Virus record (IMG/VR): IMGVR_UViG_3300031566_000048
Source of the DNA: a virus
Direction: 5' to 3' (one strand)
Length of the DNA stretch: 54,138 nt
Translations under genes and position numbers: made by a program
Notes under the pieces: model-generated
Told to the model about the DNA's origin: nothing
Seen by the model: the letters and a program-made list of their open reading frames with translations, nothing else
Database searches by the model: none
Shown here: positions 1 through 54,138 of the stretch, piece after piece
How the letters are laid out: every line of letters begins with the position of its first letter
How positions within the stretch are numbered: the stretch's first letter is position 1

Positions 1-127
1 TATGACGGTTCAAACAGATTTACCGCATTACGAACAGAATATGAAGCAACTGAAAACTGGAGTAGTGGAAATAATGGTGCTAGAATGTCTTTCTTTACTA
101 CACAAAATGGAACTAGCATATTAAAAA
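1..127. repeat. Terminal overlap of a circular contig, identical to 54012..54138
   Basis: Direct reading: 'tatgacggttcaaacagattt...ctagcatattaaaaa' occurs at both ends of the window. Confidence 0.95.
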
Positions 128-279
128 ATAATCTAACAATAGAAAATGATGGCGGTGTTTTTATGCATACTCTAAAATCAGGAGCAACGGCAGCAGGAGC
201 TGGAGCTTCAAGTAAAGAGTTATGGATAACTAGTGGACACGCTACATTACCTGACGGAGTTTTAAATATAGCACCTTAA
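1..279 (+). CDS. C-terminal end of the spike/fibre ORF that starts at 51441 and wraps through the circular junction
   Basis: Frame of 1..279 is continuous with 51441..54138 once the 127-bp overlap is removed. Stop TAA at 277-279. The track ORF 85..279 is its internal Met. Confidence 0.85.
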   Translation, partial: YDGSNRFTALRTEYEATENWSSGNNGARMSFFTTQNGTSILKNNLTIENDGGVFMHTLKSGATAAGAGASSKELWITSGHATLPDGVLNIAP

Positions 280-291
280 AGGAGAGTAAAT

Positions 292-597
292 ATGGCATTA
301 CAATTAGATTATGTTTTAAACATTTCAAGCGAACCAAAAACGGTTTATGCAAAAATAGAGCAGGCAAATACTATCGCTAAAAAAGAAATAATAGACGAAG
401 ATATTGGTGAGTATGTAGAGACTTTAAAAACATATATGAGAGTTAGTTTTTATAATTCTCAAGCAGATAGAATAGCAGAAAAGAACCCTATAGAAAGGAA
501 GTCATTTATATTTGAAAATCAAGCAATATCAAGTTTAGCGAGTTCATACACCTTACTAAAAACTCACGCTGATTTTACAAACGCAATAGATGTATAA
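292..597 (+). CDS. Hypothetical protein, possibly a fibre assembly factor by position
   Basis: RBS 'aaaggagag' 8 nt upstream of the ATG. Follows the fibre gene directly. Confidence 0.55.
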   Translation: MALQLDYVLNISSEPKTVYAKIEQANTIAKKEIIDEDIGEYVETLKTYMRVSFYNSQADRIAEKNPIERKSFIFENQAISSLASSYTLLKTHADFTNAIDV

Positions 598-612
598 AAG
601 GAGACAAACAAA

Positions 613-834
613 ATGATTAACAAAGAAAAAAAACAGGAAGTTAATAAACAAAACGAACAAGTAGTAGATGCTTATATAATACCAAAAGAAATATATATAA
701 AGGTTTTAAGAATAGTAGGCAAAGCACCTTCTGAAATTTCAGATGGTATTTATACTTTTCTAAAAAATCAAAATACTACAAAAATAACTTTATTAAAAGA
801 TAAAAATATTAAGGATAAAGAAAATAAAAAATGA
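613..834 (+). CDS. Hypothetical Lys-rich small protein
   Basis: RBS 'aaaggaga' upstream. ATGA start/stop overlap with the next gene. Confidence 0.5.
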   Translation: MINKEKKQEVNKQNEQVVDAYIIPKEIYIKVLRIVGKAPSEISDGIYTFLKNQNTTKITLLKDKNIKDKENKK

Positions 835-1280
835 GCGTTGATTTAAAATTAACAAAAGATAGTGAAGGAACTTACGATATTGGATTTCAAGCTAATGGTG
901 ATTTTGAATTAGAAGAGGGATTTGATACTGCTATTTTAATGTCTCTATTTCAAAATAAACGGCTTGACGAAAGCGAACAACCTATTCCCCAATATCGTGG
1001 GGGTTGGTGGGGTAATTTATTAAATAATGATGAAAATTATCAAATAGGTTCAAAACTGTGGGCTTTAGATGGGCGTAGAACTACAAACACTTTAAATCAA
1101 GCTATAGATTTTGCAAGAGATTGTTTACAGTGGTTTATTGATAACGGACTTTTGCAAGACATAAATGTAACAGGAGAATTTAAAACAAACGGAATTACTT
1201 TAGAAATAACTTTGATTAGATTTAACAATAAAAGCGAAACATTATTTTTTGATTTATGGGAAAATACAGATTTGATATAG
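831..1280 (+). CDS. Baseplate protein, phage Mu gp46 family
   Basis: 'DLKLTKD..GTYDIGFQANGDFELEEGFDTAILMSLF...RGGWWGN...IGSKLWAL..RRTTNTLNQA..FARDCLQWFIDNGL' matches the GP46 family pattern. Sits upstream of the baseplate J gene. Confidence 0.75.
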   Translation: MSVDLKLTKDSEGTYDIGFQANGDFELEEGFDTAILMSLFQNKRLDESEQPIPQYRGGWWGNLLNNDENYQIGSKLWALDGRRTTNTLNQAIDFARDCLQWFIDNGLLQDINVTGEFKTNGITLEITLIRFNNKSETLFFDLWENTDLI

Positions 1281-1291
1281 GGAGATAATTA

Positions 1292-2605
1292 ATGGCGATA
1301 CAAGTACCTGAAAACAGAAAAGAAGTATCTGATAGAATTAAAACTGATGTGCAAAATAATTTACCACAATCTAATCCATTTTTAAAAAATAGTTGGATTG
1401 CTGCTTTAATACAGGGTTTTGCAGGTAGAATTTACGATATTTATTATCAAATTAAAAAACTTTTATTTCCAAATTTATTTATAAATACAGCGACTTTAAC
1501 AGAAACTATAGAACGCTGGGCTGACATTTACGGCATTGTTAGAAACTCGGCAACGCAGGCAGAGGGTAATATTACAGCCACAGGTATAGCTAGTACTGTA
1601 ATACCTGATAATACCGAATTTCAAAGCACTGACGGCATTGTTTTAAAAACTCAAGGTAGTGTTACGATAACAGCACAAAGTATTTCTATTAGTAGTTTAA
1701 CACGAGTAGGAACTACTGTAACCGCCACTAGTGCAAGTAACCACCCTTTGGCAACAGGCGTATCGGTAACAATATCGGGTGCGGTTGAAACAGATTATAA
1801 TGGAACTTTTGAAATAGTAGTAAATGGATTAAATACTTTTACTTATGAAATTACAGCAACACCAACAAGTCCAGCAACAGGAACTATTTTAGCAGGATTT
1901 ACTATTGCTGATTTATCTGTAAAAACAGATGACTTCGGGCAGTCTGCAAACTTATTAAATGGCGATACTGTTACAGTAACTACCCCAATTGTAGGAATGA
2001 CTAGTGAGGCAGTAGTGCAATATGGCGAAGTAGGAGGTGGAACTGATATTGAAACAGATGCTAGTTTACAGGATAGAGTTTTATTTAAAATACAAAATCC
2101 AACAAGTCATTTTAACTCTGCAAGTATAACATTAAAAGCAAAAGAAGTTAGCGGTGTTACAAATGTTTGGATATTTGAAGCTACCCCAAGTGCGGGTAAA
2201 GTTGAGATTTATTTTGCTAGATATAATGATGTAGACCCAATACCAAGTGGAGCGGAAGTTACCGAAGTAAAGAATAAAATTTTAGAAATTAAACCAGCTC
2301 ATACTCCAGATAGTTATGTGATAGTACAAGCACCTACAGCGGTAACTGTTGATTTTACTTTTACAGCTTTAAGCCCAAATACTACAAGTATGCAAAATTC
2401 TATTAATACAAGTTTACAACAATTTTTTAGAGAAGAAGTTAATGTGGGTGAAAATATTACACAGGATAAATATCGCTCTGCGATACAAAATACGATAGAT
2501 AATGAAACAGGAGAAAAGGTTACAAGTTTTACATTATCTACCCCTACAACAGATATAAGTATTACAGGCGGGCAATTAGGTATTTTAGGGACTGTAACTT
2601 TTTAA
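1292..2605 (+). CDS. Baseplate J-like protein (Mu gp47 position) carrying an inserted YNGT/PTSPATG module
   Basis: Size and position between the gp46- and gp48-like genes. 'LQDRVLFKIQNP...KAKEVSGVTNVWIF...GKVEIYF' is typical of Baseplate_J. Inserted module lies at nt 1700-1896. Confidence 0.7.
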   Translation: MAIQVPENRKEVSDRIKTDVQNNLPQSNPFLKNSWIAALIQGFAGRIYDIYYQIKKLLFPNLFINTATLTETIERWADIYGIVRNSATQAEGNITATGIASTVIPDNTEFQSTDGIVLKTQGSVTITAQSISISSLTRVGTTVTATSASNHPLATGVSVTISGAVETDYNGTFEIVVNGLNTFTYEITATPTSPATGTILAGFTIADLSVKTDDFGQSANLLNGDTVTVTTPIVGMTSEAVVQYGEVGGGTDIETDASLQDRVLFKIQNPTSHFNSASITLKAKEVSGVTNVWIFEATPSAGKVEIYFARYNDVDPIPSGAEVTEVKNKILEIKPAHTPDSYVIVQAPTAVTVDFTFTALSPNTTSMQNSINTSLQQFFREEVNVGENITQDKYRSAIQNTIDNETGEKVTSFTLSTPTTDISITGGQLGILGTVTF

Positions 2606-2618
2606 AGGGATAAATTAA

Positions 2619-3224
2619 ATGGCATTTTTTAAAGTAAGAAATAGCGACCAACAAACAAATGTAAAAGCACAGTATATGCCAAATGGCTTAATATGGCAGG
2701 CAAAGCAAAAAGCAGGTAGTAATTTTAGAAATTTACTTGCTGGTTTATGTGTTGAAATTGTAAGAATGGAAAACTTGCAAAATGAAATATACAAAGAAAT
2801 GAACCCAACTGAAACAGTTGCTTTATTAAGCGAATGGGAGGCATTAGTAGGAATACCTGATGATTGTTTTCCTTTAGCTGATACCATAGATGAGAGGCGA
2901 AGTAATTTAATTTTTAAATTAACAGCTTCTATGAATGGTACTAAAGAAGACTTTGAAAATTTAGCAAGTGTATTAGGTTTAACTGTAAAGGTTAAAACTG
3001 GAGTAGAAGAGATTACATTTCCCTTAACCTTTCCTATACCTATGATAGGCACTTTAGAAGAGGCTGGATTTGTAATGATAGTAGATTTTATAGGAGTGCC
3101 ATTACCTAATAGTTTTCCATTAACATTTCCTATAACTTTTACAGCTGACCCGACAACTGCGGTTAGATGTTTATTTGATAGGTTAAAACCTGCAAATGTT
3201 TCAATAATTTATAGATATAAATAA
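2619..3224 (+). CDS. Tail/baseplate protein, Mu gp48 / DUF2313 (P2 gpI-like) family
   Basis: 'YMPNGLIWQAK...NFRNLLAGLCVEIVRMENL...LLSEWEALVGIPDDCFP...ERRSNLIFKLTA' pattern. Mu gene order. Confidence 0.7.
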   Translation: MAFFKVRNSDQQTNVKAQYMPNGLIWQAKQKAGSNFRNLLAGLCVEIVRMENLQNEIYKEMNPTETVALLSEWEALVGIPDDCFPLADTIDERRSNLIFKLTASMNGTKEDFENLASVLGLTVKVKTGVEEITFPLTFPIPMIGTLEEAGFVMIVDFIGVPLPNSFPLTFPITFTADPTTAVRCLFDRLKPANVSIIYRYK

Positions 3225-3241
3225 ATAAGGAGAATAATAAT

Positions 3242-4435
3242 ATGGATAATGTACCAGTAAAAAGCACAGGAAATCAATTATCTGCTGTTGAGTGGAACTC
3301 TAATCAAACGGAAAATGAAAATATAGTAACTTCAACAGGAGATAGTTTAGGTGGAGATAATTTTCAACTCTCAAGAGCTACTGCAACTTATGCGAGTGGA
3401 GCAGATTATTATACAGAGAGTGGAATAGCAGATGCTTATATTGCTTCACCAGTTGGAAGTAAACTTGCACCTCATACTTATTTTACAGGGATGCGAGTAA
3501 GATTTAGAACTGCCAACGCAAATACGGGAGCAAGTACTATTAATGTAAATTCTTTAGGTGTTAAAAATATCAAAAAAGCAGACGGCTCAAATGACCCCGA
3601 TGCAGATGATATAAATGTAAGAGGTGATACTGTTTTAGTTTATGACGGAGCTAACTTTAGATTGCCATTAAAAGAATTAAATTTACCTACTTTGCATTTA
3701 AGTATTTTTACTGAAAATGATAGTGGTGATTTGCAAAAAGATATTTTATTTAAAGCAGGAAAAGCAAGAGATATATTAGATACTTTTGATATTGTTTTAT
3801 CTGCAAATATGGTTAAACAACTTGATAGCGTATGGGTTGCGGGCACAGGCAACGGAGGCAGAGCAAGCGGAGTTGCATTATCTGCTGATACTACTTATCA
3901 TATGTTTGTAATTTCAAAACCTGATGGCACTACCGATTGCGGATTTGATACTGCTGTAAATGCAACAAATCTTTTAGCCGATGCAACTGGATATACTAAA
4001 TATCGCAGGGTTGGGAGCGGAAAAACTGATGGCAGTTCTAATTGGATTGGATATACACAACTTGGGAATTGGTTTACTTACAAAGTTAGACATATAGATT
4101 TGTCAACAACTACCCCTTCAACAGCTAGGACAGCCCTTCCATTAACTTTGCCTACTGGTTTAAAATTAATGGTTAATGTAAATTTAGGTATAGATGATAG
4201 TGGAAGTTTAACTATTATGGTTTCAAGCGACGGTTATGAAGATTTTGCAGTTTTAGAAATTGGAACATTAGCAGCAACTGCAACTAGAAATATTAAAGCT
4301 TTAGCCACTGGAGACCATAACGAATTGCAATTATTAACTGATACTAGCGGTCAAATTTATTATAGAGCAAGTCAAGCCACTGCAGATGCCTTTGTCATAA
4401 TAACATTGGGATTTTATGACCCATTTATAGCATAG
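3242..4435 (+). CDS. Tail fibre / receptor-binding protein (Mu gp49 position)
   Basis: Position after the gp48-like gene. N-terminus 'STGNQLSAVEWNSNQTENENI' is fibre-like. Gly/Thr/Ala-rich. Confidence 0.55.
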   Translation: MDNVPVKSTGNQLSAVEWNSNQTENENIVTSTGDSLGGDNFQLSRATATYASGADYYTESGIADAYIASPVGSKLAPHTYFTGMRVRFRTANANTGASTINVNSLGVKNIKKADGSNDPDADDINVRGDTVLVYDGANFRLPLKELNLPTLHLSIFTENDSGDLQKDILFKAGKARDILDTFDIVLSANMVKQLDSVWVAGTGNGGRASGVALSADTTYHMFVISKPDGTTDCGFDTAVNATNLLADATGYTKYRRVGSGKTDGSSNWIGYTQLGNWFTYKVRHIDLSTTTPSTARTALPLTLPTGLKLMVNVNLGIDDSGSLTIMVSSDGYEDFAVLEIGTLAATATRNIKALATGDHNELQLLTDTSGQIYYRASQATADAFVIITLGFYDPFIA

Positions 4436-4454
4436 TAAAAGGAGACAAAAAATA

Positions 4455-4730
4455 ATGTATATAACTAGAAATAAAACTACAAAAAAAATGACTGGATTTG
4501 CAAAACGCATTCCAAAAATATTTGATGACAAAAAAGGTAAATATGTGCCTGATAAAAACTATGAAAAGATAGACCAAAAATCAAAAGAGTTACAAGATTT
4601 TTTAAATGGTACTGGCGATTATGAAAAACCTAAAAAACCAAATTATGATATAGAAAAACAGTTTGAAATACTAGAAAATGAAATACCTGCTTTAAAAAAA
4701 TATCGTAAATCGGTAAGGGAGGATAATTAA
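4455..4730 (+). CDS. Hypothetical Lys-rich protein
   Basis: ORF with 'aaaaggagac' RBS. Tightly packed with neighbours. Confidence 0.45.
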   Translation: MYITRNKTTKKMTGFAKRIPKIFDDKKGKYVPDKNYEKIDQKSKELQDFLNGTGDYEKPKKPNYDIEKQFEILENEIPALKKYRKSVREDN

Positions 4731-4732
4731 TT

Positions 4733-5092
4733 ATGGCAACAAGAGATGATAGTAGTTACACACAAGATAGAATTTTTAAATATACTGGAGTTAAAATATT
4801 AAGCGGGCAGACTGAAAGTGAAGCAATAGATTGTCTGGGTGGTGTTTTAGTAGGAATTAAAACTCCGTCTGCTTTAACAGGCACTTCATTTACTGTAAAA
4901 GTATCTGATGACGGGGTTTCTTATGTAGATTATTATAATGCTTTGGGTGCAAAAGTAACTATAACAGCAGGTGTAGATAGGCGTATAGGCATAGAGCCTG
5001 TTGATTTTGCAGGTATACAAAAAATAAAACTTGTTTCAAGTAGTGCAGAAGCAGCAGAAAGAGAACTTACTTTGTTTTTGAGAGGTATGTAA
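4733..5092 (+). CDS. Hypothetical protein in the virion module
   Basis: RBS 'agggaggataat'. Same strand and tightly packed. Confidence 0.5.
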   Translation: MATRDDSSYTQDRIFKYTGVKILSGQTESEAIDCLGGVLVGIKTPSALTGTSFTVKVSDDGVSYVDYYNALGAKVTITAGVDRRIGIEPVDFAGIQKIKLVSSSAEAAERELTLFLRGM

Positions 5093-5093
5093 T

Positions 5094-5459
5094 ATGCCAT
5101 TATTAAATTGTTTATTATGCGGTGGTGGGGATAGACCATTTTCACAGCAAAGTATATCAGGTGCTACCGATACTATTGACCCAACACTTGTAAATATAGA
5201 GTTAGTAGTTTCAAGCCCTACCACAATGACATCTACCCCTACTATTGCAAATGGAATTTATGATAATCAGCAGGTAATTATAAGGGGTAGTAATAACACT
5301 AATACTATTACATTGCAAAGTGTAACTAATTTAGGCGGTAGTAATTTATTTATGGACGGTGGAGTAGATATTGTTTTAGGCGAAAATGATTATATAGTTT
5401 TTCGTTGGAATAATACTACATCTAATTGGTGCGAGCAATCAAGGAGCGTAAATTCTTAA
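5094..5459 (+). CDS. Hypothetical protein in the virion module
   Basis: Starts 1 nt after the previous stop. Ser/Thr/Asn-rich. Confidence 0.5.
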   Translation: MPLLNCLLCGGGDRPFSQQSISGATDTIDPTLVNIELVVSSPTTMTSTPTIANGIYDNQQVIIRGSNNTNTITLQSVTNLGGSNLFMDGGVDIVLGENDYIVFRWNNTTSNWCEQSRSVNS

Positions 5460-5478
5460 TTTTAGGAGATAAAAATAA

Positions 5479-6630
5479 ATGTCTCAATATGATAAAACAA
5501 TGAGTAAATTTAACTCTACTGATACATCGGTAGGGTCTAGTATCGGCACAAAAGATATTAAATCAACAGCAGGATTTAATAATAATGGGTTCGTGCAAGA
5601 CGATTTAGAAGTATGGATTAAAGATGCTTCTGCTGTTAGCGGTTCAAAACTTACAAGAATAAATGATTTAAACTCTGTGTATGAAACTTTAGGAGATGCT
5701 GGAGACCAAATATTATTCGGTTCACCAGTACAATGTTGGGGAATATATAGTTCATTATTAACAGCTAAAAGTAACGAGCAATATATAGGTAAATATTATA
5801 GCTCAAGTTTAGCTGATTTAAAAGAAACTACATATATGAGTGTTGTGGATGAGTTTTTAAATCAAAATAAAACTAATGTATTTGAGGCTTTAGTTTCAAA
5901 TAACATTACAATGAATAAAAAAATAAGACTTGACTGGATGTCAAATACACCAAGTGGAATTTTAGATAAAATACCAGCAACTAATGATGGCGTTAATAGA
6001 TATTGGTGGGCGTTAGAAGTCCCTGTCGGTGGACTTACAACTACTCCAAGACTTATTGATACTGCGTATAGAGGTAGTGGATTATCTAAAATAGAATATA
6101 ATCAACAGGATGTTTATTGGGGTAATGCTAGATTACAAGACCAAAAAAATATTAATACTGATAATATTAGAACTCCCTCAGGTACGCCTGTTGTAAGCAT
6201 TGATATAACATCTACGCAAGTACAATTAGTTTACAATATGAGAAGTGCTTTAAATGATAATGTTGTATTTAGGTGGCAATTACCTGTAGGTATAGATACA
6301 TCAACTCCTATAGATATTGACTTTAGTTACATAGCTAATGCTGCTATAAATACTGCCGATATAAATATTGATATTAAAAAATTAACACAAGGTAGTATCG
6401 TAGGAGCAGGTGAAACATCTGATTTAAATCAAACGGAAAACATAAATATAACTGCAGGAAACACAATAAATTTATGTCATAATTTAGCAACTGATTTTGA
6501 TATATCGGATATGAAACCATTTGATATTTTATCAATTGAAGTAATAAGAACCGATAGTAATGGTGGTAGTTTTTATCCGTTACATTCTTGTATCAAACAT
6601 ACTCTATTTAAAATGGGGAAGTTTAGCTAA
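5479..6630 (+). CDS. Hypothetical large virion-module protein
   Basis: RBS 'taggagat'. 383 aa with no recognisable motif. Confidence 0.55.
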   Translation: MSQYDKTMSKFNSTDTSVGSSIGTKDIKSTAGFNNNGFVQDDLEVWIKDASAVSGSKLTRINDLNSVYETLGDAGDQILFGSPVQCWGIYSSLLTAKSNEQYIGKYYSSSLADLKETTYMSVVDEFLNQNKTNVFEALVSNNITMNKKIRLDWMSNTPSGILDKIPATNDGVNRYWWALEVPVGGLTTTPRLIDTAYRGSGLSKIEYNQQDVYWGNARLQDQKNINTDNIRTPSGTPVVSIDITSTQVQLVYNMRSALNDNVVFRWQLPVGIDTSTPIDIDFSYIANAAINTADINIDIKKLTQGSIVGAGETSDLNQTENINITAGNTINLCHNLATDFDISDMKPFDILSIEVIRTDSNGGSFYPLHSCIKHTLFKMGKFS

Positions 6631-6935
6631 TGTTACAAAGATTATTAACTTCAAGTTATAGTAATAGTGCTATAACAATTACATTGGCAGACGATGAGAG
6701 TGTTACTTTACCCCCTAGTAAAATAGGCAGAGGGTGGTTAATGGTAGGTGATGACGAGGAGTATTCAGATTTTAGATTTTCACAGAATGCAACAGTAACA
6801 TTATTTTCAAGTTCTGCTAATGTAATAAATTCAGATACAGATACTAACTTTTGTATTTTCGGTAGTGCTAATTCTGTGGTGTTAAAAAATAGACTTGGAG
6901 CTACTAAAGTTATAAAATATTTCTATTGGGTGTGA
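6630..6935 (+). CDS. Hypothetical protein
   Basis: ATG overlaps the upstream stop (TAATG). Confidence 0.5.
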   Translation: MLQRLLTSSYSNSAITITLADDESVTLPPSKIGRGWLMVGDDEEYSDFRFSQNATVTLFSSSANVINSDTDTNFCIFGSANSVVLKNRLGATKVIKYFYWV

Positions 6936-6945
6936 GGATAAAAAA

Positions 6946-7365
6946 ATGACTTTTGAAAATGTTATTGGAGTTTTAAGAAAACCGATAAAGTTTTCTAGTA
7001 TAACAAATTGGCTATTTAATAGAAAAGTAGGATTTAGAGAAGACGGCACTATAAGAAGTTGCGGTAGGGAATGTTATATTAACGGACAATGGAATAAAAT
7101 TTGTACTAAATATTTAACAGGAATGACAGGCACAAGTACTACTACTTTAGTACCTCACGGCATAAATAAAACAGATATATTGAGTGTAGAATGTGCTATA
7201 GATGACGGCATTAAATTTTGTAAATCAGAGTATAATTTAGTTCCTTCTACTTCAAATGGATTTAATTATGGTTGGGATAATACCCATATAATCATAGATA
7301 ATATAGGGAATATTTTTAAAGGAAAGGATTATAAAATAAAAATAGAGTATAAGAATGGCAGTTAG
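6946..7365 (+). CDS. Hypothetical protein
   Basis: RBS 'gaggataaaaaa' upstream. Confidence 0.5.
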   Translation: MTFENVIGVLRKPIKFSSITNWLFNRKVGFREDGTIRSCGRECYINGQWNKICTKYLTGMTGTSTTTLVPHGINKTDILSVECAIDDGIKFCKSEYNLVPSTSNGFNYGWDNTHIIIDNIGNIFKGKDYKIKIEYKNGS

Positions 7366-7452
7366 TTTTTTAGCAGTAGAAGTAAAAATTAAAATACTCT
7401 TGCTTTTTGCTGATTGAGTTATGAGCTGAAAGTAAGGGAAGGAGATAAGAAA

Positions 7453-7593
7453 ATGGCAGATGAAATAAAAGGATTAAAAGAGCATATAGAATGGCAAACA
7501 AAAGCTATAAAAGCTATTGCTGAAGCTCTTAAATTAAAGGGGTTTGATGTAAAGATTTCTGAACCACCTGAACCCCCTCCACCGCCAAACTAA
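7453..7593 (+). CDS. Small protein (46 aa) with a C-terminal poly-proline tail 'EPPEPPPPPN'
   Basis: Strong RBS 'aaggagataagaaaATG'. Below the size cutoff of the ORF track. Confidence 0.45.
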   Translation: MADEIKGLKEHIEWQTKAIKAIAEALKLKGFDVKISEPPEPPPPPN

Positions 7594-7597
7594 AATT

Positions 7598-8023
7598 ATG
7601 ATATTAATATTGCATATTACAGCGATTATATTAAAAAGTTTGCATACATTTTTTGATGGTGCAAGAATACAATGGTTTTTATTGGTAATAAATAGAAATA
7701 CCATTATACTTTTTTTAGCTTTAGCTTCTTATCTTTTGCTAAAAGCTTTATATAGTCGCTGTATGCAATTTAATAAACATATAGATGTAAAAGTCAAAAA
7801 CATACATTCTGATTTTTTATTTAATTTAAAAAGAATAGTTAATTTAAGTAGATTAGCTTTTGAATTTTGGCTTGTTTCTTTTATTTTCTCTAATACGGAT
7901 TTAATCCTTTCTTACTTTAAAATACAGATTTTTGCAATACTTTTGATTGCAGAACTTATACCTTATATTTATATTTTTATAAGGGCTAATAAAGAAATTA
8001 TAAAATGGTTAAGGGGATTATAA
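7598..8023 (+). CDS. Multi-pass membrane protein in the lysis-module neighbourhood
   Basis: Several long hydrophobic stretches, for example 'ILILHITAIILKSL', 'IILFLALASYLLL' and 'IFAILLIAELIPYIYIFI'. Confidence 0.5.
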   Translation: MILILHITAIILKSLHTFFDGARIQWFLLVINRNTIILFLALASYLLLKALYSRCMQFNKHIDVKVKNIHSDFLFNLKRIVNLSRLAFEFWLVSFIFSNTDLILSYFKIQIFAILLIAELIPYIYIFIRANKEIIKWLRGL

Positions 8024-8319
8024 AAATGTGTGCTGCTAAAGAATATGTAAAGAAAAACGGATTTAATATAAAAGCGATAATTAGTTTAATTGTAATAAGT
8101 AGTTTTGTTGTAAGTTGTTTTATGGCAATTGCTTTTTTTATATTTAACGCTCAAGGAGCTAATAAGAGAAGCAGAGAAAATAAAACTGAAATTTCCACCT
8201 TAAAACTAGATTTTAAAGAAGTTAAAGTAAAACAAGAAAATTTTGGAACTCAACAAACTAATATGTATGAAGATGTAAAAGAAATTCAAAAAGATATTAA
8301 GAGCCTTTTGAGAAGATAA
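8005..8319 (+). CDS. Single-pass membrane-anchored protein, spanin-like by position. Start may be 8026.
   Basis: One TM segment 'AIISLIVISSFVVSCFMAIAFFIF' followed by a charged coiled tail. Confidence 0.45.
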   Translation: MVKGIIKMCAAKEYVKKNGFNIKAIISLIVISSFVVSCFMAIAFFIFNAQGANKRSRENKTEISTLKLDFKEVKVKQENFGTQQTNMYEDVKEIQKDIKSLLRR

Positions 8320-8323
8320 AATT

Positions 8324-8336
8324 TAGTATAATAAAA
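8324..8336 (+). promoter_or_regulatory. 'TAGTATAATAAAA' -10 box placed 6 nt before the ATG at 8339 (leaderless-type promoter)
   Basis: TATAAT at 8327-8332. No Shine-Dalgarno sequence. The same 13-mer recurs at 8791-8803. Confidence 0.45.
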
Positions 8337-8338
8337 TT

Positions 8339-8776
8339 ATGAATTTATTTATAACTTCAAAAAGTCCTAAAAAATCTGCTAAATTTTTATCACAAGATAG
8401 ATTAAGATTAAATAAGCAAATATTAGAATGCAATCAAATTTTAGCTACAGCATTGCATTTAAACGGAGCAGATAAGCGTTTTATGCCATATAAGAAAAAT
8501 GGCGATAGATATAAACCTACTCACGAAAAACACCCTATTTGCAAATGGGTAGCAAGTAGTTTAGATAATTTTATGTGGGCTTTAGAATTTATGAACGAAC
8601 TTTGTAAATACAACCTAAAACACGCTTGCAAAGCTAATATTCCATTACTTTCTTTTACAGGAAATTGTTTTATTAAATCAAATGGCTTTAATGGATTTGA
8701 AAACTGCACTCCATATAAAGATTTACCAGTGTTTAATGCGTATAAAAAACACTTGGCGGATAAATGGAAAAAATGA
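8339..8776 (+). CDS. Hypothetical conserved protein
   Basis: 145-aa ORF containing 'YKPTHEKHPICKWV'. No confident family assignment from memory. Confidence 0.5.
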   Translation: MNLFITSKSPKKSAKFLSQDRLRLNKQILECNQILATALHLNGADKRFMPYKKNGDRYKPTHEKHPICKWVASSLDNFMWALEFMNELCKYNLKHACKANIPLLSFTGNCFIKSNGFNGFENCTPYKDLPVFNAYKKHLADKWKK

Positions 8777-8790
8777 AAAACTACAAAAAA

Positions 8791-8803
8791 TAGTATAATA
8801 AAA
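8791..8803 (+). promoter_or_regulatory. Second copy of the 'TAGTATAATAAAA' -10 box, 8 nt before the ATG at 8808
   Basis: TATAAT at 8794-8799. No Shine-Dalgarno sequence upstream of the endolysin gene. Confidence 0.45.
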
Positions 8804-8807
8804 CAGT

Positions 8808-9239
8808 ATGATTATAACCCCACATTTCAAGTATAAAGAATTAGTACATACAGACCACACTCAATTTAAACAACAAAATTACGAGCAGGGAAAGGCTTTT
8901 ATAGGAAATATGCGTATGCTTTCCTATTTCTATTTAGAGCCTATACGGGCTAGATATGGCGTTCCTATTGATATAACAAGTTGCTTTAGGTGTTTAGATT
9001 TAAACAGATTTATTAAAAGTAAGGATAGTAGCCAACATCCAAAATGCGAGGCAGTTGATTTTAGGGTTAGAAAAACCGAAAGCAAAAAAGTATTTGATTA
9101 TATCCAATTAAAAGAATGCTTTAAGTGGGGACAGTTGATTTTATATCCCGATGATAATTTTATACATTTAAGTTTTCCAACTTTGGAAGAAAATATGCAA
9201 GTAAAGATATTTGAAAATGGGAAGTATACTAGATTGTGA
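8808..9239 (+). CDS. Endolysin, peptidase M15 family (Peptidase_M15_3-like cell-wall peptidase)
   Basis: 'FKYKELVH...PIRARYGVPIDITSCFRCLDLN......SQHPKCEAVDF......FIHLSF' matches the metal-ligand pattern H..D..H of the M15 family. Confidence 0.8.
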   Translation: MIITPHFKYKELVHTDHTQFKQQNYEQGKAFIGNMRMLSYFYLEPIRARYGVPIDITSCFRCLDLNRFIKSKDSSQHPKCEAVDFRVRKTESKKVFDYIQLKECFKWGQLILYPDDNFIHLSFPTLEENMQVKIFENGKYTRL

Positions 9240-9349
9240 TAAACGCATTTTTTGCGTATATTTAGCTGTTTTTTACGGAAAATATGCAAAAAACAACAAG
9301 ATAAACGCATTTTTAGGTTATTTAATGTAATATTAAGGAGAATAAATTA

Positions 9350-9730
9350 ATGTTTTTAGGATTACCGATAATCAAAGATATTTTTGGTGCTGTATCAAAA
9401 GTAGCAGATAAGCTAATACCTGACAAAAATAAAAGAGAACAATTTAAAGCTGTATTAAATGAAAAGTTATTGGAATTACAATTCAAAATAACAGATATTA
9501 TGGCAAACGAAACAAATGGGAATTGGTTTCAAAGAAGTTGGAGACCATTAACCGCTTTAATTTTTGTTTTTATAATTGTAAATGCAAAATTAATTTCTCC
9601 ATATTTGAGAGCATTTTTTCCCGAAATACCACAGTTTGAAATAAGCCCTACAGAGTGGGGTTTGTATACTGCATTCTTAACATCGTATGGCATAGGTAGA
9701 AGTTACGAAAAATCAAAAAAGAAAGAATAA
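9350..9730 (+). CDS. Holin, GTA-type 3-TM family
   Basis: N-terminal amphipathic region, then 'ANETNGNWFQRSWRPLTALIFVFIIV', as in the 'holin of 3TMs for gene-transfer release' family. RBS 'aaggaga'. Confidence 0.6.
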   Translation: MFLGLPIIKDIFGAVSKVADKLIPDKNKREQFKAVLNEKLLELQFKITDIMANETNGNWFQRSWRPLTALIFVFIIVNAKLISPYLRAFFPEIPQFEISPTEWGLYTAFLTSYGIGRSYEKSKKKE

Positions 9731-9747
9731 TAAAGGAGGTAAAATAA

Positions 9748-9975
9748 ATGATAACTTTTGATATAAAAAAACTAATTGAGAAGGGTATTAAAGGTTTTTT
9801 GAAAGGTTATATTACTGCTTTTGCTGGAATAAAGATTGTTGAAAGTTCTTTAACATCAGCTAATATAACAGAAGACCAATTGCTTGCGTTAATTGCAGGC
9901 GGTGCGTTAGCAGTATTTGATATGTTGCGAAACTGGCTTAAAATAAAGTTTCCAAAAGTATTTGGCTGGCTTTAA
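9748..9975 (+). CDS. Small membrane protein, possibly a holin partner or antiholin
   Basis: RBS 'aaaggaggt'. Hydrophobic segments 'ITAFAGIKIV' and 'LLALIAGGALAVF'. Confidence 0.5.
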   Translation: MITFDIKKLIEKGIKGFLKGYITAFAGIKIVESSLTSANITEDQLLALIAGGALAVFDMLRNWLKIKFPKVFGWL

Positions 9976-9988
9976 TAGTTGCTGGCAT

Positions 9989-10050
9989 TCTCACTTCTAC
10001 GCATAGTCAAGTGAGTTAACCCCGTAGGAATATAAAAAAAACCTACGGGG
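9989..10050 (+). terminator. Two stem-loops closing the late/lysis transcription unit
   Basis: 'ctcactt..aagtgag' (9989-10016) and 'ccccgtagg-13nt-cctacgggg' (10020-10050). The T-tract is weak. Confidence 0.45.
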
Positions 10051-10093
10051 ATTTAAAAAATGGCAACTATATAGTTATTTGACCCAAAAAAAA

Positions 10094-10252
10094 TTAATAG
10101 GTATTAACATATCCACTAACTTCCATATTTCCATAGGTGTTTATAGAAGAATTACCGAAGTAGAACTTAATTAAAACCAATACAAGCATAAGCAACGCTA
10201 TAAAAATTAGGCATTCTTTAATAATTTTGTATATTTTCAAAAACTTATTCAT
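10094..10252 (-). CDS. Small hydrophobic ORF (52 aa) at the end of element B
   Basis: 'MNKFLKIYKIIKECLIFIALLMLVLVLIKFYF...'. Starts 3 nt after the passenger stop. No clear RBS. Confidence 0.3.
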   Translation of the reverse strand: MNKFLKIYKIIKECLIFIALLMLVLVLIKFYFGNSSINTYGNMEVSGYVNTY

Positions 10253-10254
10253 AA

Positions 10255-10860
10255 TTATTTTTCCTTTTTATCGTGTTCTATTTGTTTTGGCTTAACTGCT
10301 TCTAGTATATTCAAATGTTGCTTTTGTGATATTTTTTGTCTCTTTACTTTTTCTATCAAATATTTTGGAAATTTTTTATATATATATTCAAATGAAAACC
10401 AATTTCTAAATTCAGGCAATGATTTATCAGGATACGCCCACGCTGGTTGTGGGTTACTATCTGATTGAGGATAATATTCTGGATAGTTATGTTCGTATGG
10501 TGTTCTTTCTCCATATTTTGAGTTTAGTTTTTTTTCTTTCCAATATTTACCCCAATTTATACCTACACTTAAATCTGGTATAGTTTTGTCATTCACAATT
10601 ACACTTCCCCTTATAAGCGTAACTATCAAGCCATTCATTTCCCTAAAAACACTAAAAAATCCGTTTGGAACTTTATCAAAATTTAAATCAACTCTATCTA
10701 AAAAATATTTCCACTGATTTAATTTTTCAGTTTGGTATACATATCCTACTTTATTGTAAATATATTGTCTAAACGATATTCTTGCTAATATTCTGTAATT
10801 TTGTATTTCTTCTTTTCTAGGTTCTGCGTCCTCATATGCAAAATATTCTAACAATGCCAT
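10255..10860 (-). pseudogene. C-terminal fragment of the element B P63C-like passenger gene, split by insertion of element A
   Basis: The open frame extends upstream of the annotated Met to the element A boundary. It joins in frame to 13001..13396 when 10891..13000 is removed. Confidence 0.8.
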
Positions 10861-10882
10861 ACATACTGCTTCAGGATAAGCA

Positions 10883-10890
10883 TTATATTT
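10883..10890. repeat. 8-bp target-site duplication 'TTATATTT', left copy
   Basis: Identical octamer abuts both ends of element A (10883-10890 and 12993-13000). Confidence 0.9.
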
Positions 10891-10931
10891 GGGATTTATA
10901 TACTTAACTAGCCAAAAAAACTAAAAAACAC

Positions 10932-10960
10932 TTGACTAGCCATTATTTTTATGTTACGAT
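10932..10960 (+). promoter_or_regulatory. Promoter of the element A transposase
   Basis: TTGACT (10932-10937), 17-nt spacer, TACGAT (10955-10960). Confidence 0.5.
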
Positions 10961-10986
10961 ATGTTTATATTAGGAGGATACATATT

Positions 10987-11928
10987 ATGATTAAATTTAG
11001 TCTAATTGAATTTTTTAAGAAGTTTCCAAGTGAAGAGGATGCCACACTTTATTTTGAAAAATTAAGATGGGGAAATGATATTACTTGTCCTTATTGTAAA
11101 AGCAAGTCTATATCAGAATGTGTAAGGCCAATGCCATATAGATGTCGTGATTGTCGCAAACATTTTAGTGTTAGGGTTGGAACTATACTATCAGAGTCAA
11201 AATTACCACTTCAAAAATGGTTATTGGCCATATACATACTTACTAATTCTAAAAAGGGTATTTCTTCAATTCAGTTGGCCGAGTATTTAGAAACTACTCA
11301 AAAAACAGCTTGGTTTTTAGCTCATAGAATAAGGGAAACTTGGTTGCAAGAAAATGATAAACTTGATGGAGTTATTGAAATTGACGAAACATACATTGGG
11401 GGAAAAGAGGGCAATAAACATCAGAACAAGAAAACATTAAATACACAGGGTAGAAGTACAAAAACAAAAATGGCTATACTTGGAGCACTAGAAAGACGAG
11501 GAAAAATAAAGGCCAAGATAGTAAATAATACAAATGAAACTACTATAAATTACTTTGCTAATAATAATATTAAAAAATCTGCAATACTTAATACTGATGA
11601 GTATAGAAGTTATAATCAACTTAAAAATCAGGGTTTTATACACAAAAGAGTAAAACATTCAGTAAAAGAATATGTATATGGCCAATATCATACAAATGGA
11701 ATAGAAAGTTTTTGGGCTTTGTTAAAAAGAGGGTATTATGGAATTTATCATCATATGAGTTCAAAACATTTACAGAGATATATAGATGAGTTTTCTAACA
11801 GGCATAATATGATAGAAACCTCTGGAATTGATAAAATAAAAGTCACATTTAATAAGGGTATAGGTAAGAAACTAACCTATAGGGAGCTAATAAATGACAA
11901 AAAAAAAGAAAATTATAGAACCAATTAA
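10987..11928 (+). CDS. IS1595-family (ISXO2-like) DDE transposase
   Basis: N-terminal zinc ribbon 'CPYCKS...YRCRDCRKHFS', 'GISSIQLAEYL..TQKTAWFLAHRIRE', and DDE motifs 'IEIDETYIGG', 'NTDEY', 'TNGIESFW'. Start moved to the ATG after RBS 'taggagga'. Confidence 0.9.
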   Translation: MIKFSLIEFFKKFPSEEDATLYFEKLRWGNDITCPYCKSKSISECVRPMPYRCRDCRKHFSVRVGTILSESKLPLQKWLLAIYILTNSKKGISSIQLAEYLETTQKTAWFLAHRIRETWLQENDKLDGVIEIDETYIGGKEGNKHQNKKTLNTQGRSTKTKMAILGALERRGKIKAKIVNNTNETTINYFANNNIKKSAILNTDEYRSYNQLKNQGFIHKRVKHSVKEYVYGQYHTNGIESFWALLKRGYYGIYHHMSSKHLQRYIDEFSNRHNMIETSGIDKIKVTFNKGIGKKLTYRELINDKKKENYRTN

Positions 11929-12934
11929 AGCATCATCTGAAGATGTTGTAAAAGCTATTGTTGATGTGGGTAAATCAATGGAAGAAAAAAAATATCCAAG
12001 AGCTTTAACTAGTGATGGTGTTATATCTCCTATCATTAAAGCAGAATGTTGGATATTAGATAATGGTAAATATATAGTTCGTGGCCGTGGTTTTATTAGA
12101 ACATTAACAGGGGTTGAGGATGACAAGAAATTATCAGGCCAAAGATTTAAAAGACTGTTAAATAGTAAAGCATTGTGCAATATTTTATCAGAAGAATTAA
12201 GAAACAAGCTAAGTATTCCAATTGATTTTTACACAAAAAAAGGGAAAATGGAGTGGGGATATGATGCTACGGCTTTACCACAAATGGCAAAGGATTTTTG
12301 GAAAGCATACCTAACTAAAAAAATAAAAGAGGGAGATACCTACTTTTATGAGGCCAAAAATTCGGAAAAATTAGTTAACGCTTTCTTAAATTTAAGCATT
12401 ACCACTCATATAGAACAAATTACAGGATTTAACCCAAAGGCAAGAGAATTTGCCGAGGCATTTTTTAGAGAAAATTTTGTCAGAGAATTACCATCAGGCC
12501 AAAAAAGGAAATTTGAATATATTGGTTTCTTTGATGGTATGTATAAAATATATGGTCTTATTAGAAAAAAAGATAAACCTTGGCAAAATCCTTCCTTTTT
12601 TGGAAAATTTATAAACAAATATATATATACTCCACTAGATGTTATAGTTACTAATGGAAAAATAAAAACAAGGGATATATTAAGAAAACAATTAAAAGAA
12701 AAAAGAGGTAAAAGCGGAAGAACTTTATATTCTTTTATACAAGAAAAGGGAGAGGCCAAGTTTTTTGGCCATCTTGGTATGCTCACACATCTTATGAAAG
12801 TTTCTGATAACAAAGATGAATTTGATGAGTTATTTAACCAGTTTTTTACAAATTTATTACCAACGAAAGATTTATTTGAGAAAGAGCATAGACGGGATGT
12901 TTTTAGTAGGATTATAAATAAAAAGGGACAATAG
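11894..12934 (+). CDS. Passenger protein, P63C-domain-like (tentative)
   Basis: RBS 'agggag'. Start overlaps the transposase 3' end. 'AECWILDNGKYIVRGRGFIRTLTG' resembles the N-terminal motif of phage P63C-family proteins. Confidence 0.55.
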   Translation: MTKKKKIIEPIKASSEDVVKAIVDVGKSMEEKKYPRALTSDGVISPIIKAECWILDNGKYIVRGRGFIRTLTGVEDDKKLSGQRFKRLLNSKALCNILSEELRNKLSIPIDFYTKKGKMEWGYDATALPQMAKDFWKAYLTKKIKEGDTYFYEAKNSEKLVNAFLNLSITTHIEQITGFNPKAREFAEAFFRENFVRELPSGQKRKFEYIGFFDGMYKIYGLIRKKDKPWQNPSFFGKFINKYIYTPLDVIVTNGKIKTRDILRKQLKEKRGKSGRTLYSFIQEKGEAKFFGHLGMLTHLMKVSDNKDEFDELFNQFFTNLLPTKDLFEKEHRRDVFSRIINKKGQ

Positions 12935-12946
12935 ATATTTATCAAT

Positions 12947-13396
12947 TTAGTAATGTAAATTTAAACTTTGGCTAGTTAAGTATATAAATCCCTTATATTT
13001 AATACCTTTTTTTGTTACTGATATAAAAAGATGCTCGCCATTGTAATTTGTATCTCTCAATATTTGTTTAATTTTTATAGTTCTAGTGTTGTCATCTCTA
13101 CCGTCCCATTCTTTATTAACCCTGTATAGAGTTTTTCTATGTACTCCACAAATTTTAGCAAGACCAGTCTCTGTTAAATAAGGTATTCCATTTTCTAATA
13201 CTCCCATTATTATACCATCTACATCTTTTTCTACATCCACTATAAAAGAAAACTCGTCTTGACCTGCGCCCAAATTCGGTGTTTTGCGGGTGTTTTTAAT
13301 TAATTTCCCCTCTGAAACAATGGGTGCGCCCAGTTCGCTTTTTTTCACTCTAGCAACACGATTTAAAAATTCTTCAAATTTTTTTTTCTTATCCAT
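12947..13396 (-). pseudogene. N-terminal fragment of the element B passenger gene. The last 16 codons are read from the element A inverted repeat.
   Basis: '...GIIMGVLENGIPYLTETGLAKICG...VTKKGIKY' and then out into the IR ('KGFIYLTSQSLNLHY*'). Confidence 0.8.
12993..13000. repeat. 8-bp target-site duplication 'TTATATTT', right copy
   Basis: See 10883-10890. Confidence 0.9.
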
Positions 13397-14306
13397 TTAT
13401 AAGCTCCTTATACTGTAATCTCTTACCACTTGTTAAACTAAAAAACTCATTTATCCGTTCCTGTATACTGTAACCCCTTGTATTCCAACGAAAACAAAAC
13501 ATATCGGCATATTTTTGTATATGCTTTTTACTAGCAGAGTGATATATTCCATTTATTGTTCTTTTAAAATGAGCAAATGAACCCTCTATATTATTTGTAG
13601 TAATCCCGCCTTTGCCTACATACTCTTTAAAGGTATGGTTAACTATTTTTCTTTTATCTTTTGGTAAGAACTTATATATAGGGCTTTCGTCTGTATGTAT
13701 TATAGCATTATCAGATATATTACTTTCAATAATTGGCTTTACATTGCCTTTAGTGGCTTTCTCTATGCTTTGATATTTAATACTGCCTTTTTTCTCTACC
13801 ATACCCAGTATGGGCTTTTTATCGCCTAATATGGTGTTATATTCTTTGGTGCGTTTGTTTTTATGCTTGTTTGTTTCCTTACCGCCTATATATGTTTCGT
13901 CAACCTCTACAATGCCTTTTAACGGCTTTTTAAATGAATTACTATCTACCGCATATCTTAACCTTTGTAAGATATACCACGCTGTTTTTTGTGTTACTTT
14001 AATGTCTTTTGAAAGCTGTAAACTGGATATACCCTTTTTATGTGAAGTCATTAAATAGATTGCCATAAACCATTTTTTTAATGAAATTTTACTATCTTCA
14101 AATATAGTGCCTATTTTAACACCAAACTTTTTTCTACACTCCGCACATTTATGAGTTTTATTATTAGAAAAATGATAGATTTTTTTACTGTTACAAAACG
14201 GACAGTAAAAACCATCTTTGTATATTATTGCAGTGAGATATTTTATACACTTTAATTCGGTATCAAAGGTATTTATTACTTCTAAAAAACTGTTAAATTT
14301 TTTCAT
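13389..14306 (-). CDS. IS1595-family DDE transposase (element B), a divergent paralogue of 10987..11928
   Basis: 'CPFCNS...HKCAECRKKFG', 'GISSLQLSKDI..TQKTAWYILQRLR', 'VEVDETYIGG', 'HTDES', 'NNIEGSF'. Confidence 0.9.
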   Translation of the reverse strand: MKKFNSFLEVINTFDTELKCIKYLTAIIYKDGFYCPFCNSKKIYHFSNNKTHKCAECRKKFGVKIGTIFEDSKISLKKWFMAIYLMTSHKKGISSLQLSKDIKVTQKTAWYILQRLRYAVDSNSFKKPLKGIVEVDETYIGGKETNKHKNKRTKEYNTILGDKKPILGMVEKKGSIKYQSIEKATKGNVKPIIESNISDNAIIHTDESPIYKFLPKDKRKIVNHTFKEYVGKGGITTNNIEGSFAHFKRTINGIYHSASKKHIQKYADMFCFRWNTRGYSIQERINEFFSLTSGKRLQYKELING

Positions 14307-14401
14307 TTTTATAGCTCCCTTACTCTTAACTAAATATATTATATCTTAATTAGCTGGGTCTGTAAAGTATATAGTTTCCTTGTTTTATATAAAACTAGCA
14401 C

Positions 14402-14430
14402 TTGACATATATAAGGTATATGTGTAGTAT
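14402..14430 (+). promoter_or_regulatory. Early promoter, upstream member of a tandem pair
   Basis: TTGACA (14402-14407), 17 nt, TAGTAT (14425-14430). Confidence 0.55.
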
Positions 14431-14457
14431 ATATGTATAGTTATTTTAAAATAACAC

Positions 14458-14539
14458 TTGACAAGAAATAAAAAAACATTTAAAATATTAGTGTAGTAAG
14501 AAAGTAATAAAAAAACTGAAACCAAAAGGAGAAAATAAA
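14458..14539 (+). promoter_or_regulatory. Early promoter plus conserved 5' leader, paralogous to 21034..21113
   Basis: TTGACA (14458-14463), 17 nt, TAAAAT (14481-14486). The leader 'ttagtgtagta.gaaag.aa.aaaaaaactgaaaccaaa.ggaga' is shared with the 21034 copy. Confidence 0.65.
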
Positions 14540-14725
14540 ATGAAAGTAAAAATTTTATATAGATATCGCGACTTGGAATTGAATTACTATAAACTTGAAA
14601 GCATTATTACAAATAGTCGGTATAAAACTATCTATGAAACTCAAATAAACCTGTTTAAAATACTACCAAAAAAAATATTGGAATTACCAAAGCTATTCAT
14701 ACGGGATATTGTGAAAATAAAATGA
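14540..14725 (+). CDS. Hypothetical early protein
   Basis: RBS 'aaaaggaga'. First gene after the promoter. Confidence 0.5.
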   Translation: MKVKILYRYRDLELNYYKLESIITNSRYKTIYETQINLFKILPKKILELPKLFIRDIVKIK

Positions 14726-15249
14726 AAAAAATAACAATAATAATAGCTATTATATTTTGTGTTTGTTTTTCACAAGCTAAAAATATAATTAGCTTAAATG
14801 TAGGTGGTGCAATCCCTGTAAGTTGGGATTACGGAAGTGCTTTTTATGCAGGTTTTTCGCAAGGTTATAGTATCTCAAAGTATTTTAATTTAGGGTTTGA
14901 TTTATCTTATAACTTTAACCATAGACAGTATGAAAATAATCTAAAAAGAGAAATTAAAATATTAAATTTAATTCCTTATGTAGAATATAATTTGTCTATT
15001 AACAGGCATTTAATATATTCATATTTTGGTTTTGGAATTAGTTTTATAAATATGGACGATGATACTACTATACCCGACATAGATGATATGACTAAACGAT
15101 ATTTTACTGGCATTTTTGGAATAGGGTATATGTATCAATGGTTAGAGAATATATACATAGGTTTTGATTTAAGATACCAACATATATTTCAAAGCGGTGG
15201 TATAAAGAATAATATTATACCGACTGCTAAAATATCTTATATTTTTTAA
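14722..15249 (+). CDS. Outer-membrane beta-barrel protein (phage moron)
   Basis: Signal peptide 'MKKITIIIAIIFCVCFSQA'. Alternating hydrophobic strands rich in aromatic and Gly residues. C-terminal 'AKISYIF' ends in Phe, as in OMP beta-signals. Confidence 0.7.
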   Translation: MKKITIIIAIIFCVCFSQAKNIISLNVGGAIPVSWDYGSAFYAGFSQGYSISKYFNLGFDLSYNFNHRQYENNLKREIKILNLIPYVEYNLSINRHLIYSYFGFGISFINMDDDTTIPDIDDMTKRYFTGIFGIGYMYQWLENIYIGFDLRYQHIFQSGGIKNNIIPTAKISYIF

Positions 15250-15323
15250 CAATTTTACAATCTTCCACTGGGGCATCTGATGAAGTGAGGCATCGGAAGA
15301 AAGTAAAAAAAAGGAGTAACTCA

Positions 15324-15548
15324 ATGAGTGAAACGAAAAAAAAAGACTATAAAACAAAAAACATCGCAAAAATGTCTCATCGTGAAATATACGATGAGAT
15401 AAATTCCTGCATAGAACAAGAGGATTATGACCTTGTTAAAATGTGGGAAAATGTATTATTTTTGCGAGGTGTCCAGTTGTTGTTTAAACTTATGATAGGA
15501 ACAGTTATAGCAGTTGTTATAATTGGAGTATTACTTATCGTAAGGTAG
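15324..15548 (+). CDS. Small tail-anchored membrane protein
   Basis: RBS 'aaaaggag' before the ATG at 15324. C-terminal TM 'LMIGTVIAVVIIGVLLIV'. Confidence 0.5.
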   Translation: MSETKKKDYKTKNIAKMSHREIYDEINSCIEQEDYDLVKMWENVLFLRGVQLLFKLMIGTVIAVVIIGVLLIVR

Positions 15549-15555
15549 TCTGAAC

Positions 15556-15590
15556 CTGTCCGCTCGCACAAACGGGCGGGCAGTTATATT
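15556..15590 (+). terminator. Intrinsic terminator
   Basis: 11-bp stem 'ctgtccgctcg/cgggcgggcag' (two G-U pairs) with loop 'cacaaa', followed by 'ttatatt'. Confidence 0.6.
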
Positions 15591-15617
15591 ATACTAAATT
15601 AAGAGAGGTTTAAAAAA

Positions 15618-15929
15618 ATGAAAGAAAAAACAAAACTTGTAAATTGTCCAGACTGTAATAAAATGGTTTCTAAAAATTCAAAAGCTTGTATACATTGTGG
15701 TAGAAAATTTGATGCCATAGATAGAATGGCTTTTGATAAAGGCTTAAATGTTGATGTTTTAAGAAAACAAAATAAAAGACTTGCTTATGGTGGTAGTTTT
15801 TTATTTATAGGAATAATATTTTTAATATTATTTTTCCCTTTAGGTATTTTGTTTTTACTTATAGGCATAGTATGGGTTATAGTAGCAACTATAATTAATC
15901 TTACTGAAAAAAAGGAGACTGAAAAATGA
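15618..15929 (+). CDS. Zinc-ribbon protein with C-terminal TM segments
   Basis: 'CPDCNK...CIHCG' followed by 'FLFIGIIFLILFFPLGILFLLIGIVWVIVATII'. Confidence 0.55.
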   Translation: MKEKTKLVNCPDCNKMVSKNSKACIHCGRKFDAIDRMAFDKGLNVDVLRKQNKRLAYGGSFLFIGIIFLILFFPLGILFLLIGIVWVIVATIINLTEKKETEK

Positions 15930-16276
15930 CAGAAAAACAAATAATAAAAGGTAAGATTTTAAGTTCGATACCGTCAATAGCATTTTATTGTAAAAATAGA
16001 ACTAGCAAGTATTTAACTTTTAATGCTAATTTTTCAAGATTGATTTCATATGAAAACTATGTAGATATTTTTATCAATGGAAACATTCTTAAACTAAAAT
16101 TTAGTAAAAAGGAAAATACAAATAGCTATAAAATTAATAAAAGTAGTCTGAATTATTTCATATCTGCTAACAATATTTTAAATCAAATAGACATACCTCT
16201 GTGTGAAAAAAGATTTAAGGTAGAATATTTAAATGATAATATTTATACGGCTGATTTAAGTAAGGCTTTAGAATAA
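15926..16276 (+). CDS. Hypothetical protein
   Basis: ATGA overlap with the upstream gene. Confidence 0.5.
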   Translation: MTEKQIIKGKILSSIPSIAFYCKNRTSKYLTFNANFSRLISYENYVDIFINGNILKLKFSKKENTNSYKINKSSLNYFISANNILNQIDIPLCEKRFKVEYLNDNIYTADLSKALE

Positions 16277-16306
16277 TAAAATTACCGATATTAAAATAAA
16301 TAACAT

Positions 16307-16335
16307 TTGACAAGCAATTTTAATTAAGTTAGAAT
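16307..16335 (+). promoter_or_regulatory. Promoter of the replication operon
   Basis: TTGACA (16307-16312), 17 nt, TAGAAT (16330-16335). Confidence 0.55.
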
Positions 16336-16371
16336 TGTGGGGTAGTAAATTTGGAACGAGGATAACAAGTA

Positions 16372-16548
16372 ATGCAAACCGACAGATATAACCAACTAAC
16401 AAATAGACACATAGCTAAACTACTTGATGCTATCAAGGAAGTTATGCCTTTGCATACTGTAATTGCTGATAAAGTTAAATCCGAATTCCATTACCTGAAA
16501 GAAGATATTTTAAAAGAGGTAAAGGAAAATGGCAAAAAGATTTATTGA
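16372..16548 (+). CDS. Small hypothetical protein (58 aa)
   Basis: 'gagga' RBS. Overlaps the start of the next gene. Below the track cutoff. Confidence 0.4.
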   Translation: MQTDRYNQLTNRHIAKLLDAIKEVMPLHTVIADKVKSEFHYLKEDILKEVKENGKKIY

Positions 16549-17260
16549 CACAAAACTATTTAAAGACAGTTGGTTTTCTAACCTTTCAAAAGATGCAAAA
16601 CTATTATATATCTATTTAATAACAAACTGCGACCACGCAGGAATAATTGATTTTAACGCAAAACTTATAGATTTTGAAACAGAAATCAAGGGTTCAGCAA
16701 GAGTTAGGCAAGAGTTAGGCAAGTGTTTAATACACTTGAGAGATAACTACTTTTTTATAGTAAAATTTCCTAACTATCAATATAAAGACTTTTCAGAGGG
16801 AAACAATAATATAAAAAGTAGTGTAATTAAACGCTTAAATGAGTTTAACTTATTAGATGAAAATTCAAGGGTTAAGCAAGGGTTAGGCAACAGTTCCCCA
16901 ACTGTTATGGATATGGTTAAGGATAAAGAAAAGGATAAGGATAAGATAAAAGATAAAGATAATGTTAATATAAATGTTAAAGCTAAAAGTAACAACTTAT
17001 CTTTTGTTGACGATAAATTTTTACCTACTATTAAAAAATGGCTTGATTATAAAAAATCTAAAAATCAAACATACAAGAACGAACATAGTTTAAAAGCACT
17101 TTATAACAAGATTTTAGAACTTTCGGGCAATAATGCAGATATTGCTGATAAGATAATTAATCAATCTATGGCTAATAATTGGGCGGGACTTTTTGAGCTA
17201 AAAAATGAAAACAAACAAAAAGGAGAAAACGGAAATGACTTTGGAAAACTCCCATATTGA
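16529..17260 (+). CDS. Replisome organiser / replication initiator (phage O/DnaD-like N-terminal region)
   Basis: 'RFIDTKLFKDSWFSNLSKDAKLLYIYLITNCDHAGIIDF' is the typical N-terminus of phage replisome organisers. Contains iterons and is followed by a DnaC-like gene. Confidence 0.65.
   Translation: MAKRFIDTKLFKDSWFSNLSKDAKLLYIYLITNCDHAGIIDFNAKLIDFETEIKGSARVRQELGKCLIHLRDNYFFIVKFPNYQYKDFSEGNNNIKSSVIKRLNEFNLLDENSRVKQGLGNSSPTVMDMVKDKEKDKDKIKDKDNVNINVKAKSNNLSFVDDKFLPTIKKWLDYKKSKNQTYKNEHSLKALYNKILELSGNNADIADKIINQSMANNWAGLFELKNENKQKGENGNDFGKLPY
16687..16730 (+). repeat. Iteron cluster 1: four tandem 11-bp units 'CAAG(G/A)GTTAGG'
   Basis: caagggttcag / caagagttagg / caagagttagg / caagtgtttaa, read directly. 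Confidence 0.7.
16866..16898 (+). repeat. Iteron cluster 2: three tandem 11-bp units
   Basis: caagggttaag / caagggttagg / caacagttccc. Followed by the purine/AT-rich tract 'ggataaagaaaaggataaggataagataaaagataaagataatg'. Confidence 0.65.
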
Positions 17261-17954
17261 AATTGCTGTTAATAAAATGGTTCAAGCTGAATTAGAAAAG
17301 AAAAAAAACAATATTAATAAAATTGAACAAAAAAAAATAAAAGAACCAGTATGGTGTGAAAAATGTGGATTTTCAAAAACAGGCGATATATGTCAAAAAT
17401 GCGTTGAAATTGAAAAAGAGGTACAAGTTATGGCTAATGACAAAAAAAACGCTACAATAGCAAGTTTGGGCGGTTTAAGAGCATATGAGAAGTATACTGT
17501 TAATAATTTTAATGATAAAAATATTTTAAAAGATTGTTTAGGATATCCAAACATAAATATATATATAACTGGGGCAGTTGGAACGGGTAAAACTCATTTA
17601 GGAACAGCATTAATAAGAAAGTGCGAAAATTTTAATCGCTTTAGTAGTATACAAATTTGCCGGGAATTAAGAAAAACCCAAAGTAGTGCTAATCCTGCAC
17701 TATCAGAAGAAAAACTAATTAAAAACTTAAGTGAAATTCCTTTAATGATAGACGATTTCGGTGTTGAAAAAACCACAGAATATACTAAACAGACTTTATA
17801 TGAAATTATTGATAAAAGATATGAGTTAGGAAATGGCGGTTTAATTATAACCAGTAACTTTGAACTTGGAAAAAATAGAATTTCTAGCAGGTTATATGAA
17901 ATGTGTAAAATTATCAAATTAGACGGAAATGATTTTAGGTTAAAAAAACTATGA
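17235..17954 (+). CDS. DnaC/IstB-like AAA+ helicase loader
   Basis: Walker A 'TGAVGTGKTHL' and Walker B 'LMIDDFG'. RBS 'aggag' before the ATG at 17235. The track start at 17205 is also possible. Confidence 0.8.
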   Translation: MTLENSHIEIAVNKMVQAELEKKKNNINKIEQKKIKEPVWCEKCGFSKTGDICQKCVEIEKEVQVMANDKKNATIASLGGLRAYEKYTVNNFNDKNILKDCLGYPNINIYITGAVGTGKTHLGTALIRKCENFNRFSSIQICRELRKTQSSANPALSEEKLIKNLSEIPLMIDDFGVEKTTEYTKQTLYEIIDKRYELGNGGLIITSNFELGKNRISSRLYEMCKIIKLDGNDFRLKKL

Positions 17955-20479
17955 AAGAATACCTAAATAAAGTGCATAATTGCGATTGTTTGGAGCTGTT
18001 AAAAAAGTTGCCTGATAATAGTGTTGATTGTATTGTAACCGACCCACCTTACGAATTAGGATTTATGAATAAAAAATGGGATAGCACAGGCATTTCTTAT
18101 AATGTAGATTTATGGCGTGAATGCTTGCGTGTACTTAAATCAGGCGGTCATTTACTTGCTTTTGGGGGAAGTAGAACATATCATAGAATGGCTTGTGCTA
18201 TAGAAGATGCGGGCTTTGAAATAAGAGACCAAATACAATGGTTGTATGGATGTATAAGTGAGGATACTGAAATATTAACCATTAATGGTTGGAAGCATTA
18301 CTATAAAGACATTGATAAAAATCCCGTATTATGCTATAGTATAAAAGATAATAGTTTTAAATTTGAAATACCAAAAAGAAAATTTTATTATGAAAACAAA
18401 TATCCCGCATACCATATTAAATCAGATTTTACAAACCAAATTGTCTCTACAGGACATAACTGTATTATTGAACGAAACGGAAAAAAAGTATTTAAAAAAG
18501 CCGATGCACTTCAATGCAAAGAGAGCGTACCCTTTTTGGAAAGTTTGCAGGAATTGCCTGAAACCATACCTTTGTTACACAAAGGAACAAGCATTAAGAA
18601 ACAAGACTTGCTCAAAGAATTGTGCAGGAAAACTTGTATCAAAAATAAGACCAAAAAGAAAAATAAAATATTTAGTAGAAAAAATATGTTTAATATGTGG
18701 AACATCATTTTTAGCAAGACGAGACAAAATATCAAAATATTGTTCTTACAAATGCAACGGTATGATAAGAGGACAGGAGTGGAAAAAACACGCACACAAG
18801 GGCAGATTTGCTTGGAGCAAAGAAGCAGAGGAAAGTTGCAAAAAGAAAATGACTGGCTCAAAAAATCCAGCTTGGAAAGGTGGAGTAACTTATTTCAAAA
18901 AAAAAGGCAATTATACTGGCGTAGTTTATGTCAGGTGTCCACAGAAATATTTAAGTATGGCACGCAAAGACGGATATGTTATGCAACACAGATTAATAAT
19001 GGCACAGCATTTGAAAAAAATTTTAAAAAGAACGGAAGTTGTGCATCATATAGACCACAATCCGAGCAACAACAAAATAAACAATCTAATGCTATTTCCA
19101 ACAAACAAAGCACACAAAATATACGAAGGACAAATGCGGAAGTTAAACAAATAAATTATAAAGGTAAAATGTGGTGCATTGAAACTGAAAGTGGCGCATT
19201 TGTTGCTAGGCGTAAGGGAAAAATATTTATTACAGGAAACAGTGGCTTCCCTAAAAGTTTAAATATATCAAAAGCGATAGATAAAAAGTTTGGAGCGAAG
19301 AGGGAAGTTTTTAAAAAATCAGTTTCATATCCTGATAGTGATTGTTGGGGTATATCTAATCCCACAACTGTAAAAAATAATTCAAGTTATATTGTTAATA
19401 CTAATAATATAAATGCTGGTAAGGGAATGAGATATGATAGTAAACCATCAACCCCCGAAGCCAAACAATGGGACGGTTGGGGTTCAGCTCTTAAACCAGC
19501 ACACGAGCCAATATGTATGGCACGAAAACCACTATCAGAAAAAACAATTGCGGATAATGTTTTAAAATATGGCACTGGGGGAATAAATATAGATGCTTGT
19601 CGTATAAATGTTTCAAATGAAGATTTGGAGCAAAATATAAAAAGAAGAGGAACTAAATATTTAAATAAAAAAAGTAGAATAACTGGAAATGAAGTTACTA
19701 ATTTTCCAATAGGTTTATGTAAAACTATATCAAAACAAGGACGCTTTCCCTCAAATGTAATATTATCACATCACAATGAATGTGTGGAAATTGGGGTTAA
19801 AGAGGTTAATGGTATAAGTGGTGGAACAAATAAAACTGGTAATAATTTTATGGGAAAATATAAACAAGGACATAAACCATTTAATTATGCTAAAAACGGC
19901 AAAGAAATAGTATCTCATTACGAATGCCACCCTGATTGCCCTATTGGTATTTTGGATAAGCAGAGTGGGTTAAGACCTAGTAGCGGAAGAATTGGGGAAA
20001 GTGGAAGTGGAATTGGTGCTATTAATGGAATTTATCAAAAAGGTATGGGTGGTAAAAGAATGGATACTTATTTTGACATAGGCACAGCATCCCGCTTTTT
20101 TTATTGTGCTAAAAGTTCACGGGCAGAAAGGAATAAAGGTTGTGAAAATTTGGAAGATAAAAAACAGAGGGCGAATTATAAGGTTAGTGGAGGTCGTTCA
20201 TTTAAAAATGGAGAATGGATAGAAAATAATTCTAAACCAAAATTAAGACAAAATTTTCATCCCTGTGTTAAACCAAAAAAACTAATGCAATATCTTATTA
20301 AACTTATTACACCACCTAACGGAATTGTACTTGATATTTTTTCAGGTTCTGGTAGCACTTTGGTAGCTTGCAAAAGTTTAGGATTTGATTTTATAGGCAT
20401 TGAAAAGGAACAAAAGTATTGCCGTATAGCAGAGGCTCGCATTGCCAAAGAACAGGTACAAGGAAAATTTGATTTATGA
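17951..20479 (+). CDS. DNA methyltransferase (N6_N4_Mtase family, DPPY motif, probably N6-adenine) interrupted by a 330-aa intein
   Basis: 'VTDPPY' and 'GGHLLAFGG'. The conserved 'WLYG/SGFPKS' motif is split by the insert. C-terminal 'FHPCVKPKKLMQYLIKLITPPNGIVLDIFSGSGST' is the AdoMet motif. Confidence 0.9.
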   Translation: MKEYLNKVHNCDCLELLKKLPDNSVDCIVTDPPYELGFMNKKWDSTGISYNVDLWRECLRVLKSGGHLLAFGGSRTYHRMACAIEDAGFEIRDQIQWLYGCISEDTEILTINGWKHYYKDIDKNPVLCYSIKDNSFKFEIPKRKFYYENKYPAYHIKSDFTNQIVSTGHNCIIERNGKKVFKKADALQCKESVPFLESLQELPETIPLLHKGTSIKKQDLLKELCRKTCIKNKTKKKNKIFSRKNMFNMWNIIFSKTRQNIKILFLQMQRYDKRTGVEKTRTQGQICLEQRSRGKLQKENDWLKKSSLERWSNLFQKKRQLYWRSLCQVSTEIFKYGTQRRICYATQINNGTAFEKNFKKNGSCASYRPQSEQQQNKQSNAISNKQSTQNIRRTNAEVKQINYKGKMWCIETESGAFVARRKGKIFITGNSGFPKSLNISKAIDKKFGAKREVFKKSVSYPDSDCWGISNPTTVKNNSSYIVNTNNINAGKGMRYDSKPSTPEAKQWDGWGSALKPAHEPICMARKPLSEKTIADNVLKYGTGGINIDACRINVSNEDLEQNIKRRGTKYLNKKSRITGNEVTNFPIGLCKTISKQGRFPSNVILSHHNECVEIGVKEVNGISGGTNKTGNNFMGKYKQGHKPFNYAKNGKEIVSHYECHPDCPIGILDKQSGLRPSSGRIGESGSGIGAINGIYQKGMGGKRMDTYFDIGTASRFFYCAKSSRAERNKGCENLEDKKQRANYKVSGGRSFKNGEWIENNSKPKLRQNFHPCVKPKKLMQYLIKLITPPNGIVLDIFSGSGSTLVACKSLGFDFIGIEKEQKYCRIAEARIAKEQVQGKFDL
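18251..19240 (+). other. Intein (residues 101-430 of the methyltransferase)
   Basis: Starts with Cys in 'C-ISEDTEILT' and contains 'STGHNCII'. Ends '...MWCIETESGAFVA...KIFITGN' followed by the +1 extein Ser of SGFPKS. Confidence 0.8.
18363..19154 (+). CDS. HNH homing endonuclease encoded in the +1 frame within the intein. Start uncertain: TTG 18363, ATG 18390 or ATG 18504.
   Basis: 'CRNC..CSKNC', 'CLICG...YCSYKCNG', 'KNPAWKGG', 'DGYVMQHRLIMAQHL...VVHHIDHNPSNNKINNLMLFPTNKAH'. Confidence 0.8.
   Translation: MKYQKENFIMKTNIPHTILNQILQTKLSLQDITVLLNETEKKYLKKPMHFNAKRAYPFWKVCRNCLKPYLCYTKEQALRNKTCSKNCAGKLVSKIRPKRKIKYLVEKICLICGTSFLARRDKISKYCSYKCNGMIRGQEWKKHAHKGRFAWSKEAEESCKKKMTGSKNPAWKGGVTYFKKKGNYTGVVYVRCPQKYLSMARKDGYVMQHRLIMAQHLKKILKRTEVVHHIDHNPSNNKINNLMLFPTNKAHKIYEGQMRKLNK
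20458..20479 (+). repeat. 22-bp direct repeat 'acaaggaaaatttgatttatga', copy 1
   Basis: Identical to 20830-20851. Includes the methylase stop and the next ATG. Confidence 0.9.
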
Positions 20480-20820
20480 CTATAGAATTTTTACAAAAAG
20501 TTTTTAGCGAATTTGGTTATAGCAGATGTTTTGATTTGGAGCAAAATCTTAAAAAAAATTCTGCATTTAAAAGTTATGATAAAGTATTTTCATTTTATAA
20601 TAACAAAAAATACACTAATTTTATTATAACTTTTGATAATATAAAACATAAAAATCAGATAGCAATAAGTGTTTCTATATTAAACTACTGTATACATATT
20701 GATGACATAAATAATATTTTTTCAAAACTTTCAAAAAAAATGCGTTCGCCAAATAAAAAACTAATTAGAAATATTTTATATCTTTTTGAAAATATAAAAA
20801 ATATACAATCGCAATTATAA
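20476..20820 (+). CDS. Hypothetical protein, a cassette flanked by the 22-bp repeats
   Basis: ATGA overlap with the methylase stop. Confidence 0.5.
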   Translation: MTIEFLQKVFSEFGYSRCFDLEQNLKKNSAFKSYDKVFSFYNNKKYTNFIITFDNIKHKNQIAISVSILNYCIHIDDINNIFSKLSKKMRSPNKKLIRNILYLFENIKNIQSQL

Positions 20821-20829
20821 AAAATTAGC

Positions 20830-20851
20830 ACAAGGAAAATTTGATTTATGA
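20830..20851 (+). repeat. 22-bp direct repeat, copy 2
   Basis: Identical to 20458-20479. Confidence 0.9.
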
Positions 20852-20943
20852 AAACAATAAAACTAGACATACTTTTATTTTGGATATTAGCCTTAACTTT
20901 TTGCCTGACTTTTTGGGTTAAAGTTATTAGCTTTATTTTATGA
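20848..20943 (+). CDS. Tiny hydrophobic ORF (31 aa)
   Basis: 'MKTIKLDILLFWILALTFCLTFWVKVISFIL'. Its ATG lies inside repeat copy 2. Confidence 0.3.
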   Translation: MKTIKLDILLFWILALTFCLTFWVKVISFIL

Positions 20944-20954
20944 AAAATAACCCC

Positions 20955-20984
20955 TTGACAATTTTTTTAAATTAATGCTACAAT
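20955..20984 (+). promoter_or_regulatory. Early promoter, upstream member of the second tandem pair
   Basis: TTGACA (20955-20960), 18 nt, TACAAT (20979-20984). Confidence 0.55.
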
Positions 20985-21033
20985 TTTTATGTAGTAGTTT
21001 TAAGAGGGAAAATAGCAAGTAATAAAAAAGTAC

Positions 21034-21113
21034 TTGACAAGAAATAAAAAAGTTGTTATAATAATAGTGTAGTAGAAAAGAAGTAAAAAAACTGAAACCA
21101 AAGGAGAGAGAAA
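21034..21113 (+). promoter_or_regulatory. Early promoter plus conserved leader, paralogous to 14458..14539
   Basis: TTGACA (21034-21039), 17 nt, TATAAT (21057-21062). Shares the leader sequence. Confidence 0.65.
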
Positions 21114-21305
21114 ATGGAAAATCAAAACGAAAAAGAGTTAACAATAGGATGTATGGTTATGGTTGACAATAAAATTGGAAGAATTACATATATACAGCCA
21201 AACAGACGGATGGCAAGGGTTAGGTTCTCTTTGGAAAAATGTCAATTATGTTTTGTATCCGATATTTCAAAAACAAATTTAAAAAAAGATGTTTATGTAA
21301 ACTAA
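21114..21305 (+). CDS. Hypothetical early protein
   Basis: RBS 'aaaggagag'. Confidence 0.5.
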   Translation: MENQNEKELTIGCMVMVDNKIGRITYIQPNRRMARVRFSLEKCQLCFVSDISKTNLKKDVYVN

Positions 21306-21308
21306 TTA

Positions 21309-21375
21309 AAACCCGCCTAATTCTCTGGCGGTTTCAGAAACCCCCGCTCTTTCGGGAGCCGTAAGGGTGGGGGAT
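21309..21375 (+). terminator. GC-rich stem-loops after 21114..21305
   Basis: 'ccgcc-taattctct-ggcgg', then 'ccccc gctc-tttcgg-gagc ... ggggg'. Confidence 0.4.
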
Positions 21376-21400
21376 AAAATAAAAGTTCTTTTAAAAATTT

Positions 21401-21547
21401 GGCAGGGTGGCGGAATAGGTAGACGCTTATCATTGGTAAGGTTATTGACTGTCTGACGCTTAATTTCGGTATGACGCCTTTTTAGGTGCGTTGTGGTAAC
21501 CCAAGGATATATAACTATGTAGGGTGCAAATCCCTGCCCCTGCCCCA
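21401..21547 (+). ncRNA. tRNA-like RNA of 147 nt with an oversized anticodon-arm region (intron-containing tRNA or tRNA mimic)
   Basis: 5' 'GGCAGGG' pairs with 'CCCTGCC' (21538-21544), followed by CCA. Leu-type D-arm 'GCGGAATAGGTAGACGC'. T-arm 'TAGGG-TGCAAAT-CCCTG'. About 65 extra nt lie between the anticodon-like loop 'TTGGTAA' and its 3' partner. Confidence 0.55.
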
Positions 21548-21567
21548 AATTTCAACAGGAGGATTTA

Positions 21568-21750
21568 ATGTTTAGAAAAATATTAAGTTGGATTTCAAAG
21601 AAAGCATATCTATGTGGCAGAGTAGACGCTTTTACGGAAGTTTATAATAATCGCAACAAGTGCGGACAATTCATTTCAACATCAGATTTTTGTACACAAG
21701 AAATGGAAAAAGATAGTAAGAAAATTTTAAAATTACTTACTAGAAAATAA
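21568..21750 (+). CDS. Hypothetical protein
   Basis: RBS 'caggagga'. Confidence 0.5.
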   Translation: MFRKILSWISKKAYLCGRVDAFTEVYNNRNKCGQFISTSDFCTQEMEKDSKKILKLLTRK

Positions 21751-21783
21751 AACAGGCTCTTTAAAACAGGTCATTCCCCAAAG

Positions 21784-21896
21784 TTAATTCCGTAGATTTC
21801 GACGGAATTAAAAAATGTATGCCCCTCACCTTGAGTGGTAGAAATTCAGGTAAGCACAAATTGTGCTCTACTGAAAACTAAAAGTGAGGGGGTAGT
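21784..21896 (+). promoter_or_regulatory. Structured 5' leader with a sequestered Shine-Dalgarno sequence
   Basis: 10-bp hairpin 'ttaattccgt/acggaattaa'. The long-range pairing 'cccctcac' (21823-21830) with 'gtgagggg' (21884-21891) covers the RBS of the ATG at 21897. Confidence 0.45.
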
Positions 21897-22091
21897 ATGA
21901 AAGAAATAGTTAGACAGGAAGTAGCAAAGGAAATTAGCAGGCAGGCAAATGAGTACGGAGTAGAGCAGTTTAATAGTAATTTGCCAAGTGAAACACGCAA
22001 ACAGTGCAACAAGTCAATTAACCACTTACAACAAATAGCAATAAATATTTTCGGTTTAAAAACAAGTGATTTTAGGAGGATAGCAAAATGA
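21897..22091 (+). CDS. Hypothetical protein
   Basis: RBS 'gaggggg'. Confidence 0.5.
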   Translation: MKEIVRQEVAKEISRQANEYGVEQFNSNLPSETRKQCNKSINHLQQIAINIFGLKTSDFRRIAK

Positions 22092-22285
22092 AAAACCTTG
22101 AAAAAAAACTAGCAGTAGCAAGAGACCAATTGGTTAAAGCAAAAGAAGAATTGAAAGAATTAGTTAAATTGGATGTTACTAGTGAAAAAAAAATAGATGT
22201 TTCTATTAATATAATTGATAAAAAACAGCACGAAATAGACAATATTAAATTTATAATAAGATTGTATGAAGATTTGCTGAAATAA
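22088..22285 (+). CDS. Hypothetical coiled-coil protein
   Basis: ATGA overlap with the upstream gene. Confidence 0.5.
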   Translation: MKNLEKKLAVARDQLVKAKEELKELVKLDVTSEKKIDVSINIIDKKQHEIDNIKFIIRLYEDLLK

Positions 22286-22297
22286 CGGAGGAATATT

Positions 22298-22450
22298 ATG
22301 GAAGAAAAAATAAACGAAAAAACAGAACAAAAAAAACAATGTAGTGCATTTTGCAATGACGGTTATTTCACAGTAAGGCAGATAGGACACGATGGCAAAG
22401 TTTTGAAACAGTATAAACAAAGATGTGCTAATTGCAATAAAAAAAATTAA
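22298..22450 (+). CDS. Small Cys-rich protein (50 aa)
   Basis: RBS 'cggagga'. 'C..FC...CANC'. Confidence 0.4.
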   Translation: MEEKINEKTEQKKQCSAFCNDGYFTVRQIGHDGKVLKQYKQRCANCNKKN

Positions 22451-22461
22451 GAGGTAATCAG

Positions 22462-22671
22462 ATGAAAAAATGGCATAAGAGAAAGTATTGTAAAAAATGT
22501 AAAGGATATAGAACAACAGGCGGATTTAAGATTTTATTTGGAGCATTTAGCATTGGAAATTGGGAACACGAATGCAGGTGTTTCAGATATAGTGGTAAAA
22601 CAGAACTTGATAAGAAAAAATGTAACGAAGTTTTAAGGGAGCAAAATAATGACAATAAAACAACATTGTAA
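22462..22671 (+). CDS. Small Cys-rich protein
   Basis: RBS 'gaggtaatcag'. 'CKKCKGY...C.C'. Confidence 0.45.
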   Translation: MKKWHKRKYCKKCKGYRTTGGFKILFGAFSIGNWEHECRCFRYSGKTELDKKKCNEVLREQNNDNKTTL

Positions 22672-22816
22672 GAGCTTTGACACATTGTGGGAGGCATCAA
22701 ACGATTTGTATACCAGTCCCCCAACTTACAGATTATGGCTAAAGGGTGCTAAACCTAAAATCAAAGCACATAGGGAAAGAATTTTGCAAAAAGGCATAAA
22801 AAAGTGGTGGAGGTAA
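22649..22816 (+). CDS. Small hypothetical protein (55 aa)
   Basis: RBS 'aagggag'. Fills the gap before the exonuclease gene. Confidence 0.4.
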   Translation: MTIKQHCKSFDTLWEASNDLYTSPPTYRLWLKGAKPKIKAHRERILQKGIKKWWR

Positions 22817-22819
22817 ATA

Positions 22820-23737
22820 ATGGAAGATAGAACTAAATATCTAGGCGGTTCTGATTGTGCTGGAGTTTTAGGATTAAGTCGTTGGACTACTCCGTTGAAA
22901 ATTTGGGCTGAAAAAACAGGACAAATTAAACCAAAAGATATTTCTGATAAAATTTGCGTAAAACTTGGCAATAGGTTAGAGGATATTGTAGCCGAAATGT
23001 TTTGCGAAAAAACAGGTAAAAAAGTTAGAAGAGTTAATGAGACAATTTTTCACTCAAAATATAATTTTTTAGGGGCTAATATTGACAGGCGTTTAGTTGG
23101 CGAAAATACTATTTTGGAATGCAAAACTTGTTCGGCTTGGAAAGCGAAAGAATGGGAAGGCGAGGAAATCCCGCAAGAATATATATTGCAAGTATTACAT
23201 TATTTAGCGGTAACTGGAGCTAGAACTGCTTATATTGCAGTTTTAATTGGAAATCAAGACTTTGTATACAAAGAAGTACAAAGAGACGAGAAAATAATAT
23301 CAGACATCATAAAAAAAGAAGTATCATTTTGGAATAATTTTGTTTTGAAAAACGAAATGCCTATGCAGATAACTAAAAATGATGCTGACACATTGTATAA
23401 TCTGTTTCCAAACGCAGAACCTGAAAGTGAAATAGAGTTAGATGATACTTCGGCTCAATTGTTTGAGACAAGGCAGGCTTTGTTGCAAGATAAAAACCAT
23501 ATAGTTGGTTTGCTTGAAAAAACAGACAATGAAATAAAATCACTTTTAAAAGATAAAGAAATAGGCAAAGTTGGTAATTGGGTAGCAACTTGGAAAAAAC
23601 AAGTATCTAAAAGAATTGATACAAAAAGAATAAAAGATGAACGCCCTGATATATGCGATAATTTTTTAAAAACAATAGAAAGCAGGGTTTTGAGAATAAA
23701 GGAAATTAAAGAAAAAACGGAGGTAATAAAAAAATGA
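22820..23737 (+). CDS. YqaJ-like (lambda Exo-type, PD-(D/E)XK) recombination exonuclease
   Basis: 'YLGGSDCAGVLGLSRWTTPLKIWAEKTG', 'GNRLEDIVAEMF', 'ANIDRRL', 'ILECKT'. Located near recT. Confidence 0.85.
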   Translation: MEDRTKYLGGSDCAGVLGLSRWTTPLKIWAEKTGQIKPKDISDKICVKLGNRLEDIVAEMFCEKTGKKVRRVNETIFHSKYNFLGANIDRRLVGENTILECKTCSAWKAKEWEGEEIPQEYILQVLHYLAVTGARTAYIAVLIGNQDFVYKEVQRDEKIISDIIKKEVSFWNNFVLKNEMPMQITKNDADTLYNLFPNAEPESEIELDDTSAQLFETRQALLQDKNHIVGLLEKTDNEIKSLLKDKEIGKVGNWVATWKKQVSKRIDTKRIKDERPDICDNFLKTIESRVLRIKEIKEKTEVIKK

Positions 23738-24411
23738 CAACAGAACTGGAATTAGTAGAAAAAAACACAAAAGAAATAGGAACTTTCAATGATACTTTAA
23801 AAGAAAAAATAAATTCATTGATAGTTACAGATAACGCAAGTTTAATTGTGGCAGCTGATTTATTGAAACAGATAAAAAATGGTATAAAAAAAATCAAAGA
23901 GCGTGAATTAGAATATACAAAACCATTGAATGACACTATTAAAAAAATAAGGGCGGAATATAAACCGCATAAGGAATTTGCGGAAACTTTAAAAAGAACA
24001 TTAGAGCAAGAAAAGATATTGCCATATCAAATGGAGCAGGAACGAAAAGCTAGAGAAGAAGCAGAAAAAGAAAGGCAAGAAGCTATAGCAAAAGCAAGAG
24101 AAGAGCAAAAGAAATTAGAAGAAGAGGCAGAAAAAAACAAATCGGAAGAAACTTTACAAAAGGCGGTTCAAAAAGAGGCAGAAATAAAGCAAAAAGAAGT
24201 AGAGCAACCTAAAATAAATGTTACTGTTAAAAGTGATAAATCTACTACATCAATTAAAAAAAGTTGGATGTATGAAATTGAAAATTCTGCTTTAGTTCCT
24301 ATTGAATTTTGCGAGCCTTCACACGAAAAAATTAAAAATGCAGTAAAAAGTGGAGTTCGTTTTATAAAAGGTGTAAAAATATACGAAAAATCTACAATAG
24401 TAAGTAGATAA
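23734..24411 (+). CDS. Coiled-coil protein between Exo and RecT, possibly Gp157-like
   Basis: Glu/Lys-rich central coil. The assignment rests on position only. Confidence 0.45.
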   Translation: MTTELELVEKNTKEIGTFNDTLKEKINSLIVTDNASLIVAADLLKQIKNGIKKIKERELEYTKPLNDTIKKIRAEYKPHKEFAETLKRTLEQEKILPYQMEQERKAREEAEKERQEAIAKAREEQKKLEEEAEKNKSEETLQKAVQKEAEIKQKEVEQPKINVTVKSDKSTTSIKKSWMYEIENSALVPIEFCEPSHEKIKNAVKSGVRFIKGVKIYEKSTIVSR

Positions 24412-24425
24412 TTGGGAGGAATAAA

Positions 24426-25289
24426 ATGACCGAAACACAAACAAAAAAAATAGAAAAAAGTTTAGCAGTAAATGACAAGCCAATAGGTTTGAAAGCAATG
24501 ATACAACAATCGGCAAAAGAATTAGAGCGAGCTTTGCCTAGCCATTTAAATGCAGATAGAATAGTACGGATTGCTTTAACCTCTATTCGTTTAAATCCAG
24601 AACTTTCAAATTGTACTCCTGAAAGTTTTTTAGGAAGTCTTTTTGTTTTGGCACAGATAGGCATAGAGCCGATTGCCGGTCGGGCTTATCTATTGCCTTT
24701 TAACAACAAAAGAAAAATAGGCAATGAATGGAAAACAATAAAAGAAGTGCAGGCTATTATAGGTTATAAGGGTCTCATAGAGTTGTTTTATCGCAATGAT
24801 GCAGCGTTAAGTATTGACACTCAAGCAGTATATGCCAATGACGATTTTAATTACGAATATGGCACTGATAGCTTTTTAAAACACAAACCTACAATGAAAG
24901 AGCGTGGCGAAGTAATTGGATACTATGCTGTTGCTAAAATGAGAGGCGGGGCTAGTGTTTTTAAATATATGTCAAAAGATGAGTGTATGAAACACGGCAA
25001 AACACACAGTAAAACATATAATAAAAAAAGTAATGAGTTTTCTACATTTTCCCCTTGGGTGAAAGAGCCTGATGCAATGTGCAAAAAGACTGTTTTAATA
25101 CAGTTATCTAAACTATTGCCGTTGAGTGTAGAAATACAGCGTGCTATTAGTGTTGACGAAACTAGCCGGCATTATAGGCAGGGAATTAATAATGCTTTAG
25201 ATTTACCTGACACAACTGATTGGAAAGAAAAAGATGAGGAAAAAATAACCGAAGCTGATGAAATTAAAAATCCATTAACTGACGATTAA
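24426..25289 (+). CDS. recT: RecT-family single-strand annealing protein
   Basis: 'RIVRIALTSIRLNPELSNCTPESFLGSLFVLAQIGIEP..GRAYLLPF' and 'IGYKGLIEL'. Confidence 0.85.
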   Translation: MTETQTKKIEKSLAVNDKPIGLKAMIQQSAKELERALPSHLNADRIVRIALTSIRLNPELSNCTPESFLGSLFVLAQIGIEPIAGRAYLLPFNNKRKIGNEWKTIKEVQAIIGYKGLIELFYRNDAALSIDTQAVYANDDFNYEYGTDSFLKHKPTMKERGEVIGYYAVAKMRGGASVFKYMSKDECMKHGKTHSKTYNKKSNEFSTFSPWVKEPDAMCKKTVLIQLSKLLPLSVEIQRAISVDETSRHYRQGINNALDLPDTTDWKEKDEEKITEADEIKNPLTDD

Positions 25290-25296
25290 TTTAAAA

Positions 25297-25551
25297 ATGG
25301 GGGCGGATAAACAAATGATAAAAATAAAACAAAAAGATAGACCTGAATTTCATTTAAGAAAAATATTGCCTGATGGAAATATACTTGAAATTAAATTAAC
25401 AAAAGCAGGTATTAGTGAAACATTAATTTGTTTAAAATTAGCGGAACATATTATTTTATCTTTGTTAGAATTAAATAAATTAAAAATAAAGAATTTAGTA
25501 GATAATTTCATATCTAAAAGTATGGAGCTTTTAAAATGCAAAAACAAATAA
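25297..25551 (+). CDS. Hypothetical protein
   Basis: ORF in a tight + strand array. Confidence 0.45.
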   Translation: MGADKQMIKIKQKDRPEFHLRKILPDGNILEIKLTKAGISETLICLKLAEHIILSLLELNKLKIKNLVDNFISKSMELLKCKNK

Positions 25552-25853
25552 ATCTAAATCAGTTAAACTTGTTTGACAACACTTATCACGGTGAAAGACC
25601 TGTAAAGTTTTATGGTAAATATATAAAAAATGAAACAGACCAAAATCTGTATCGTAATCAAGCTGAAATAATATTACGGGATTTTTGCAATGGTGATTTT
25701 TGGACTAAAAAAGAGTGGATATTGAATACTGGTTTTACGGATGCCGATAGAATTTTAAGGCATATTGCAAATGGTAAATATGCAGGTTATAAAAGAGAAG
25801 TTTTAAAAAAAGAAGGCGAACATTTTGCTAGATATAGAATAGTTAAACTTTAA
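25536..25853 (+). CDS. Hypothetical protein
   Basis: Overlaps the upstream gene end. Confidence 0.5.
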   Translation: MQKQINLNQLNLFDNTYHGERPVKFYGKYIKNETDQNLYRNQAEIILRDFCNGDFWTKKEWILNTGFTDADRILRHIANGKYAGYKREVLKKEGEHFARYRIVKL

Positions 25854-25873
25854 AAATAAAGGGAGTGTGAAAA

Positions 25874-26008
25874 ATGACAAATGAACTTTTAGTGGAAGCT
25901 TTAGCGAACAGCGTTGCAGTTTTTTCAAAAATGGAAGTAGACGAAATAAAGGAAAAACTAAAAAAAACAGATGAAAAACTACCTGAAATATGGACTAAAA
26001 TTTATTAA
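25874..26008 (+). CDS. Small hypothetical protein (44 aa)
   Basis: RBS 'agggagtg'. Confidence 0.35.
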   Translation: MTNELLVEALANSVAVFSKMEVDEIKEKLKKTDEKLPEIWTKIY

Positions 26009-26020
26009 GGAGGATAAAAA

Positions 26021-26383
26021 ATGACGATAGATGAGATTGTTAATGAATTAGAGGAAAATTTTGAAATAGAAGACGATGATGGGTATGGTTGTACCTCTGT
26101 GCCGTTTGATATAGACGAAGTAAAGCATTCAAAAAAGGTAGGTATAAATTTAAGAAACTGGCTCAAGGAAAAGCTAGAAGAGTATGGAAAGCAGAGGGAA
26201 AAAATACTTTATATGGATATTTTGAAAAAAATTGTAAAAATTGATGAAGCTATTTTTGAAAATCAAGACCCTTATTGGAAAGAACGAAAATTGTATTCCA
26301 ACGAAGCTAAATGTGCTAGTAATGCGTTGGATAAAATAAATACATTTTGCGAGCAAAAACTCAAAGAACTGGAGGGGGAATGA
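26021..26383 (+). CDS. Hypothetical acidic protein
   Basis: RBS 'aaggagga'. Confidence 0.5.
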   Translation: MTIDEIVNELEENFEIEDDDGYGCTSVPFDIDEVKHSKKVGINLRNWLKEKLEEYGKQREKILYMDILKKIVKIDEAIFENQDPYWKERKLYSNEAKCASNALDKINTFCEQKLKELEGE

Positions 26384-26532
26384 AAAGGATTTTTACTATA
26401 TTTATAAATTTCATTTTTGGTTATAGATGTAAAATTTGCGGAAAGGTTAGCAATATAAGAAAAAGTTTTAAAGTAAAAGATAATATGTGTAATAAGTGTT
26501 TAAACAATTATATAAAGGAGCAATTGAAATGA
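26380..26532 (+). CDS. Small zinc-ribbon protein (50 aa)
   Basis: RBS 'ggaggggga' with ATGA overlap. 'CKICG...CNKC'. Confidence 0.45.
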   Translation: MKRIFTIFINFIFGYRCKICGKVSNIRKSFKVKDNMCNKCLNNYIKEQLK

Positions 26533-26717
26533 CCGCACTTGAAAAAAACATTTATGGATTAAAATTACACGAAAGTTTGTTTTTTAAAAATAAACATAGT
26601 GAATTTGTAGTTACAAGGGTTGCGAGTGGTTGGATATATTCTGAACTAACAGACACTGCGATTAGAATTAATACTTTTGTCCCATTTGATAACGAATTTA
26701 TGGAGGAAAACAACTAA
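26529..26717 (+). CDS. Hypothetical protein, a cassette flanked by the 18-bp 'aatgaccgcacttgaaaa' repeats
   Basis: RBS 'aaggag'. Begins 'MTALEK', as does the next gene. Confidence 0.5.
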   Translation: MTALEKNIYGLKLHESLFFKNKHSEFVVTRVASGWIYSELTDTAIRINTFVPFDNEFMEENN

Positions 26718-27118
26718 TGACCGCACTTGAAAAGATAGTAGTAGATTTGGAAATGGCAAAAGAATTGCAAAAGTCAGGTATTGACTTTGGGGAGACTGCT
26801 TTTGTGTGGATTGTTGACCCGTTATTTAAAAATTCTGAAGAATTAAGTATTCGTGGCGAAAAATTTGCAAGCAGGTGTAAAACAATCCCCGCTCCCACAA
26901 CAAACGAGATATTTTGTAAAATTCCATATAGTATTTGTAAAGGTGATTTTAGATATAATTTTTCACTATCCCATCAAAATGGAGATAATGGCACAGAATA
27001 TTCGGCTAATTTTTATAGAGTAGATTGTGCTTTAAATCCTTATTGGTCTGAAAAATCCCCCGAACAAGCCTTATCACAACTATTGCTATGGTGCAAAAAA
27101 GAGGGGTATTTAAAATGA
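26717..27118 (+). CDS. Hypothetical protein
   Basis: RBS 'ggagga'. Begins 'MTALEK'. Confidence 0.5.
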   Translation: MTALEKIVVDLEMAKELQKSGIDFGETAFVWIVDPLFKNSEELSIRGEKFASRCKTIPAPTTNEIFCKIPYSICKGDFRYNFSLSHQNGDNGTEYSANFYRVDCALNPYWSEKSPEQALSQLLLWCKKEGYLK

Positions 27119-27627
27119 TAAAAAGACTTATTTGTTTTGTTTTAAAAACAGGTAAAGAAATAAAATACTTGTTTGAATTTAGAAAATTACCAGCAGTTAC
27201 TTTATTTTGTATTAATTGTGGAAAAAATATTCCCATTTTGCCAAAAATGATTAAACAGAATTGTGTTTATTGTGGTTACGAACATTTTCCCGAAATTGCT
27301 GTATGTGGGAAAGAGGAAATTTATATTTTTGCTGGGGGATATATAAGATATTTTCTTACTAAATTAAAAAAAAATATTATTGAAAGTATACCTAAATTTA
27401 ATATATATATCTGGAAAAGATTTTTTTGTTTACAGATAGATAATCGCAGTCCTAGAGATAGATGTTACGGACATCCAAGTGATGTATGCGAATGTAGACT
27501 TTGTCATATTGAGTTTAGATTTTTATTTATATATATACAAAAAACGATTGGCATTCATTTTTGTAATCTTTGTTTTTTTCCAAACAATAAGTTTTTTAAA
27601 CAATTTAAGTGGAAAGGTAACAAATAA
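27115..27627 (+). CDS. Cys-rich hypothetical protein
   Basis: ATGA overlap with the upstream gene. 'CINCG...CVYCG'. Confidence 0.45.
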   Translation: MIKRLICFVLKTGKEIKYLFEFRKLPAVTLFCINCGKNIPILPKMIKQNCVYCGYEHFPEIAVCGKEEIYIFAGGYIRYFLTKLKKNIIESIPKFNIYIWKRFFCLQIDNRSPRDRCYGHPSDVCECRLCHIEFRFLFIYIQKTIGIHFCNLCFFPNNKFFKQFKWKGNK

Positions 27628-27628
27628 A

Positions 27629-27820
27629 ATGGCATACTTAAACTACGGAAATTTCGGCAACACAAGTGTTATGATAAACCCGCCTGAAAGCGATTACGAG
27701 TGCGATAAATGCAATTGTACTTACGCAGAAGAGCCTGATTTAGATTGTGATTGCAATTGCCACGATAGCTACGAACCTGATGGAATGGATATGGCAAAGG
27801 AGGCTGAAAATGAAAAATAG
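27629..27820 (+). CDS. Small acidic Cys-rich protein
   Basis: 'CDKCNCTYAEEPDLDCDCNCHD'. Confidence 0.45.
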   Translation: MAYLNYGNFGNTSVMINPPESDYECDKCNCTYAEEPDLDCDCNCHDSYEPDGMDMAKEAENEK

Positions 27821-28211
27821 ATTTAAGGTTTGGGATAATGAAAAAAAAGAATGGGTAGACGCTGGAATTGGGCAAGATATTTTTTGCAACAATACTGGGC
27901 AACTATTCTTTAAACATTATGAAGAAATAAAAGAACTTGATTTAAAAAGATATTTCAAGGTAAATATTACAGGTTTAACAGACAAGAACGGAAATGAGAT
28001 TTATGAGGGGGATGTTTTAAGGGGATATTTTAATATAGATGATGTGGAAAATCATATTTATTTGCAACTCACTGAAAAAGAAAAAAAGGACTGTTATAAA
28101 ATATTTTTAGTAGATAGCATACATTTTGGATACTCGTATCCAATTCCTGAAATTTTAGAAATAATTGGAAACCGCTTTGAAAACCCCGAACTTTTGGAGG
28201 CAGTGAAATGA
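27810..28211 (+). CDS. YopX-family protein
   Basis: 'RFKVWDNEKKEW...' and 'ITGLTDKNGNEIYEGDVL'. RBS 'aaggaggc'. Confidence 0.7.
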   Translation: MKNRFKVWDNEKKEWVDAGIGQDIFCNNTGQLFFKHYEEIKELDLKRYFKVNITGLTDKNGNEIYEGDVLRGYFNIDDVENHIYLQLTEKEKKDCYKIFLVDSIHFGYSYPIPEILEIIGNRFENPELLEAVK

Positions 28212-28351
28212 AAGAAGAATGCTGTTTAAATTGTTGCTGGTATCAAAAATTTAATAAATTTGAGTGTGGTCGTTTTCCTGATGGAACAACTATACAGTTT
28301 GCAGATAGACATTGTTGTGGGGAATTTAATTTATTTAAGGTGGTGGAATAA
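28208..28351 (+). CDS. Small Cys-rich protein (47 aa)
   Basis: 'CCLNCCW...C...HCCG'. ATGA overlap with the upstream gene. Confidence 0.4.
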   Translation: MKEECCLNCCWYQKFNKFECGRFPDGTTIQFADRHCCGEFNLFKVVE

Positions 28352-28702
28352 ATGATTAAAAAAATGTGGGTTATAAGAGAAATTGACACAAAGATTTTGA
28401 AAGTGATGAATAAAAATAAATTTAAGGTTAAAACACTAAGTCATTTGGGTTATAATAAATATATTATTGATAATCACAATAATTATAATATAAAAGACTA
28501 CGAGCAAATTCCTGTTTTCGTAACAGACGAAGACCCTTTTAAGAATGTGCGAGAAATTAAAATAAGAGATTTTTTAAGCAAAATACAAATGCTTGCAAAT
28601 GGAAGTGGCGAAGTTAAACCAAAAGAATTAGTTAATATATTGATTGATATTGCAAGTAAATTATCATTAGACATCAAAAACTTTGATGAGAAAACGAAAT
28701 GA
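28352..28702 (+). CDS. Hypothetical protein
   Basis: Starts directly after the previous stop. Confidence 0.5.
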   Translation: MIKKMWVIREIDTKILKVMNKNKFKVKTLSHLGYNKYIIDNHNNYNIKDYEQIPVFVTDEDPFKNVREIKIRDFLSKIQMLANGSGEVKPKELVNILIDIASKLSLDIKNFDEKTK

Positions 28703-28836
28703 TATTGAAATGCTTAAACGAAAACTGCCAAGAAAGTATAGAAGCGGAGTTAGACCAAGATAATTTTATAATTGTTGACTGTCCAAAATGTGATACTGTT
28801 ATGCAATTCAATGTAGAGGGAGAAATATTGAAATGA
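28699..28836 (+). CDS. Small zinc-ribbon protein (45 aa)
   Basis: 'CLNENC...CPKC'. ATGA overlap with the upstream gene. Confidence 0.4.
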   Translation: MILKCLNENCQESIEAELDQDNFIIVDCPKCDTVMQFNVEGEILK

Positions 28837-29009
28837 CACAAGACCATATGCAGTCTTTAATTGATTTGCTAGACACAACTAAAATTATGCTAGTTACAGA
28901 TTTTAAAAAAAACTATGTTAATATTTTAAAAAATATCAAAATTGCAAAAGAACTTTTAGAAAAATGCAAGGAATTTGAAAAAATAGCAAAGGGGATAGAG
29001 ATAAAATGA
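28833..29009 (+). CDS. Small hypothetical protein (58 aa)
   Basis: ATGA overlaps at both ends. Confidence 0.4.
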   Translation: MTQDHMQSLIDLLDTTKIMLVTDFKKNYVNILKNIKIAKELLEKCKEFEKIAKGIEIK

Positions 29010-29215
29010 CAAAAACACTTAAATTTAAAGGAAACAATAAACATACTGGCTGGTCTGTTGGTTTACACGGTATTTGGCATTATTTTAAAAAACATACTTC
29101 TGTTTGCGATAATGAGCTTGATTTTGCAATGGATTATATTTTTGTGCCGAAAATTTGCAAACACAGTGAAATATGCCCGCAGTGTAGAAAACTTGCAAAG
29201 GATAAACTAAAATGA
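29006..29215 (+). CDS. Small Cys-containing protein
   Basis: 'C....C...CPQC'. Confidence 0.45.
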   Translation: MTKTLKFKGNNKHTGWSVGLHGIWHYFKKHTSVCDNELDFAMDYIFVPKICKHSEICPQCRKLAKDKLK

Positions 29216-29607
29216 CAGAACACGATTTTCAAGTCAATATAGTAAATACTTTAAAACGAATGAATATCTTTGTTTTTGCAGTGCCGAATAGCCAAAGTTT
29301 ACTTTCAAAAATACCCTATAAACAAAGATTTTTTCTTATGGCATATCTTAAAAGAGAAGGACTTATGACTGGTGCTAGCGACCTTGTTGTAGTCAGCAAT
29401 GGCAAAGTGTACTTCGTTGAGATAAAAACCCCCACAGAGTACAAAATAAGCGATAAAACAGGTAAGAGAATAATTGCTAAAGCAGGCGGAGTACAATCAA
29501 ACGAGCAAAAGCACTTCCAATCAGAAGTAGAGAAAGAGGGGTTGCCATATATTTTGATTGACAGTCATAAAAAGTTTGAAGAGTTTTTAAGCGAGGTGAA
29601 AAAATGA
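29212..29607 (+). CDS. VRR-NUC domain nuclease
   Basis: 'GLMTGASDLVVVSNGKVYFVEIKT' and 'GGVQSNEQKHF' fit the PD-(D/E)XK VRR-NUC pattern. Confidence 0.7.
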   Translation: MTEHDFQVNIVNTLKRMNIFVFAVPNSQSLLSKIPYKQRFFLMAYLKREGLMTGASDLVVVSNGKVYFVEIKTPTEYKISDKTGKRIIAKAGGVQSNEQKHFQSEVEKEGLPYILIDSHKKFEEFLSEVKK

Positions 29608-29777
29608 AAAAATATAAACATATTTGGATTTATAGTTCATTTGTAAATGTTTCAGATAATAAAGTGAAAAGAATTTGCAAGTTATGTGGCAAAAAAATGA
29701 CTGTAAATAAAAATTGTATGTATGGGGAAGAATTTTATGCTGATGTCGTAAAAAGATTTAAGAAAATTAAGGAGTGA
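29604..29777 (+). CDS. Small Cys-containing protein (57 aa)
   Basis: ATGA overlap with the upstream gene. 'CKLCG...C'. Confidence 0.4.
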   Translation: MKKYKHIWIYSSFVNVSDNKVKRICKLCGKKMTVNKNCMYGEEFYADVVKRFKKIKE

Positions 29778-29781
29778 AACA

Positions 29782-29882
29782 ATGGGACTGAAAAAAACTG
29801 GGATGATAAAACTAAATGACACAAGACCATATGCATTCTTTGATTGACAGTCATAAAAAGTTTGAAGAGTTTTTAAACGAGG
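29782..29882 (+). pseudogene. Mosaic scar built from copies of three other gene junctions
   Basis: 29782-29794 equals 30265-30277. 29814-29847 resembles 28831-28864. 29839-29882 resembles 29553-29596, with one mismatch. Only a 21-codon chimeric ORF remains. Confidence 0.75.
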
Positions 29883-29914
29883 GTTGCTTTTAGGTATGAT
29901 TGTACGGAGGACTT

Positions 29915-30091
29915 ATGGATAAATTAATTGCTTTCAATGAAGAAAGTATAAAAATAAAAAAAGATTATGAAAAAAACATACAATTTTGTCCAAAATGCAA
30001 AAATGAAATGATGCTAAAAGGAGATTGTGAAGAGCCTATGTGTTATTATAGTTGCAATTGTGGTTATATGACTGAACCATTTTATGTTTAG
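29915..30091 (+). CDS. Small zinc-ribbon protein (58 aa)
   Basis: RBS 'ggagga'. 'CPKC...CNCG'. Confidence 0.45.
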   Translation: MDKLIAFNEESIKIKKDYEKNIQFCPKCKNEMMLKGDCEEPMCYYSCNCGYMTEPFYV

Positions 30092-30124
30092 GAGGACTGA
30101 TGGCTGATAAGGCGGAGGTGGTTA

Positions 30125-30286
30125 GATGAAATTTTGTTGTAAAAAATCAATAACAGAAACTATCAATATGTTGTCAAGCAATGATAACGAAAAATACGAT
30201 ATTCTTGCCACTTGTTGTTGTGGTATTAAAATAGGTATCACAACAACTAAAAAGGAGACTAAAAATGGGACTGAAAACAAAGATTG
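30125..30286 (+). CDS. Small Cys-rich ORF (53 aa)
   Basis: RBS 'ggaggtgg'. 'FCC...CCCG'. Overlaps the next gene by 22 nt. Confidence 0.3.
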
Positions 30287-30483
30287 ACACAGGATATAAA
30301 GATAAAAATAATAACCCTATTTGCGTAGGGGATAAAATTAAAAAATGGGATAAAATAGGTATTGTTATTAAAACCGAACACGAATATTTGATTAAATTAA
30401 ATAGTGGACTTTTAACTACTTTTCACGATATGGAATATATCGGAAGAAATAATTTTGAGGTAATCAATGAAAACAAAAAATAA
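30265..30483 (+). CDS. Hypothetical protein
   Basis: RBS 'aaaggaga'. Confidence 0.5.
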   Translation: MGLKTKIDTGYKDKNNNPICVGDKIKKWDKIGIVIKTEHEYLIKLNSGLLTTFHDMEYIGRNNFEVINENKK

Positions 30484-30607
30484 AATATGCTCTATTAAAT
30501 GCGAGATTTGCGATGGGCGGGGGAAATATTTTGATAAAAAACATATAGAGCATAATTGCGAAAAATGCAAAGGAAAGGGGTTTTATGCAAAACGAAAACA
30601 ACAATAA
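30467..30607 (+). CDS. Small protein with a DnaJ-type CxxCxGxG zinc-finger pair (46 aa)
   Basis: 'CEICDGRGKY' and 'CEKCKGKGF'. Confidence 0.4.
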   Translation: MKTKNKICSIKCEICDGRGKYFDKKHIEHNCEKCKGKGFYAKRKQQ

Positions 30608-30785
30608 AAAAAACGGACTAGAATACAATTTAGCAACAAACATAGCTGAAATAATTAAAAATTATAGGCATACATATAGTTATATCCAGCTAGATTTTGT
30701 AAACAAAAGCAACAAAAAAATATCTGGTCAAACTACTTTCTTTTTAGATAGTCAGGGAAATTTAAAAAACGGAGGTAAGGAATGA
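30585..30785 (+). CDS. Hypothetical protein
   Basis: Ends 'NGGKE*', like the next gene. Confidence 0.45.
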   Translation: MQNENNNKKNGLEYNLATNIAEIIKNYRHTYSYIQLDFVNKSNKKISGQTTFFLDSQGNLKNGGKE

Positions 30786-31108
30786 ATTATTTTTTATTAT
30801 TTAAGGAATTTTTTAGAGATATAAAAAAGTATTTTGAATATTTATTTAAAAAAGATTGTAGTAATGATAGTGAACCATATTTTACTTTTATTGCTAAAGA
30901 TGTAAATTTTCCAAAAGCAACTATTACCAATGGTAAAATCCCAACTAAAACAGTTGAAACTGAACTTACAAAAGTTGAAACTATAATTGGATTTTCTAAA
31001 GTTAAACCTACACTATTTGAAATTGTATTTGAAACGCATAAATTTAAGGAAGCTAGAATTGTATCATTAAATAGAAAACACACTAAAGTTAACGGAGGTA
31101 AGGAATGA
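30782..31108 (+). CDS. Hypothetical protein, a cassette flanked by the 19-bp 'aacggaggtaaggaatgaa' repeats
   Basis: Repeats at 30768-30786 and 31091-31109. Confidence 0.5.
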   Translation: MNYFLLFKEFFRDIKKYFEYLFKKDCSNDSEPYFTFIAKDVNFPKATITNGKIPTKTVETELTKVETIIGFSKVKPTLFEIVFETHKFKEARIVSLNRKHTKVNGGKE

Positions 31109-31374
31109 AAAAAAAGGAAAATATGTTTAGTATTCCCGAAGAGGTACACGATATTTGGTGCGAATACGAATCCCTTAATATTTTGAAAGAAAGCTATGTG
31201 GAGCAATATTTTGGGTTTAGAAAGGCAAGGAAGTGTGCTATAGATGCAGAAAAAGCACGCACTAAATTTTGGCGTAAAGTTTTAGAATTAAATCCAAATA
31301 AGAAAATGAATAAAGTAACTTATCACAAGGAACTTATGATGATTGAGGTGTTAGATGCCAACAATAAAGTTTAA
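31105..31374 (+). CDS. Hypothetical protein
   Basis: ATGA overlap with the upstream gene. Confidence 0.5.
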   Translation: MKKKENMFSIPEEVHDIWCEYESLNILKESYVEQYFGFRKARKCAIDAEKARTKFWRKVLELNPNKKMNKVTYHKELMMIEVLDANNKV

Positions 31375-31564
31375 GCTAAAAGACCCGAAGTATTGTGAAA
31401 TGGAAGATACGACAGATTGCATTTGTCTTATGCTTTGGAAAACATCGGAGCGAATGGGTATGGCTTGTAAAGCATTGAGTACTAAAGATAATATAATTTG
31501 GTTAGAAACAGAGAATGGTAAAAGTAAACGCCCACAAGCCTGCATAGATAAATACGGGGAGTGA
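31355..31564 (+). CDS. Hypothetical Cys-containing protein
   Basis: Overlaps the upstream gene end. Confidence 0.45.
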   Translation: MPTIKFKLKDPKYCEMEDTTDCICLMLWKTSERMGMACKALSTKDNIIWLETENGKSKRPQACIDKYGE

Positions 31565-31565
31565 A

Positions 31566-31763
31566 ATGAAAATATTTATACAAACTAAAAAAGAAATTAT
31601 TATGCTTAATTTACTCGTAGCATTGGTAACTTTTTTTGCAACATATATAATCTTTTTATCTATAAGAATAAATCCTATAGTTATTAATTGCAAATATAAC
31701 ATAGATGGAACTTTAGATTTTTCAAGCGGTAAGTATAAAATAAGTTATAAAACGGAGGATTAA
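31566..31763 (+). CDS. Small membrane protein
   Basis: TM 'LLVALVTFFATYIIFLSI'. Confidence 0.45.
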   Translation: MKIFIQTKKEIIMLNLLVALVTFFATYIIFLSIRINPIVINCKYNIDGTLDFSSGKYKISYKTED

Positions 31764-31766
31764 ATT

Positions 31767-32006
31767 ATGAAAATTATAATATATAAATGCGATATTTGCG
31801 GGGATATTTTAAGCGATGAAAGTATAGAGCCTAAAATAGCAAAAGCTCATATTAACATAAAGAACCCTGATACTTTTCGTTTATCAGTTACAAATGAAAA
31901 TGGAACTTGGATAAACAAAAGATTAAATTATGCCAAAAGCAACAGATGCGTAGAACAGCAGTATTGCATACATTGTTTGATAGAAAAACTAAAAGAGTTG
32001 ATATAA
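31767..32006 (+). CDS. Zinc-ribbon protein
   Basis: 'CDICG...CIHC'. RBS 'cggagga'. Confidence 0.5.
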   Translation: MKIIIYKCDICGDILSDESIEPKIAKAHINIKNPDTFRLSVTNENGTWINKRLNYAKSNRCVEQQYCIHCLIEKLKELI

Positions 32007-32083
32007 CCCTTTTAATTTACTAGAATATTAATATGAATATTTTTTATAATAAAAATATTTTTAAAAAAAACATATTTAACTTT

Positions 32084-32110
32084 AGCAGGTTAGTGCCTGC
32101 TTTTTTTATT
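32084..32110 (+). terminator. Intrinsic terminator
   Basis: 'agcagg-ttagtg-cctgct' followed by a run of T residues. Confidence 0.75.
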
Positions 32111-32112
32111 TT

Positions 32113-32280
32113 ATGAGATACATAAAAAGACTTAAAATAAATTGTCCCAAATGCAAGCAAGATTTTTACATTGGAAGTGAAAATATAAAATTTACAACTG
32201 AATTGAAATATGGTATAGAAAAGGTAGTATTGCATTGCATTTGTAAAAAATGTAATGTAAAATTGGAGTTGGAAGTATGA
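32113..32280 (+). CDS. Small zinc-ribbon protein (55 aa)
   Basis: 'CPKC...CKKC'. Confidence 0.35.
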   Translation: MRYIKRLKINCPKCKQDFYIGSENIKFTTELKYGIEKVVLHCICKKCNVKLELEV

Positions 32281-32399
32281 AAAAATATAATAAATTTAAA
32301 AACTTAAAAAAACAATTTACAGATAAGGAAATTAAATTACTTGCAGATGCTTTTACTAAAACTGCAAAAATTTCAGCTAATTGTGGTATAGCTCTTTAA
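32277..32399 (+). CDS. Small ORF (40 aa)
   Basis: ATGA overlap with the upstream ORF. Confidence 0.3.
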   Translation: MKKYNKFKNLKKQFTDKEIKLLADAFTKTAKISANCGIAL

Positions 32400-32560
32400 A
32401 CAATTTGTGTGGTTAGCGTTGTGGTGCTATTTTGTATCTATAGCTATTTATAAATGGTTAACACTTTGACACACATCAATTAAAAGTAACAGTTGAGCCT
32501 TGCAAGCTCTTTATTCGGCATTTGGAAATCCTACCGAACCTGTTAAAATACGCACTTTCT

Positions 32561-32612
32561 AGGGGTGTTTGTATTAGCATATATATTTATGTTAGTATAA
32601 ACGCCCCTTTTT
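32561..32612 (+). terminator. Stem-loop plus T-run, related to the one at 37411
   Basis: 'aggggtgttt' pairs with 'aaacgcccct' (one G-U pair). 28-nt loop, then 'ttttt'. Confidence 0.5.
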
Positions 32613-32632
32613 GCGTATATAGGATTAAAAAA

Positions 32633-32779
32633 ATGAATAAATACGAAGTAATTCATTTGGTAGATAATTTTAAAAATTACACTTATTTTAATAATAAAAC
32701 AAGTGCTTATACTTTTGCTTATAAAAATAAACCCAGCATAATTTTATTTAATAGAAAAAAGATTAAGGAGCTTAAGTAA
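32633..32779 (+). CDS. Small hypothetical protein (48 aa)
   Basis: The ATG at 32633 follows the terminator. The track's longer N-terminus covers the hairpin. Confidence 0.4.
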   Translation: MNKYEVIHLVDNFKNYTYFNNKTSAYTFAYKNKPSIILFNRKKIKELK

Positions 32780-33078
32780 TGAATAGCGATTGTTATAAAA
32801 GATTTTTTGCTAAAAAAACAGACAATAATACAGTTAGATTTGGGGATAATGTAGAAATAATATTATCCGAAATTTCTTGTATAAATAATGTTGGCGAAAG
32901 AACTATGACTGTATTTAAAGATGAGTGGGTTTATTTGTATGAATATAACATATTTTTAAAAGGCGGAGAAAAATTAAACAAAATACTTTCCACTCACGAG
33001 CCAATAGATTTATTTAATTATATTTTTAATAACGGATATTTGGATTATAAAAAAATCAATATTAAGAAAAAACCATAA
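32779..33078 (+). CDS. Hypothetical protein
   Basis: TAATG overlap with the upstream gene. Confidence 0.5.
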   Translation: MNSDCYKRFFAKKTDNNTVRFGDNVEIILSEISCINNVGERTMTVFKDEWVYLYEYNIFLKGGEKLNKILSTHEPIDLFNYIFNNGYLDYKKINIKKKP

Positions 33079-33090
33079 GGAATTTAAGTG

Positions 33091-33234
33091 ATGAATTTTG
33101 AAGTAACATATAATAATGACGGTAAGTATACCACTGCGGAGTTTTACAACGAAGATGAGGCTATTAAATTTGCTATGAAAGTAAAGGGTATTGTATTGCA
33201 GGATAAAGAAGTAATTGAGAATTTTAGTGAGTGA
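33091..33234 (+). CDS. Small ORF (47 aa)
   Basis: Fills a gap on the + strand. Confidence 0.35.
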   Translation: MNFEVTYNNDGKYTTAEFYNEDEAIKFAMKVKGIVLQDKEVIENFSE

Positions 33235-33236
33235 TT

Positions 33237-33386
33237 ATGACTAAACAAGAATTAATAGAAAAACTTAAAAATGTTAAAGGGCTTAAACCAGAAGCGCATA
33301 TACAAGCTGATAAACTTTTACTTGAATATATAGATGATACAGAAGTTATGAAAACTTTTGATAATATTGATAAATGGTATGAGTGA
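33237..33386 (+). CDS. Small ORF (49 aa)
   Basis: Fills a gap on the + strand. Confidence 0.35.
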   Translation: MTKQELIEKLKNVKGLKPEAHIQADKLLLEYIDDTEVMKTFDNIDKWYE

Positions 33387-33446
33387 TAAAAATAAAAAAT
33401 AATATGTAATGTTTTAACAATTTAAAAAAAGGTAGTTTACATTAAA

Positions 33447-33845
33447 ATGTCAACATCAGATAAATTAACAAAAGCAATGAGACTTAAAATAGACGAGGCA
33501 GCTGCATATGGTTGTACTAATGCAGAGATAGCTTTATATTGTGATATAGAAACAAAGACCATTTATAATTGGTTTAATAGAGACCCTAAACTAAAAGAGC
33601 GTGTTAAGCAGTTAAAAGATAAGCCCATATTATTGGCTAGACAGACGGTTCTAAAAGCAATAAAAAATGATAATGCTGAAATGGCTTTGAAATATTTGGA
33701 AAGAAAGAAAAAAGACGAATTTAGTTTAAAGACGGAAACGGAAGTGAAAGGTTCTATTGAAAACAAAACAGACCTTGATAATTTACCTTTAAAAGACAAA
33801 AAAGAAATATTAGAAATTATGAAAAGAAGTAATGAAAATAAATGA
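33447..33845 (+). CDS. Terminase small subunit
   Basis: HTH-like 'GCTNAEIALYCDIETKTIYNWF'. Overlaps the terminase large subunit start. Confidence 0.6.
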   Translation: MSTSDKLTKAMRLKIDEAAAYGCTNAEIALYCDIETKTIYNWFNRDPKLKERVKQLKDKPILLARQTVLKAIKNDNAEMALKYLERKKKDEFSLKTETEVKGSIENKTDLDNLPLKDKKEILEIMKRSNENK

Positions 33846-35259
33846 CATTAATTTTAGTAAGCAGGATTTAATTAGAAGTATTTGTAAAGATAGTTATTAC
33901 GAGTTCTTTAATATAGCGTGGGAAGTATTAGAACCCACTACGGAGTTAATACAAAATTGGCATATAAAGTATCTATGCGATAAGTTGCAAGCAGAAGTAG
34001 AACGGATAGCTAACAAGAAGCCAAAAGATAAAGACATCATAATTAATATACCTCCGAGAAGTCTTAAATCAAGTATAACTACTATTTTTTTAAATGCTTG
34101 GGCTTGGATAAAGTATCCACATTTAAAGTTTATTGCAGCTAGTTTTGCACAGGAACTTGCTAATTCATTGAGTATGTCAACTAGGCGGTTAATTGAAAGT
34201 AACTGGTATCAGGAGCATTTTGGTAATATTTTTAAATTAACCACAGACCAAAACACAAAGAGTTGGTTTGAAAATGATAAAGGTGGAATGCGTAAAGCAG
34301 TTGGTGTTGGTAGTGGTATAACAGGAATGGGAGCGGATGTAATTTGTGTAGATGATGCTTTAAATCCACAAATGGCAGATAGTGAAGCAGAGAGGCTCAA
34401 TTGTTTAGAGTGGTATGACAAGACTTTATTTAGTAGATTAAATAATCAAAATATAGGATTAAGAGTTGTAATTATGCAGAGATTGCACGAGAACGATTTA
34501 ACAGGACATCTATTAGGCAAAAGAGCAAGCTATTATAAGCATATTTGTATTCCTGTTGAAAATACTGAAATGATATCGCCTAAATATTTGGTAGGTAAAT
34601 ATGAGAATGGTTTATTTTTTCCTAAAAGATTTCCATTATCAAGTTTACAAGAATATAAATCAAATCTAGGTTCATATGGATACAGCGGGCAAATGTTACA
34701 ATCTCCAAGTCCAGAAGGTGGTGGCATAATAAAGCAAGAATGGTGGAAATATTATACTAATTTGCCAAACACTAAAAGAAAAATATGGAGTTGGGACACA
34801 GCGGTAAAAACTGGAACTCAAAATGATTATAGTGTTGGAATACTATTTGGGGAGACTGACACAGGATATTATTTGATTGATTGCGTAAGGGGTAAATGGG
34901 AATATCCTGAATTGAAAAGAATGGTGCAAGCTTGTAACAATAAACATAAAGCAGATACTATTTTGATTGAAGATAAATCAAGCGGACAGCAGATAATACA
35001 AGATTTACAAAGAGGTACTAATTTGCCAATAATTAACTTTAAAACTGATAAAGATAAACAGGCACGGGTTCGGATATGTAGCAGTACAATTGAAAGTGGT
35101 AGGGTATTTTTACCTGAAAACGCAGAGTGGCTAGTAGATTTTTTAAAAGAGTTTAATAATTTTCCAAACGCTAAACACGATGACATTGTTGATAGTACTA
35201 CTCAAGGACTAATATATTTAACAAGAGAAAAACCTTTTGTATACGGATTTGCTAATTAG
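33832..35259 (+). CDS. Terminase large subunit
   Basis: ATPase motifs 'IINIPPRSLKSS' and 'VICVDDAL'. Nuclease region 'WSWDTA.....NDYSV' and 'ILIEDKSSG'. Confidence 0.9.
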   Translation: MKINDINFSKQDLIRSICKDSYYEFFNIAWEVLEPTTELIQNWHIKYLCDKLQAEVERIANKKPKDKDIIINIPPRSLKSSITTIFLNAWAWIKYPHLKFIAASFAQELANSLSMSTRRLIESNWYQEHFGNIFKLTTDQNTKSWFENDKGGMRKAVGVGSGITGMGADVICVDDALNPQMADSEAERLNCLEWYDKTLFSRLNNQNIGLRVVIMQRLHENDLTGHLLGKRASYYKHICIPVENTEMISPKYLVGKYENGLFFPKRFPLSSLQEYKSNLGSYGYSGQMLQSPSPEGGGIIKQEWWKYYTNLPNTKRKIWSWDTAVKTGTQNDYSVGILFGETDTGYYLIDCVRGKWEYPELKRMVQACNNKHKADTILIEDKSSGQQIIQDLQRGTNLPIINFKTDKDKQARVRICSSTIESGRVFLPENAEWLVDFLKEFNNFPNAKHDDIVDSTTQGLIYLTREKPFVYGFAN

Positions 35260-35268
35260 GATTTAATT

Positions 35269-35457
35269 ATGGAATACGGAGATAAATTAGAAAAAAGGGA
35301 CGGGGATTGTGAAAATGGTAATTGTACTGCTCTTATAGCGTATGGAAATCCTTACTATATAGTGCAAGGAAAAAAGCTTTGTCCTGATTGTTATGAAAGT
35401 TATTTAATTAAAAATGGGTTGACTTCAAGTGTAATTTTTACGGATGGATTTAGATAA
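35269..35457 (+). CDS. Small Cys-containing protein between terminase and portal
   Basis: 'C..GNC...CPDC'. Confidence 0.45.
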   Translation: MEYGDKLEKRDGDCENGNCTALIAYGNPYYIVQGKKLCPDCYESYLIKNGLTSSVIFTDGFR

Positions 35458-36888
35458 ATGAAACTACAATTTAAAAGAGCATTTAATACATTAATTGGAA
35501 AAAAGAGTTATAGTATAGAAGATATTTTAAGAATTACCTATGGCGGTAATGGCGATACTTTTGGTAAGGATTTAACAGATGAAGAGGCATTAACTCTTTA
35601 CGCTAGGGTTACTGCTATTAATACGGCGGTTAATTTAATTACAGATAAATTTAAAACTTTAGAACCTGTCTTATGGGATAAGAAAGAAGAGAAATTTATA
35701 AAAAATGGTTCGGAAGGTATAAAAGAAAACGAGCAAGCATTATTTGATTTATTAGCAGAACCTAATAAAGATACATTAAAAGATGAGTTTTTTAAACAAA
35801 TGGGTAGTTATTATATACCCACTGGAAATTTATATATAGTTGGTATTGGTAATATTACACAACCTCCAAAAGAATTAAATGTTATCCCTAGCCAATATGT
35901 TGAAGTAAAAGGTAGTAAATTAGACGGGCTTGCATCTGAGTATACAATACAATCCTACGGACACAAAGAAATATTTAAACGCTCTCCAAAAGAATTTAGA
36001 TTTTTTAGTGGTGATGGTAGGGAAATTTGGCATATAAAAACTTTTAATCCGTTTAGAAGTAGTGATAATTTAAAAGGTATGTCATTATTTAATGCAGATA
36101 AATCTCCTGCTTTACAAATACAAGAAGGAGATAAACATAATTTTAATAGTTTAAAAAATGGTGCTTTTTTAGGTGGGTTACTTTCAATAGATGAATTATC
36201 CGCAGACCAAATGCAAAAGGTGCAAAGTGATTTCAATTCTAAACATAAGGGAACTGAAAACTCAAACAAGGTTGCTATCTTTGGTAAAAAACACGAATTT
36301 ACCGAACTAGGTAAATCTATGAGAGATATGGATTTTAGAAATTTAATTAATGATAAAGAAAAGCAGATTTATAATAATCTAAAAATACCTTTGCCTTTGG
36401 TAAGCACAGAGGCATCCACATTTAATAATTTTGAAGAGGCACAGGTAAAGCTATGGGATAATGCTATATTGCCATTAGCAAAGACTATGTTTCAAGAATT
36501 AACCAGTTTTTTGGTATCACGATTTAAACTTGAAAATAAAATAATTACTTATGATGAGAATGACATTGATGATTTAGCAGTTCGTAGAAATAAGGAATTG
36601 GCAAGAAAGCAAAAATCGGGTTATTTCACTGATAATGAATTAAGAACGGAAGAGGGTATGGAACAGTTAACAGATGGTGCTGATGCTATTTATAAGCCTA
36701 TGAATTTAGTCCCTGTGGCAACGGATATAAACAAAACAAATGCTTTAACTAAACCTAAACCTGTAAAAGAATTAACTACCCGAAATAAGTTTATTGATTT
36801 AATGCAAAAGCAGGTAGATGAGAAAGGCAATAGAAAGTTTACCGATGTAGAGATAATAGAGATTGCAGATGAGGAGGGGTTAGAGTAA
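35458..36888 (+). CDS. Portal protein (HK97-type Phage_portal family)
   Basis: Size and position after the terminase large subunit. Overall pattern, for example 'GNLYIVGIG' and 'WDNAILPL'. Confidence 0.8.
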   Translation: MKLQFKRAFNTLIGKKSYSIEDILRITYGGNGDTFGKDLTDEEALTLYARVTAINTAVNLITDKFKTLEPVLWDKKEEKFIKNGSEGIKENEQALFDLLAEPNKDTLKDEFFKQMGSYYIPTGNLYIVGIGNITQPPKELNVIPSQYVEVKGSKLDGLASEYTIQSYGHKEIFKRSPKEFRFFSGDGREIWHIKTFNPFRSSDNLKGMSLFNADKSPALQIQEGDKHNFNSLKNGAFLGGLLSIDELSADQMQKVQSDFNSKHKGTENSNKVAIFGKKHEFTELGKSMRDMDFRNLINDKEKQIYNNLKIPLPLVSTEASTFNNFEEAQVKLWDNAILPLAKTMFQELTSFLVSRFKLENKIITYDENDIDDLAVRRNKELARKQKSGYFTDNELRTEEGMEQLTDGADAIYKPMNLVPVATDINKTNALTKPKPVKELTTRNKFIDLMQKQVDEKGNRKFTDVEIIEIADEEGLE

Positions 36889-37034
36889 TGGCAGAATGCG
36901 AACACGATTGGGGAATAGACCAATTTACTTTTAGCCCTAAAGTAATTAAATTTTGTAAGTTATGTAGAAAAGAAATTGATATAACAGATTTGCAGATATG
37001 CAAAAATAAAACAGAAGAAGGAGTAGAAGAATGA
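36888..37034 (+). CDS. Small Cys-containing ORF (48 aa)
   Basis: TAATG overlap with the portal stop. Confidence 0.35.
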   Translation: MAECEHDWGIDQFTFSPKVIKFCKLCRKEIDITDLQICKNKTEEGVEE

Positions 37035-37345
37035 TAATAAAAATAGACTTCCTAAATAAAGGGAGTAAGTACATTGACGGTGCAGAAGAAGTTATTGTGG
37101 AAGGTGGATTTGAAACACCTAAAGAGATATTAGATAAATATTCTCCCCCACAATATCATTTAATTACAGGTGGAAATGATAATTGGAATTATAGATATAT
37201 TAGTTACAAGGATAAAAATAATGACTTGCGATGTATAATTACAAAATATCAATTATTTGTTATGAATAATAATGGAAAAACTATAGAAATTTATAAGCCT
37301 ATAGAAATAAAACAGACAGAGGTTAGAAAAAATATAAGTAAGTAA
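37031..37345 (+). CDS. Hypothetical protein
   Basis: ATGA overlap with the upstream ORF. Confidence 0.5.
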   Translation: MIIKIDFLNKGSKYIDGAEEVIVEGGFETPKEILDKYSPPQYHLITGGNDNWNYRYISYKDKNNDLRCIITKYQLFVMNNNGKTIEIYKPIEIKQTEVRKNISK

Positions 37346-37410
37346 CAATTTCTAGGTGCGGTTCATTACCGCTTTACAGTGCCTAAACACTGACTAGTTT
37401 GCACACTTTT

Positions 37411-37446
37411 AGGGGTGTATGGTTAAAATCCATATACCCCTTTTTT
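37411..37446 (+). terminator. Intrinsic terminator
   Basis: 'ggggtgtatgg-ttaaaat-ccatatacccc' followed by six T residues. Preceded by two 5-bp hairpins. Confidence 0.7.
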
Positions 37447-37467
37447 GTGTGAAAAAAAATAAAAATT

Positions 37468-38295
37468 ATGTGTGAAATTTGCAAAGATAAAAAAGATTTA
37501 GTTACCTCAAATGCCGATGCTAATAGACAGGTTGCTATTGATTTAGCTAAAAAACTTAAACTTGAACCTGCCTTTGCAAAAGACATAAGAAGACTTTTAA
37601 ATACTATTATAACTGATTATGAAGTGTTTTATGGTGTAACAGGACAAGTACCTAGTATGCAACCTTATCAAGATGACTTAACAGGTATTTTGAAAAATCA
37701 TTATCGTAAAACCAGTAAACAATTTAAAAATAATATTACAGGTAATTTAGATAAAACAGAAGAAGTTAAGAATTTAGAAAATGCAGTTAGTGTGGCTATG
37801 GCAAATTATATTAATCAACATTCTACAGAACAGGCACAATTTATTAACCGCACAACGCAAAATGAAATAACAGATATTACAAGAAAAACTATAGTGAATG
37901 CATCTATTGAGGGCGAACAATTAAGTAATTCAGAAGTTGCCACTAAAGTTAAACTGGATTATAAAAAACAAATACCTACTAGAGCTGATACTATAGCAAT
38001 GACCGAAGTAAATAATGTTAGTGAAACATCTAAACAAACAGAGGCTAGTATGGTTTCTGTAAGTGGATTAGTTGTGGCAGGAACTGCGGTGGCTGGATTA
38101 ATGCAAAAAACTTGGCATACTGTTTTAGATAGCAAAACAAGAACTTCACACGCAAGGGCAGACGGACAGACTGTAGATACCAATCAACCTTTTTTCGTTG
38201 GTGGTGAGCCATTACGATATCCAAGTGATAGTAGGGGAAGTGTGGGTAATACAATAAATTGCAGATGTTCTGTTACTTATGGATTAAGGAAATAA
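37468..38295 (+). CDS. Head morphogenesis protein (Mu F / SPP1 gp7 family)
   Basis: 'KTWHTVLDSKTRTSHARADGQTV....PF..GGEPLRYPSD......NCRCS'. Confidence 0.85.
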   Translation: MCEICKDKKDLVTSNADANRQVAIDLAKKLKLEPAFAKDIRRLLNTIITDYEVFYGVTGQVPSMQPYQDDLTGILKNHYRKTSKQFKNNITGNLDKTEEVKNLENAVSVAMANYINQHSTEQAQFINRTTQNEITDITRKTIVNASIEGEQLSNSEVATKVKLDYKKQIPTRADTIAMTEVNNVSETSKQTEASMVSVSGLVVAGTAVAGLMQKTWHTVLDSKTRTSHARADGQTVDTNQPFFVGGEPLRYPSDSRGSVGNTINCRCSVTYGLRK

Positions 38296-38326
38296 ATTAT
38301 GAAAATAAATTTAGGAGATAAATAAT

Positions 38327-39094
38327 ATGGAAACATTGGATGTAAAGATTTCTACAATAAGTGATTTAAAATTAAAAAAAGAAAACGGTAAATTATTCCT
38401 TCGTGGTTACGCAAACACTAAAGGCACGGCTGATAGATATGGGGATATTCCTACTGTTTTTAACAGAGATTTTATTTACGAATTAACGCAGTTTAAGAAA
38501 AATCCTGTTATGTTAATAAATCACGAAAATAAAGTTGAAAATATTGCAGGTAGTTTTACTAAATTGGAAGAAGACGACAAAGGTTTATATTTTGAAAGTG
38601 AATTTAGCCAAAGTGATTTACCACTTATAAAACACGCTAGAACTGTTTATGGCGAGGGACACGCTAAAGCGTTATCTATTGCAGGTAAATTTCTATATGA
38701 AGATGAAGACAATCCAAAGCATTTAACACTAGCAAAAATTTATGAAATTAGTTTAGTTCCTGTACCTGCCGACCCTAATAGTTTAGCAGTTGCTTTTGAA
38801 AAGGCGTACAAGGAATTAAACGAAAAAAAGGAAGTTAAAAAATCTGAAGTAGAAATAAAAGAAATTGAAACTATTAAGTCTTTAAGTGAGTTAGAGACTT
38901 ATTTAAAAACGAAAGGAATTAGTAATAAAGAGGCTTTGATAGTAATATCAAAAGTAAAACAATTTTCTAACAGTGATTGTAAAGAAAATACCCAGCGTGA
39001 TGCTGGTAAAATAGACCTTAAAGCTATTAATAATAAATTAAATGAAGTTATTTTTGGCTTAAAGATAAATGAAAGTTTAAGAAAAATAAAATAG
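38327..39094 (+). CDS. Prohead protease (HK97 / S78 family), with a possible C-terminal scaffold-like tail
   Basis: 'LRGYANTKGTADRYGDIP', 'INHE', 'ISLVPVPADPNS'. Confidence 0.8.
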   Translation: METLDVKISTISDLKLKKENGKLFLRGYANTKGTADRYGDIPTVFNRDFIYELTQFKKNPVMLINHENKVENIAGSFTKLEEDDKGLYFESEFSQSDLPLIKHARTVYGEGHAKALSIAGKFLYEDEDNPKHLTLAKIYEISLVPVPADPNSLAVAFEKAYKELNEKKEVKKSEVEIKEIETIKSLSELETYLKTKGISNKEALIVISKVKQFSNSDCKENTQRDAGKIDLKAINNKLNEVIFGLKINESLRKIK

Positions 39095-39106
39095 GAGATT
39101 AAAATT

Positions 39107-40417
39107 ATGGAATTGCAAACAATACAAAAAGATATAGATAAAAATTTATCTACTCTTGGCGATATGGTAAAAGCCACGCAGGAAAGAATAGATAAACTTG
39201 AAAAAAGTACCGATGCTGTTACTAAAGCAGAATTGGAACAGATTGGAAAGAAGTCTACTGAATTAGAAGATAAAATTCAAAAACAATCTGCAGCTAGAGA
39301 TGCTTTAAAAAAACAGGTTGATGAACTTGAAAAAGCTAAATATAGGTTTGGTGTAGGTTCTGAAGAAGAATTAAAAAATATGTCTAAAGAATATGATAAA
39401 GATATTAGAACATATATGCGTAAAGGTGTTATACCAAAACAAGAAAATATAGATAATATGCTTGAAAATATGATAAGAAAAAATATTAAAAGCATAAGTG
39501 ATGAAGAAATTCCAATGGCAAAAAAGGAACTTTCTGTTATTATAAATCCTGAAGGCGGATATTTAGTAAGCCCACAAAGACTTTCTAAAATGGTTGAAAG
39601 AAGTTTTGAAACTTCACCTATAAGAAGAGTTGCCAGTATAGAAACAACAACTACCGATAGCGTGGAACTTATCATTGATGATAATGAAGCGTCTAGTGGT
39701 GGTTGGATTGGAGAAAAGCAGGCAAGAACTAATACAGACACACCTGAAATAGGAAAACTCACAATATTTAATCACGAACAATTTGCCAAACCTAGAGCCA
39801 CTCAAAAAATACTTGATGATGCTGGTTTTGATATTGAAGGTTGGCTAATGAGAAAAGTTGAGGATAAGTTTATAAGAACTGAAAACACTGCTTTCATAAG
39901 TGGGAATGGAGTAGGTAAACCTAAAGGATTTTTAAGTTATCCAGCTTGGGCAGTTCAAGGAACTTACGAAAGAGGCAAAATAGAGCAAATTACATCTGCT
40001 ACAAGTGGAACTTTGGGAGCTGATGATTATATTGATACTCAAGGTTCTTTACAAGAAATATATCAACCTAGAGCTGTGTGGATGATGAAACGCTCAACTT
40101 GGACTAATGCAAAAAAATTAAAAGACGGACAAGGTAATTACTTGATTGATTTCACTTTGCTTAAAGATGGTACTGATATGAGAATGTTAGGGAAACCAGT
40201 AATTTTTGCAGATGATATGCCAGCTATTGCAGGAAGTGCATTATCCGTTGCATATGGCGATTTCAATATGGGCTACACAATTGTTGATAGATTAGGAATA
40301 AGAGTTTTAAGAGACCCTTATTCTGCCAAGCCTTATATAGAATTTTATACTACGAAAAGAGTTGGTGGAGATGTAACCAATTATGAAAGCATAAAAATTC
40401 TAAAAGTACAGGCATAA
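39107..40417 (+). CDS. Major capsid protein (HK97 fold) with an N-terminal coiled-coil delta domain
   Basis: Position after the protease. Charged coiled N-terminus of about 120 aa. 'GGYLVSPQ', 'GWIGEKQ' and 'AVWMMKRSTW' are typical HK97-family stretches. Confidence 0.85.
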   Translation: MELQTIQKDIDKNLSTLGDMVKATQERIDKLEKSTDAVTKAELEQIGKKSTELEDKIQKQSAARDALKKQVDELEKAKYRFGVGSEEELKNMSKEYDKDIRTYMRKGVIPKQENIDNMLENMIRKNIKSISDEEIPMAKKELSVIINPEGGYLVSPQRLSKMVERSFETSPIRRVASIETTTTDSVELIIDDNEASSGGWIGEKQARTNTDTPEIGKLTIFNHEQFAKPRATQKILDDAGFDIEGWLMRKVEDKFIRTENTAFISGNGVGKPKGFLSYPAWAVQGTYERGKIEQITSATSGTLGADDYIDTQGSLQEIYQPRAVWMMKRSTWTNAKKLKDGQGNYLIDFTLLKDGTDMRMLGKPVIFADDMPAIAGSALSVAYGDFNMGYTIVDRLGIRVLRDPYSAKPYIEFYTTKRVGGDVTNYESIKILKVQA

Positions 40418-40441
40418 AAATAATTTAAAGGAGAAATATAA

Positions 40442-40876
40442 ATGAATAGAGAAATATCAAGCAATATATTTACAGCTGAAGCATTAGCACCGCAGGAAAT
40501 AGCTTCTGATACTACAACTGTAGGAGCTATTTTAGACCTTGCAAATTATGATGGTGGAGCTACTTTAGCTATACATAGCGGTACTCTTACAGACGGAACT
40601 TATACGCCATTAGTTGAGGAAGGCGATGACCCAGCACTTTCTGATGCAGCAGCTGTTGCAGATACTGACCTTTACAGAAAAGGGGTAACAAGCGGACAGG
40701 AAGCTGATGCGGCTTTTGCTGCAACTGATGATAACGAAATACATAAACTAGCTTACATTGGTACTAAAAGATATATCAGATTAAGCATAGTTTCTGCGAG
40801 TACATCTTCGGGTGGTTTTTTATCTGCAATGGCATTAAAAGACCCTGAAATAAAAGATGTAGGCGATAGTGCTTAA
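40442..40876 (+). CDS. Hypothetical head-associated protein
   Basis: Follows the major capsid gene. Ala/Thr/Asp-rich. Confidence 0.45.
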   Translation: MNREISSNIFTAEALAPQEIASDTTTVGAILDLANYDGGATLAIHSGTLTDGTYTPLVEEGDDPALSDAAAVADTDLYRKGVTSGQEADAAFAATDDNEIHKLAYIGTKRYIRLSIVSASTSSGGFLSAMALKDPEIKDVGDSA

Positions 40877-40889
40877 AAGGAATACTTAA

Positions 40890-41213
40890 ATGAAAATTAA
40901 GTTTAATAAAAATTATGATTACGCTTTTGATGGCATTAATATAACTCGTTTCAAAGAAGGGCATATTTACGAAAATATATCAGATGATTTTTGTAAATTA
41001 ATGATTGAAAGGGGTTATGCTGTTGATGCTAAACCAAAAGAAATTATAATAGAAAACAAACGGGCAGAAATTGAAGACAAGAAAGAAACTTTTACTGAAC
41101 CTAAACGGGATATAGGTTTGGTTACCAAAAAAAAAGTCCAAAAAAATGCAGTAGAACCTCCACTGCAAAAGAAAAGAGGCAGACCTAGTAAAAAGGGCAA
41201 GCAAAAGAAGTAA
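40890..41213 (+). CDS. Hypothetical protein with a basic C-terminal tail
   Basis: 'KKRGRPSKKGKQKK' at the C-terminus. Confidence 0.45.
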   Translation: MKIKFNKNYDYAFDGINITRFKEGHIYENISDDFCKLMIERGYAVDAKPKEIIIENKRAEIEDKKETFTEPKRDIGLVTKKKVQKNAVEPPLQKKRGRPSKKGKQKK

Positions 41214-41219
41214 TTAATT

Positions 41220-41256
41220 CCCCCTCTGTTTTTTAAGTTTTTTTCGGCAGAGGGGG
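41220..41256 (+). promoter_or_regulatory. Stem-loop 'ccccctctg...cagaggggg', copy 1 of a repeated hairpin
   Basis: 9-bp GC-rich stem. Shares 'ggcagagggg-aaa(a)taa' with 41776-41810. Confidence 0.5.
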
Positions 41257-41289
41257 AAAATAAAAATTTAGTTTTATAGGAGATTTTAA

Positions 41290-41763
41290 ATGGCAGGAGA
41301 AAATCAAAATACCAAAGTTGGTATAGAACAAGGCGGAGAATTACTTTTTGTTAAAAGCGGTGGTAAAATATTGATGGAAACTGGCTCTACTTTAGAAAAA
41401 GAAAGTGGAGTTACTGAAACAGGAAATAAGGTTTATTTAACTGGCGAAATAGCAGATATTTCAAGTGCTGCATCAAGCTGGGTAGTAAGTCCAGTTGCAG
41501 GTACGATAACCAAAATATATTCAGTTATTGATGGAGTGATAACTACTGGCGATGCTGCATTATCTTTTGAAATTGGTGGTGTTGCGGTTACAGGTGGAGG
41601 CATAACAATTGCCAATAGCGGTTCTGCAGCAGGCATTGTTGATAGTTCTACACCAACAGCTGCAAACACATTAGCAGCAGGCGGTGCATTGGAATTAATA
41701 ACAGATGGTGGTTCTACCAATGCAGTTAAAGCAGTTTTGATAATAGAAATAACGCAATCTTAA
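41290..41763 (+). CDS. Gly/Ala/Thr-rich hypothetical virion protein bracketed by two related hairpins
   Basis: RBS 'taggagat'. No motif recognised. Confidence 0.5.
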   Translation: MAGENQNTKVGIEQGGELLFVKSGGKILMETGSTLEKESGVTETGNKVYLTGEIADISSAASSWVVSPVAGTITKIYSVIDGVITTGDAALSFEIGGVAVTGGGITIANSGSAAGIVDSSTPTAANTLAAGGALELITDGGSTNAVKAVLIIEITQS

Positions 41764-41775
41764 TCTTAATTAAAT

Positions 41776-41801
41776 CCCCTTTGTCTATTATGGCAGAGGG
41801 G
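41776..41801 (+). promoter_or_regulatory. Stem-loop 'cccctttgtc-tattat-ggcagagggg', copy 2 of the repeated hairpin
   Basis: 10-bp stem that includes two G-U pairs. Confidence 0.5.
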
Positions 41802-41821
41802 AAATAAGGGGTTAGTAATAA

Positions 41822-42670
41822 ATGAGCTATGATTATTACCGAAATAATGTAGAAAAATATCAACCAAGTAGTTATAAGGTTTTGTTTAAACCAGTTACAT
41901 TGCCTATTAGTTTAGTAGAGGCAAAAGAGCATTTAAAAGTTGATGACACAAGTTCTGATGCTTATATAAGTTCTCTTATTTCTAGTGTAACCTTATTTGC
42001 AGAAAAATATACTAAACGAGATTTTATAACTAAAAAATATTTAACTTATATTGATTGTTTCTTTGAACCTATAACACTTCGTAGGAATAAAGTGTTTGAA
42101 ATTATAAGTATTAAATATTTGTTGGATAATGTTTTAACTACGGTTGATAGCTCAATTTATTATTTAACTGACGAACAAAATGATTTTGCAGATATTCTAT
42201 TAACAGACGGTAGTAGTTTCCCTAGCAGTGTAGATAATAGACGACAAGCAGTTCAAATACAATTCTATTCAGGTTTTGGGGTAAAAATAGATAGTGCTAT
42301 ATTGGCAGGTGGAACAGTAACGGTAACCACAGTAAACGACCACTATTTTACAAGCGGACAAAAAATAGTTATTAGTGGTGCGATTGAGAGTAATTATAAC
42401 GGCACACATACAATTACTGTAACAGGGGATAAGACATTTACATATCCACTTACCGCAACACCCACAAGCCCCGCAACAGGAACATTATTTGCGAATGATA
42501 TACCACAGGATTTGAAGACAGCAATGTTACAACACATTAGCAGGGTGTTTGAAAATAGAGGCGATTGTGATGCAGGTAATTCAGAGGCTTGCGATATAAG
42601 TTCTAGCATTAATTTACCAGCAGAAACTAAACAAACTTATTCTATGTATCGTATTTGGGAAATATTATAA
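41822..42670 (+). CDS. Head-tail connector (gp6-like, Phage_connect_1) with a C-terminal YNGT/PTSPATG module
   Basis: 'LSLVEAKEHLKVDDTSSDAYISSLISSVTLFAEKYTKRDF' is a typical N-terminus. The module lies at nt 42298-42494. Confidence 0.7.
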   Translation: MSYDYYRNNVEKYQPSSYKVLFKPVTLPISLVEAKEHLKVDDTSSDAYISSLISSVTLFAEKYTKRDFITKKYLTYIDCFFEPITLRRNKVFEIISIKYLLDNVLTTVDSSIYYLTDEQNDFADILLTDGSSFPSSVDNRRQAVQIQFYSGFGVKIDSAILAGGTVTVTTVNDHYFTSGQKIVISGAIESNYNGTHTITVTGDKTFTYPLTATPTSPATGTLFANDIPQDLKTAMLQHISRVFENRGDCDAGNSEACDISSSINLPAETKQTYSMYRIWEIL

Positions 42671-43062
42671 TGACAATCTGTAAAAACATAAGAGGAGTTA
42701 AAAGGGGAATTTGTATAGGTGATTTGGATGTAAAAATTAAGGTGCAAGTTAGAACTCTTAACGCCCCTGAAAGTGGAACTGACTTTGATTTAACTTTTGC
42801 GGATGAAAAAGAAGTGTGGGCAATGGTAAAAACAGTAAGAGGAACGGAGTTATTTGATGGTGTGAGTTTAACCAATGCTTATACACACGAGTTTTACATT
42901 AGATATTCTAGCGATTTTACGATTGATGCTCAAAACTGGTTAGAATGGAAAAATGAAAAATACGATATTGTTGATGTAGAAAACCTAGACGAAAGGAATG
43001 AGTTTTTACTTTTAAAAGCAATTAAAAAAGGCGATAAGGATATAAACGCAAATAAGGTTTAA
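42670..43062 (+). CDS. Head closure / head-tail joining protein (Phage_H_T_join-like)
   Basis: 'EVWAMVKTVRGTELF.......HEFYIRY' and 'YDIVDVEN......LLLKA'. Confidence 0.65.
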   Translation: MTICKNIRGVKRGICIGDLDVKIKVQVRTLNAPESGTDFDLTFADEKEVWAMVKTVRGTELFDGVSLTNAYTHEFYIRYSSDFTIDAQNWLEWKNEKYDIVDVENLDERNEFLLLKAIKKGDKDINANKV

Positions 43063-43065
43063 ATA

Positions 43066-43506
43066 ATGCCAAAGTATAAAGTTATTGAGAGTTCAGAAAA
43101 TAAAGTTTTCAAAGTTCAAGTTAATAATTTAACTGGTAACTTTCGTACAGGTATAAGGCAAGGTTTTTGGGAAACAGGAAAAGAGTTAGTTAAAACAGCA
43201 AGTAGTGAAATTAAGAGAAAAAAGACAGGCAAAGTTTATAAATATAAAGGTAGACGAATAAGGGCTGGTGCGGCAGGTGATTACCCAGCTAATAGAAGCG
43301 GTGCAAATAGGCGTAGTCTAGATTTTCAAGTTCACGGGGCAGATGAGTTAGAATTTGGAGCAGGAGTTGATTATAGTCCATTTTTAGAACGAGGTACAAG
43401 TAAAATGAAAGCTAGACCTTTTTTAAAACCAAGTATAACTAAAAACATAAATAAACTCCGTTCTAATTTAAGAAATAATATAAGAAGAGCGATAAGGGGC
43501 AGATAA
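43066..43506 (+). CDS. HK97 gp10-like neck/tail component
   Basis: 'YSPFLERGTSKMKARPFLKPS'. Confidence 0.65.
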   Translation: MPKYKVIESSENKVFKVQVNNLTGNFRTGIRQGFWETGKELVKTASSEIKRKKTGKVYKYKGRRIRAGAAGDYPANRSGANRRSLDFQVHGADELEFGAGVDYSPFLERGTSKMKARPFLKPSITKNINKLRSNLRNNIRRAIRGR

Positions 43507-44621
43507 TGAAAGCAAGCGACATAGTTAAACAATTACAGGCTACATTACCAATATACACTGAATTATTTAGTGATGTGGTTACTGTTAATAGTTTAACCAA
43601 ATCTACCACTACTATTACTGCCACTACTGCATTAGCTCACGGCTTAAAAACTGGCGATTATGTAAACATTCAAGGTGCTAGAGTTCCCAATGCCATAACT
43701 AGTTTAACGCAAACAGATAACATAGCAACTGCTGTAACTACAAATCCTATTGATTTAACTTTAAGAATTGGAATTGATAAAAATGATAAATATGTAGAAA
43801 TTAGCGGAGCTACTCAAACCGAATATAACGGAACTAAAAAACTATTATCAGTTATTGATAGTACATCATTTACTTTTCAAGTTAGTGGTAATCCAACAAG
43901 TCCAGCAACTGGAAGTCCTGTTTTAAATGAGGATATAGAAAACCTTTACAACGGCTGGTATACAGTAACTAGAATTAGCGATACAGTTTTTACTTATGTT
44001 GTAAGAAAAGAACCATTAGCAAATGCAAGTGGAACTATAAAAGCACATAGCGATATTAGGGTAACTGGAAGTGCAAGTTTGGGTAGAATTATAGATGCTT
44101 ATACTAAAAAAGCAATAGATAAATTATGGACTTTTGTTGTTTTAGGTGAAACTAATGCAAGTAAAAATCAAAACTCTGTTAGAAATGATGGTGTTGGAAC
44201 TTATACTTCACAAGACGATTATAGACCTAATTTATACCAAAACTTCAATATATACACTTTTGACCCTGCAAAAACAACATATGCAAGTTCGGAACGCAGA
44301 GACAGGGCAGAGGATATGAGAGCTATATTTTTTAAATGTATTTTAGGTACAAAATTTGAACGAAGTATAATTGATAACTTTGATAATTTATCAAGTGGGA
44401 ATGAAAAATTAAAAACTATGTTTGTATCTGATAATTTACAGCAAGATGTAAATGCTTATTACATACATAATTTTCAATTCCAATACTCTTATGATTTAAC
44501 AGCAGATGACATTGTTAAACCACAATGGAGTACCGCATTTAAAGAATTTGAGTTTTCACAAAGAAACATAGAAACTGATTTAGAAATAAGAAATATAAAA
44601 GGAAAATTACAAGGAGATTAA
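43506..44621 (+). CDS. Neck or tail-completion region protein containing YNGT/PTSPATG module sequence
   Basis: 'ITATTALAHGLKTGDYVNIQGA' and 'VEISGATQTEYNGTKKLL...FTFQVSGNPTSPATG'. Confidence 0.45.
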   Translation: MKASDIVKQLQATLPIYTELFSDVVTVNSLTKSTTTITATTALAHGLKTGDYVNIQGARVPNAITSLTQTDNIATAVTTNPIDLTLRIGIDKNDKYVEISGATQTEYNGTKKLLSVIDSTSFTFQVSGNPTSPATGSPVLNEDIENLYNGWYTVTRISDTVFTYVVRKEPLANASGTIKAHSDIRVTGSASLGRIIDAYTKKAIDKLWTFVVLGETNASKNQNSVRNDGVGTYTSQDDYRPNLYQNFNIYTFDPAKTTYASSERRDRAEDMRAIFFKCILGTKFERSIIDNFDNLSSGNEKLKTMFVSDNLQQDVNAYYIHNFQFQYSYDLTADDIVKPQWSTAFKEFEFSQRNIETDLEIRNIKGKLQGD

Positions 44622-44623
44622 AG

Positions 44624-44848
44624 ATGGAAAAAGAAAAGACGGAGTTTATAAAGTTAAAAATTAATGCTGATTTAGCAGGTTGTAAAAAAGGACAAGTTAT
44701 AACTTTAAAATCAAAAAATAAAATGCCATTAGATATATATTGGCGAAAAAGAGTAAGAGACAGTATCCACGATAATTGCGTAGAAATGGTGGAAAATAAA
44801 AAAACATCTTTTGAAATAAATAAAAAGAAATTTAAAAAAGGAGAATAA
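44624..44848 (+). CDS. Hypothetical small basic protein
   Basis: ORF between the neck genes and the sheath gene. Confidence 0.45.
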   Translation: MEKEKTEFIKLKINADLAGCKKGQVITLKSKNKMPLDIYWRKRVRDSIHDNCVEMVENKKTSFEINKKKFKKGE

Positions 44849-44853
44849 TTATT

Positions 44854-46404
44854 ATGGGACAAAGAGTAAGTTTACCAAGAGTAACGGGAGTATTCACATC
44901 AGACAGTAGAGCAATTTTAGGCGTTCCACAAAGAATTTTAGTGGTAGGGCAAAAGGTTGCAGCAGGTAGTGCTACATCAGGGGCTTTAGTTGAAAATATA
45001 GCTAATGGTGGAGCGGAGAATGCTTTATTTGGCGAAACTTCACAAATAGCAGGTTGTATAAGAGCTGTTAAATTAATTAATCAACAAACACGATTAGATG
45101 CTATTTCACTTGACGACAATGGAGCGGGAGTAGATGCCACTGGAACTATTGCATTTACAGGAACTTCTGCAACAGTAGCAGGAACTTATACAGTCAATAT
45201 AGGCTCAAGAGAAAATCATAGTTATGATATAGCGGTAGCTATTGGAGACACTCCAACAGACATAGGCGATGCTTTAGTTGCAGCTATAACTGCCGATACT
45301 AAATCAAAAGTAACAGCGGTAAATACTACTGGTTCAGTTGCATTAACAGCAGTAAACGCAGGTACAATTGGAAATAGTATTGGTTTGGAAGTTCAAAATA
45401 GTGTGGCAGGAATTACTGTTACAGTAACAGGAATGGCAAGTGGAGCTACCGACCCTGTATTAACAAATATATTTGATGTTTTAGGTGAAAATAGATATCA
45501 AACTATAGTGTTTCCAAGTGAATATGGTTTTGATTTTGTTACAGATTATTTAGACCCTAAATTAAGTGTAGATAATATATTTTTAATTGGGGATGGATAT
45601 TGCGGACAAACTGATACGCTGGCTAATTTGAAAACAGCAGCTAATGCAGAAAATTCTCAAAACCTAGTTATATTTGGAAATGAACTTATTAACGAAACAT
45701 ATTATAAAGGTTCTGCGATGTTTGAACTTGATTATGTTAGAGCTGGTTATTTTGCAGGTTGGAAAGCATTAAAACTTACCGAAGGTGCAAACATAACAAG
45801 CAGAATTTCGTCAAGGTCAAGCGGGACAATAGATAGAGTTGGTGGAGTTAGCCAAAATTCATATCCATTTTTCAACACGCCATTTGCTGAATTACCTTTG
45901 ATAGACACAGGCAAAGGATTTTCACAAACTGAAATATCAGAATTAAACGCAACTGGTATTTCTGTGGAAGGAAATAATCCTGCAAATACAAGTGTTGTTT
46001 TAGGTGAAGTTGTTACCACTTATAAAACTGATGCTCAAAGTAACCCCGATACTACTTTTAAATTTGAAAATATAAAACTTACTACGGATGCAATTAACGA
46101 ATATTTTTTCAATAATTTAAAAGCTGATTTTGACCAAAGCAGAGCTACATTTGGAGACTTAACTGCAAACGCTGCAATCGCTAATGAAGATAAGGTTAGA
46201 GTTGCAATGACAACTTACTATAAACAGCTTGGTGATTTGCTTTTAGTTGAAAAGGGTGAAACAAGTAGAAAGTATTTTAATGATAATTTAACAGTAACGC
46301 TTGACGGTTCTACTGGTAAATTTACCATTACTGGAAAAGTAATAAGTATTATTCAGTTAAGAGAAATTGACTACAATTTCAAAGTTGCTTTTCAAGCAAG
46401 TTAA
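44854..46404 (+). CDS. Tail sheath protein
   Basis: 516 aa, directly upstream of the tube gene. Mu/P2-like gene order. Confidence 0.75.
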   Translation: MGQRVSLPRVTGVFTSDSRAILGVPQRILVVGQKVAAGSATSGALVENIANGGAENALFGETSQIAGCIRAVKLINQQTRLDAISLDDNGAGVDATGTIAFTGTSATVAGTYTVNIGSRENHSYDIAVAIGDTPTDIGDALVAAITADTKSKVTAVNTTGSVALTAVNAGTIGNSIGLEVQNSVAGITVTVTGMASGATDPVLTNIFDVLGENRYQTIVFPSEYGFDFVTDYLDPKLSVDNIFLIGDGYCGQTDTLANLKTAANAENSQNLVIFGNELINETYYKGSAMFELDYVRAGYFAGWKALKLTEGANITSRISSRSSGTIDRVGGVSQNSYPFFNTPFAELPLIDTGKGFSQTEISELNATGISVEGNNPANTSVVLGEVVTTYKTDAQSNPDTTFKFENIKLTTDAINEYFFNNLKADFDQSRATFGDLTANAAIANEDKVRVAMTTYYKQLGDLLLVEKGETSRKYFNDNLTVTLDGSTGKFTITGKVISIIQLREIDYNFKVAFQAS

Positions 46405-46427
46405 TTTAATAAAAGGAGTATAAAAAT

Positions 46428-46811
46428 ATGGCAGAATTAATTAGTACACCATCTATAGTTATAAACAACGAAAATATAAAAATAAAGCCAAATTCTTTTA
46501 GCTATACAGAAGGATTTGGTGAGGCTATAAAACGAACTGAAAGTGCAGGCGGAGGAAGTGTAAGTACTGTTACAGCAAGAAATATAGAAACAGCAAAGTC
46601 AATGATTAAGTTCACATTAGAACCATTAGCAGAGAATGCAGACAAGGTAAGGGAATGGAAAAATAACTTTGAAAGTAATGTAATTCAAGCTACTGGGGAA
46701 AATAATTTTACCCGCTCTTTTACAAGTGCTGTTTTAATTAATGACCCTGAAATTGGATTAAGTGCTGATGGAGAAATATCATTAGAATGGGAAAGCGACC
46801 CAGCAAGTTAA
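46428..46811 (+). CDS. Tail tube protein
   Basis: 127 aa between the sheath and chaperone genes. Confidence 0.7.
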   Translation: MAELISTPSIVINNENIKIKPNSFSYTEGFGEAIKRTESAGGGSVSTVTARNIETAKSMIKFTLEPLAENADKVREWKNNFESNVIQATGENNFTRSFTSAVLINDPEIGLSADGEISLEWESDPAS

Positions 46812-46831
46812 AATAAAAAGGAGTTGTATTT

Positions 46832-47344
46832 ATGATGAAAGAGATTAAACATAATCTAGAAAAACCGTTTGAATATGCTTATAAAGGCGAAAAGGTATTT
46901 GCTAAACACATTACTATGAAATCTCCTACAAGGTATGTTTTAAATGATTTATCTATATTAGAAGGTGAGTTATATAAATCAATGATGAACGCTCAAAAAC
47001 TTTTACCACCAAAATCAGATAATGAAAAAGATAAAGAAATAGAAAAATTAAATCAAACTATATCTGATTTAAAAGCAGGCAAAAAATCAAAAGAGCAATC
47101 TAATAATAGTGTAGATTTAGATAATGCTGGTAAAATGATGGCTATGGGTGGTGCGGATATGGCTAAATGCTATAAAGCATTTGATAGAATTTTGACATCT
47201 CAAAATAGTCAACTAAAATCTGCGTTAATTGATGACAAAGAGCCTATAACAGAAGTTATTTTATCTAATATGGATTTAAAAGATTATAAATCTCTTTTTG
47301 ATAAATATATAAACCATTTTTTAGAAATATCCCCCGAGAGCTAA
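46832..47344 (+). CDS. Tail assembly chaperone, short (G-like) product
   Basis: Lies upstream of the tape measure gene. Contains a slippery site near its 3' end. Confidence 0.7.
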   Translation: MMKEIKHNLEKPFEYAYKGEKVFAKHITMKSPTRYVLNDLSILEGELYKSMMNAQKLLPPKSDNEKDKEIEKLNQTISDLKAGKKSKEQSNNSVDLDNAGKMMAMGGADMAKCYKAFDRILTSQNSQLKSALIDDKEPITEVILSNMDLKDYKSLFDKYINHFLEISPES

Positions 47345-47529
47345 TCGGTTCGGGGGAGGGATTTCTAAATGAGATTATTGCGAGATTGCTAGTTTACTAT
47401 AAAGGCGGTATAAGTTTAACTGAATTTTTAAATATGGATTTATTAAGCATATTTGAATTTAATAATATCGCAATCAAAATGAATGCAGAAGAAAAAAAAG
47501 CATACGAGAAAGCTAAAAGGCAAGGATAA
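46832..47529 (+). CDS. Tail assembly chaperone, -1 frameshift (GT-like) fusion: join(46832..47323,47323..47529)
   Basis: The -1 frame is open from 47305 to TAA at 47527-47529, which abuts the tape measure ATG. Confidence 0.65.
47317..47357 (+). promoter_or_regulatory. Programmed -1 ribosomal frameshift signal
   Basis: Heptamer T TTT TTA (47317-47323) in the zero frame, a 6-nt spacer, and an 8-bp stem 'tcccccga/tcggggga' (47330-47357). Confidence 0.7.
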
Positions 47530-49167
47530 ATGGCATTTCAAGAAAGTTTTTTAATTAAAGCGGTAGACCAGTTTAGTAGGGTTAATCGTAAATTTGCAGA
47601 CCAAATAGAAAAAAACAGAAAGAGTATAAAAAAGTTTACTTCTAATTTGGAAAAAGCTAAATTTGCTTTTACTGCTTTTGCTGGTGCTATTGCTTTAGGT
47701 TTTACTGCAAGTGTGGTAAGTGCTGCTAAATTTGAAAAGGGAATTACGAATGTATTTACTTTGCTTGATAAACCGCAGATACAACAGTTTGGTAATCAGC
47801 TTGAAATGGCTCAACGGAATGCGGTTAGAATGGGCTTTGCTATTGAAGATGCAAACAAAGCATTATTTGATACTGTTTCAGCTTTGGGTGCAGGTAAACA
47901 GGCATTAAAAACTTTTGATATTGCAAATAAACTAGCTATTGGTGGGCAAACTGAATTAAGAATAGCGGTTGATGGATTGACTTCTATTGTTAATGCTTAT
48001 GGCAAAGAAACTACTGATGCTACAGAAGTGGCAAATGCTTTTTTCTCTGCTCAAAGAGCAGGTAAGACAACCGTTGCGGAATTGTCTGCAAGTATAGGTA
48101 GAGTTGCCCCCGTTGCAAAACAGGCAGGTATTGGCTTTAAGACTTTACTTGCAACCGCTTCACAATTAACTTTAGGGGGATTGAGTACAGAAGAAGCTAC
48201 CACTGCTTTAAGAGGTGCAATAGCTGGTCTTATAAAGCCGACTGGAGATGCTGCAAAAGTAATTAAAAAATTTGGTATACCAATTGGTGCATCAGCTTTG
48301 CAAAATGCAGATTTCACAGAAGTACTTTTAAAACTTGCAAAAGCAGCAAAGAAAAACCCTGATGCTTTAGCTTTAATGATACCCAACATTAGAGCATTAA
48401 CTGCAATATCTGCTATAGGTACAAAAGAGGTAGGTAATTTAAGAAATATAATTGCAAGTATAAATAAAGATTATAAAGAGGGAACTGGTTTAACAGAAGC
48501 TTATGCTAAAAATGTGAAAACTTTAACACAAATATTTAAAGCTGTTGTTGGTAGTGTAAAAGATTTATCAGCTGAATTTGGTAAAGAATTATTTCCTATT
48601 TTAAAACCTATTGGTTTACAGATGATTAAATTGATAAGAGCATTTGCTGATTTATCTCCAAACACAAAAAAACTTATTTTATTAATTACTGGATTAGTGG
48701 GTGCATTTGCAGGATTATTGGGTGCTATTGGGATATTGGTTGCATTTAAGGGAACATTAATTGCCATAGGTGCTGTTTTGGCTACCCTTTCATTACCTGC
48801 ATTAGCTGTTGTTGCTGCATTAGGAGCGGTGGGAGCTGTAATTATTTATTGGAAACAAATATCAAAAGCAATAAATGATACAGTAGATGCCATTGATAGA
48901 TTTTTTGAAAGGATTACTAGATTTAGGGGAGTTGGCAAGGGACTGTTGAAAACTGCTTTAAGACCTTTGGGATTAGGTGGTTTAGTTGATGTTAAGAGAC
49001 CAGAACTTACACCACTTCCCGCAGGTGGGGACATAACCACACGGGCAGGGTTAGATGCAAACATAAATATTAACGCACCAAAAGGCGTTGTAGGTAGTGT
49101 GGAAACTAAAACAACAGGAACTGAATTTGCAAATTTAGGAGTTAATTTAGCAGGAGCAAAAATATAA
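47530..49167 (+). CDS. Tape measure protein
   Basis: Position after the chaperone. Ala/Gly-rich with hydrophobic segments 'LILLITGLVGAFAGLLGAIGILVAF'. Confidence 0.8.
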   Translation: MAFQESFLIKAVDQFSRVNRKFADQIEKNRKSIKKFTSNLEKAKFAFTAFAGAIALGFTASVVSAAKFEKGITNVFTLLDKPQIQQFGNQLEMAQRNAVRMGFAIEDANKALFDTVSALGAGKQALKTFDIANKLAIGGQTELRIAVDGLTSIVNAYGKETTDATEVANAFFSAQRAGKTTVAELSASIGRVAPVAKQAGIGFKTLLATASQLTLGGLSTEEATTALRGAIAGLIKPTGDAAKVIKKFGIPIGASALQNADFTEVLLKLAKAAKKNPDALALMIPNIRALTAISAIGTKEVGNLRNIIASINKDYKEGTGLTEAYAKNVKTLTQIFKAVVGSVKDLSAEFGKELFPILKPIGLQMIKLIRAFADLSPNTKKLILLITGLVGAFAGLLGAIGILVAFKGTLIAIGAVLATLSLPALAVVAALGAVGAVIIYWKQISKAINDTVDAIDRFFERITRFRGVGKGLLKTALRPLGLGGLVDVKRPELTPLPAGGDITTRAGLDANININAPKGVVGSVETKTTGTEFANLGVNLAGAKI

Positions 49168-49168
49168 T

Positions 49169-50359
49169 ATGGCAGATATATTAAAAGATTTAAAACCTGC
49201 AAGTTTTAGAGGGATAGAGTTTTTTGTTCAATCAGTTGATACAACTGGAGGTAGAAAAACTATTACTCACGAATACCCAAATAGCAATACTAGGTTTGTG
49301 GAAGATATTGGATTGCTTGAAGATAGTTTTAGCATAACAGCCATAATTGCAGAGCCAAATTATTTTAGTAAAAAGCAAGCATTAAAAAACGCTTTAGATA
49401 CAGCGGGGATAGGAATATTAATTAATCCTTTTGGAGATAGTGTTTCAGTTGCATTAGCAGAGCCGTATACAATAAATGAAAGTAAAAATAATTTAGGTGT
49501 GGCTACTTTTACAATGTCATTTAGTAAAGCAAGCCGTAATATATTCCCTACTGAAACAGTAGAAAATGACAGCTTAATAGTAGACCAAGCAAATGAATTA
49601 GTAACAAATACGGAGACAAATTTAAGCAATAATTTAAAACTTAAAACAAATAATTTTACTAATTTTAATTTTGTTAAAAATAAACTTACAGATGTAGCAG
49701 ATTATTTTGAAATAGCTAAAACAAAAGCCGAACAAGTTGCAGAAAAACTAAATGATTTTGATAGTAAACTTATAGATTATAGAGCTAATTTAGTTGAGTT
49801 AATAAATAAACCTGATGAATTAGCAAGTGAAATAACTGATTTATTTAATTTTTTAAATGTACTTGCTAAAGATGCTTTAGGGCAGATTGAGATGTATAAA
49901 TATTTCTTTGATTTTGGAAGTGAGGATGAAGAGATAGTAGGTTCAACTTTTGCAAGAATTGAGAGAGAAGAAAACCAGCAAATAATAAATGAAAATATTT
50001 TAGTAAATAGTTTAAGTTTAGCATATCAAAATATTATCAATGTAGATTTTACAAATACAGATGAGATTGATGAATTATCTAGTATTTTAGAAACGCAATA
50101 CGATGCTATTGCAGATAATGTTTTAGATACTACCACATATGATAACTTACAAGAATTAAGAAAAGAGGCAAGAATATTTTTTGATAGACAAAGAGCAATA
50201 GCGTATAGGGTAACGCAAATAAATACTAACTTAATACCTGCTACTGTTTTGACTTATGATTATTATGAAAATTTAGATAATTGGGAACAAATTTTGAGTT
50301 TAAACAATAGTGTAGAGCCGTCATTTTTACAGGGAGAAATTAATATTTTAACACGATGA
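49169..50359 (+). CDS. Mu gp43 (DNA circulation protein N) family tail/baseplate protein
   Basis: 'ASFRGIEFFVQSVDTTGGRKTITHEYPNSNTRFVEDIG' is the hallmark N-terminus. Confidence 0.8.
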   Translation: MADILKDLKPASFRGIEFFVQSVDTTGGRKTITHEYPNSNTRFVEDIGLLEDSFSITAIIAEPNYFSKKQALKNALDTAGIGILINPFGDSVSVALAEPYTINESKNNLGVATFTMSFSKASRNIFPTETVENDSLIVDQANELVTNTETNLSNNLKLKTNNFTNFNFVKNKLTDVADYFEIAKTKAEQVAEKLNDFDSKLIDYRANLVELINKPDELASEITDLFNFLNVLAKDALGQIEMYKYFFDFGSEDEEIVGSTFARIEREENQQIINENILVNSLSLAYQNIINVDFTNTDEIDELSSILETQYDAIADNVLDTTTYDNLQELRKEARIFFDRQRAIAYRVTQINTNLIPATVLTYDYYENLDNWEQILSLNNSVEPSFLQGEINILTR

Positions 50360-51444
50360 TTATATTGGAAATAGAAGGTAAAAGATACGAAAATTTTAAA
50401 AGTATAGAAATCCGCAAATCAATGGAAATGGTTAGCGGTGCTTTTACCTTTAATGCTACTAGTAATAATACAACCGAATTTCCAATAAAACGCAGTGCAT
50501 CTGCAAGAGTTTTAATAAATGATATCCCTATCATAACAGGATATGTAAACAGGGTAACTCCTAATTATGATAATCAAAGTCATATTTTAATAATAAATGG
50601 AAGAGATAAAACTGCTGATATAATAGACAGTTCTTTGCGTTCAAATATTGAATTTAATACAGGCATTACTTTAAAAAGAATAATTGAAAAGGTAATAGCA
50701 GATTTAGGCATAACTGATATTAGTGTTATAGACAATGTGGGTAATATAAAAAAGTTTGATAAGTCGGAATTAGTTAGTGGCAGTGCTGATAAAAACGCAT
50801 TTGAATTTATAGAAAATTACTGTAGATTAAGACAAGTTTTATGCACTACAAATGGAGATGGAAATATAGTTTTAACAAGGGGAAGTAAAGAATTATTACC
50901 TATTAAACTTATAAATAGAAAAAATAACCAAACAAATAATATTAAAAATGGCGATAGTTTTTTTGATGAGATAGGTAGATTTTATAGAGTTACAGTTTTA
51001 TCACAAGGTAATCCTAGTGCATTTGACGATACAAACATAGTAAGTAAAAGTGGTATTGCATTTGATACTGAAATACGCAAAAGCAGAAGTCAAACAATAA
51101 TTTCAGAACATTCTAGTAGTGATTTTACAAACAAAGAGAGAGCCACTTGGCAAGTAAATGTAAATAGAGCAAGGGGAACAGGCTATGCTTGTTTAGTTGA
51201 GGGATTTAAGATAGCACCTGATAAAACAGAAATTTGGCAACCTAATAAATTAGTAAAAGTAGAAGACGAATTTGCAAACATTAACTCTCAAATGCTTATT
51301 AGAGAATGTGTTTACAGATTATCAAATGATGTTGGTAGTGAGACACTTTTAACTTTAGTGCCAAAAGATGCTTATCAAGTAGAAGCACAATTAAACGAAG
51401 TTGAGGCTAGGGCAAATTTAACAGGGAAAGATTTAACACAATGA
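50356..51444 (+). CDS. Mu gp44 (P) / gpD-like baseplate hub protein
   Basis: Position between the gp43- and gp45-like genes. 'INGRDKTADIIDSS'. Confidence 0.65.
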   Translation: MIILEIEGKRYENFKSIEIRKSMEMVSGAFTFNATSNNTTEFPIKRSASARVLINDIPIITGYVNRVTPNYDNQSHILIINGRDKTADIIDSSLRSNIEFNTGITLKRIIEKVIADLGITDISVIDNVGNIKKFDKSELVSGSADKNAFEFIENYCRLRQVLCTTNGDGNIVLTRGSKELLPIKLINRKNNQTNNIKNGDSFFDEIGRFYRVTVLSQGNPSAFDDTNIVSKSGIAFDTEIRKSRSQTIISEHSSSDFTNKERATWQVNVNRARGTGYACLVEGFKIAPDKTEIWQPNKLVKVEDEFANINSQMLIRECVYRLSNDVGSETLLTLVPKDAYQVEAQLNEVEARANLTGKDLTQ

Positions 51445-54138
51445 GTAAATTAGACAATATAATTAAATGGGCTGAAGTTACTTTGCCCGATAATGATAAG
51501 GATAATTTTTCAAGGTCTCAAGTTAAATCTATAGGGCAAAATCCTAAACAAATTACAAATATATTACCTTATGGTTTTATATCAAGAGCACCTGTTGGAA
51601 CAACGGCTCTTTTATTTAATGTTAATGGCAATGAAGAAAAAACTGTTGGTATTCCTATTAGCTCAAATAATAGAAAGAAAGCGGAACTTACAGAGGTTGG
51701 AATTGAAAATCCAGTTTCTAAAAATTATGTTTTATGTAGAGAAACTGGAGTTACTGAATTAAATGGAAGTGATTATGAGGGTATAATAAAAATAGAAGAT
51801 TTGACTGGTAAATTAAATGATTTAATAACCGAATTTGATACTCATACTCATAGCGGAGTTCAAACAGGTGGTGGCGTTAGTGGCGTTCCTGTAACCCCTG
51901 CAACTGCTTTTAATAAATCAGATTATGAAAATGAAAGTGTTAAACACGGATTTACAAGTGTTGCAAGCACACCAAGCGGTAGCGGTAACGGAATTTTAAA
52001 TTTAAATGGATTAACCGCACAAGTTCAATCATTTGCAGTAGGGATAGTAGGAAGTGATTTTAATATTTCAAGTTCGGTAAGTACTCATACCTTTAATTTA
52101 CCGACTGCTAGTGCGGTAAACAGAGGAGCGTTGAGTTCTGCTGACTGGACTACTTTCAATAATAAACTTTCAAATATTAGCGGACAAGACCATAGTACTT
52201 TAATTAATTTAGATTTTGCAAGTGCGGGGCATACTGGATTTGAAAAGGCATTAACTTTTTCTACGGGACTAACCCGCACAGGCGATACAATAACAACAGA
52301 TGACACTCAAATAGTTCATAACAATTTAAGTGGTAAACAAGGTGGAGTAGCAGGACAATATTTTCATTTAACAAACGCACAACATACTATCGCAACACAG
52401 CAGGCTACTACAAGTCAAGACGGCTATTTACTATCAAGCGATTGGAATATTTTTAATAATAAACTATCTGTAGAAACAGACCCTATATTTACCGCATCGC
52501 CTGCATTTGGAATTACAAGCGGAGATATAACAAACTGGGACACTGCATATGGGTGGGGAGACCATTCTACTGAAGGATATTTAAAAAACATAGTAGAAGA
52601 TACAACCCCTCAACTTGGCGGTGATTTAGATACAAACTCAAACGACATTAAATTTTTAGATAATGATAAAGCAATATTTGGAACTGGTTTAGATTTTGAA
52701 ATTTACCACGATGGAAATGATACTATTTTTAGGAATTTACTACAGGATAAGGACACAGTTTTTAATGTTAATTTAGGTGGCGTTGATACGGAAGCGGTGA
52801 GGGTATCAGGTAGTAATGGTTATTTTGGAATAGGAACTTCGGACCCACAACAACAATTACATCTAGCCAAAGAAGGTGCTAATGGTGGTATTTGGTTTCA
52901 AGTTCACAGCAACACAGGCACAAATCACGGTATATTTAATTTTAATAGGGCAAGGGGAACACTAGCATCACCAACAGCAGTACAAAGTGGAGACAATCTA
53001 GGAAGTTTTAGATTTAACGGACACGACGGAACTGCAATAGGGGCAGGTTCTCAAATTATTGGGAGAGCATCAGAAAATTGGTCAGTGGGAAATCACGGGT
53101 CAGATTTAAATTTCTTTACAGTGGCAAATGGGGCTACTACAACAACACAACGAATGATTATAGGAAATGACGGAATTTTAAATTTATTAGAAAATCCTAT
53201 AGATAATGTTGGCAATATAACTCACGATGATGCAACTGCAAGTGATTGGATATTTAGAAATTCAAATTTAGATAAATTTACTAGATTTTTTGGTAATGAC
53301 GGGGGATTAGATACAGAATTATTAACACTTGATTATGCTAACCGTAGTATAGGAATAAATCAGCCAAATCCTACTAAAAAACTGCATATAACTGATGCAG
53401 TTACAGCAAATTCAGTCTGGGAACGAACAGGTGGAACTATATTTACACTCACAGCAGGTTCACTTTATGGATTTATTGGAACACAGACAGATAACCAGTG
53501 TCGCTTATTAGTTAATGATACCCCTGTAATGAGATTAGGAGTTTCAACAAATAATTACAATATCTCTGTGGGTAATTTTGACGCAGATGAAAAATTACAA
53601 GTAGATGGAAATATATCACTAAAAGATGATAACTACAAAGCAATTTTTGGAACAGGCAAAGATGGAGAGATTTTTGTAGATAGTAATGATGACTTTAATA
53701 TTAAAAATGTAACACAAGATAAAGATATTATTTTTAATGTTAATTACAGTGGCGTTGATACTAAAAGATTTCAATTATTTGGAGATGATACTTCTCAAGC
53801 AGTTACTATTTTTGGAAATGGTTTAAAAATACAAGGCGGTGCATTTACTTGGATAGACGAAGCAAGCGGAGCTAATGCGCGAGGTGAAGTATATTCAGAT
53901 AGTGCTACTCAAAACGCAGGTTTTTTATTTATTAAAGGCAGGGGAACAGAGGCTAGCCCAGCTGCAATTCAAAGTGGAGATTTAATTTCTAGACATTCAT
54001 TTTCAGGATACTATGACGGTTCAAACAGATTTACCGCATTACGAACAGAATATGAAGCAACTGAAAACTGGAGTAGTGGAAATAATGGTGCTAGAATGTC
54101 TTTCTTTACTACACAAAATGGAACTAGCATATTAAAAA
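51441..54138 (+). CDS. Mu gp45-like central spike N-terminal domain fused to a long repeat-containing fibre (949 codons in total, continuing at 128..279)
   Basis: ATGA overlap with the upstream gene. 'LPYGFISRAPVGTTALLF...GNEE' and 'DTHTHSG'. No stop before the window end, and in frame with 1..279. Confidence 0.8.
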   Translation, partial: MSKLDNIIKWAEVTLPDNDKDNFSRSQVKSIGQNPKQITNILPYGFISRAPVGTTALLFNVNGNEEKTVGIPISSNNRKKAELTEVGIENPVSKNYVLCRETGVTELNGSDYEGIIKIEDLTGKLNDLITEFDTHTHSGVQTGGGVSGVPVTPATAFNKSDYENESVKHGFTSVASTPSGSGNGILNLNGLTAQVQSFAVGIVGSDFNISSSVSTHTFNLPTASAVNRGALSSADWTTFNNKLSNISGQDHSTLINLDFASAGHTGFEKALTFSTGLTRTGDTITTDDTQIVHNNLSGKQGGVAGQYFHLTNAQHTIATQQATTSQDGYLLSSDWNIFNNKLSVETDPIFTASPAFGITSGDITNWDTAYGWGDHSTEGYLKNIVEDTTPQLGGDLDTNSNDIKFLDNDKAIFGTGLDFEIYHDGNDTIFRNLLQDKDTVFNVNLGGVDTEAVRVSGSNGYFGIGTSDPQQQLHLAKEGANGGIWFQVHSNTGTNHGIFNFNRARGTLASPTAVQSGDNLGSFRFNGHDGTAIGAGSQIIGRASENWSVGNHGSDLNFFTVANGATTTTQRMIIGNDGILNLLENPIDNVGNITHDDATASDWIFRNSNLDKFTRFFGNDGGLDTELLTLDYANRSIGINQPNPTKKLHITDAVTANSVWERTGGTIFTLTAGSLYGFIGTQTDNQCRLLVNDTPVMRLGVSTNNYNISVGNFDADEKLQVDGNISLKDDNYKAIFGTGKDGEIFVDSNDDFNIKNVTQDKDIIFNVNYSGVDTKRFQLFGDDTSQAVTIFGNGLKIQGGAFTWIDEASGANARGEVYSDSATQNAGFLFIKGRGTEASPAAIQSGDLISRHSFSGYYDGSNRFTALRTEYEATENWSSGNNGARMSFFTTQNGTSILK
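54012..54138. repeat. Terminal overlap, identical to 1..127
   Basis: Direct reading. Confidence 0.95.

Follow-up and report, generated by a model that had tools for sequence, protein, structure and literature searches.

A phage genome in which two transposase genes lie beside a gene cut into two pieces raises the question of how such an arrangement was formed, and whether its history can be read from the DNA. The reading developed here, which we consider highly probable, is that two nested IS1595-family elements with ISNwi1-like ends are present, each carrying a leader-fused, defence-type cargo gene, and that one of them (A) was inserted in the bstA gene of the other (B).

The phage genome and the position of the island

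The window, i.e., the whole stretch of 54,138 nucleotides that was analysed, is a phage genome that was assembled as a circle, its termini overlapping by 127 bp. Among its products are terminase, portal, capsid, sheath, tape measure, a Mu-like baseplate and endolysin, and the genome hosting both elements is that of a myovirus, a tailed phage, of about 54 kb; no integrase was found in it. Every convincing gene outside the island is on the plus strand, in agreement with the earlier claim that minus-strand coding is confined to the island. The island is bordered by the following features:

9990..10050, plus strand: two hairpins located 3' of holin-like genes (RNA fold -26.8 kcal/mol, z = -3.6)
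14402..14486, plus strand: two tandem sigma-70-like promoters (TTGACA-17-TAGTAT and TTGACA-17-TAAAAT; repeat D10)

Located directly to the left of element B, the hairpins resemble terminators of the late/lysis operon; a simple terminator scan missed them because their loop exceeds 8 nt. The promoters, directly to the right of B, start the rightward early genes. The island had been placed between the lysis-module terminators and the first early promoter, and this location stands. It had also been stated that active-looking IS elements are uncommon in phage genomes of this size, and IS1595 transposase homologues appear in just 6 of 50,697 GenBank phage records, all with identities of 40% or less.

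Element A

10891..12992, plus strand: element A, IS1595 family, 2,102 bp, with a transposase gene and a leader-P63C gene, delimited by repeats and target duplication
10891..10916, plus strand: left terminal inverted repeat, transposase-proximal
12967..12992, minus strand: right terminal inverted repeat
10883..10890: left copy of the target-site duplication, TTATATTT
12993..13000: right copy of the target-site duplication, TTATATTT
10932..10960, plus strand: promoter-like site inward of the left repeat edge (TTGACT-17-TACGAT with TG upstream; consensus match only)
10987..11928, plus strand: tnpA, 313 aa, with zinc ribbon, DDE domain and intact D/D/E
11894..12934, plus strand: gene 2, 346 aa, with leader, KilA-N-like N-terminal region and P63C-type C-terminal region
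about 11894-11962, plus strand: leader of gene 2, MTKKKKIIEPIKASSEDVVKAIV, from the leader alignment

The limits previously given for A, its perfect 26-bp terminal inverted repeats (GGGATTTATATACTTAACTAGCCAAA) and its 8-bp duplication were all reproduced exactly. Both transposases of the island match Pfam DDE_Tnp_IS1595 and Zn_ribbon_IS1595 and NCBIfam transpos_IS1595, as expected from their earlier assignment to this family; the identity between the two is 40%, and both conserve D, D and E, plus K at E+7. Both elements presumably belong to the ISNwi1-type subgroup of the ISfinder table. The usual stop codon of tnpA has been lost, so that its product is extended by 10 codons and the overlap with gene 2 reaches 35 nt. 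Taking into account its perfect repeats, intact duplication and intact transposase, element A looks recent and active. Its sister elements include L003, L011, L033 and L050.

Gene 2 of A matches phrog_2384 (E 5e-36) and, in Foldseek, Mx8 p63 (E 5e-5). Its family comprises 291 cluster representatives, and 58 of the 60 relatives sampled match Pfam P63C (PF10546), a model that gene 2 of A itself does not reach at E <= 0.01; PADLOC gave no match for it. The transposon leader is present in only 2 of 151 sampled members of the P63C family. Comparison with BstA by blastp gives an E value of 0.25, and the N-terminal, KilA-N-like regions of P63C and BstA proteins show distant homology (hhalign 91.6%, E 8e-7). 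Judged by these matches, gene 2 of A encodes a P63C-family protein having in common with BstA only the N-terminal KilA-N-like region, and its role as defence cargo is proposed through guilt by association. The preliminary description had regarded the second genes of the two elements (343 and 346 aa) as comparable; they encode different protein types, and their similar length is a coincidence.

The interrupted gene

12947..13396, minus strand: 5' part of bstA, leader plus most of the KilA-N-like region, 137 aa including duplicated codons
within 12947..13396, minus strand: B-lineage leader, MDKKKKFEEFLNRVARVKK, at the start of this 5' part
10255..10890, minus strand: 3' part of bstA, codons 133-343 plus stop, BstA_C domain

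The 5' ORF continues 12 codons into element A before reaching a stop. When A and one copy of the duplication (10891-13000) are removed, 13396..13001 joins 10890..10255 in frame, yielding a 343-aa minus-strand ORF (...KKGIKY|NAYPEAVCMALLEYFAYE...) whose junction agrees with the BstA-family consensus '..NAYTEPVCMALLEYYAF..', with zero residues gained or lost. The in-frame fusion that had been predicted for this deletion is, then, exact. The restored ORF is recognised by PADLOC as BstA (E 5e-112) and by phrog_6287 (E 4e-95), and the 201-aa 3' fragment matches PF26567 BstA_C. These matches identify the interrupted gene, at the level of homology, as one encoding a BstA abortive-infection protein. 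Since the protein is split after residue 137, inside its conserved core, its inactivation by element A is predicted.

Recurrence in separate assemblies

Repeated elements carry a general risk of misassembly in metagenomes, and the nesting could in principle have been made by joining reads from repeated IS copies. However, ENA ERZ27256827/8 and Logan SRR8554643 contain identical copies of the island, and a further copy in JGI Ga0307379 / IMG-VR 3300031565, with 99.3% identity (32 SNPs over 4.65 kb), has the same junctions. At least three to four metagenome assemblies (two ENA, one Logan, one JGI) thus contain the nested arrangement, which rules out an artefact. Moreover, removal of A restores the ORF exactly and its duplication is exactly 8 bp. 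The probability of a chimera is thus negligible, and this explanation is effectively refuted; the principal earlier observation, one IS1595-family element inside the second gene of another in a phage genome, is the same in independent assemblies.

Element B

10062..14379, minus strand: element B, IS1595 family, with a transposase gene and a leader-BstA gene, delimited by the end motif and with the architecture of L017, L019 and L070
10062..10087, plus strand: cargo-distal terminal inverted repeat, GGCAACTATATAGTTATTTGACCCAA (18/24 against 14356-14379)
14354..14379, minus strand: transposase-proximal terminal inverted repeat, GGAAACTATATACTTTACAGACCCAG (18/24 against the distal end)
10094..10252, minus strand: 52-aa hydrophobic ORF inside B, 3' of bstA, with no family match
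13389..14306, minus strand: tnpB, 305 aa, D/D/E retained
14338..14366, minus strand: promoter-like site overlapping the proximal repeat and facing tnpB (TTTACA-17-TATAAT, 11/12; consensus match only)

Without A, element B measures 2,208 bp; A and the duplicated 8 bp bring it to 4,318 bp. Its right repeat had been located at 14346-14369, the reverse complement of which matches 10062-10085 at only 2 of 24 positions. The best partner of 10062-10085 in the whole window is 14356-14379, with 18/24 (runner-up, 16/24), and B therefore ends at 14379 and not at 14369. The description of its repeats as imperfect, at 18/24, was correct, while the right end was 10 bp off. The end motif GGNAWYTATATASWTWW occurs exactly 4 times in the 54-kb window, always at a predicted element end, with 0.01 occurrences expected. 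The stop of tnpB overlaps the start of bstA by 8 nt (ATAAATGGATAA), with an AAGGAG Shine-Dalgarno within the last tnpB codons.

It might be argued that B is no transposon at all but a relic that can no longer move, or a module domesticated by the phage. Its repeats are imperfect, no target duplication was found at its flanks, TAAAAAAT and TTGTTTTA, and its transposase is the most divergent of the set, with 35-40% identity to the rest. However, the tnpB ORF is intact, and relatives at 58-68% identity are located in many settings that have nothing to do with each other, among them a chromosome (ileS-lpxD-nusA) and phage-like contigs. Furthermore, L070, a sister of B borne by another phage, has the same asymmetry between proximal and distal ends and yet is flanked by a perfect TTATTATT duplication; its proximal repeat matches that of B at 22/26 positions and its distal repeat at 21/26. 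Imperfect ends are, from these alignments, apparently typical of the B lineage, and a relic or domesticated module seems quite improbable.

A family of elements with leader-fused second genes

Searches with the repeat sequence recovered some 25 sister elements, from diverse bacteria and from at least 3 other phage contigs (members include L003, L011, L017, L018, L020, L023, L033, L042, L046, L058, L059, L063-L067 and L070). Perfect AT-rich 8-bp duplications are found in 19 of the sisters. Across the family, gene 2 always lies directly 3' of the transposase gene, overlapping its stop by 8 nt, with an embedded Shine-Dalgarno, in nearly all cases, and the first 20-25 aa or so of its product are always a conserved leader. 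Of the BstA homologues looked up, 3/3 of those bearing the leader have a transposase gene upstream, vs 0/3 of the leader-less ones. Codon identity in the leader is 0.81, 0.80 and 0.44 at positions 1, 2 and 3, respectively, a pattern indicating conservation at the protein level. The bodies fused to it are BstA, KilA-N/BstA_C, RhuM/PDC-S05, P63C, and D12 (Dam) methylase paired with a HaeIII-type nuclease; extra cargo includes SoFic, MazF and SocA. Cargo-less and MITE-like derivatives also occur, and cargo-less elements of the B lineage retain the leader as a 38-43-aa ORF. From these comparisons, both elements belong to a large, widespread family in which the architecture is fixed, with two genes, the second of them fused to a leader.

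The persistence of the leader across unrelated gene bodies and two transposase lineages, and its survival in cargo-less elements, could mean that gene 2 is a working partner of the transposase, with the leader docking it to the transposase and the DNA-binding body regulating transposition or selecting targets. The tight coupling of the two genes would fit this possibility, as would the 62-73% identity among transposases whatever the type of body, and the fact that the families of all gene-2 bodies identified so far (BstA, KilA-N, RhuM, P63C and Dam methylase) act on or bind DNA, according to their annotations. However, the bodies are mutually unrelated defence-type proteins and include a methylase paired with a restriction enzyme, which fits cargo better; derivatives without cargo exist; and, in prophages, BstA works on its own as an abortive-infection protein (PMC8585504). 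A partner role is considered unlikely, and we favour cargo.

How the nesting arose

It is proposed that both elements would occupy the sole dispensable gap of the phage genome, from the late-operon hairpins to the early promoters. Each consists of terminal repeats of about 25 bp beginning GGnAnnTATATA, a zinc-ribbon/DDE transposase and a gene 2 translationally coupled to it through a Shine-Dalgarno and ATG in the last transposase codons, the product of which joins a lineage-conserved leader peptide to a defence-type DNA-binding protein. The cargo of B is a BstA homologue, and that of A a P63C-family protein, a distant N-terminal relative of BstA. A would have transposed, by cut-and-paste or copy, into the AT-rich 8-mer TTATATTT within bstA, duplicating it. 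The cargo may act in anti-phage defence or inter-phage competition, and A may be found in bstA mainly since insertions elsewhere in such a tightly packed genome would be lethal.

The preliminary description held that the insertion history could be reconstructed base by base. This is true of A, with its exact duplication. It is not true of B, for which there is no duplication, and for which IMG/VR and a 5.8-billion-protein collection yielded neither an empty site nor a copy with intact bstA; therefore, only the insertion of A can be reconstructed in this way, and that of B is deduced from its architecture. The missing duplication also leaves some room for a B::A composite formed elsewhere (e.g., in a host chromosome) that entered as one 4.3-kb unit, or for acquisition of B by recombination; either scenario would contradict the sequence of events 'B into phage, then A into B'. 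All sampled phage copies are already nested, with no intermediate in the databases, and the SNPs between the two phage variants concentrate in tnpB (19 within 420 bp), as for recombination patches. Against this, no copies of B or B::A were found outside this phage, and the perfect repeats and duplication of A, beside the unrelated flanks of B, fit B being older at the site. We regard such an origin as somewhat unlikely, and tentatively retain the order in which A followed B.

Relation to known systems

The nested insertion is real, and the elements are of a known type, IS1595 elements carrying passengers. According to ISfinder, the IS1595 family reportedly has an ISNwi1-type subgroup with passenger genes ('ISNwi1+'). 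Its members share with A and B a transposase of about 300 aa with N-terminal zinc ribbon, DDE domain and K at E+7, ends of the form GGnnnnTAT, 8-bp duplications and, with extra genes, lengths of 2.1-4.2 kb. The nature of their passengers was not stated in the literature searched, in which defence cargo, leader fusion and phage recurrence of IS1595 elements were likewise absent. Unlike in ISNwi1-type elements, the slot directly after the transposase gene holds here a gene of defence type that continues in frame from a conserved leader, this leader also stands alone as a small ORF, and several members are in phage genomes.

P63C-domain proteins (Mx8 p63; Pfam PF10546) have reportedly been described as a group, which gene 2 of A resembles by family membership and by its structural match to Mx8 p63, differing from most of them in its transposon leader. 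Tn7-like and other transposons are said to carry defence cargo, and resemble the present elements in transporting genes for restriction-modification, abortive infection and toxin-antitoxin systems; they are, however, large and multi-gene, with dedicated target selectors, whereas those described here are about 2 kb long, encode one transposase and offer only one slot for cargo, fused to the leader.

BstA is known as an abortive-infection protein of prophages (Owen et al. 2021, PMC8585504), in a paper that does not mention transposases. The BstA models cover almost the whole of the restored ORF, which has the invariant residues of the family and the same two domains, a KilA-N-like N-terminus and BstA_C. 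Unlike the prophage gene, a moron, it belongs to a transposon, encodes an additional leader at the N-terminus and is disrupted, and its carrier phage has no detected integrase. Finally, ISSag10 carrying lnu(C) is an IS1595-family element with a resistance passenger (PMC10782964), in which the transposase gene also adjoins the passenger gene; unlike in A and B, the passenger confers antibiotic resistance and the element is without a phage carrier.

The nested island and its setting

The phage genome is circularly assembled, with about 54,011 unique bp and a 127-bp terminal overlap (1-127 = 54012-54138), and these identical termini make the assembly circular or, alternatively, terminally redundant; in ENA, the contigs of this phage measure 54,152 bp. 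Large terminase, portal, major head, sheath, tape measure, Mu-type baseplate, M15 endolysin and GTA-type holin genes were found, as well as early genes for O-like, DnaC-like and RecE/RecT functions. No integrase was detected among the scanned phage proteins, and the closest GenBank terminases share less than 40% identity with that of this phage. The island is composed of two elements, one inside the other:

10891-12992, plus strand: element A, an IS1595-type transposase gene (tnpA) followed by gene 2 (P63C family, 346 aa)
10062-14379, minus strand: element B, a transposase gene (tnpB) and bstA, the latter interrupted by element A

The island had been described as the sole minus-strand coding of the genome, placed exactly in a gap between terminators and early promoters. 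Indeed, the other long ORFs without a better overlapping ORF all lie on the plus strand, and the gap is limited by two hairpins (9990-10050) on one side and two strong promoter-like sites (14402-14486) on the other. The island is base-for-base the same in three other assemblies, two from ENA and one from Logan, and it is 99.3% identical in a JGI/IMG-VR contig keeping all four junctions; the nested island is not an artefact. The search for empty sites that had also been proposed gave nothing in IMG/VR, using exact patterns with A removed, or with B removed and a 0-30-nt gap allowed. No GenBank phage matched the island in Megablast, and a search for relatives of the adjoining holin-like gene returned the same phage alone, without any related phage lacking the island.

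Family assignment and boundaries of the two elements

Both transposases belong to the IS1595 family, as the preliminary description had proposed, according to Pfam PF12762 (DDE_Tnp_IS1595; E 4e-42 for A and 1e-34 for B), PF12760 (N-terminal IS1595-type zinc ribbon; 4e-9 and 8e-10) and NCBIfam NF033547 (202 and 194 bits, cut-off 75). They share 40% identity and conserve the D, D, E residues, with a lysine at the seventh residue past E (catalytic region IESFWALLK in A, IEGSFAHFK in B), and in both elements terminal inverted repeats flank the transposase gene, as expected for the family. Elements of the ISNwi1 group, as classified in ISfinder, have GGnnnnTAT ends, K or R seven residues past E, 8-bp duplications and optional passenger genes. 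The A/B ends (GGGATTTAT, GGCAACTAT, GGAAACTAT) fit GGnnnnTAT, and the lysine past E and the passenger genes are present as well, so that A and B are taken here as putative members of the ISNwi1 subgroup of IS1595. A short motif, GGNAWYTATATASWTWW, is common to all four ends; its four occurrences in 54 kb (expected 0.01) are all located there. PGAP-style names in the plasmid collection call such transposases just "IS1595 family transposase", and no description of ISNwi1 passengers appeared in the literature searched.

The structure reported for element A is confirmed in every detail. Its inverted repeats are perfect (26/26, 10891-10916 against 12967-12992), it is bordered on both sides by an identical 8-bp direct repeat, TTATATTT, which is the target-site duplication expected for IS1595, and deletion of 10891-13000 restores a 343-aa minus-strand ORF whose junction (..KKGIKY/NAYPEAVCMALLEYFAY..) equals the BstA-family consensus residue for residue.

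In the case of element B, the claimed 18/24 match between its inverted repeats stands, whereas the right repeat had been misplaced, the coordinates first assigned to it matching at 2/24 positions. Instead, 10062-10085 pairs with 14356-14379, where 18/24 positions are identical, the unique best match within the window; thus, B spans 10062-14379. It has no 8-bp target duplication, its flanks (TAAAAAAT and TTGTTTTA) being identical at 1/8 positions, a feature also missing in some sister elements (L019, L026, L073). Another boundary, based on a longer inverted match (10051-10086 / 14355-14390), does not give a duplication either and was discarded.

Relatives of the B transposase show 58-68% identity. 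One of them, on a contig also encoding a head-tail connector (L070/L071), is a transposase (67% identical to that of B) plus P63C element with duplication TTATTATT, and its ends differ from one another just as those of B do. Proximal (transposase-side) ends of B and L070 match at 22/26 positions and distal (cargo-far-side) ends at 21/26; the imperfect repeats of B are typical of its lineage and not a sign of decay. The association of B-type elements with cargo was established through this transposase lineage, since the nearest BstA homologues (57-62% identity) have no adjoining transposases. Between bstA and the distal repeat, B contains a 52-aa hydrophobic ORF (10094-10252), whereas in L017 and L019, sisters that also carry BstA, this interval measures just about 57 bp.

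The interrupted bstA gene

BstA gathers at replicating phage DNA. The restored gene of B is a full-length BstA homologue (PADLOC PDLC02356, E 5e-112, residues 46-334; phrog_6287, E 4e-95), keeping 42 invariant columns of the family, and its C-terminal fragment matches PF26567 (BstA_C). In the phage, the gene is split past residue 137 by the 2,110-bp insertion, and this in every sampled copy. An intact version was absent among 5.8 billion clustered proteins, the best hit after the 201-aa fragment itself being 62% identical.

BstA is a prophage protein that blocks the replication of competing phages, and a short DNA element (aba) at its own 5' end, the sequence of which is not conserved across BstA variants, neutralises it in cis (PMC8585504). 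A phage-borne abortive-infection gene of this kind could be harmful to its own carrier without a working immunity element. Loss of BstA might itself have been selected.

The second gene of element A

To our knowledge, no member of the large P63C family has a known function. The gene 2 protein of A has no Pfam match at E ≤ 0.01, including PF10546, and no model in NCBIfam or PADLOC. It matches phrog_2384 (E 5e-36), and the P63C domain (PF10546) is present in 58 of 60 sampled proteins among the 291 relatives obtained from a full scan of 1.84 billion representatives. Its AlphaFold model (pLDDT 85.7) matches p63 of Myxococcus phage Mx8 in BFVD (E 5e-5), with weaker matches to Bro-N/KilA proteins, and no relative exists in the PDB by sequence or fold. 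Homology of the protein to bona fide members of the P63C family is thus supported.

The P63C family and BstA are homologous over their N-terminal ~130 residues (hhalign profile-profile, 91.6%, E 8e-7), their C-terminal halves being unrelated. This homology was revealed by the profile-profile comparison alone: blastp between A gene 2 and the restored B gene was not significant, and a P63C profile against a lone BstA sequence gave 2.6% probability in hhalign. In prophage regions of IMG isolate genomes (L006/L007, about 5692-8372), a P63C-family gene directly precedes a homologue of BstA that shares 37% identity with the restored gene, without transposase or repeats nearby; thus, both families co-occur outside transposons too.

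Sister elements and their cargo

A sister element on the viral contig L003, with a transposase 54% identical to that of A, has perfect 25-bp repeats (GGGAACTATATACATAACTAGCCAA), duplication ATTAAATA, and a P63C gene plus a MazF-like gene. A degenerate-repeat scan returned 17 loci in 185,579 species genomes and 28 in a metagenome collection, and the complete elements measure 2.1-3.75 kb. Among the named genome records, alpha- and beta-proteobacteria prevail, with Heliobacteriaceae and Spirochaetota also represented. Perfect 8-bp duplications flank 19 distinct elements (A and 18 sisters), every duplication being at least 75% A+T, also where genome G+C is 60-65%. In nearly all elements gene 2 overlaps the transposase stop by 8 nt, and AAGGAG lies within the codons of the conserved transposase C-terminus (..TYKELIN).

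Table. Gene 2 of sister elements (locus handles)
BstA: L017, L018, L019, L025, L039, L042, L046, L050, L059, L064-L067
KilA-N plus BstA_C: L020, L026
RhuM (PADLOC candidate PDC-S05): L023, L058
P63C: L003, L011, L028, L033, L063, L070
D12 adenine methylase, followed by a HaeIII-type endonuclease: L043; partial copies L047, L052

Some elements carry extra cargo, namely SoFic-like Fic, MazF or SocA/Panacea. Transposases associated with differing cargo are 62-73% identical, indicating that cargo has been swapped among close relatives. In L043 (2-2838), the leader described below is fused to the D12 adenine methylase, with the HaeIII-type restriction endonuclease next, so that an insertion sequence of just about 2.8 kb carries a restriction-modification system in full.

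Two short non-coding derivatives, each with two family-type terminal repeats, were observed in a Heliobacteriaceae MAG, one of 136 bp (L029, 5895-6030) with duplication CTTTTTAT and another of 61 bp (L032, 4630-4690) without duplication; both look like MITEs of the A/B family.

The leader peptide

Whatever their body, gene-2 proteins share the same start of about 25 residues, MPKK(T)DKIIEPI[DN]ASFDDV..[IL]V, encoded with the gene-2 start within the last transposase codons in both A and B. The leader of B (MDKKKKFEEFLNRVARVKK) has the canonical 8-nt overlap, while in A (MTKKKKIIEPIKASSEDVVKAIV) the transposase stop has been lost, lengthening the overlap to 35 nt. Pairwise identity of the leader at codon positions 1, 2 and 3 is 0.81, 0.80 and 0.44, so it is the peptide, and not the DNA, that is conserved. 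Among BstA homologues it appears in 16 of 120, among P63C relatives in 2 of 151, and it is not a general part of either family. All three leader-bearing BstA genes looked up lie behind an IS1595 transposase, with repeats and duplication, whereas the three leader-less ones have neither transposase nor repeats.

In L072, L073 and L074/75, the transposase is followed just by a 38-43-aa ORF overlapping its stop. This small ORF, the N-terminus of the B BstA and that of the L070 P63C protein have in common the motif ..FEE..NR.ARV.., similar to the ..SFDDV.. core seen in the other lineage. Taking into account this shared motif, the leader is best read as a small second ORF that these insertion sequences possessed ancestrally, and with which cargo proteins became fused in frame.

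The L073 element (3408-7643; 4.2 kb, B lineage) holds, besides its 39-aa leader ORF, a GmrSD_N/HNH nuclease and an EcoRI-type methylase, and its flanks (TTAAAGAA and CATAAGAA) match at 6/8 positions.

Insertions in phages and origin of the nesting

Active-looking IS elements had been considered uncommon in a phage genome of this size, in agreement with the presence of A-transposase homologues in 6 of 50,697 GenBank phage records, none above 40% identity. In spite of this rarity, at least four distinct phage contigs carry insertions of such elements, all bordered by a clean target duplication, among them IMG/VR contig L003, TARA contig L065 (duplication ATTTAATA) and the L070 contig; L072 and L073 are also phage-like in look. 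The L065 contig contains a terminase gene with an intein (7993-9044; Intein_splicing, precomputed Pfam).

By analogy with established DDE insertion sequences, the transposase would bind the ~25-bp ends and insert the element at AT-rich 8-mers via staggered cuts, gene 2 being produced by translational coupling. Nested insertions are common in bacteria. In the simplest account, B or its ancestor would have occupied the one intergenic gap where the phage tolerates extra DNA, and A would have landed later in bstA because this is among the few sites where insertion spares the phage. The claim that the insertion history can be reconstructed base by base holds for A, with exact restoration of the ORF, and fails for B, where the duplication is missing; B may lack it owing to a deletion next to the element, to recombination, or to arrival in the phage with A already nested inside.

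The kind of element is already known as an ISfinder group. Not found in the literature searched, which contained no link of IS1595 to BstA, KilA-N, RhuM or P63C, are the defence nature of the cargo, the fusion to a leader together with the free-standing form of the latter, and the repeated presence in phage genomes. Some of the smallest known autonomous transposons carry anti-phage genes (BstA, RhuM/PDC-S05, restriction-modification and, by association, P63C), and their insertions in phage genomes offer a direct route by which defence genes can pass from bacteria to phages and back. Fusion to the leader suggests that cargo is captured in a simple, cassette-like manner, P63C proteins gain a testable role as defence genes, and the nesting has naturally knocked out an abortive-infection gene carried by a phage, a situation usable to ask if BstA harms its carrier. 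It might be speculated, with little likelihood in our opinion, that the leader, free-standing in the cargo-less relatives, is a docking tag tying any protein fused to it to the transposase. Since these proteins would bind DNA or sense phages, as in the case of BstA at replicating phage DNA, the elements would then be phage-seeking transposons, directing their own insertion into the genomes of infecting phages, travelling with them to new hosts and equipping them with genes for abortive infection or restriction.

Other features of the phage genome

Compared with L001, a JGI variant of the same phage, 19 of the 32 island differences fall within 420 bp of tnpB (13761-14178), a cluster resembling a recombination patch and not evenly spread divergence, and element A (2.1 kb) has one difference. 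The early-promoter region (14385-14553) consists of TTGACA promoter units in direct repeat and differs in length by about 125 bp between the window and L001; the repeat copy number appears to vary between phage variants. The second ORF past these promoters (14722-15249) has a weak precomputed match to the outer-membrane beta-barrel domain PF13505, which hints at a Gram-negative host; no tRNA genes, sought as a host clue, were found in the phage. A stretch of 2 kb (20820-22820) has no plus-strand ORF above 69 aa, corresponding to many tiny genes or non-coding DNA, and 17951-20479 encodes an 842-aa protein with DNA methyltransferase (N6_N4_Mtase) matches at both ends, a length unusual in phages with genomes this small.

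Follow-up and report, generated by a model that had tools for sequence, protein, structure and literature searches.

Organization of the methylase locus

The window analyzed here is a 54,138-nucleotide stretch of viral DNA, and all features described below lie on its plus strand. Positions 17951–20479 form one ORF of 842 aa (frame 0), which encodes a β-class N6/N4 DNA methyltransferase interrupted by a putative intein. Pfam reported an N6_N4_Mtase match to this ORF (2.8e-33) that was split over residues 25–828, and the AF2 model of the precursor retrieved CcrM, M.BceJIV, M.MboIIA and M1.HpyAVI in Foldseek searches (E = 2.6e-5 to 1e-3). A second ORF, with a maximal length of 263 aa, runs in the +1 frame from a TTG at 18363 to a TAA at 19152–19154 (18363–19154). 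Over positions 17951–20479 the +1 frame contains 38 stop codons, with zero between 18342 and 19152, and frame +2 contains 28 within 18363–19154. The initial annotation had described these two ORFs and read the +1 product as an HNH endonuclease; both ORFs are present at those positions, and the +1 product matched Pfam family HNH_3 (PF13392; 1e-7, 31.9 bits versus a cutoff of 24.8). An Rfam search of positions 17800–20600 (E ≤ 1) returned zero matches; given this result and the selection that keeps frame 0 open (see below), a group I intron carrying the HNH ORF was rejected. A fractured gene with a split intein was also rejected for the window, where one 842-aa ORF is found with no frame-0 stop.

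The likeliest coding sequence of the endonuclease (18390–19154) starts at ATG 18390 and specifies 254 aa, comprising a two-helix segment at the N-terminus, a pair of Cys4 zinc fingers, an NPAWKGG motif and an HNH core. Finger 1 (C53, C56, C74 and C78; 18546–18623) gave YacG-like zinc-ribbon matches in Foldseek and is followed by finger 2 (C100, C103, C118 and C122; 18687–18755). The catalytic core (…EVVHHIDHNPSNNKINNLMLFPTN…; 18987–19106) corresponds to residues 209–248 of the 263-aa ORF. All eight finger cysteines, as well as H219, H220, H223, N232, N239 and H242, were invariant among 74 homologues. The AF2 model of the 254-aa protein had a mean pLDDT of 91, with residues 1–47 at 96–98. Its best Foldseek match in the PDB was I-HmuI (1u3e), a weak one (E = 0.62 over 77 columns), and a sequence-profile search of the PDB retrieved zinc fingers and nothing else.

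The boundaries of the intein were taken from an empty site in Bacillus phage BSP18, whose methylase is uninterrupted and contiguous across YG-S-GFPKS; residue 100 of the window protein aligns with residue 106 of BSP18, and residue 432 with residue 108. YGSGFPKS is also uninterrupted in two further relatives, L004 and L007. On this basis, the N-extein (residues 1–100; 17951–18250) ends in ...QIQWLYG and is 78% identical to BSP18 residues 11–106, the intein comprises 330 aa from Cys101 to Asn430 in frame 0 (18251–19240), and the C-extein (SGFPKSLNISKAIDK…; 19241–20476) begins at Ser431 and aligns with BSP18 residues 108–402. The intein ends, YG|CLSEDTEILT and TGN|SGFPKS, were kept in 53 of 57 homologues, and C101, H169, N430 and S431 were invariant in 51 precursors.

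From the frame-0 alignment, pLDDT and wobble variability, the Hint N-terminal splicing subdomain was placed at 18251–18570. It includes block A (CISEDTEILT), whose nucleophile Cys101 (18251–18253) directly follows YG, and block B (...QIVSTGHNC versus the consensus DQIVSRNHRC), whose histidine is H169, and it ends at about VPFLESLQELP. The Hint C-terminal subdomain (…MWCIETESGAFVARRKGKIFITGN; 19118–19240) had pLDDT values of 87–90, was conserved in 53 of 57 homologues and terminates in an Asn at 19238–19240. In inteins the residue before this Asn is usually His; here the junction TGN|S is invariant, and Gly stands in for His throughout the family. The Hint parts of the AF2 model (residues 101–230 and 390–430) had pLDDT values of 72–92, and their Foldseek matches included the split intein 6zgq (E = 3.6e-4, TMt 0.60), 9hth, the DnaX mini-intein 7cfv and 6rpq. 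Pfam (E ≤ 1) listed only methyltransferase families for the 842-aa protein, with no Hint or intein family, and the case for an intein therefore depends on its motifs, on the empty site and on its predicted fold. With blocks A, B and G and the +1 Ser conserved or invariant, the element looks like an intact intein of class-1 type, which would be expected to splice.

Between the two subdomains lies a linker in frame 0 (residues 237–389; 18659–19117), which is 28% identical in pairwise comparisons of homologues, had pLDDT values below 50 throughout and is rich in K, Q, R, N and S, with 69% polar or charged residues. This 'shadow' linker occupies the place where an in-frame endonuclease domain would be expected.

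Stop avoidance and purifying selection in the overlap

We calculated how often frame 0 would stay open with the HNH protein fixed and its synonymous codons drawn from the codon usage of the window, using exact dynamic programming. Under this null model 26.7–30.8 stops were expected in frame 0 and 0 were observed, with a probability of an open frame between 1.9e-19 and 1.5e-22; when the HNH gene's own codon usage was used as a conservative null, the probability was 3.9e-9. In the equivalent frame, each of 59 control windows of 210 codons from other genes contained at least 13 stops. Mononucleotide-shuffled sequences averaged 16.8 stops, with a lowest count of 4. The initial annotation had judged the stop-free double frame very unlikely to arise by chance and had named an open frame expected from composition alone as a possible refutation; these values bear out the former, and composition fails to account for the open frame.

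The codons of the HNH gene reveal how the frame is kept open. All 23 NNY codons that precede AA-, AG- or GA-starting codons end in C and none in T, compared with 45 T and 11 C among NNY codons elsewhere in the gene (Fisher's exact test, 6e-12). In this dangerous context, NNY codons of control genes end in T 1230 times and in C 258 times. The gene avoids xxT-AA, xxT-AG and xxT-GA junctions because the frame-0 stop that they create would kill the methylase. The region is dual coding, with stop avoidance at the level of single codons.

The same arrangement was found in relatives. Viral contigs and genomes yielded 94 distinct HNH homologues. The methylase frame was open at 91 of these loci, and the third frame, with 2–28 stops per locus, at 0. 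GC content ranged from 30 to 64% in the 57 intein-class loci and reached ~71% in intein-less loci. None of 125 representative precursors contained an in-frame HNH motif; 10 carried mini-inteins of 141–164 aa, and three were intermediates with linker remnants. The proposal that an HNH gene is overprinted in the +1 frame, with selection keeping the methylase and intein frame translatable, is upheld by this comparison with homologous inteins and by the stop avoidance, and the frame-0 stops that might have been expected in close relatives of a fractured gene were not the rule.

These data also bear on whether the locus is an ordinary in-frame HNH intein misassembled through two compensating homopolymer indels near 18480–18540 and 19130–19160. 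A-runs do occur at 18481–18487 and 18494–18499. However, an artefact would leave the open frame 0 to chance (P ~1e-19, and 4e-9 with the most conservative null), and indels cannot produce the choice of C over T at every dangerous junction. Moreover, the out-of-frame layout recurs in 91 of 94 independent loci, among them GC-rich ones that lack A-runs and one on a finished Azotobacter vinelandii chromosome, whereas the in-frame version was found in none of the representative precursors. Misassembly, which had been named as a route to refutation, would require a 1e-19 coincidence in ~90 independent assemblies; we regard the indel artefact as effectively refuted and its chance as negligible.

In the overlap, pairwise nucleotide differences among 57 homologues were 0.39, 0.34 and 0.60 at HNH codon positions 1, 2 and 3, and pairwise amino-acid identity was 53% in the HNH frame versus 28% in frame 0. 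The HNH frame is the selected frame there and evolves under purifying selection. Wobble periodicity in 54 homologues passed from frame 0, whose wobble position was the most variable as far as ~18500, to the HNH frame at ~18500–18515 and returned at ~19125–19150, close to the switches at ~18520 and ~19165 given in the initial annotation. We then considered synonymous sites, computing normalized synonymous entropy for those frame-0 codons at which amino-acid conservation reaches 70% or more. Entropy was 0.49 at 18390–18500 (n = 23) and 0.15 at 18501–18570 (n = 6), compared with 0.92 beyond the overlap (n = 71; Mann–Whitney, P = 4e-10), and it fell from 0.87 at 18389 to 0.22 at 18404. Both frames thus appear, from frame-0 synonymous entropy, to be under purifying selection at 18404–18570, which encodes the Hint N-terminal subdomain in frame 0 and the HNH N-terminus and the start of finger 1 in frame +1.

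This pattern is difficult to reconcile with a fossil, that is, an in-frame HNH intein that underwent two real compensating frameshifts and now persists as a mini-intein with a junk linker and a recently dead HNH. The family does include mini-inteins and partly deleted copies, and at three loci the HNH frame is interrupted by a stop. However, the codon-position signature persists in homologues that have diverged to ~53% identity, the catalytic and zinc-binding residues are invariant, and a relic should gather stops at the rate of the third frame. We therefore consider a fossil highly improbable.

Expression of the endonuclease and alleles of the element

No Shine-Dalgarno sequence was found before 18363, 18390 or 18504, as had been remarked of these candidate starts, and about two thirds of the phage's genes have one. 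By eye, an ATG occupies the aligned 18390 position in ~33 of 57 homologues, often 1–5 codons past an in-frame stop; it is missing in ~18 of 57, where other ATG, GTG or TTG codons lie upstream. Database homologues are 260–300 aa long and cover 96–99% of the 254-aa query. Because frame-0 synonymous sites are frozen from ~18400, the HNH protein is presumably translated independently from ATG 18390 or upstream, and ATG 18390 is the most likely start.

Alternatively, the HNH frame could be entered from the intein frame by a ribosomal or transcriptional shift, either as a +1 shift yielding an N-extein/N-Hint/HNH fusion that ends at 19154, or in and out again, yielding an in-frame HNH intein. The lack of Shine-Dalgarno sequences at all candidate starts, the conservation of the start codon in only part of the homologues, the HNH frame that in many homologues is open far upstream into the Hint N-domain and the A7 run at 18481–18487 would fit such a shift. 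However, no slippery run is conserved, as judged by inspecting GC-rich relatives, which lack the A-run at that position; constraint on the HNH frame also begins at ~18400, upstream of the run. In L042, L049, L018, L024 and L047 an in-frame stop lies 1–5 codons before the ATG, which leaves hardly any space for a shift site, and intein-less relatives have a clear ATG immediately past an HNH-frame stop. Furthermore, the in-and-out version needs no open frame 0 and so leaves it unexplained. A programmed frame change, raised by the initial annotation as the alternative to overprinting, is accordingly not supported, and we consider frameshifting unlikely.

The HNH lineage always accompanies this methylase family, in four layouts: downstream, antisense, overprinted on a permissive surface loop and overprinted on an intein. 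In intein-less relatives (L004, L006, L007, L098–L105 and others) the gene lies in frame +1 and replaces the loop between GFPKS and ALKPA. In the free-standing relative L066, with 60% identity in the core, 16 stops interrupt the equivalent frame, and the methylase is divided into two ORFs with the HNH gene antisense between the halves. In L100, where the HNH gene lies directly downstream of the methylase, the equivalent frame has 2 stops. Both free-standing relatives behave as natural controls should.

This constant association, and a similar idea raised by Arsenault et al., would suit a reading in which the HNH protein is a functional partner of the methylase, in a restriction-modification-like or exclusion module, and is nested by happenstance. 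However, a nuclease within an intein at a conserved motif is a hallmark of homing elements, its core belongs to HNH_3, and its best structural match, though weak, is the homing endonuclease I-HmuI. Alleles at the same site were empty, full, partly deleted or reduced to a mini-intein; empty, mini-intein and decayed relatives are expected for a homing element, and here they occur while the methylase persists. Such frequent loss would not be expected of a nuclease that the phage requires, and we consider a partner role quite improbable.

Taken together, we think it likely that at this locus the homing endonuclease of a class-1-like intein is not an in-frame domain but a separate gene nested in the +1 frame. 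Ribosomes on the methylase mRNA would stay in frame 0 all along the endonuclease gene, and protein splicing would excise the intein and linker to leave a scarless methylase. The 254-aa HNH protein, with its two-helix N-terminus, two Cys4 fingers and I-HmuI-type core, would be produced separately, probably at a low level and most plausibly by internal initiation at ATG 18390. It may cleave methylase alleles that lack the intein, near the sequence coding for YG|SGFPKS, and repair of the cut allele would copy the intein and the endonuclease gene into place (homing).

Related systems and evolutionary implications

The initial annotation had set this arrangement apart from known ones; however, out-of-frame intein endonucleases and a hidden out-of-frame HNH in methylases were published in 2025–26. 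An out-of-frame endonuclease within an intein is a kind first described in those years by one laboratory, and in a limited literature search a family with an HNH gene in a methylase intein was found in none of its three 2025–26 papers. As in such elements, the endonuclease gene lies between the splicing subdomains, on the same strand and in another frame; the intein frame is stop-free, the endonuclease frame is under purifying selection and the linker is predicted to be unstructured.

As far as the available portions of the 2025 account describe them, actinophage inteins carry an EndoVII-like nuclease in 'frame 3' and occur in DNA polymerase, minor capsid, terminase and thymidylate synthase genes; a methylase is not among these four host genes in those portions. 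By that account they share with the window splicing domains in the extein frame, a same-strand endonuclease ORF in another frame within the linker, an extein frame without stops and an in-frame linker without recognizable structure. In contrast to what is described there, the window has a zinc-finger HNH_3 nuclease in frame +1 of an N6/N4 methylase intein, its phage is AT-rich and uses Shine-Dalgarno sites, and its relatives extend across many phyla. In the cyanobacterial dnaX intein, an out-of-frame LAGLIDADG nuclease occupies a +2 ORF, and a mini-intein is proposed there to have undergone secondary invasion (Phillips, DeSimone & Gogarten, bioRxiv 10.64898/2026.09.14.751524). The two systems have in common a wide distribution, a predicted disordered linker, frame-dependent selection and the co-occurrence of full, mini and empty alleles; they differ in nuclease, frame, host gene and host, the dnaX intein being found in cellular cyanobacteria, and Shine-Dalgarno motifs are reported upstream of the dnaX ORF, whereas none was seen for the window HNH.

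The ShiLan domain, known from N6/N4 methylases of mycobacteriophages, is a hidden HNH encoded out of frame (Arsenault, Gosselin & Gogarten, Genes 2025, PMC11855218). It resembles the window in its methylase family (YGSGFPKS…ALKP.HEP), its overprinted zinc-finger HNH and its open methylase frame, and its HNH is a distant homologue of ours (29% identity, E = 1e-8 in tblastn; 36% in the core). However, it is not enclosed by an intein, it is inserted after …EPVVVARKP instead of at YG|S, and it lies in frame +2, the 'third frame' (in phage Mantra, which we checked, the methylase frame is H+1), whereas the window HNH lies in +1; ShiLan genomes are also GC-rich, which makes an open frame less surprising. 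Assignment of the window HNH to the ShiLan type was rejected, since it lies inside an intein, in frame +1 and at the YG|S site. The intein-less relatives described above constitute a third variant beside the ShiLan and intein forms.

Homing endonuclease genes may also split their host gene, as mobE does in nrdA of Aeh1. In fractured genes, a free-standing endonuclease gene lies between split-intein halves (Dassa et al. 2009, PMC2677866). The window likewise has an endonuclease gene of free-standing type lodged in a host gene, and its relative L066 splits the methylase; however, the host ORF is continuous in the window, and trans-splicing or subunit assembly is therefore unnecessary. In canonical HNH inteins the nuclease is an in-frame domain of the intein polypeptide (Dalgaard et al. 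1997, as cited in the 2025 account). An intein with an HNH nuclease as its mobility function is common to both, whereas in the window the nuclease would be a separate translation product.

More tentatively, one HNH lineage may have shifted repeatedly among four lifestyles with one methylase family, a reading that we hold to be possible without considering it the probable one. If it is true, the stop-free alternative frame would be a 'read-through' adaptation of the endonuclease gene, both evolved and portable, and bifunctional inteins would have been assembled from a mini-intein and a free-standing endonuclease gene, with the intein forms representing living intermediates in this assembly. Because no in-frame version was found among the 125 precursors, the overprinted intein forms would then represent an end state that is stable. 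Under the same reading, positions ~18404–18570 would simultaneously encode two structured and selected polypeptides.

Two overlapping reading frames in a phage methylase gene

The window is a phage genome, circularly permuted and about 54.0 kb long, whose ends overlap by 127 nt (positions 1–127 and 54012–54138; the first 25-mer is found again at 54012). It seems to represent a myovirus-like phage of about 54,011 bp, assembled completely and as a circle, and among its products are terminase, portal, tail sheath, tape measure and baseplate proteins. In its replication module, directly after a DnaC-like loader gene, lies the methylase precursor ORF (17951–20479, plus strand, 842 aa, frame 0), inside which an HNH endonuclease ORF is nested on the same strand (18363–19154, 263 aa, frame +1). 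Pfam detected N6_N4_Mtase in the former (2.8e-33, the match being split over residues 25–828) and HNH_3 in the latter (1e-7, exceeding the curated cutoff). The third frame contains 28 stops across the 792 nt of 18363–19154, and frame +1 contains 38 stops over the methylase gene and none within 18342–19152. An antisense ORF of 116 aa (18511–18861, minus strand) also lies inside the overlap region and is probably a by-product of the plus strand being T-poor.

The initial annotation considered an open frame 0 over a +1-frame HNH gene unlikely by chance and suggested a codon-shuffling simulation to check it; an exact calculation bore this out. Keeping the HNH amino acid sequence constant and weighting synonymous codons by their usage in 28 other coding segments of the window, we obtained the exact probability by dynamic programming; 26.7–30.8 frame-0 stops were expected and none was observed (P from 1.9e-19 to 1.5e-22, according to which start is taken). 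When the HNH gene's own codon usage was used as the null, P was still 3.9e-9. In 59 control windows of 210 codons from other genes, the equivalent frame contained 29 stops on average, with a minimum of 13. A frame-0 stop can arise solely at a T-ending HNH codon that precedes a codon beginning with AA, AG or GA. At these dangerous junctions, NNY codons were C-ending in 23 cases and T-ending in none, compared with 45 T-ending and 11 C-ending codons in the rest of the HNH gene (Fisher test, 6e-12). The same junctions in control genes showed 1230 T and 258 C, and there is therefore no general avoidance of T at such sites. Two compensating sequencing indels, which could also place the HNH sequence out of frame, are unable to produce this C-for-T pattern. 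The double open frame is thus neither chance nor artefact.

The intein and the nested endonuclease

We delimited the insertion by comparison with the intein-less methylase of Bacillus phage BSP18, which runs unbroken across the insertion site. Window residues 1–100 align with BSP18 residues 11–106 (78% identity) and residues from 432 onward align with BSP18 residues from 108 onward; the intein therefore comprises residues 101–430 (nt 18251–19240). Both of its frame-0 ends are conserved (YG/CLSEDTEILT … DQIVSRNHRC.VE … VP.LESL at the N-terminal end and VWCV.VPTGAFVARRNGK.F.TGN/SGFPKS at the C-terminal end, slashes marking the intein boundaries), with C101, H169, N430 and S431 invariant. In the AlphaFold2 model of the precursor, pLDDT was 72–92 in the Hint N-subdomain, 87–90 in the C-subdomain and below 50 in residues 237–389, which are the frame-0 shadow of the HNH gene, that is, the peptide read in frame 0 from the same DNA; 69% of the shadow is polar or charged. 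Pfam did not flag a Hint family in the frame-0 protein; Foldseek matched the precursor model to beta-class methyltransferases and to the inteins 6zgq (E = 3.6e-4), 9hth, 7cfv and 6rpq. Relative to the BSP18 methylase, the C-extein carries two extra insertions (19775–20020 and 20135–20260, approximately residues 610–690 and 730–770), both with pLDDT below 50, and the ORF list contains no plus-strand alternative-frame ORF of at least 40 aa in either.

The Hint N-domain matched only one fragment in an index of 5.8 billion proteins, a result superseded by an exhaustive phmmer search that retrieved 681 representative proteins at E <= 1e-3. The shadow peptide (18521–19153) had no match in the same index, which needs shared 5-mers, the peptide being of low complexity. 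Among 125 representative proteins holding both intein ends, about 92 contained inteins of 315–357 aa, about 19 contained inteins of 269–301 aa, 10 contained mini-inteins of 141–164 aa (the N-domain of one such precursor, P0125, is 66% identical to that of the window) and 3 were intermediates keeping remnants of the C-terminal end of the shadow; none had an in-frame HNH motif. The HNH frame carries a stop in three loci. An intron explanation was dropped on the basis of Rfam searches, which found no match at E <= 1 in 17800–20600 and, in three non-overprinted loci, nothing but a single implausible sub-threshold microRNA match (in locus L107).

The protein database contains 583 homologues of the HNH protein, mostly of 260–300 aa with PF13392, many of them from contigs of ~1 kb in which the methylase ORF is cut off. 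An alignment of 74 sequences shows no variation in the His/Asn/His residues, the NPAWKGG motif or the eight Cys that make up the two Cys4 fingers. The AlphaFold2 model of the HNH protein has a mean pLDDT of 91, with two helices in residues 7–33; among PDB structures it most resembles the homing endonuclease I-HmuI, although this match is weak (E = 0.62), with YacG zinc ribbons next, and a PDB profile search with the HNH alignment returned generic zinc fingers only (E >= 0.08).

Selection on the two frames and the probable start of the nested gene

To determine which frame selection follows, we compared homologues in codon alignment. Pairwise nucleotide differences among 57 homologues were 0.39, 0.34 and 0.60 at the three HNH codon positions, and amino acid identity was 53% in the HNH frame compared with 28% in frame 0. 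A sliding wobble analysis of 54 homologues placed the greatest variability at the frame-0 wobble as far as about 18500, at the HNH wobble from 18501 to about 19136, and at the frame-0 wobble once more from about 19125–19150 on. These switches, near 18500 and 19125–19150, agree well with the frame-switch positions estimated in the initial annotation. Outside the overlap, synonymous variation at conserved frame-0 codons is nearly saturated (normalised entropy 0.92, n = 71), compared with 0.49 in 18390–18500 (n = 23; Mann–Whitney test, 4e-10) and 0.15 in 18501–18570. Since entropy drops between 18389 (0.87) and 18404 (0.22), constraint on the HNH frame sets in at about 18400; accordingly, about 18404–18570 is constrained in both frames. 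Further upstream, the conserved frame-0 codons Tyr 18299 and Lys 18305 (18299–18307) also show low synonymous variation (0.39 and 0.17, compared with about 0.92), possibly reflecting an HNH-expression signal or an upstream start in some relatives.

Because of this constraint, ATG 18390 (or TTG 18363) is favoured as the HNH start over ATG 18504, about 100 nt upstream of which the constraint already begins. About 33 of the 57 homologues, as counted by eye, have an ATG at the 18390 position. Most genes of the phage carry AGGAG-type sites, and no Shine–Dalgarno sequence precedes any of the three candidate starts. A scan for promoter-like sequences gave 19 sites, a count not above the shuffled expectation of 18.7. 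The two best plus-strand sigma-70-like matches in 17000–20800 (18312–18340 and 18363–18391; each agreeing at 10 of 12 positions, and one of them having an extended TG) adjoin the HNH ORF upstream; in AT-rich DNA such matches are no evidence of a promoter, and we regard them only as a lead to an internal transcript.

We infer splicing, cleavage and homing for the element of the window. Ribosomes would pass the nested gene in frame 0 and so produce a disordered linker where inteins tolerate insertions, splicing would remove the intein together with the linker, and the HNH protein would be translated separately and promote homing into empty alleles.

Distribution, alternative layouts and published counterparts

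Back-translated pattern scans, run with the HNH protein and afterwards with an alignment of six sequences, detected 264 relatives in viral contigs, of which 80 were taken in, and 21 in GTDB genomes; one further relative is in an uncultured 484-kb phage (L110, LR756508.1). A comparison of homologues, also suggested in the initial annotation, upheld the layout: of 94 distinct HNH matches, 91 have no stop in the frame equivalent to frame 0, and none is free of stops in the other frame. At all 91 loci the stop-free frame forms a long ORF, whose length, where the contig covers it, is several hundred to about 1,190 aa and which nearly always carries the DPPY methylase motif. The 57 unique intein-class loci have GC contents of 30–64%, and the median per-locus P under the own-codon-usage null was 10^-4.6, or 10^-9.6 when only loci with less than 40% GC are counted; codon-level evidence for openness of the host frame is strongest in the window because its genome is AT-rich. 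The layout also occurs in a cultured bacterium, in a prophage of the finished Azotobacter vinelandii chromosome (CP092752.2, 4117898–4126827; positions 3466–6048 of locus L112). There the public annotation lacks the 860-aa open frame and calls in its place a 309-aa 'HNH endonuclease' and a methylase fragment of 402 aa. In some JGI records, HNH homologues bear the name 'endogenous inhibitor of DNA gyrase (YacG/DUF329)' on account of their zinc fingers. Two places in LR756508.1 resemble the window methylase; L110 (297419–304081) contains an intein with an out-of-frame HNH, and the other place (284563–285917), in which 414 bases of the query are spread over 1355 nt, possibly contains a different insertion. 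Among isolated phages, searches at the DNA level brought up no close relative for the gene as a whole.

The HNH lineage also occurs in other layouts. At sixteen intein-less loci, among them the loop-class loci L004, L006, L007, L063, L081, L083–L085, L098, L099 and L102–L105, HNH is overprinted in frame +1 on a variable methylase loop between GFPKS and ALKPA.EP, which spans about 3 to about 75 residues in other homologues. In L066 (1868–4006; IMGVR_UViG_3300020603_000329), the methylase is divided into two half-ORFs (N half 3614–4006, C half 1868–2932, both minus strand) at the same YG/SGFPKS region, and an HNH gene on the opposite strand separates them; its HNH is 48.5% identical to that of the window (60% in the core), and its equivalent frame contains 16 stops, so that this locus serves as a natural control. 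L066 may be a case of gene splitting or else harbour an intron that has gone unrecognised; Rfam finds nothing there. In L100 (1661–3711; Curtobacterium pusillum plasmid pCPAA3, CP018784.1), a free-standing HNH homologue lies directly downstream of an uninterrupted 378-aa methylase lacking both intein and variable loop, possibly an ancestral or 'collaborative' arrangement. Median core identity to the window's HNH is 0.585 in the intein class and 0.575 in the loop class, and neighbour joining on the 100-aa HNH core intermixes the two classes; this core is too short for the direction of transitions to be read from the tree.

The initial annotation assumed that no such arrangement was known; this does not hold, as three recent papers from one laboratory describe such elements. 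According to their accessible text, these are the ShiLan domain, an HNH concealed in frame +2 of mycobacteriophage methylases that lack an intein (PMC11855218); nucleases of actinophage inteins, either EndoVII-like and out of frame or antisense (bioRxiv 10.1101/2025.01.02.630785); and a +2-frame LAGLIDADG nuclease in a cyanobacterial dnaX intein (bioRxiv 10.64898/2026.09.14.751524). We confirmed the ShiLan frame and site directly in phage Mantra. The ShiLan HNH is a distant homologue of the window's (29% identity by tblastn, 36% in the core), and our loop-class relatives differ from the ShiLan domain in both site and frame. Within a limited literature search, the accessible text of the three papers describes no HNH nested in a methylase intein, no +1-frame loop variant and no metagenome-wide family of such size. 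The finding is therefore not a new category, yet it is well supported and exceeds the published examples in size.

Until now this class of elements has comprised a few cases in actinophages and a single cyanobacterial intein. These results add to it a large, ancient and phylogenetically broad family, with 583 homologues of the HNH protein, 681 representative clusters that bear the intein and about 90 loci that have been sequenced, and give quantitative support for codon-level selection that keeps the host frame open. In practice, gene callers and curators split or miss such genes, as with the Azotobacter vinelandii precursor recorded as an HNH gene and a methylase fragment, and such inteins are readily misread as degenerate. 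The family provides a natural series of empty site, mini-intein, intein carrying the endonuclease gene nested inside it, and decayed copies, rounded off by the loop-overprinted, gene-splitting and free-standing relatives, which bears on the old question of how inteins gained endonucleases.

Follow-up and report, generated by a model that had tools for sequence, protein, structure and literature searches.

How is one to read a phage element that begins and ends as a transfer RNA does and carries, in place of the decoding arm, a long stretch resembling nothing in a tRNA? The question is raised by positions 21401-21547 of the window, by which we mean the whole 54,138-nucleotide stretch of viral DNA analysed here (IMG/VR record IMGVR_UViG_3300031566_000048). 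A preliminary description of the locus had seen canonical acceptor, D and T arms around an enlarged anticodon arm, and had proposed a tRNA with a short intron, a tRNA mimic or decoy, or a degenerate tRNA; its observation is partly confirmed below and its interpretation partly supported. The tRNA-like element is real, 147 nt long and on the + strand. It almost certainly does not read codons, and the account that we favour, with somewhat more confidence than doubt, is that it belongs to a widespread phage-borne family of non-decoding RNAs, derived from class-II tRNA-Leu and processed and stabilised by the host.

Anatomy and setting of the element

Among the proteins encoded in the window are terminase, portal, capsid and tail proteins; no RNA-related enzyme is evident among those that were scanned. 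The element sits between ORFs of 63 and 60 aa, with the flanking ORFs on the + strand and no tRNA gene near it, and the GC-rich non-coding island in which it had been placed is borne out by the base composition (21306-21567 has 45% G+C, the window as a whole 31%). Nothing resembling a terminator separates the upstream promoter-like sites from the element. The features are:

20955-20984 (+): first of two tandem sigma-70-type promoter-like sites, 11 of 12 matches, extended -10 TG
21034-21062 (+): second tandem sigma-70-type promoter-like site, 12 of 12 matches, extended -10 TG
21401-21407 (+): acceptor stem 5' strand GGCAGGG, pairing with CCCTGCC at 21538-21544, by direct reading
21408-21409 (+): U8 and G9, by direct reading
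21410-21426 (+): class-II tRNA-Leu-type D-arm GCGGAAUAGGUAGACGC, with D-stem GCG/CGC
within 21410-21426 (+): D-loop GAAUAGGUAGA, bearing A14, A15, G18, G19 and A20a
21427-21515 (+): lineage-specific central insert, replacing anticodon arm and variable arm
21516-21518 (+): conserved Y-A-U ahead of the T-stem, the A being present in 84% of centre clusters and the U in 97%
21519-21537 (+): T-arm with 6-bp stem GUAGGG/CCCUGC including one U-G pair, by direct reading and family statistics
within 21519-21537 (+): 7-nt T-loop UGCAAAU, with U54, G55, C56, A57 and A58
21538-21544 (+): acceptor stem 3' strand CCCUGCC, by direct reading and family pairing
21545-21547 (+): CCA abutting the acceptor stem, without a discriminator base, by direct reading
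21558-21750 (+): Shine-Dalgarno AGGAGG and 60-aa ORF, its start 20 nt after the element; context, outside the RNA

The 7-nt acceptor strand and its exact complement, as first described, form a 7-bp stem that covaries across the family, and the attribution of the D-arm to the Leu or class-II type is upheld, this arm being letter for letter that of genuine tRNA-Leu genes in L056 and L061. The T-arm is a different matter. It had been called canonical, with a 5-bp stem and a stray C, but the stem has 6 bp, the additional pair G21519-C21537 covarying as G-C and C-G in the family, and the loop has G where tRNAs carry the universal U55. By analogy with tRNA-Leu numbering, the U of Y-A-U may be placed as U48, partner of A15. 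The insert measures 89 nt as delimited here, or 92 nt if UAU is included.

The encoded CCA is present where it was reported, but a functional role for it is not supported, and it is no family feature: it starts right after the seventh acceptor pair, position 73 is C and not A, and only 7 of the 155 frames in the family have a CCA in this place. Most probably it is left over from the 3' end of a genuine tRNA, ACCA having lost its A. Taken as a whole, the element has an unremarkable predicted folding energy (z = -0.69), and the motif 'GACGC..GG' said to occur three times is weak, two of the copies being 76% alike and the first being the D-stem.

A family of frames under selection

The exact 19-nt D-arm followed by the 13-nt T-arm was taken as the family pattern and searched in IMG/VR. 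At least 231 loci carry it, with D-arm to T-arm gaps of 20-49 nt (24 loci), 50-79 nt (at least 120), 80-110 nt (51) and 111-140 nt (19); they comprise 155 distinct frames and 93 distinct acceptor strands, and about 101 mutually unrelated centre clusters, with centres of 25-140 nt, among the family loci listed. Over the family at large the insert ranges from 25 to 170 nt, and no frame in IMG/VR has a gap of less than 20 nt; this absence of empty frames rules out the centre as a facultative mobile insertion. The window has every family feature, namely the acceptor stem, UG plus the D-arm, Y-A-U, the 6-bp T-stem, UGCAAAU, a centre of at least 25 nt, a phage carrier and the same strand as its neighbours.

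The acceptor stem and the T-stem covary strongly. The seven acceptor pairs are paired in 85-98% of the family as against 40-48% in column shuffles (97% in the shuffles for the seventh pair, which is invariant), and each of the four Watson-Crick combinations occurs among the first six. Across the 155 frames compensatory covariation is seen in 10 stem pairs; the three outer T-stem pairs covary, and in phage LP65 the D-stem covaries as well (ATG/CAT, GTG/CAC). G-U pairs outnumber A-C pairs in the stems by 62 to 23, a bias that together with the covariation indicates selection on the + strand RNA. The recurrence of a 19-nt and a 13-nt motif in so many phage loci with covarying stems shows, as judged from sequence comparison, a pattern far beyond chance, and the covariation that was to be sought among homologues is found in both acceptor and T-stem.

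The near-invariance of D-loop and T-loop is partly a product of the search patterns, although relaxed scans gained few family variants (12 with the T-loop free, 5 with the D-loop free), the former scan also picking up two ordinary tRNA-Leu genes. When the D-loop was freed at 10 bases the exact same loop was found in 51 of 56 matches; with the T-loop freed, UGCAAAU was found in 51 of 63 family members and U55 in only 2. Frames with a different D-arm occur too, as element B of phage LP65 and L021:5540-5651 show. G55 is present in about 80% or more of members. Position 73 is A in 61% of frames and another base in 39%, and is A in every copy read from Lactobacillus phages and in the closest relative of the window, L257. 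The family D-arm differs from that of each carrier phage's own tRNA-Leu, and the element probably has a Leu-derived origin in a lineage separate from the carriers' own tRNA-Leu.

Unannotated copies are carried by cultured Lactobacillus, Enterococcus and Leuconostoc phages, including the L. plantarum phages LP65, Sha1, ATCC 8014-B2 and phiJL-1, in which a terminator-like hairpin and T-run can be read by eye 3' of the element. A tRNA or tmRNA gene lies within 300 nt at 30 of 162 loci, in all 30 on the same strand, and the element fills slots between tRNAs in L004, L009, L036 and phage LP65. The general idea of a tRNA mimic fares well in this light: the tRNA-like frame is conserved and covarying in more than 150 distinct copies and occupies slots in phage tRNA arrays. 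No conserved neighbouring gene emerged from all-against-all BLAST or from Pfam on 80 downstream proteins. The 3 kb around the element has no blastn match among INPHARED phages, and no description of the family was found in the full-text literature, the coverage of which is incomplete and leaves room for an earlier description.

The centre as an exchangeable cassette

The family, so far as its aligned members reveal, keeps the tRNA frame and swaps the decoding arm for an obligatory, sequence-free insert of variable length. Alignment of about 160 centres fails, and they share no conserved anticodon stem, anticodon loop or variable arm. The anticodon stem-loop TATCA/TTGGTAA/GGATA first proposed for the window thus lacks comparative support, because the region cannot be aligned across the family, and a decoy against anticodon nucleases is unlikely because there is no anticodon loop.

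What centres do share is slight. On average they carry more structure than shuffled sequence does (mean z = -0.69, t = -7), and one centre hairpin has compensatory changes; the k-mers GTAAG, GGATA, GGTTC and GACTG are about 2-fold enriched, a weak signal. In some 20 members, the window among them (GGUUAU/AUAACU), one can draw a helix that abuts the T-stem and follows a linker of about 10-15 nt with R-U-A-A at its end; this helix is not general to the family. The window insert, at 38% G+C, is no more structured than shuffled sequence (z = +0.8). It is unrelated to every other centre compared, and no exact match to its start was found. No antisense target is apparent: when each centre is compared with its own locus, its longest complementary or repeated match exceeds shuffled controls by at most one base, and the window centre has weak complement or repeat matches and nothing more.

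Between near-identical phages the borders of exchange fall precisely at the D-stem and T-stem. L001 and L002 have common flanks and different centres, whereas L038 and L068 have a common centre and different acceptor stems. In L257 the flanks are near-identical to those of the window and the frame is identical, and the centre, of 148 nt, is unrelated. The downstream 60-aa ORF of L257 is 98% identical to that of the window and represents the only homologue cluster of this ORF, contigs that bear the window's exact ORF being identical copies of the window. Following the element L257 reads ...CCCTGCC-ACAAAA, with A-CAA where the window has CCA. It also holds a separate relic, GCAGG-TTCAAAT-CCTGC-CCCTGCC-ACCA, succeeded by the window's own downstream flank, and the unit of T-arm, acceptor 3' strand and RBS is duplicated ahead of two successive ORFs. 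No genuine tRNA-Leu with the acceptor and D-arm of the window and the 3' end of the relic was found in JGI metagenomes, and the element does not occur in the phage's more distant relatives, traced through the YqaJ protein (26-61% identity).

tRNA finders and known RNA families

In its default mode ARAGORN calls none of 162 family loci and nothing in the window, and at normal thresholds the intron and tmRNA modes, which the preliminary description had proposed as a check, also return nothing there. With -i -ps80 it builds a tRNA-Thr(GGU) model at 21402-21547, in which a 54-nt intron is accompanied by a long variable arm. The GGU anticodon suggested earlier appears at this setting only, amid 86 calls in 54 kb that can be regarded as junk; -ps70 gives one junk permuted tmRNA call. 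Rfam 15 matches nothing in the window, whether the cut-off is the gathering score or E<=10, and nothing in 20 family loci. The copy of phage Sha1, the shortest one read from a cultured phage, scores 25.1 bits against the Rfam tRNA model (RF00005; gathering score 29), the anticodon arm region being aligned as a 26-nt insertion. Of the canonical tRNA features the window retains the 7-bp acceptor, and lacks the anticodon arm, the 5-bp T-stem with U55 and discriminator, and a score above threshold.

The preliminary description had set aside a group I intron and a tmRNA on grounds of size. A tRNA interrupted by a group I intron is rejected on the 92-nt insert, the absence of an Rfam intron match and the absence of conserved anticodon-stem halves, and a tmRNA on the empty ARAGORN and Rfam results at normal thresholds and the lack of a tag reading frame. 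YrlA, or bacterial Y RNA, gives no Rfam match at E<=10; no TROVE/Ro domain occurs in the 20 window proteins scanned against Pfam, and Ro/Rsr is not among the 25 most frequent families of the 80 neighbour proteins at other loci.

Relation to known tRNA-like RNAs

The family resembles phage tRNA-like RNAs that are already known, such as the species 1 RNA of T4. The species 1 and 2 RNAs (rnaC and rnaD) are stable RNAs of 139 and 119 nt in the phage tRNA cluster, on the tRNA strand, and rnaC, like the family, has a T-arm (CCGGG-TTCGAAT-CCCGG) followed by an acceptor-like strand and a large non-tRNA middle. Unlike the family, it has no Leu-type D-arm, 6-bp T-stem or UGCAAAU loop. No sequence relationship between the element and rnaC or rnaD is evident, with no common motifs beyond the T-arm (rnaC being compared by eye), and Rfam has no family for either. 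The hosts differ as well, T4 belonging to the T-even phages of enterobacteria and the family to Firmicutes-type phages. We know of no function for the T4 species 1 and 2 RNAs, nor of any hypervariable cassette behaviour in rnaC.

With class-II tRNA-Leu the family has in common the D-arm, the 7-bp acceptor, U8, A14/A15, G18G19, A20a, a U at the 48 position, U54, C56 and A58. The element differs in having no anticodon arm or defined variable arm, a T-stem of 6 rather than 5 bp, G55 rather than U55 and generally no CCA. According to the review PMC9976931, the minimal tRNA-Leu of Larkin et al. (2002), without anticodon and variable arms, remains a substrate of LeuRS. Such minimal tRNA-Leu molecules and tRNA scaffolds, like the family, retain the acceptor, D and T frame and have the anticodon region deleted or replaced; they are artificial constructs, whereas the family is natural and evolving. 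Laboratory tRNA scaffolds for RNA expression depend on host processing and stability.

YrlA, the tRNA-like domain of tmRNA and the B. cereus tRNA-Other resemble the family as non-decoding mimics of elbow and acceptor that are handled by tRNA enzymes, but the YrlA, tmRNA and other Rfam models do not match the element, which has no tag reading frame. The topology of YrlA is permuted, its ends lying in the Ro-binding stem. Phages P1 and P7 make the C4 antisense RNA, a small RNA that RNase P matures and whose variable loops set immunity specificity. It offers a possible analogy for a constant scaffold with a variable part, although the centres of the family have no complementarity to nearby phage sequence above shuffles and Rfam C4 is not matched.

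A proposed mode of action and its alternatives

In the account that we favour, the RNA would be transcribed with its neighbours, here putatively from strong early promoters in the region of 20955-21062. Its frame would form an acceptor/T minihelix and a D-loop/T-loop elbow, and would recruit host RNase P at the 5' end and RNase Z or exonucleases at the 3' end. It would in this way drive the cutting out of the RNA from a polycistronic or tRNA-array transcript, and may then confer tRNA-like stability on the excised molecule, as a natural 'tRNA scaffold'. Some features count against this account. With its 13-bp (7+6) acceptor/T helix and its G55 the frame differs from the standard substrates of RNase P, RNase Z and the CCA enzyme, and neither the window's centre nor the folding energy of the element stands out from shuffled sequence. 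In the window, which has no tRNA gene near the element and an ORF 20 nt beyond it, a function in cis, in mRNA processing, fits equally well.

A more specific version, which we put forward tentatively and think unlikely to hold as a whole, is that Firmicutes-type phages use a programmable natural tRNA scaffold, recognisable by LeuRS and the processing enzymes and kept off the ribosome, to carry a rapidly swapped RNA payload that reflects an arms race. The absence of an anticodon, the 13-bp helix and G55 would keep such a molecule off the ribosome; its payloads might, for example, act as decoys or aptamers that target host defence or RNA-binding proteins, or might determine immunity specificity between competing phages. 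In a variant, members with A73 would be leucylated and could serve as non-ribosomal Leu donors or as sponges for toxins that act on the acceptor end.

The cis role can be stated as tRNA punctuation. The frame would serve only to recruit RNase P and RNase Z, which would cut the polycistronic early transcript between the 63-aa and 60-aa ORFs; where the downstream mRNA begins, how stable it is or how well it is translated would depend on this cut, the centre being a tolerated spacer. The element lies inside an operon without a terminator and just upstream of an SD-ATG, the doubled T-arm, acceptor strand and RBS unit of L257 precedes two successive ORFs, the centre varies freely in sequence and is unstructured in the window, and there is no partner protein, all of which such a role would accommodate. 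A spacer, however, need not always be retained at 25 nt or more, nor be more structured on average than shuffles, nor hold a hairpin with compensatory changes. Cleavage would need no more than a bare minihelix, whereas the whole Leu-type D-loop hardly varies; and the terminator-like hairpin and T-run of the L. plantarum phages point to a transcript end rather than an inter-cistronic site. We regard punctuation as unlikely.

A frame kept for leucyl-tRNA synthetase, yielding an RNA that is leucylated off the ribosome or that titrates LeuRS, is in our judgement a little less probable still. Bacterial LeuRS disregards the anticodon and variable arm, truncated tRNA-Leu without both staying active, and this dispensability is in favour of such a mimic (PMC9976931). 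The enzyme's determinants are A73, A15-U48, G18G19, A20a, G19-C56 and U54-A58 (PMC9976931), and the family keeps A14/A15, G18G19, A20a, U at the 48 position, C56 and U54/A58, with A73 in the majority of frames, in all Lactobacillus-phage copies read and in L257. G18:U55 is, on the other hand, reported as important for leucylation, and changing A73 to C abolishes charging of minimal tRNA-Leu (PMC9976931). Most members have G in place of U55, well over a third of frames lack A73, the 6-bp T-stem shifts the 3' end by one base pair, and CCA is seldom encoded. The window departs from the full bacterial Leu identity set at C73 and G55, the other elements being present.

That the locus is a decaying tRNA-Leu pseudogene, an attachment-site remnant or a DNA-level recombination 'linker' without RNA function is very improbable. 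The CCA of the window and the 3'-half relic of L257 do show tRNA-gene debris and recombination here, cassettes exchange exactly at the conserved arms, and the element is missing from more distant relatives. Against this stand the covarying stem pairs and the G-U excess, which speak for selection on the + strand RNA; integrases are not consistent neighbours, and a pseudogene would not preserve a 19-nt arm unchanged alongside a diverging acceptor stem. The earlier suggestion of a degenerate tRNA is likewise contradicted by the strong purifying selection on the frame.

Least credible of all is a functional tRNA with an unconventional short intron, which has the relaxed ARAGORN model and the tRNA-like frame on its side, and against it the flood of calls at that setting and none at the normal threshold in default or intron mode, the unconserved anticodon stem, loop and variable arm, the wholly different centre of L257, the lack of a match to group I or any other Rfam family, and the inconsistency of a Leu-type D-arm with a Thr anticodon. 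Removal of the insert would not leave a decodable tRNA, since neither side has a conserved anticodon stem-loop or variable arm, and to our knowledge bacterial tRNAs have no introns other than group I introns.

Significance

A large and easily recognised phage RNA family has been overlooked by tRNA finders, by Rfam 15 and by GenBank annotation in the cultured-phage records inspected. For annotation, its loci should not be labelled tRNA, pseudo-tRNA or intron-containing tRNA. Cultured and tractable carriers exist in the L. plantarum phages named above, and the long-standing question of what stable RNAs other than tRNAs, such as the T4 species 1 and 2 RNAs, do in the tRNA clusters of phages becomes testable. 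Hundreds of natural variants, with a constant frame and swapped centres, amount to a built-in experiment. As a natural analogue of engineered tRNA scaffolds and of minimal tRNA-Leu, the family may show which host factor phages exploit, the candidates being RNase P, RNase Z, the CCA enzyme and LeuRS.

The element in the window

The element is a 147-nt tRNA-like locus (21401-21547, + strand) whose acceptor, D-arm, T-arm and CCA, as spelled out in the preliminary description, were confirmed letter for letter on reading positions 21000-22000.

Parts of the element
21401-21407 and 21538-21544, + strand: acceptor stem, GGCAGGG and CCCTGCC, exact complements
21410-21426, + strand: D-arm GCGGAAUAGGUAGACGC, preceded by UG
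21519-21537, + strand: T-arm GUAGGG-UGCAAAU-CCCUGC, near the 3' end of the element
21545-21547, + strand: CCA

In the window, a tailed phage genome, genes for terminase, portal, capsid, tape measure and baseplate are accompanied by an early region that encodes YqaJ, RecT, a DNA methylase and an IstB-like protein. The element lies in a non-coding stretch (21306-21567) of 45% G+C, as against 31% in the window. Two sigma-70 consensus promoter-like sites lie upstream at 20955-21062, one of them a 12/12 match, and the window scan found no terminator-like site after them, so that the element is probably transcribed inside an early operon, between a 63-aa and a 60-aa ORF. At z = -0.69, the 147-mer folds with an unremarkable minimum free energy.

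ARAGORN finds neither tRNA nor tmRNA in the window, nor does it at its normal threshold with introns allowed, and Rfam 15 has no match that reaches its gathering scores and, at E<=10, none of relevance; these checks, which the preliminary description had proposed, leave the locus without a known family or an ordinary tRNA at normal thresholds. No test applied places the element in the tRNA, tmRNA, YrlA or group I intron families. The anticodon GGU that had been read in the element is recovered by ARAGORN only at -ps80, as a tRNA-Thr(GGU) whose intron would be 54 nt and whose variable arm 21 nt long, at a threshold that yields 86 'genes' in 54 kb; this assignment was mistaken, and related loci have no conserved anticodon loop in their centres. 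The window by itself would make a weak case.

A family with a constant frame

The constant frame comprises the acceptor stem, U8, Leu-type D-arm, Y-A-U and T-arm; the centre is the insert between D-stem and T-stem. IMG/VR was searched for the exact D-arm TGGCGGAATAGGTAGACGC and, after a gap, the exact T-arm core GGGTGCAAATCCC. Gaps of 0-19 nt gave zero loci, 20-49 nt gave 24, 50-79 nt at least 120, 80-110 nt 51 and 111-140 nt 19. With the T-loop unconstrained, only 12 further members appeared (loops UGCGAAU, UGCAGAU, UGUAAAU and, in two cases, UUCAAAU), along with two ordinary tRNA-Leu genes that have an identical D-arm; freeing ten D-loop bases added five, all single-base variants. The family totals at least 231 loci, and among the matches listed the centres come in 163 versions, the frames in 155 and the acceptor 5' strands in 93; clustering sorts the centres into 101 groups with essentially no sequence in common.

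A one-genome-per-species scan gave seven matches, one in Smithellaceae and six in Clostridia (Christensenella, Peptococcaceae, Peptococcales, Oscillospiraceae, Acutalibacter and an unclassified Clostridia MAG). BLAST with the T-arm region revealed unannotated copies in cultured phages of Lactobacillus plantarum (LP65, Sha1, ATCC 8014-B2, phiJL-1, P1, P2, Lpa804, Lenus, Iacchus, Bromius, Dionysus and Gut-P1) and in L. pentosus LpeD, Enterococcus EG-TP1, Leuconostoc phiLM33_01 and Hujiaoplasma zrk29-2; those in Sha1, ATCC 8014-B2 and LP65 were inspected directly. No description of the family was found in the full-text literature, of which coverage was incomplete, and tRNA-like candidates receive only general mention in a survey, published in 2023, of candidate structured RNAs from IMG/VR; that the family has already been described elsewhere is rather unlikely.

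Across the 155 frames the seven acceptor pairs are 85-98% paired; pairs one to six show all four Watson-Crick types, where column shuffles reach only 40-48%, and the seventh is a nearly invariant G-C. With at least 231 loci and covarying stems, the observation that opened this analysis is real and far from chance. The T-arm had been recognized correctly, whereas its reading as a 5-bp stem plus an 'extra C' gives way to a 6-bp stem whose three outer pairs covary, the outermost including G-C and C-G, which explains the additional base. Directly before it stands Y-A-U (A in 84%, U in 97%). G-U pairs outnumber A-C pairs in the family stems (62 versus 23), which indicates an RNA read from the + strand. 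Immediately 3' of the acceptor stem 61% of frames have A, and 54% have U at the position after that; pairing of leader and trailer often extends the acceptor by one or two further steps. CCA is encoded in only 7 of the 155, and to read it as functional is wrong. In LP65 the D-stem covaries (GCG/CGC to AUG/CAU or GUG/CAC) around an unchanged D-loop. Genuine tRNA-Leu genes of the same phages have D-arms that differ from that of the family, so that the family forms one coherent lineage rather than a collection of copies made locally. What the + strand encodes here is a structured RNA under selection, derived from a class-II tRNA-Leu.

Exchange of centres

The centre is obligatory but free in sequence. 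Its length runs from 25 to about 170 nt, alignment fails, a few pentamers are only about 2-fold enriched, and antisense targets looked for nearby were not found. Structure in the set of centres modestly exceeds that of dinucleotide shuffles (mean z = -0.69, t = -7, n = 101), but the centre in the window is no more structured than its shuffles (z = +0.8). For one 58-nt centre with good sampling the fold is a lone hairpin in which one pair is doubly compensated. In sequence comparisons the centres behave as cassettes: two loci (L001 and L002) share identical flanks and acceptor stems around unrelated centres, and two others (L038 and L068) share a centre apart from a few positions while their acceptor stems differ.

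The most telling case is the sibling phage, the closest relative of the window. ENA and Logan assemblies contain copies identical to the window's contig, and the sibling is represented by L257 (JGI 3300031565) and, in one of those ENA samples, by L258. Flanks are near-identical, the 60-aa ORF is 98% identical in protein and the frame is exactly the same, but the sibling centre is 148 nt of unrelated sequence, with break points precisely after GACGC and before UAUG-UAGGG. The sibling element is followed by A-CAAAA, not CCA, and then in L257 by an inserted 72-aa ORF, beyond which (L257:2950-2990) lies a relic tRNA 3' half, GCAGG-UUCAAAU-CCUGC-CCCUGCC-ACCA, duplicated together with the RBS flank and directly preceding the same flank that follows the window's element. 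The window CCA is accordingly best read as a leftover, ACCA minus A, of a genuine tRNA 3' end after recombination, and the relic suggests that gene cassettes are exchanged through recombination at tRNA-like 3' ends.

Several other features of these two genomes were recorded. A 74-nt 'mini' tRNA-like element just upstream of the sibling's Leu-frame element (L257:2481-2554, also L258:859-932), absent in the window, has a 7-bp acceptor (GGGAGUG/CACUCCC), one long hairpin in place of the D-arm, and a 6-bp T-like stem with loop UUAAAAU that abuts the acceptor 3' strand. Intergenic, G+C-rich, very stable hairpins without T-tails flank the window's element and its downstream ORF (21306-21400 and 21752-21897, + strand; z = -2.9 and -2.6); the second upstream hairpin retains its outer CCCCC/GGGGG stem in L257 with the interior replaced, a 'constant shell, variable core' that is the same behaviour as that of the tRNA-like element. 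The window's DNA methylase (17951-20479, + strand; 842 aa) matches the 221-position Pfam N6_N4_Mtase profile over residues 25-828, which implies that several hundred extra residues interrupt the domain; at the same place L257 has a 487-aa methylase. Two IS1595-family (ISXO2-like DDE) transposase ORFs in opposite orientation (10951-11928, + strand; 13389-14306, - strand) carry only the PHROGs label 'unknown function'.

Genomic setting

Widely carried by phages, the element sits in places typical of tRNA genes. Family elements share the strand of their neighbours; a bona fide tRNA or tmRNA lies within 300 nt in 30 of 162 loci with distinct centres, on the same strand in all 30, and ARAGORN never called the element itself in those 162. 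It occupies a slot in a tRNA array at the loci L004, L009, L036 and L058 and in ATCC 8014-B2 and LP65, and in contig L063 it lies 29 nt upstream of a phage tmRNA on the same strand. No neighbouring protein family is consistent: terminases, methylases, integrases, HNH nucleases and other families are each found near a few elements. The element is absent from more distant relatives of the window phage and is therefore acquired sporadically.

Some individual loci deserve record. Contig L063 (1505-1857 and 1886-2019) carries a Leu-frame element and a full-length tmRNA (Rfam, 147 bits). The Acutalibacter-type prophage L021 has, some 500 nt upstream of its Leu-frame element, a class-I tRNA frame (5540-5651; Rfam tRNA model, 50.6 bits) with a loop of ~44 nt in place of the 7-nt anticodon loop, so that oversized centres may also occur in tRNA frames other than the Leu type; another lone T-arm lies at about 5960-5990. 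Sha1 (HQ141411), read by eye, has at 1224-1290, ~150 nt upstream of its Leu-frame element, a tRNA-like element of ~67 nt with acceptor AUCGCUG/CGGCGAU, a different D-arm (GGC-UAAUUGGCAA-GCC), a linker of only 11 nt and a 4-bp T-stem with loop UUCGAGG. The LP65 record (NC_006565, 80-2240) places tRNA genes on the strand opposite to ARAGORN's and labels tRNA-Pro(UGG) a 'tRNA-OTHER' pseudogene; two tandem Leu-frame elements between those tRNAs are unannotated.

Interpretation

The nearest natural analogues are the species 1 and 2 RNAs of T4, stable RNAs from a phage tRNA cluster that likewise have no Rfam family; rnaC combines a T-arm and acceptor-like ends with a large middle. In function, the closest parallels are engineered minimal tRNA-Leu and the tRNA scaffolds used in laboratories. 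The broader idea of a tRNA mimic was right, in that a tRNA-derived, covarying frame stands where tRNA genes stand. Beyond the structure every mechanistic step is inference, and the most likely mechanism, in which we place moderate confidence, is that the frame would recruit the host tRNA-processing machinery, which would excise and stabilise an RNA unable to decode.

One rival is a 'punctuation' signal that would act in cis on mRNA processing; it gains appeal from the element's place in the window, 20 nt before an SD-ATG, and from the T-arm-plus-RBS unit duplicated in L257. A mimic of leucyl-tRNA synthetase (LeuRS) is a further rival: the E. coli enzyme requires A73, A15-U48, G18G19, A20a and D/T-loop contacts and dispenses with the anticodon and variable arms, a truncated tRNA-Leu without both arms being still active (PMC9976931), and the family retains almost exactly this set; however, U55 is G in most members, A73 is missing in 39% of frames, and the window has C73, a substitution that reportedly leaves minimal tRNA-Leu uncharged (PMC9976931). 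An intron-containing tRNA, the short-intron reading of the preliminary description, and a decaying pseudogene are effectively excluded by the family search, frame anatomy and centre data.

The element is an entry to a large, apparently uncatalogued family of phage RNAs of unusual design, in which a constant frame holds a swappable centre.
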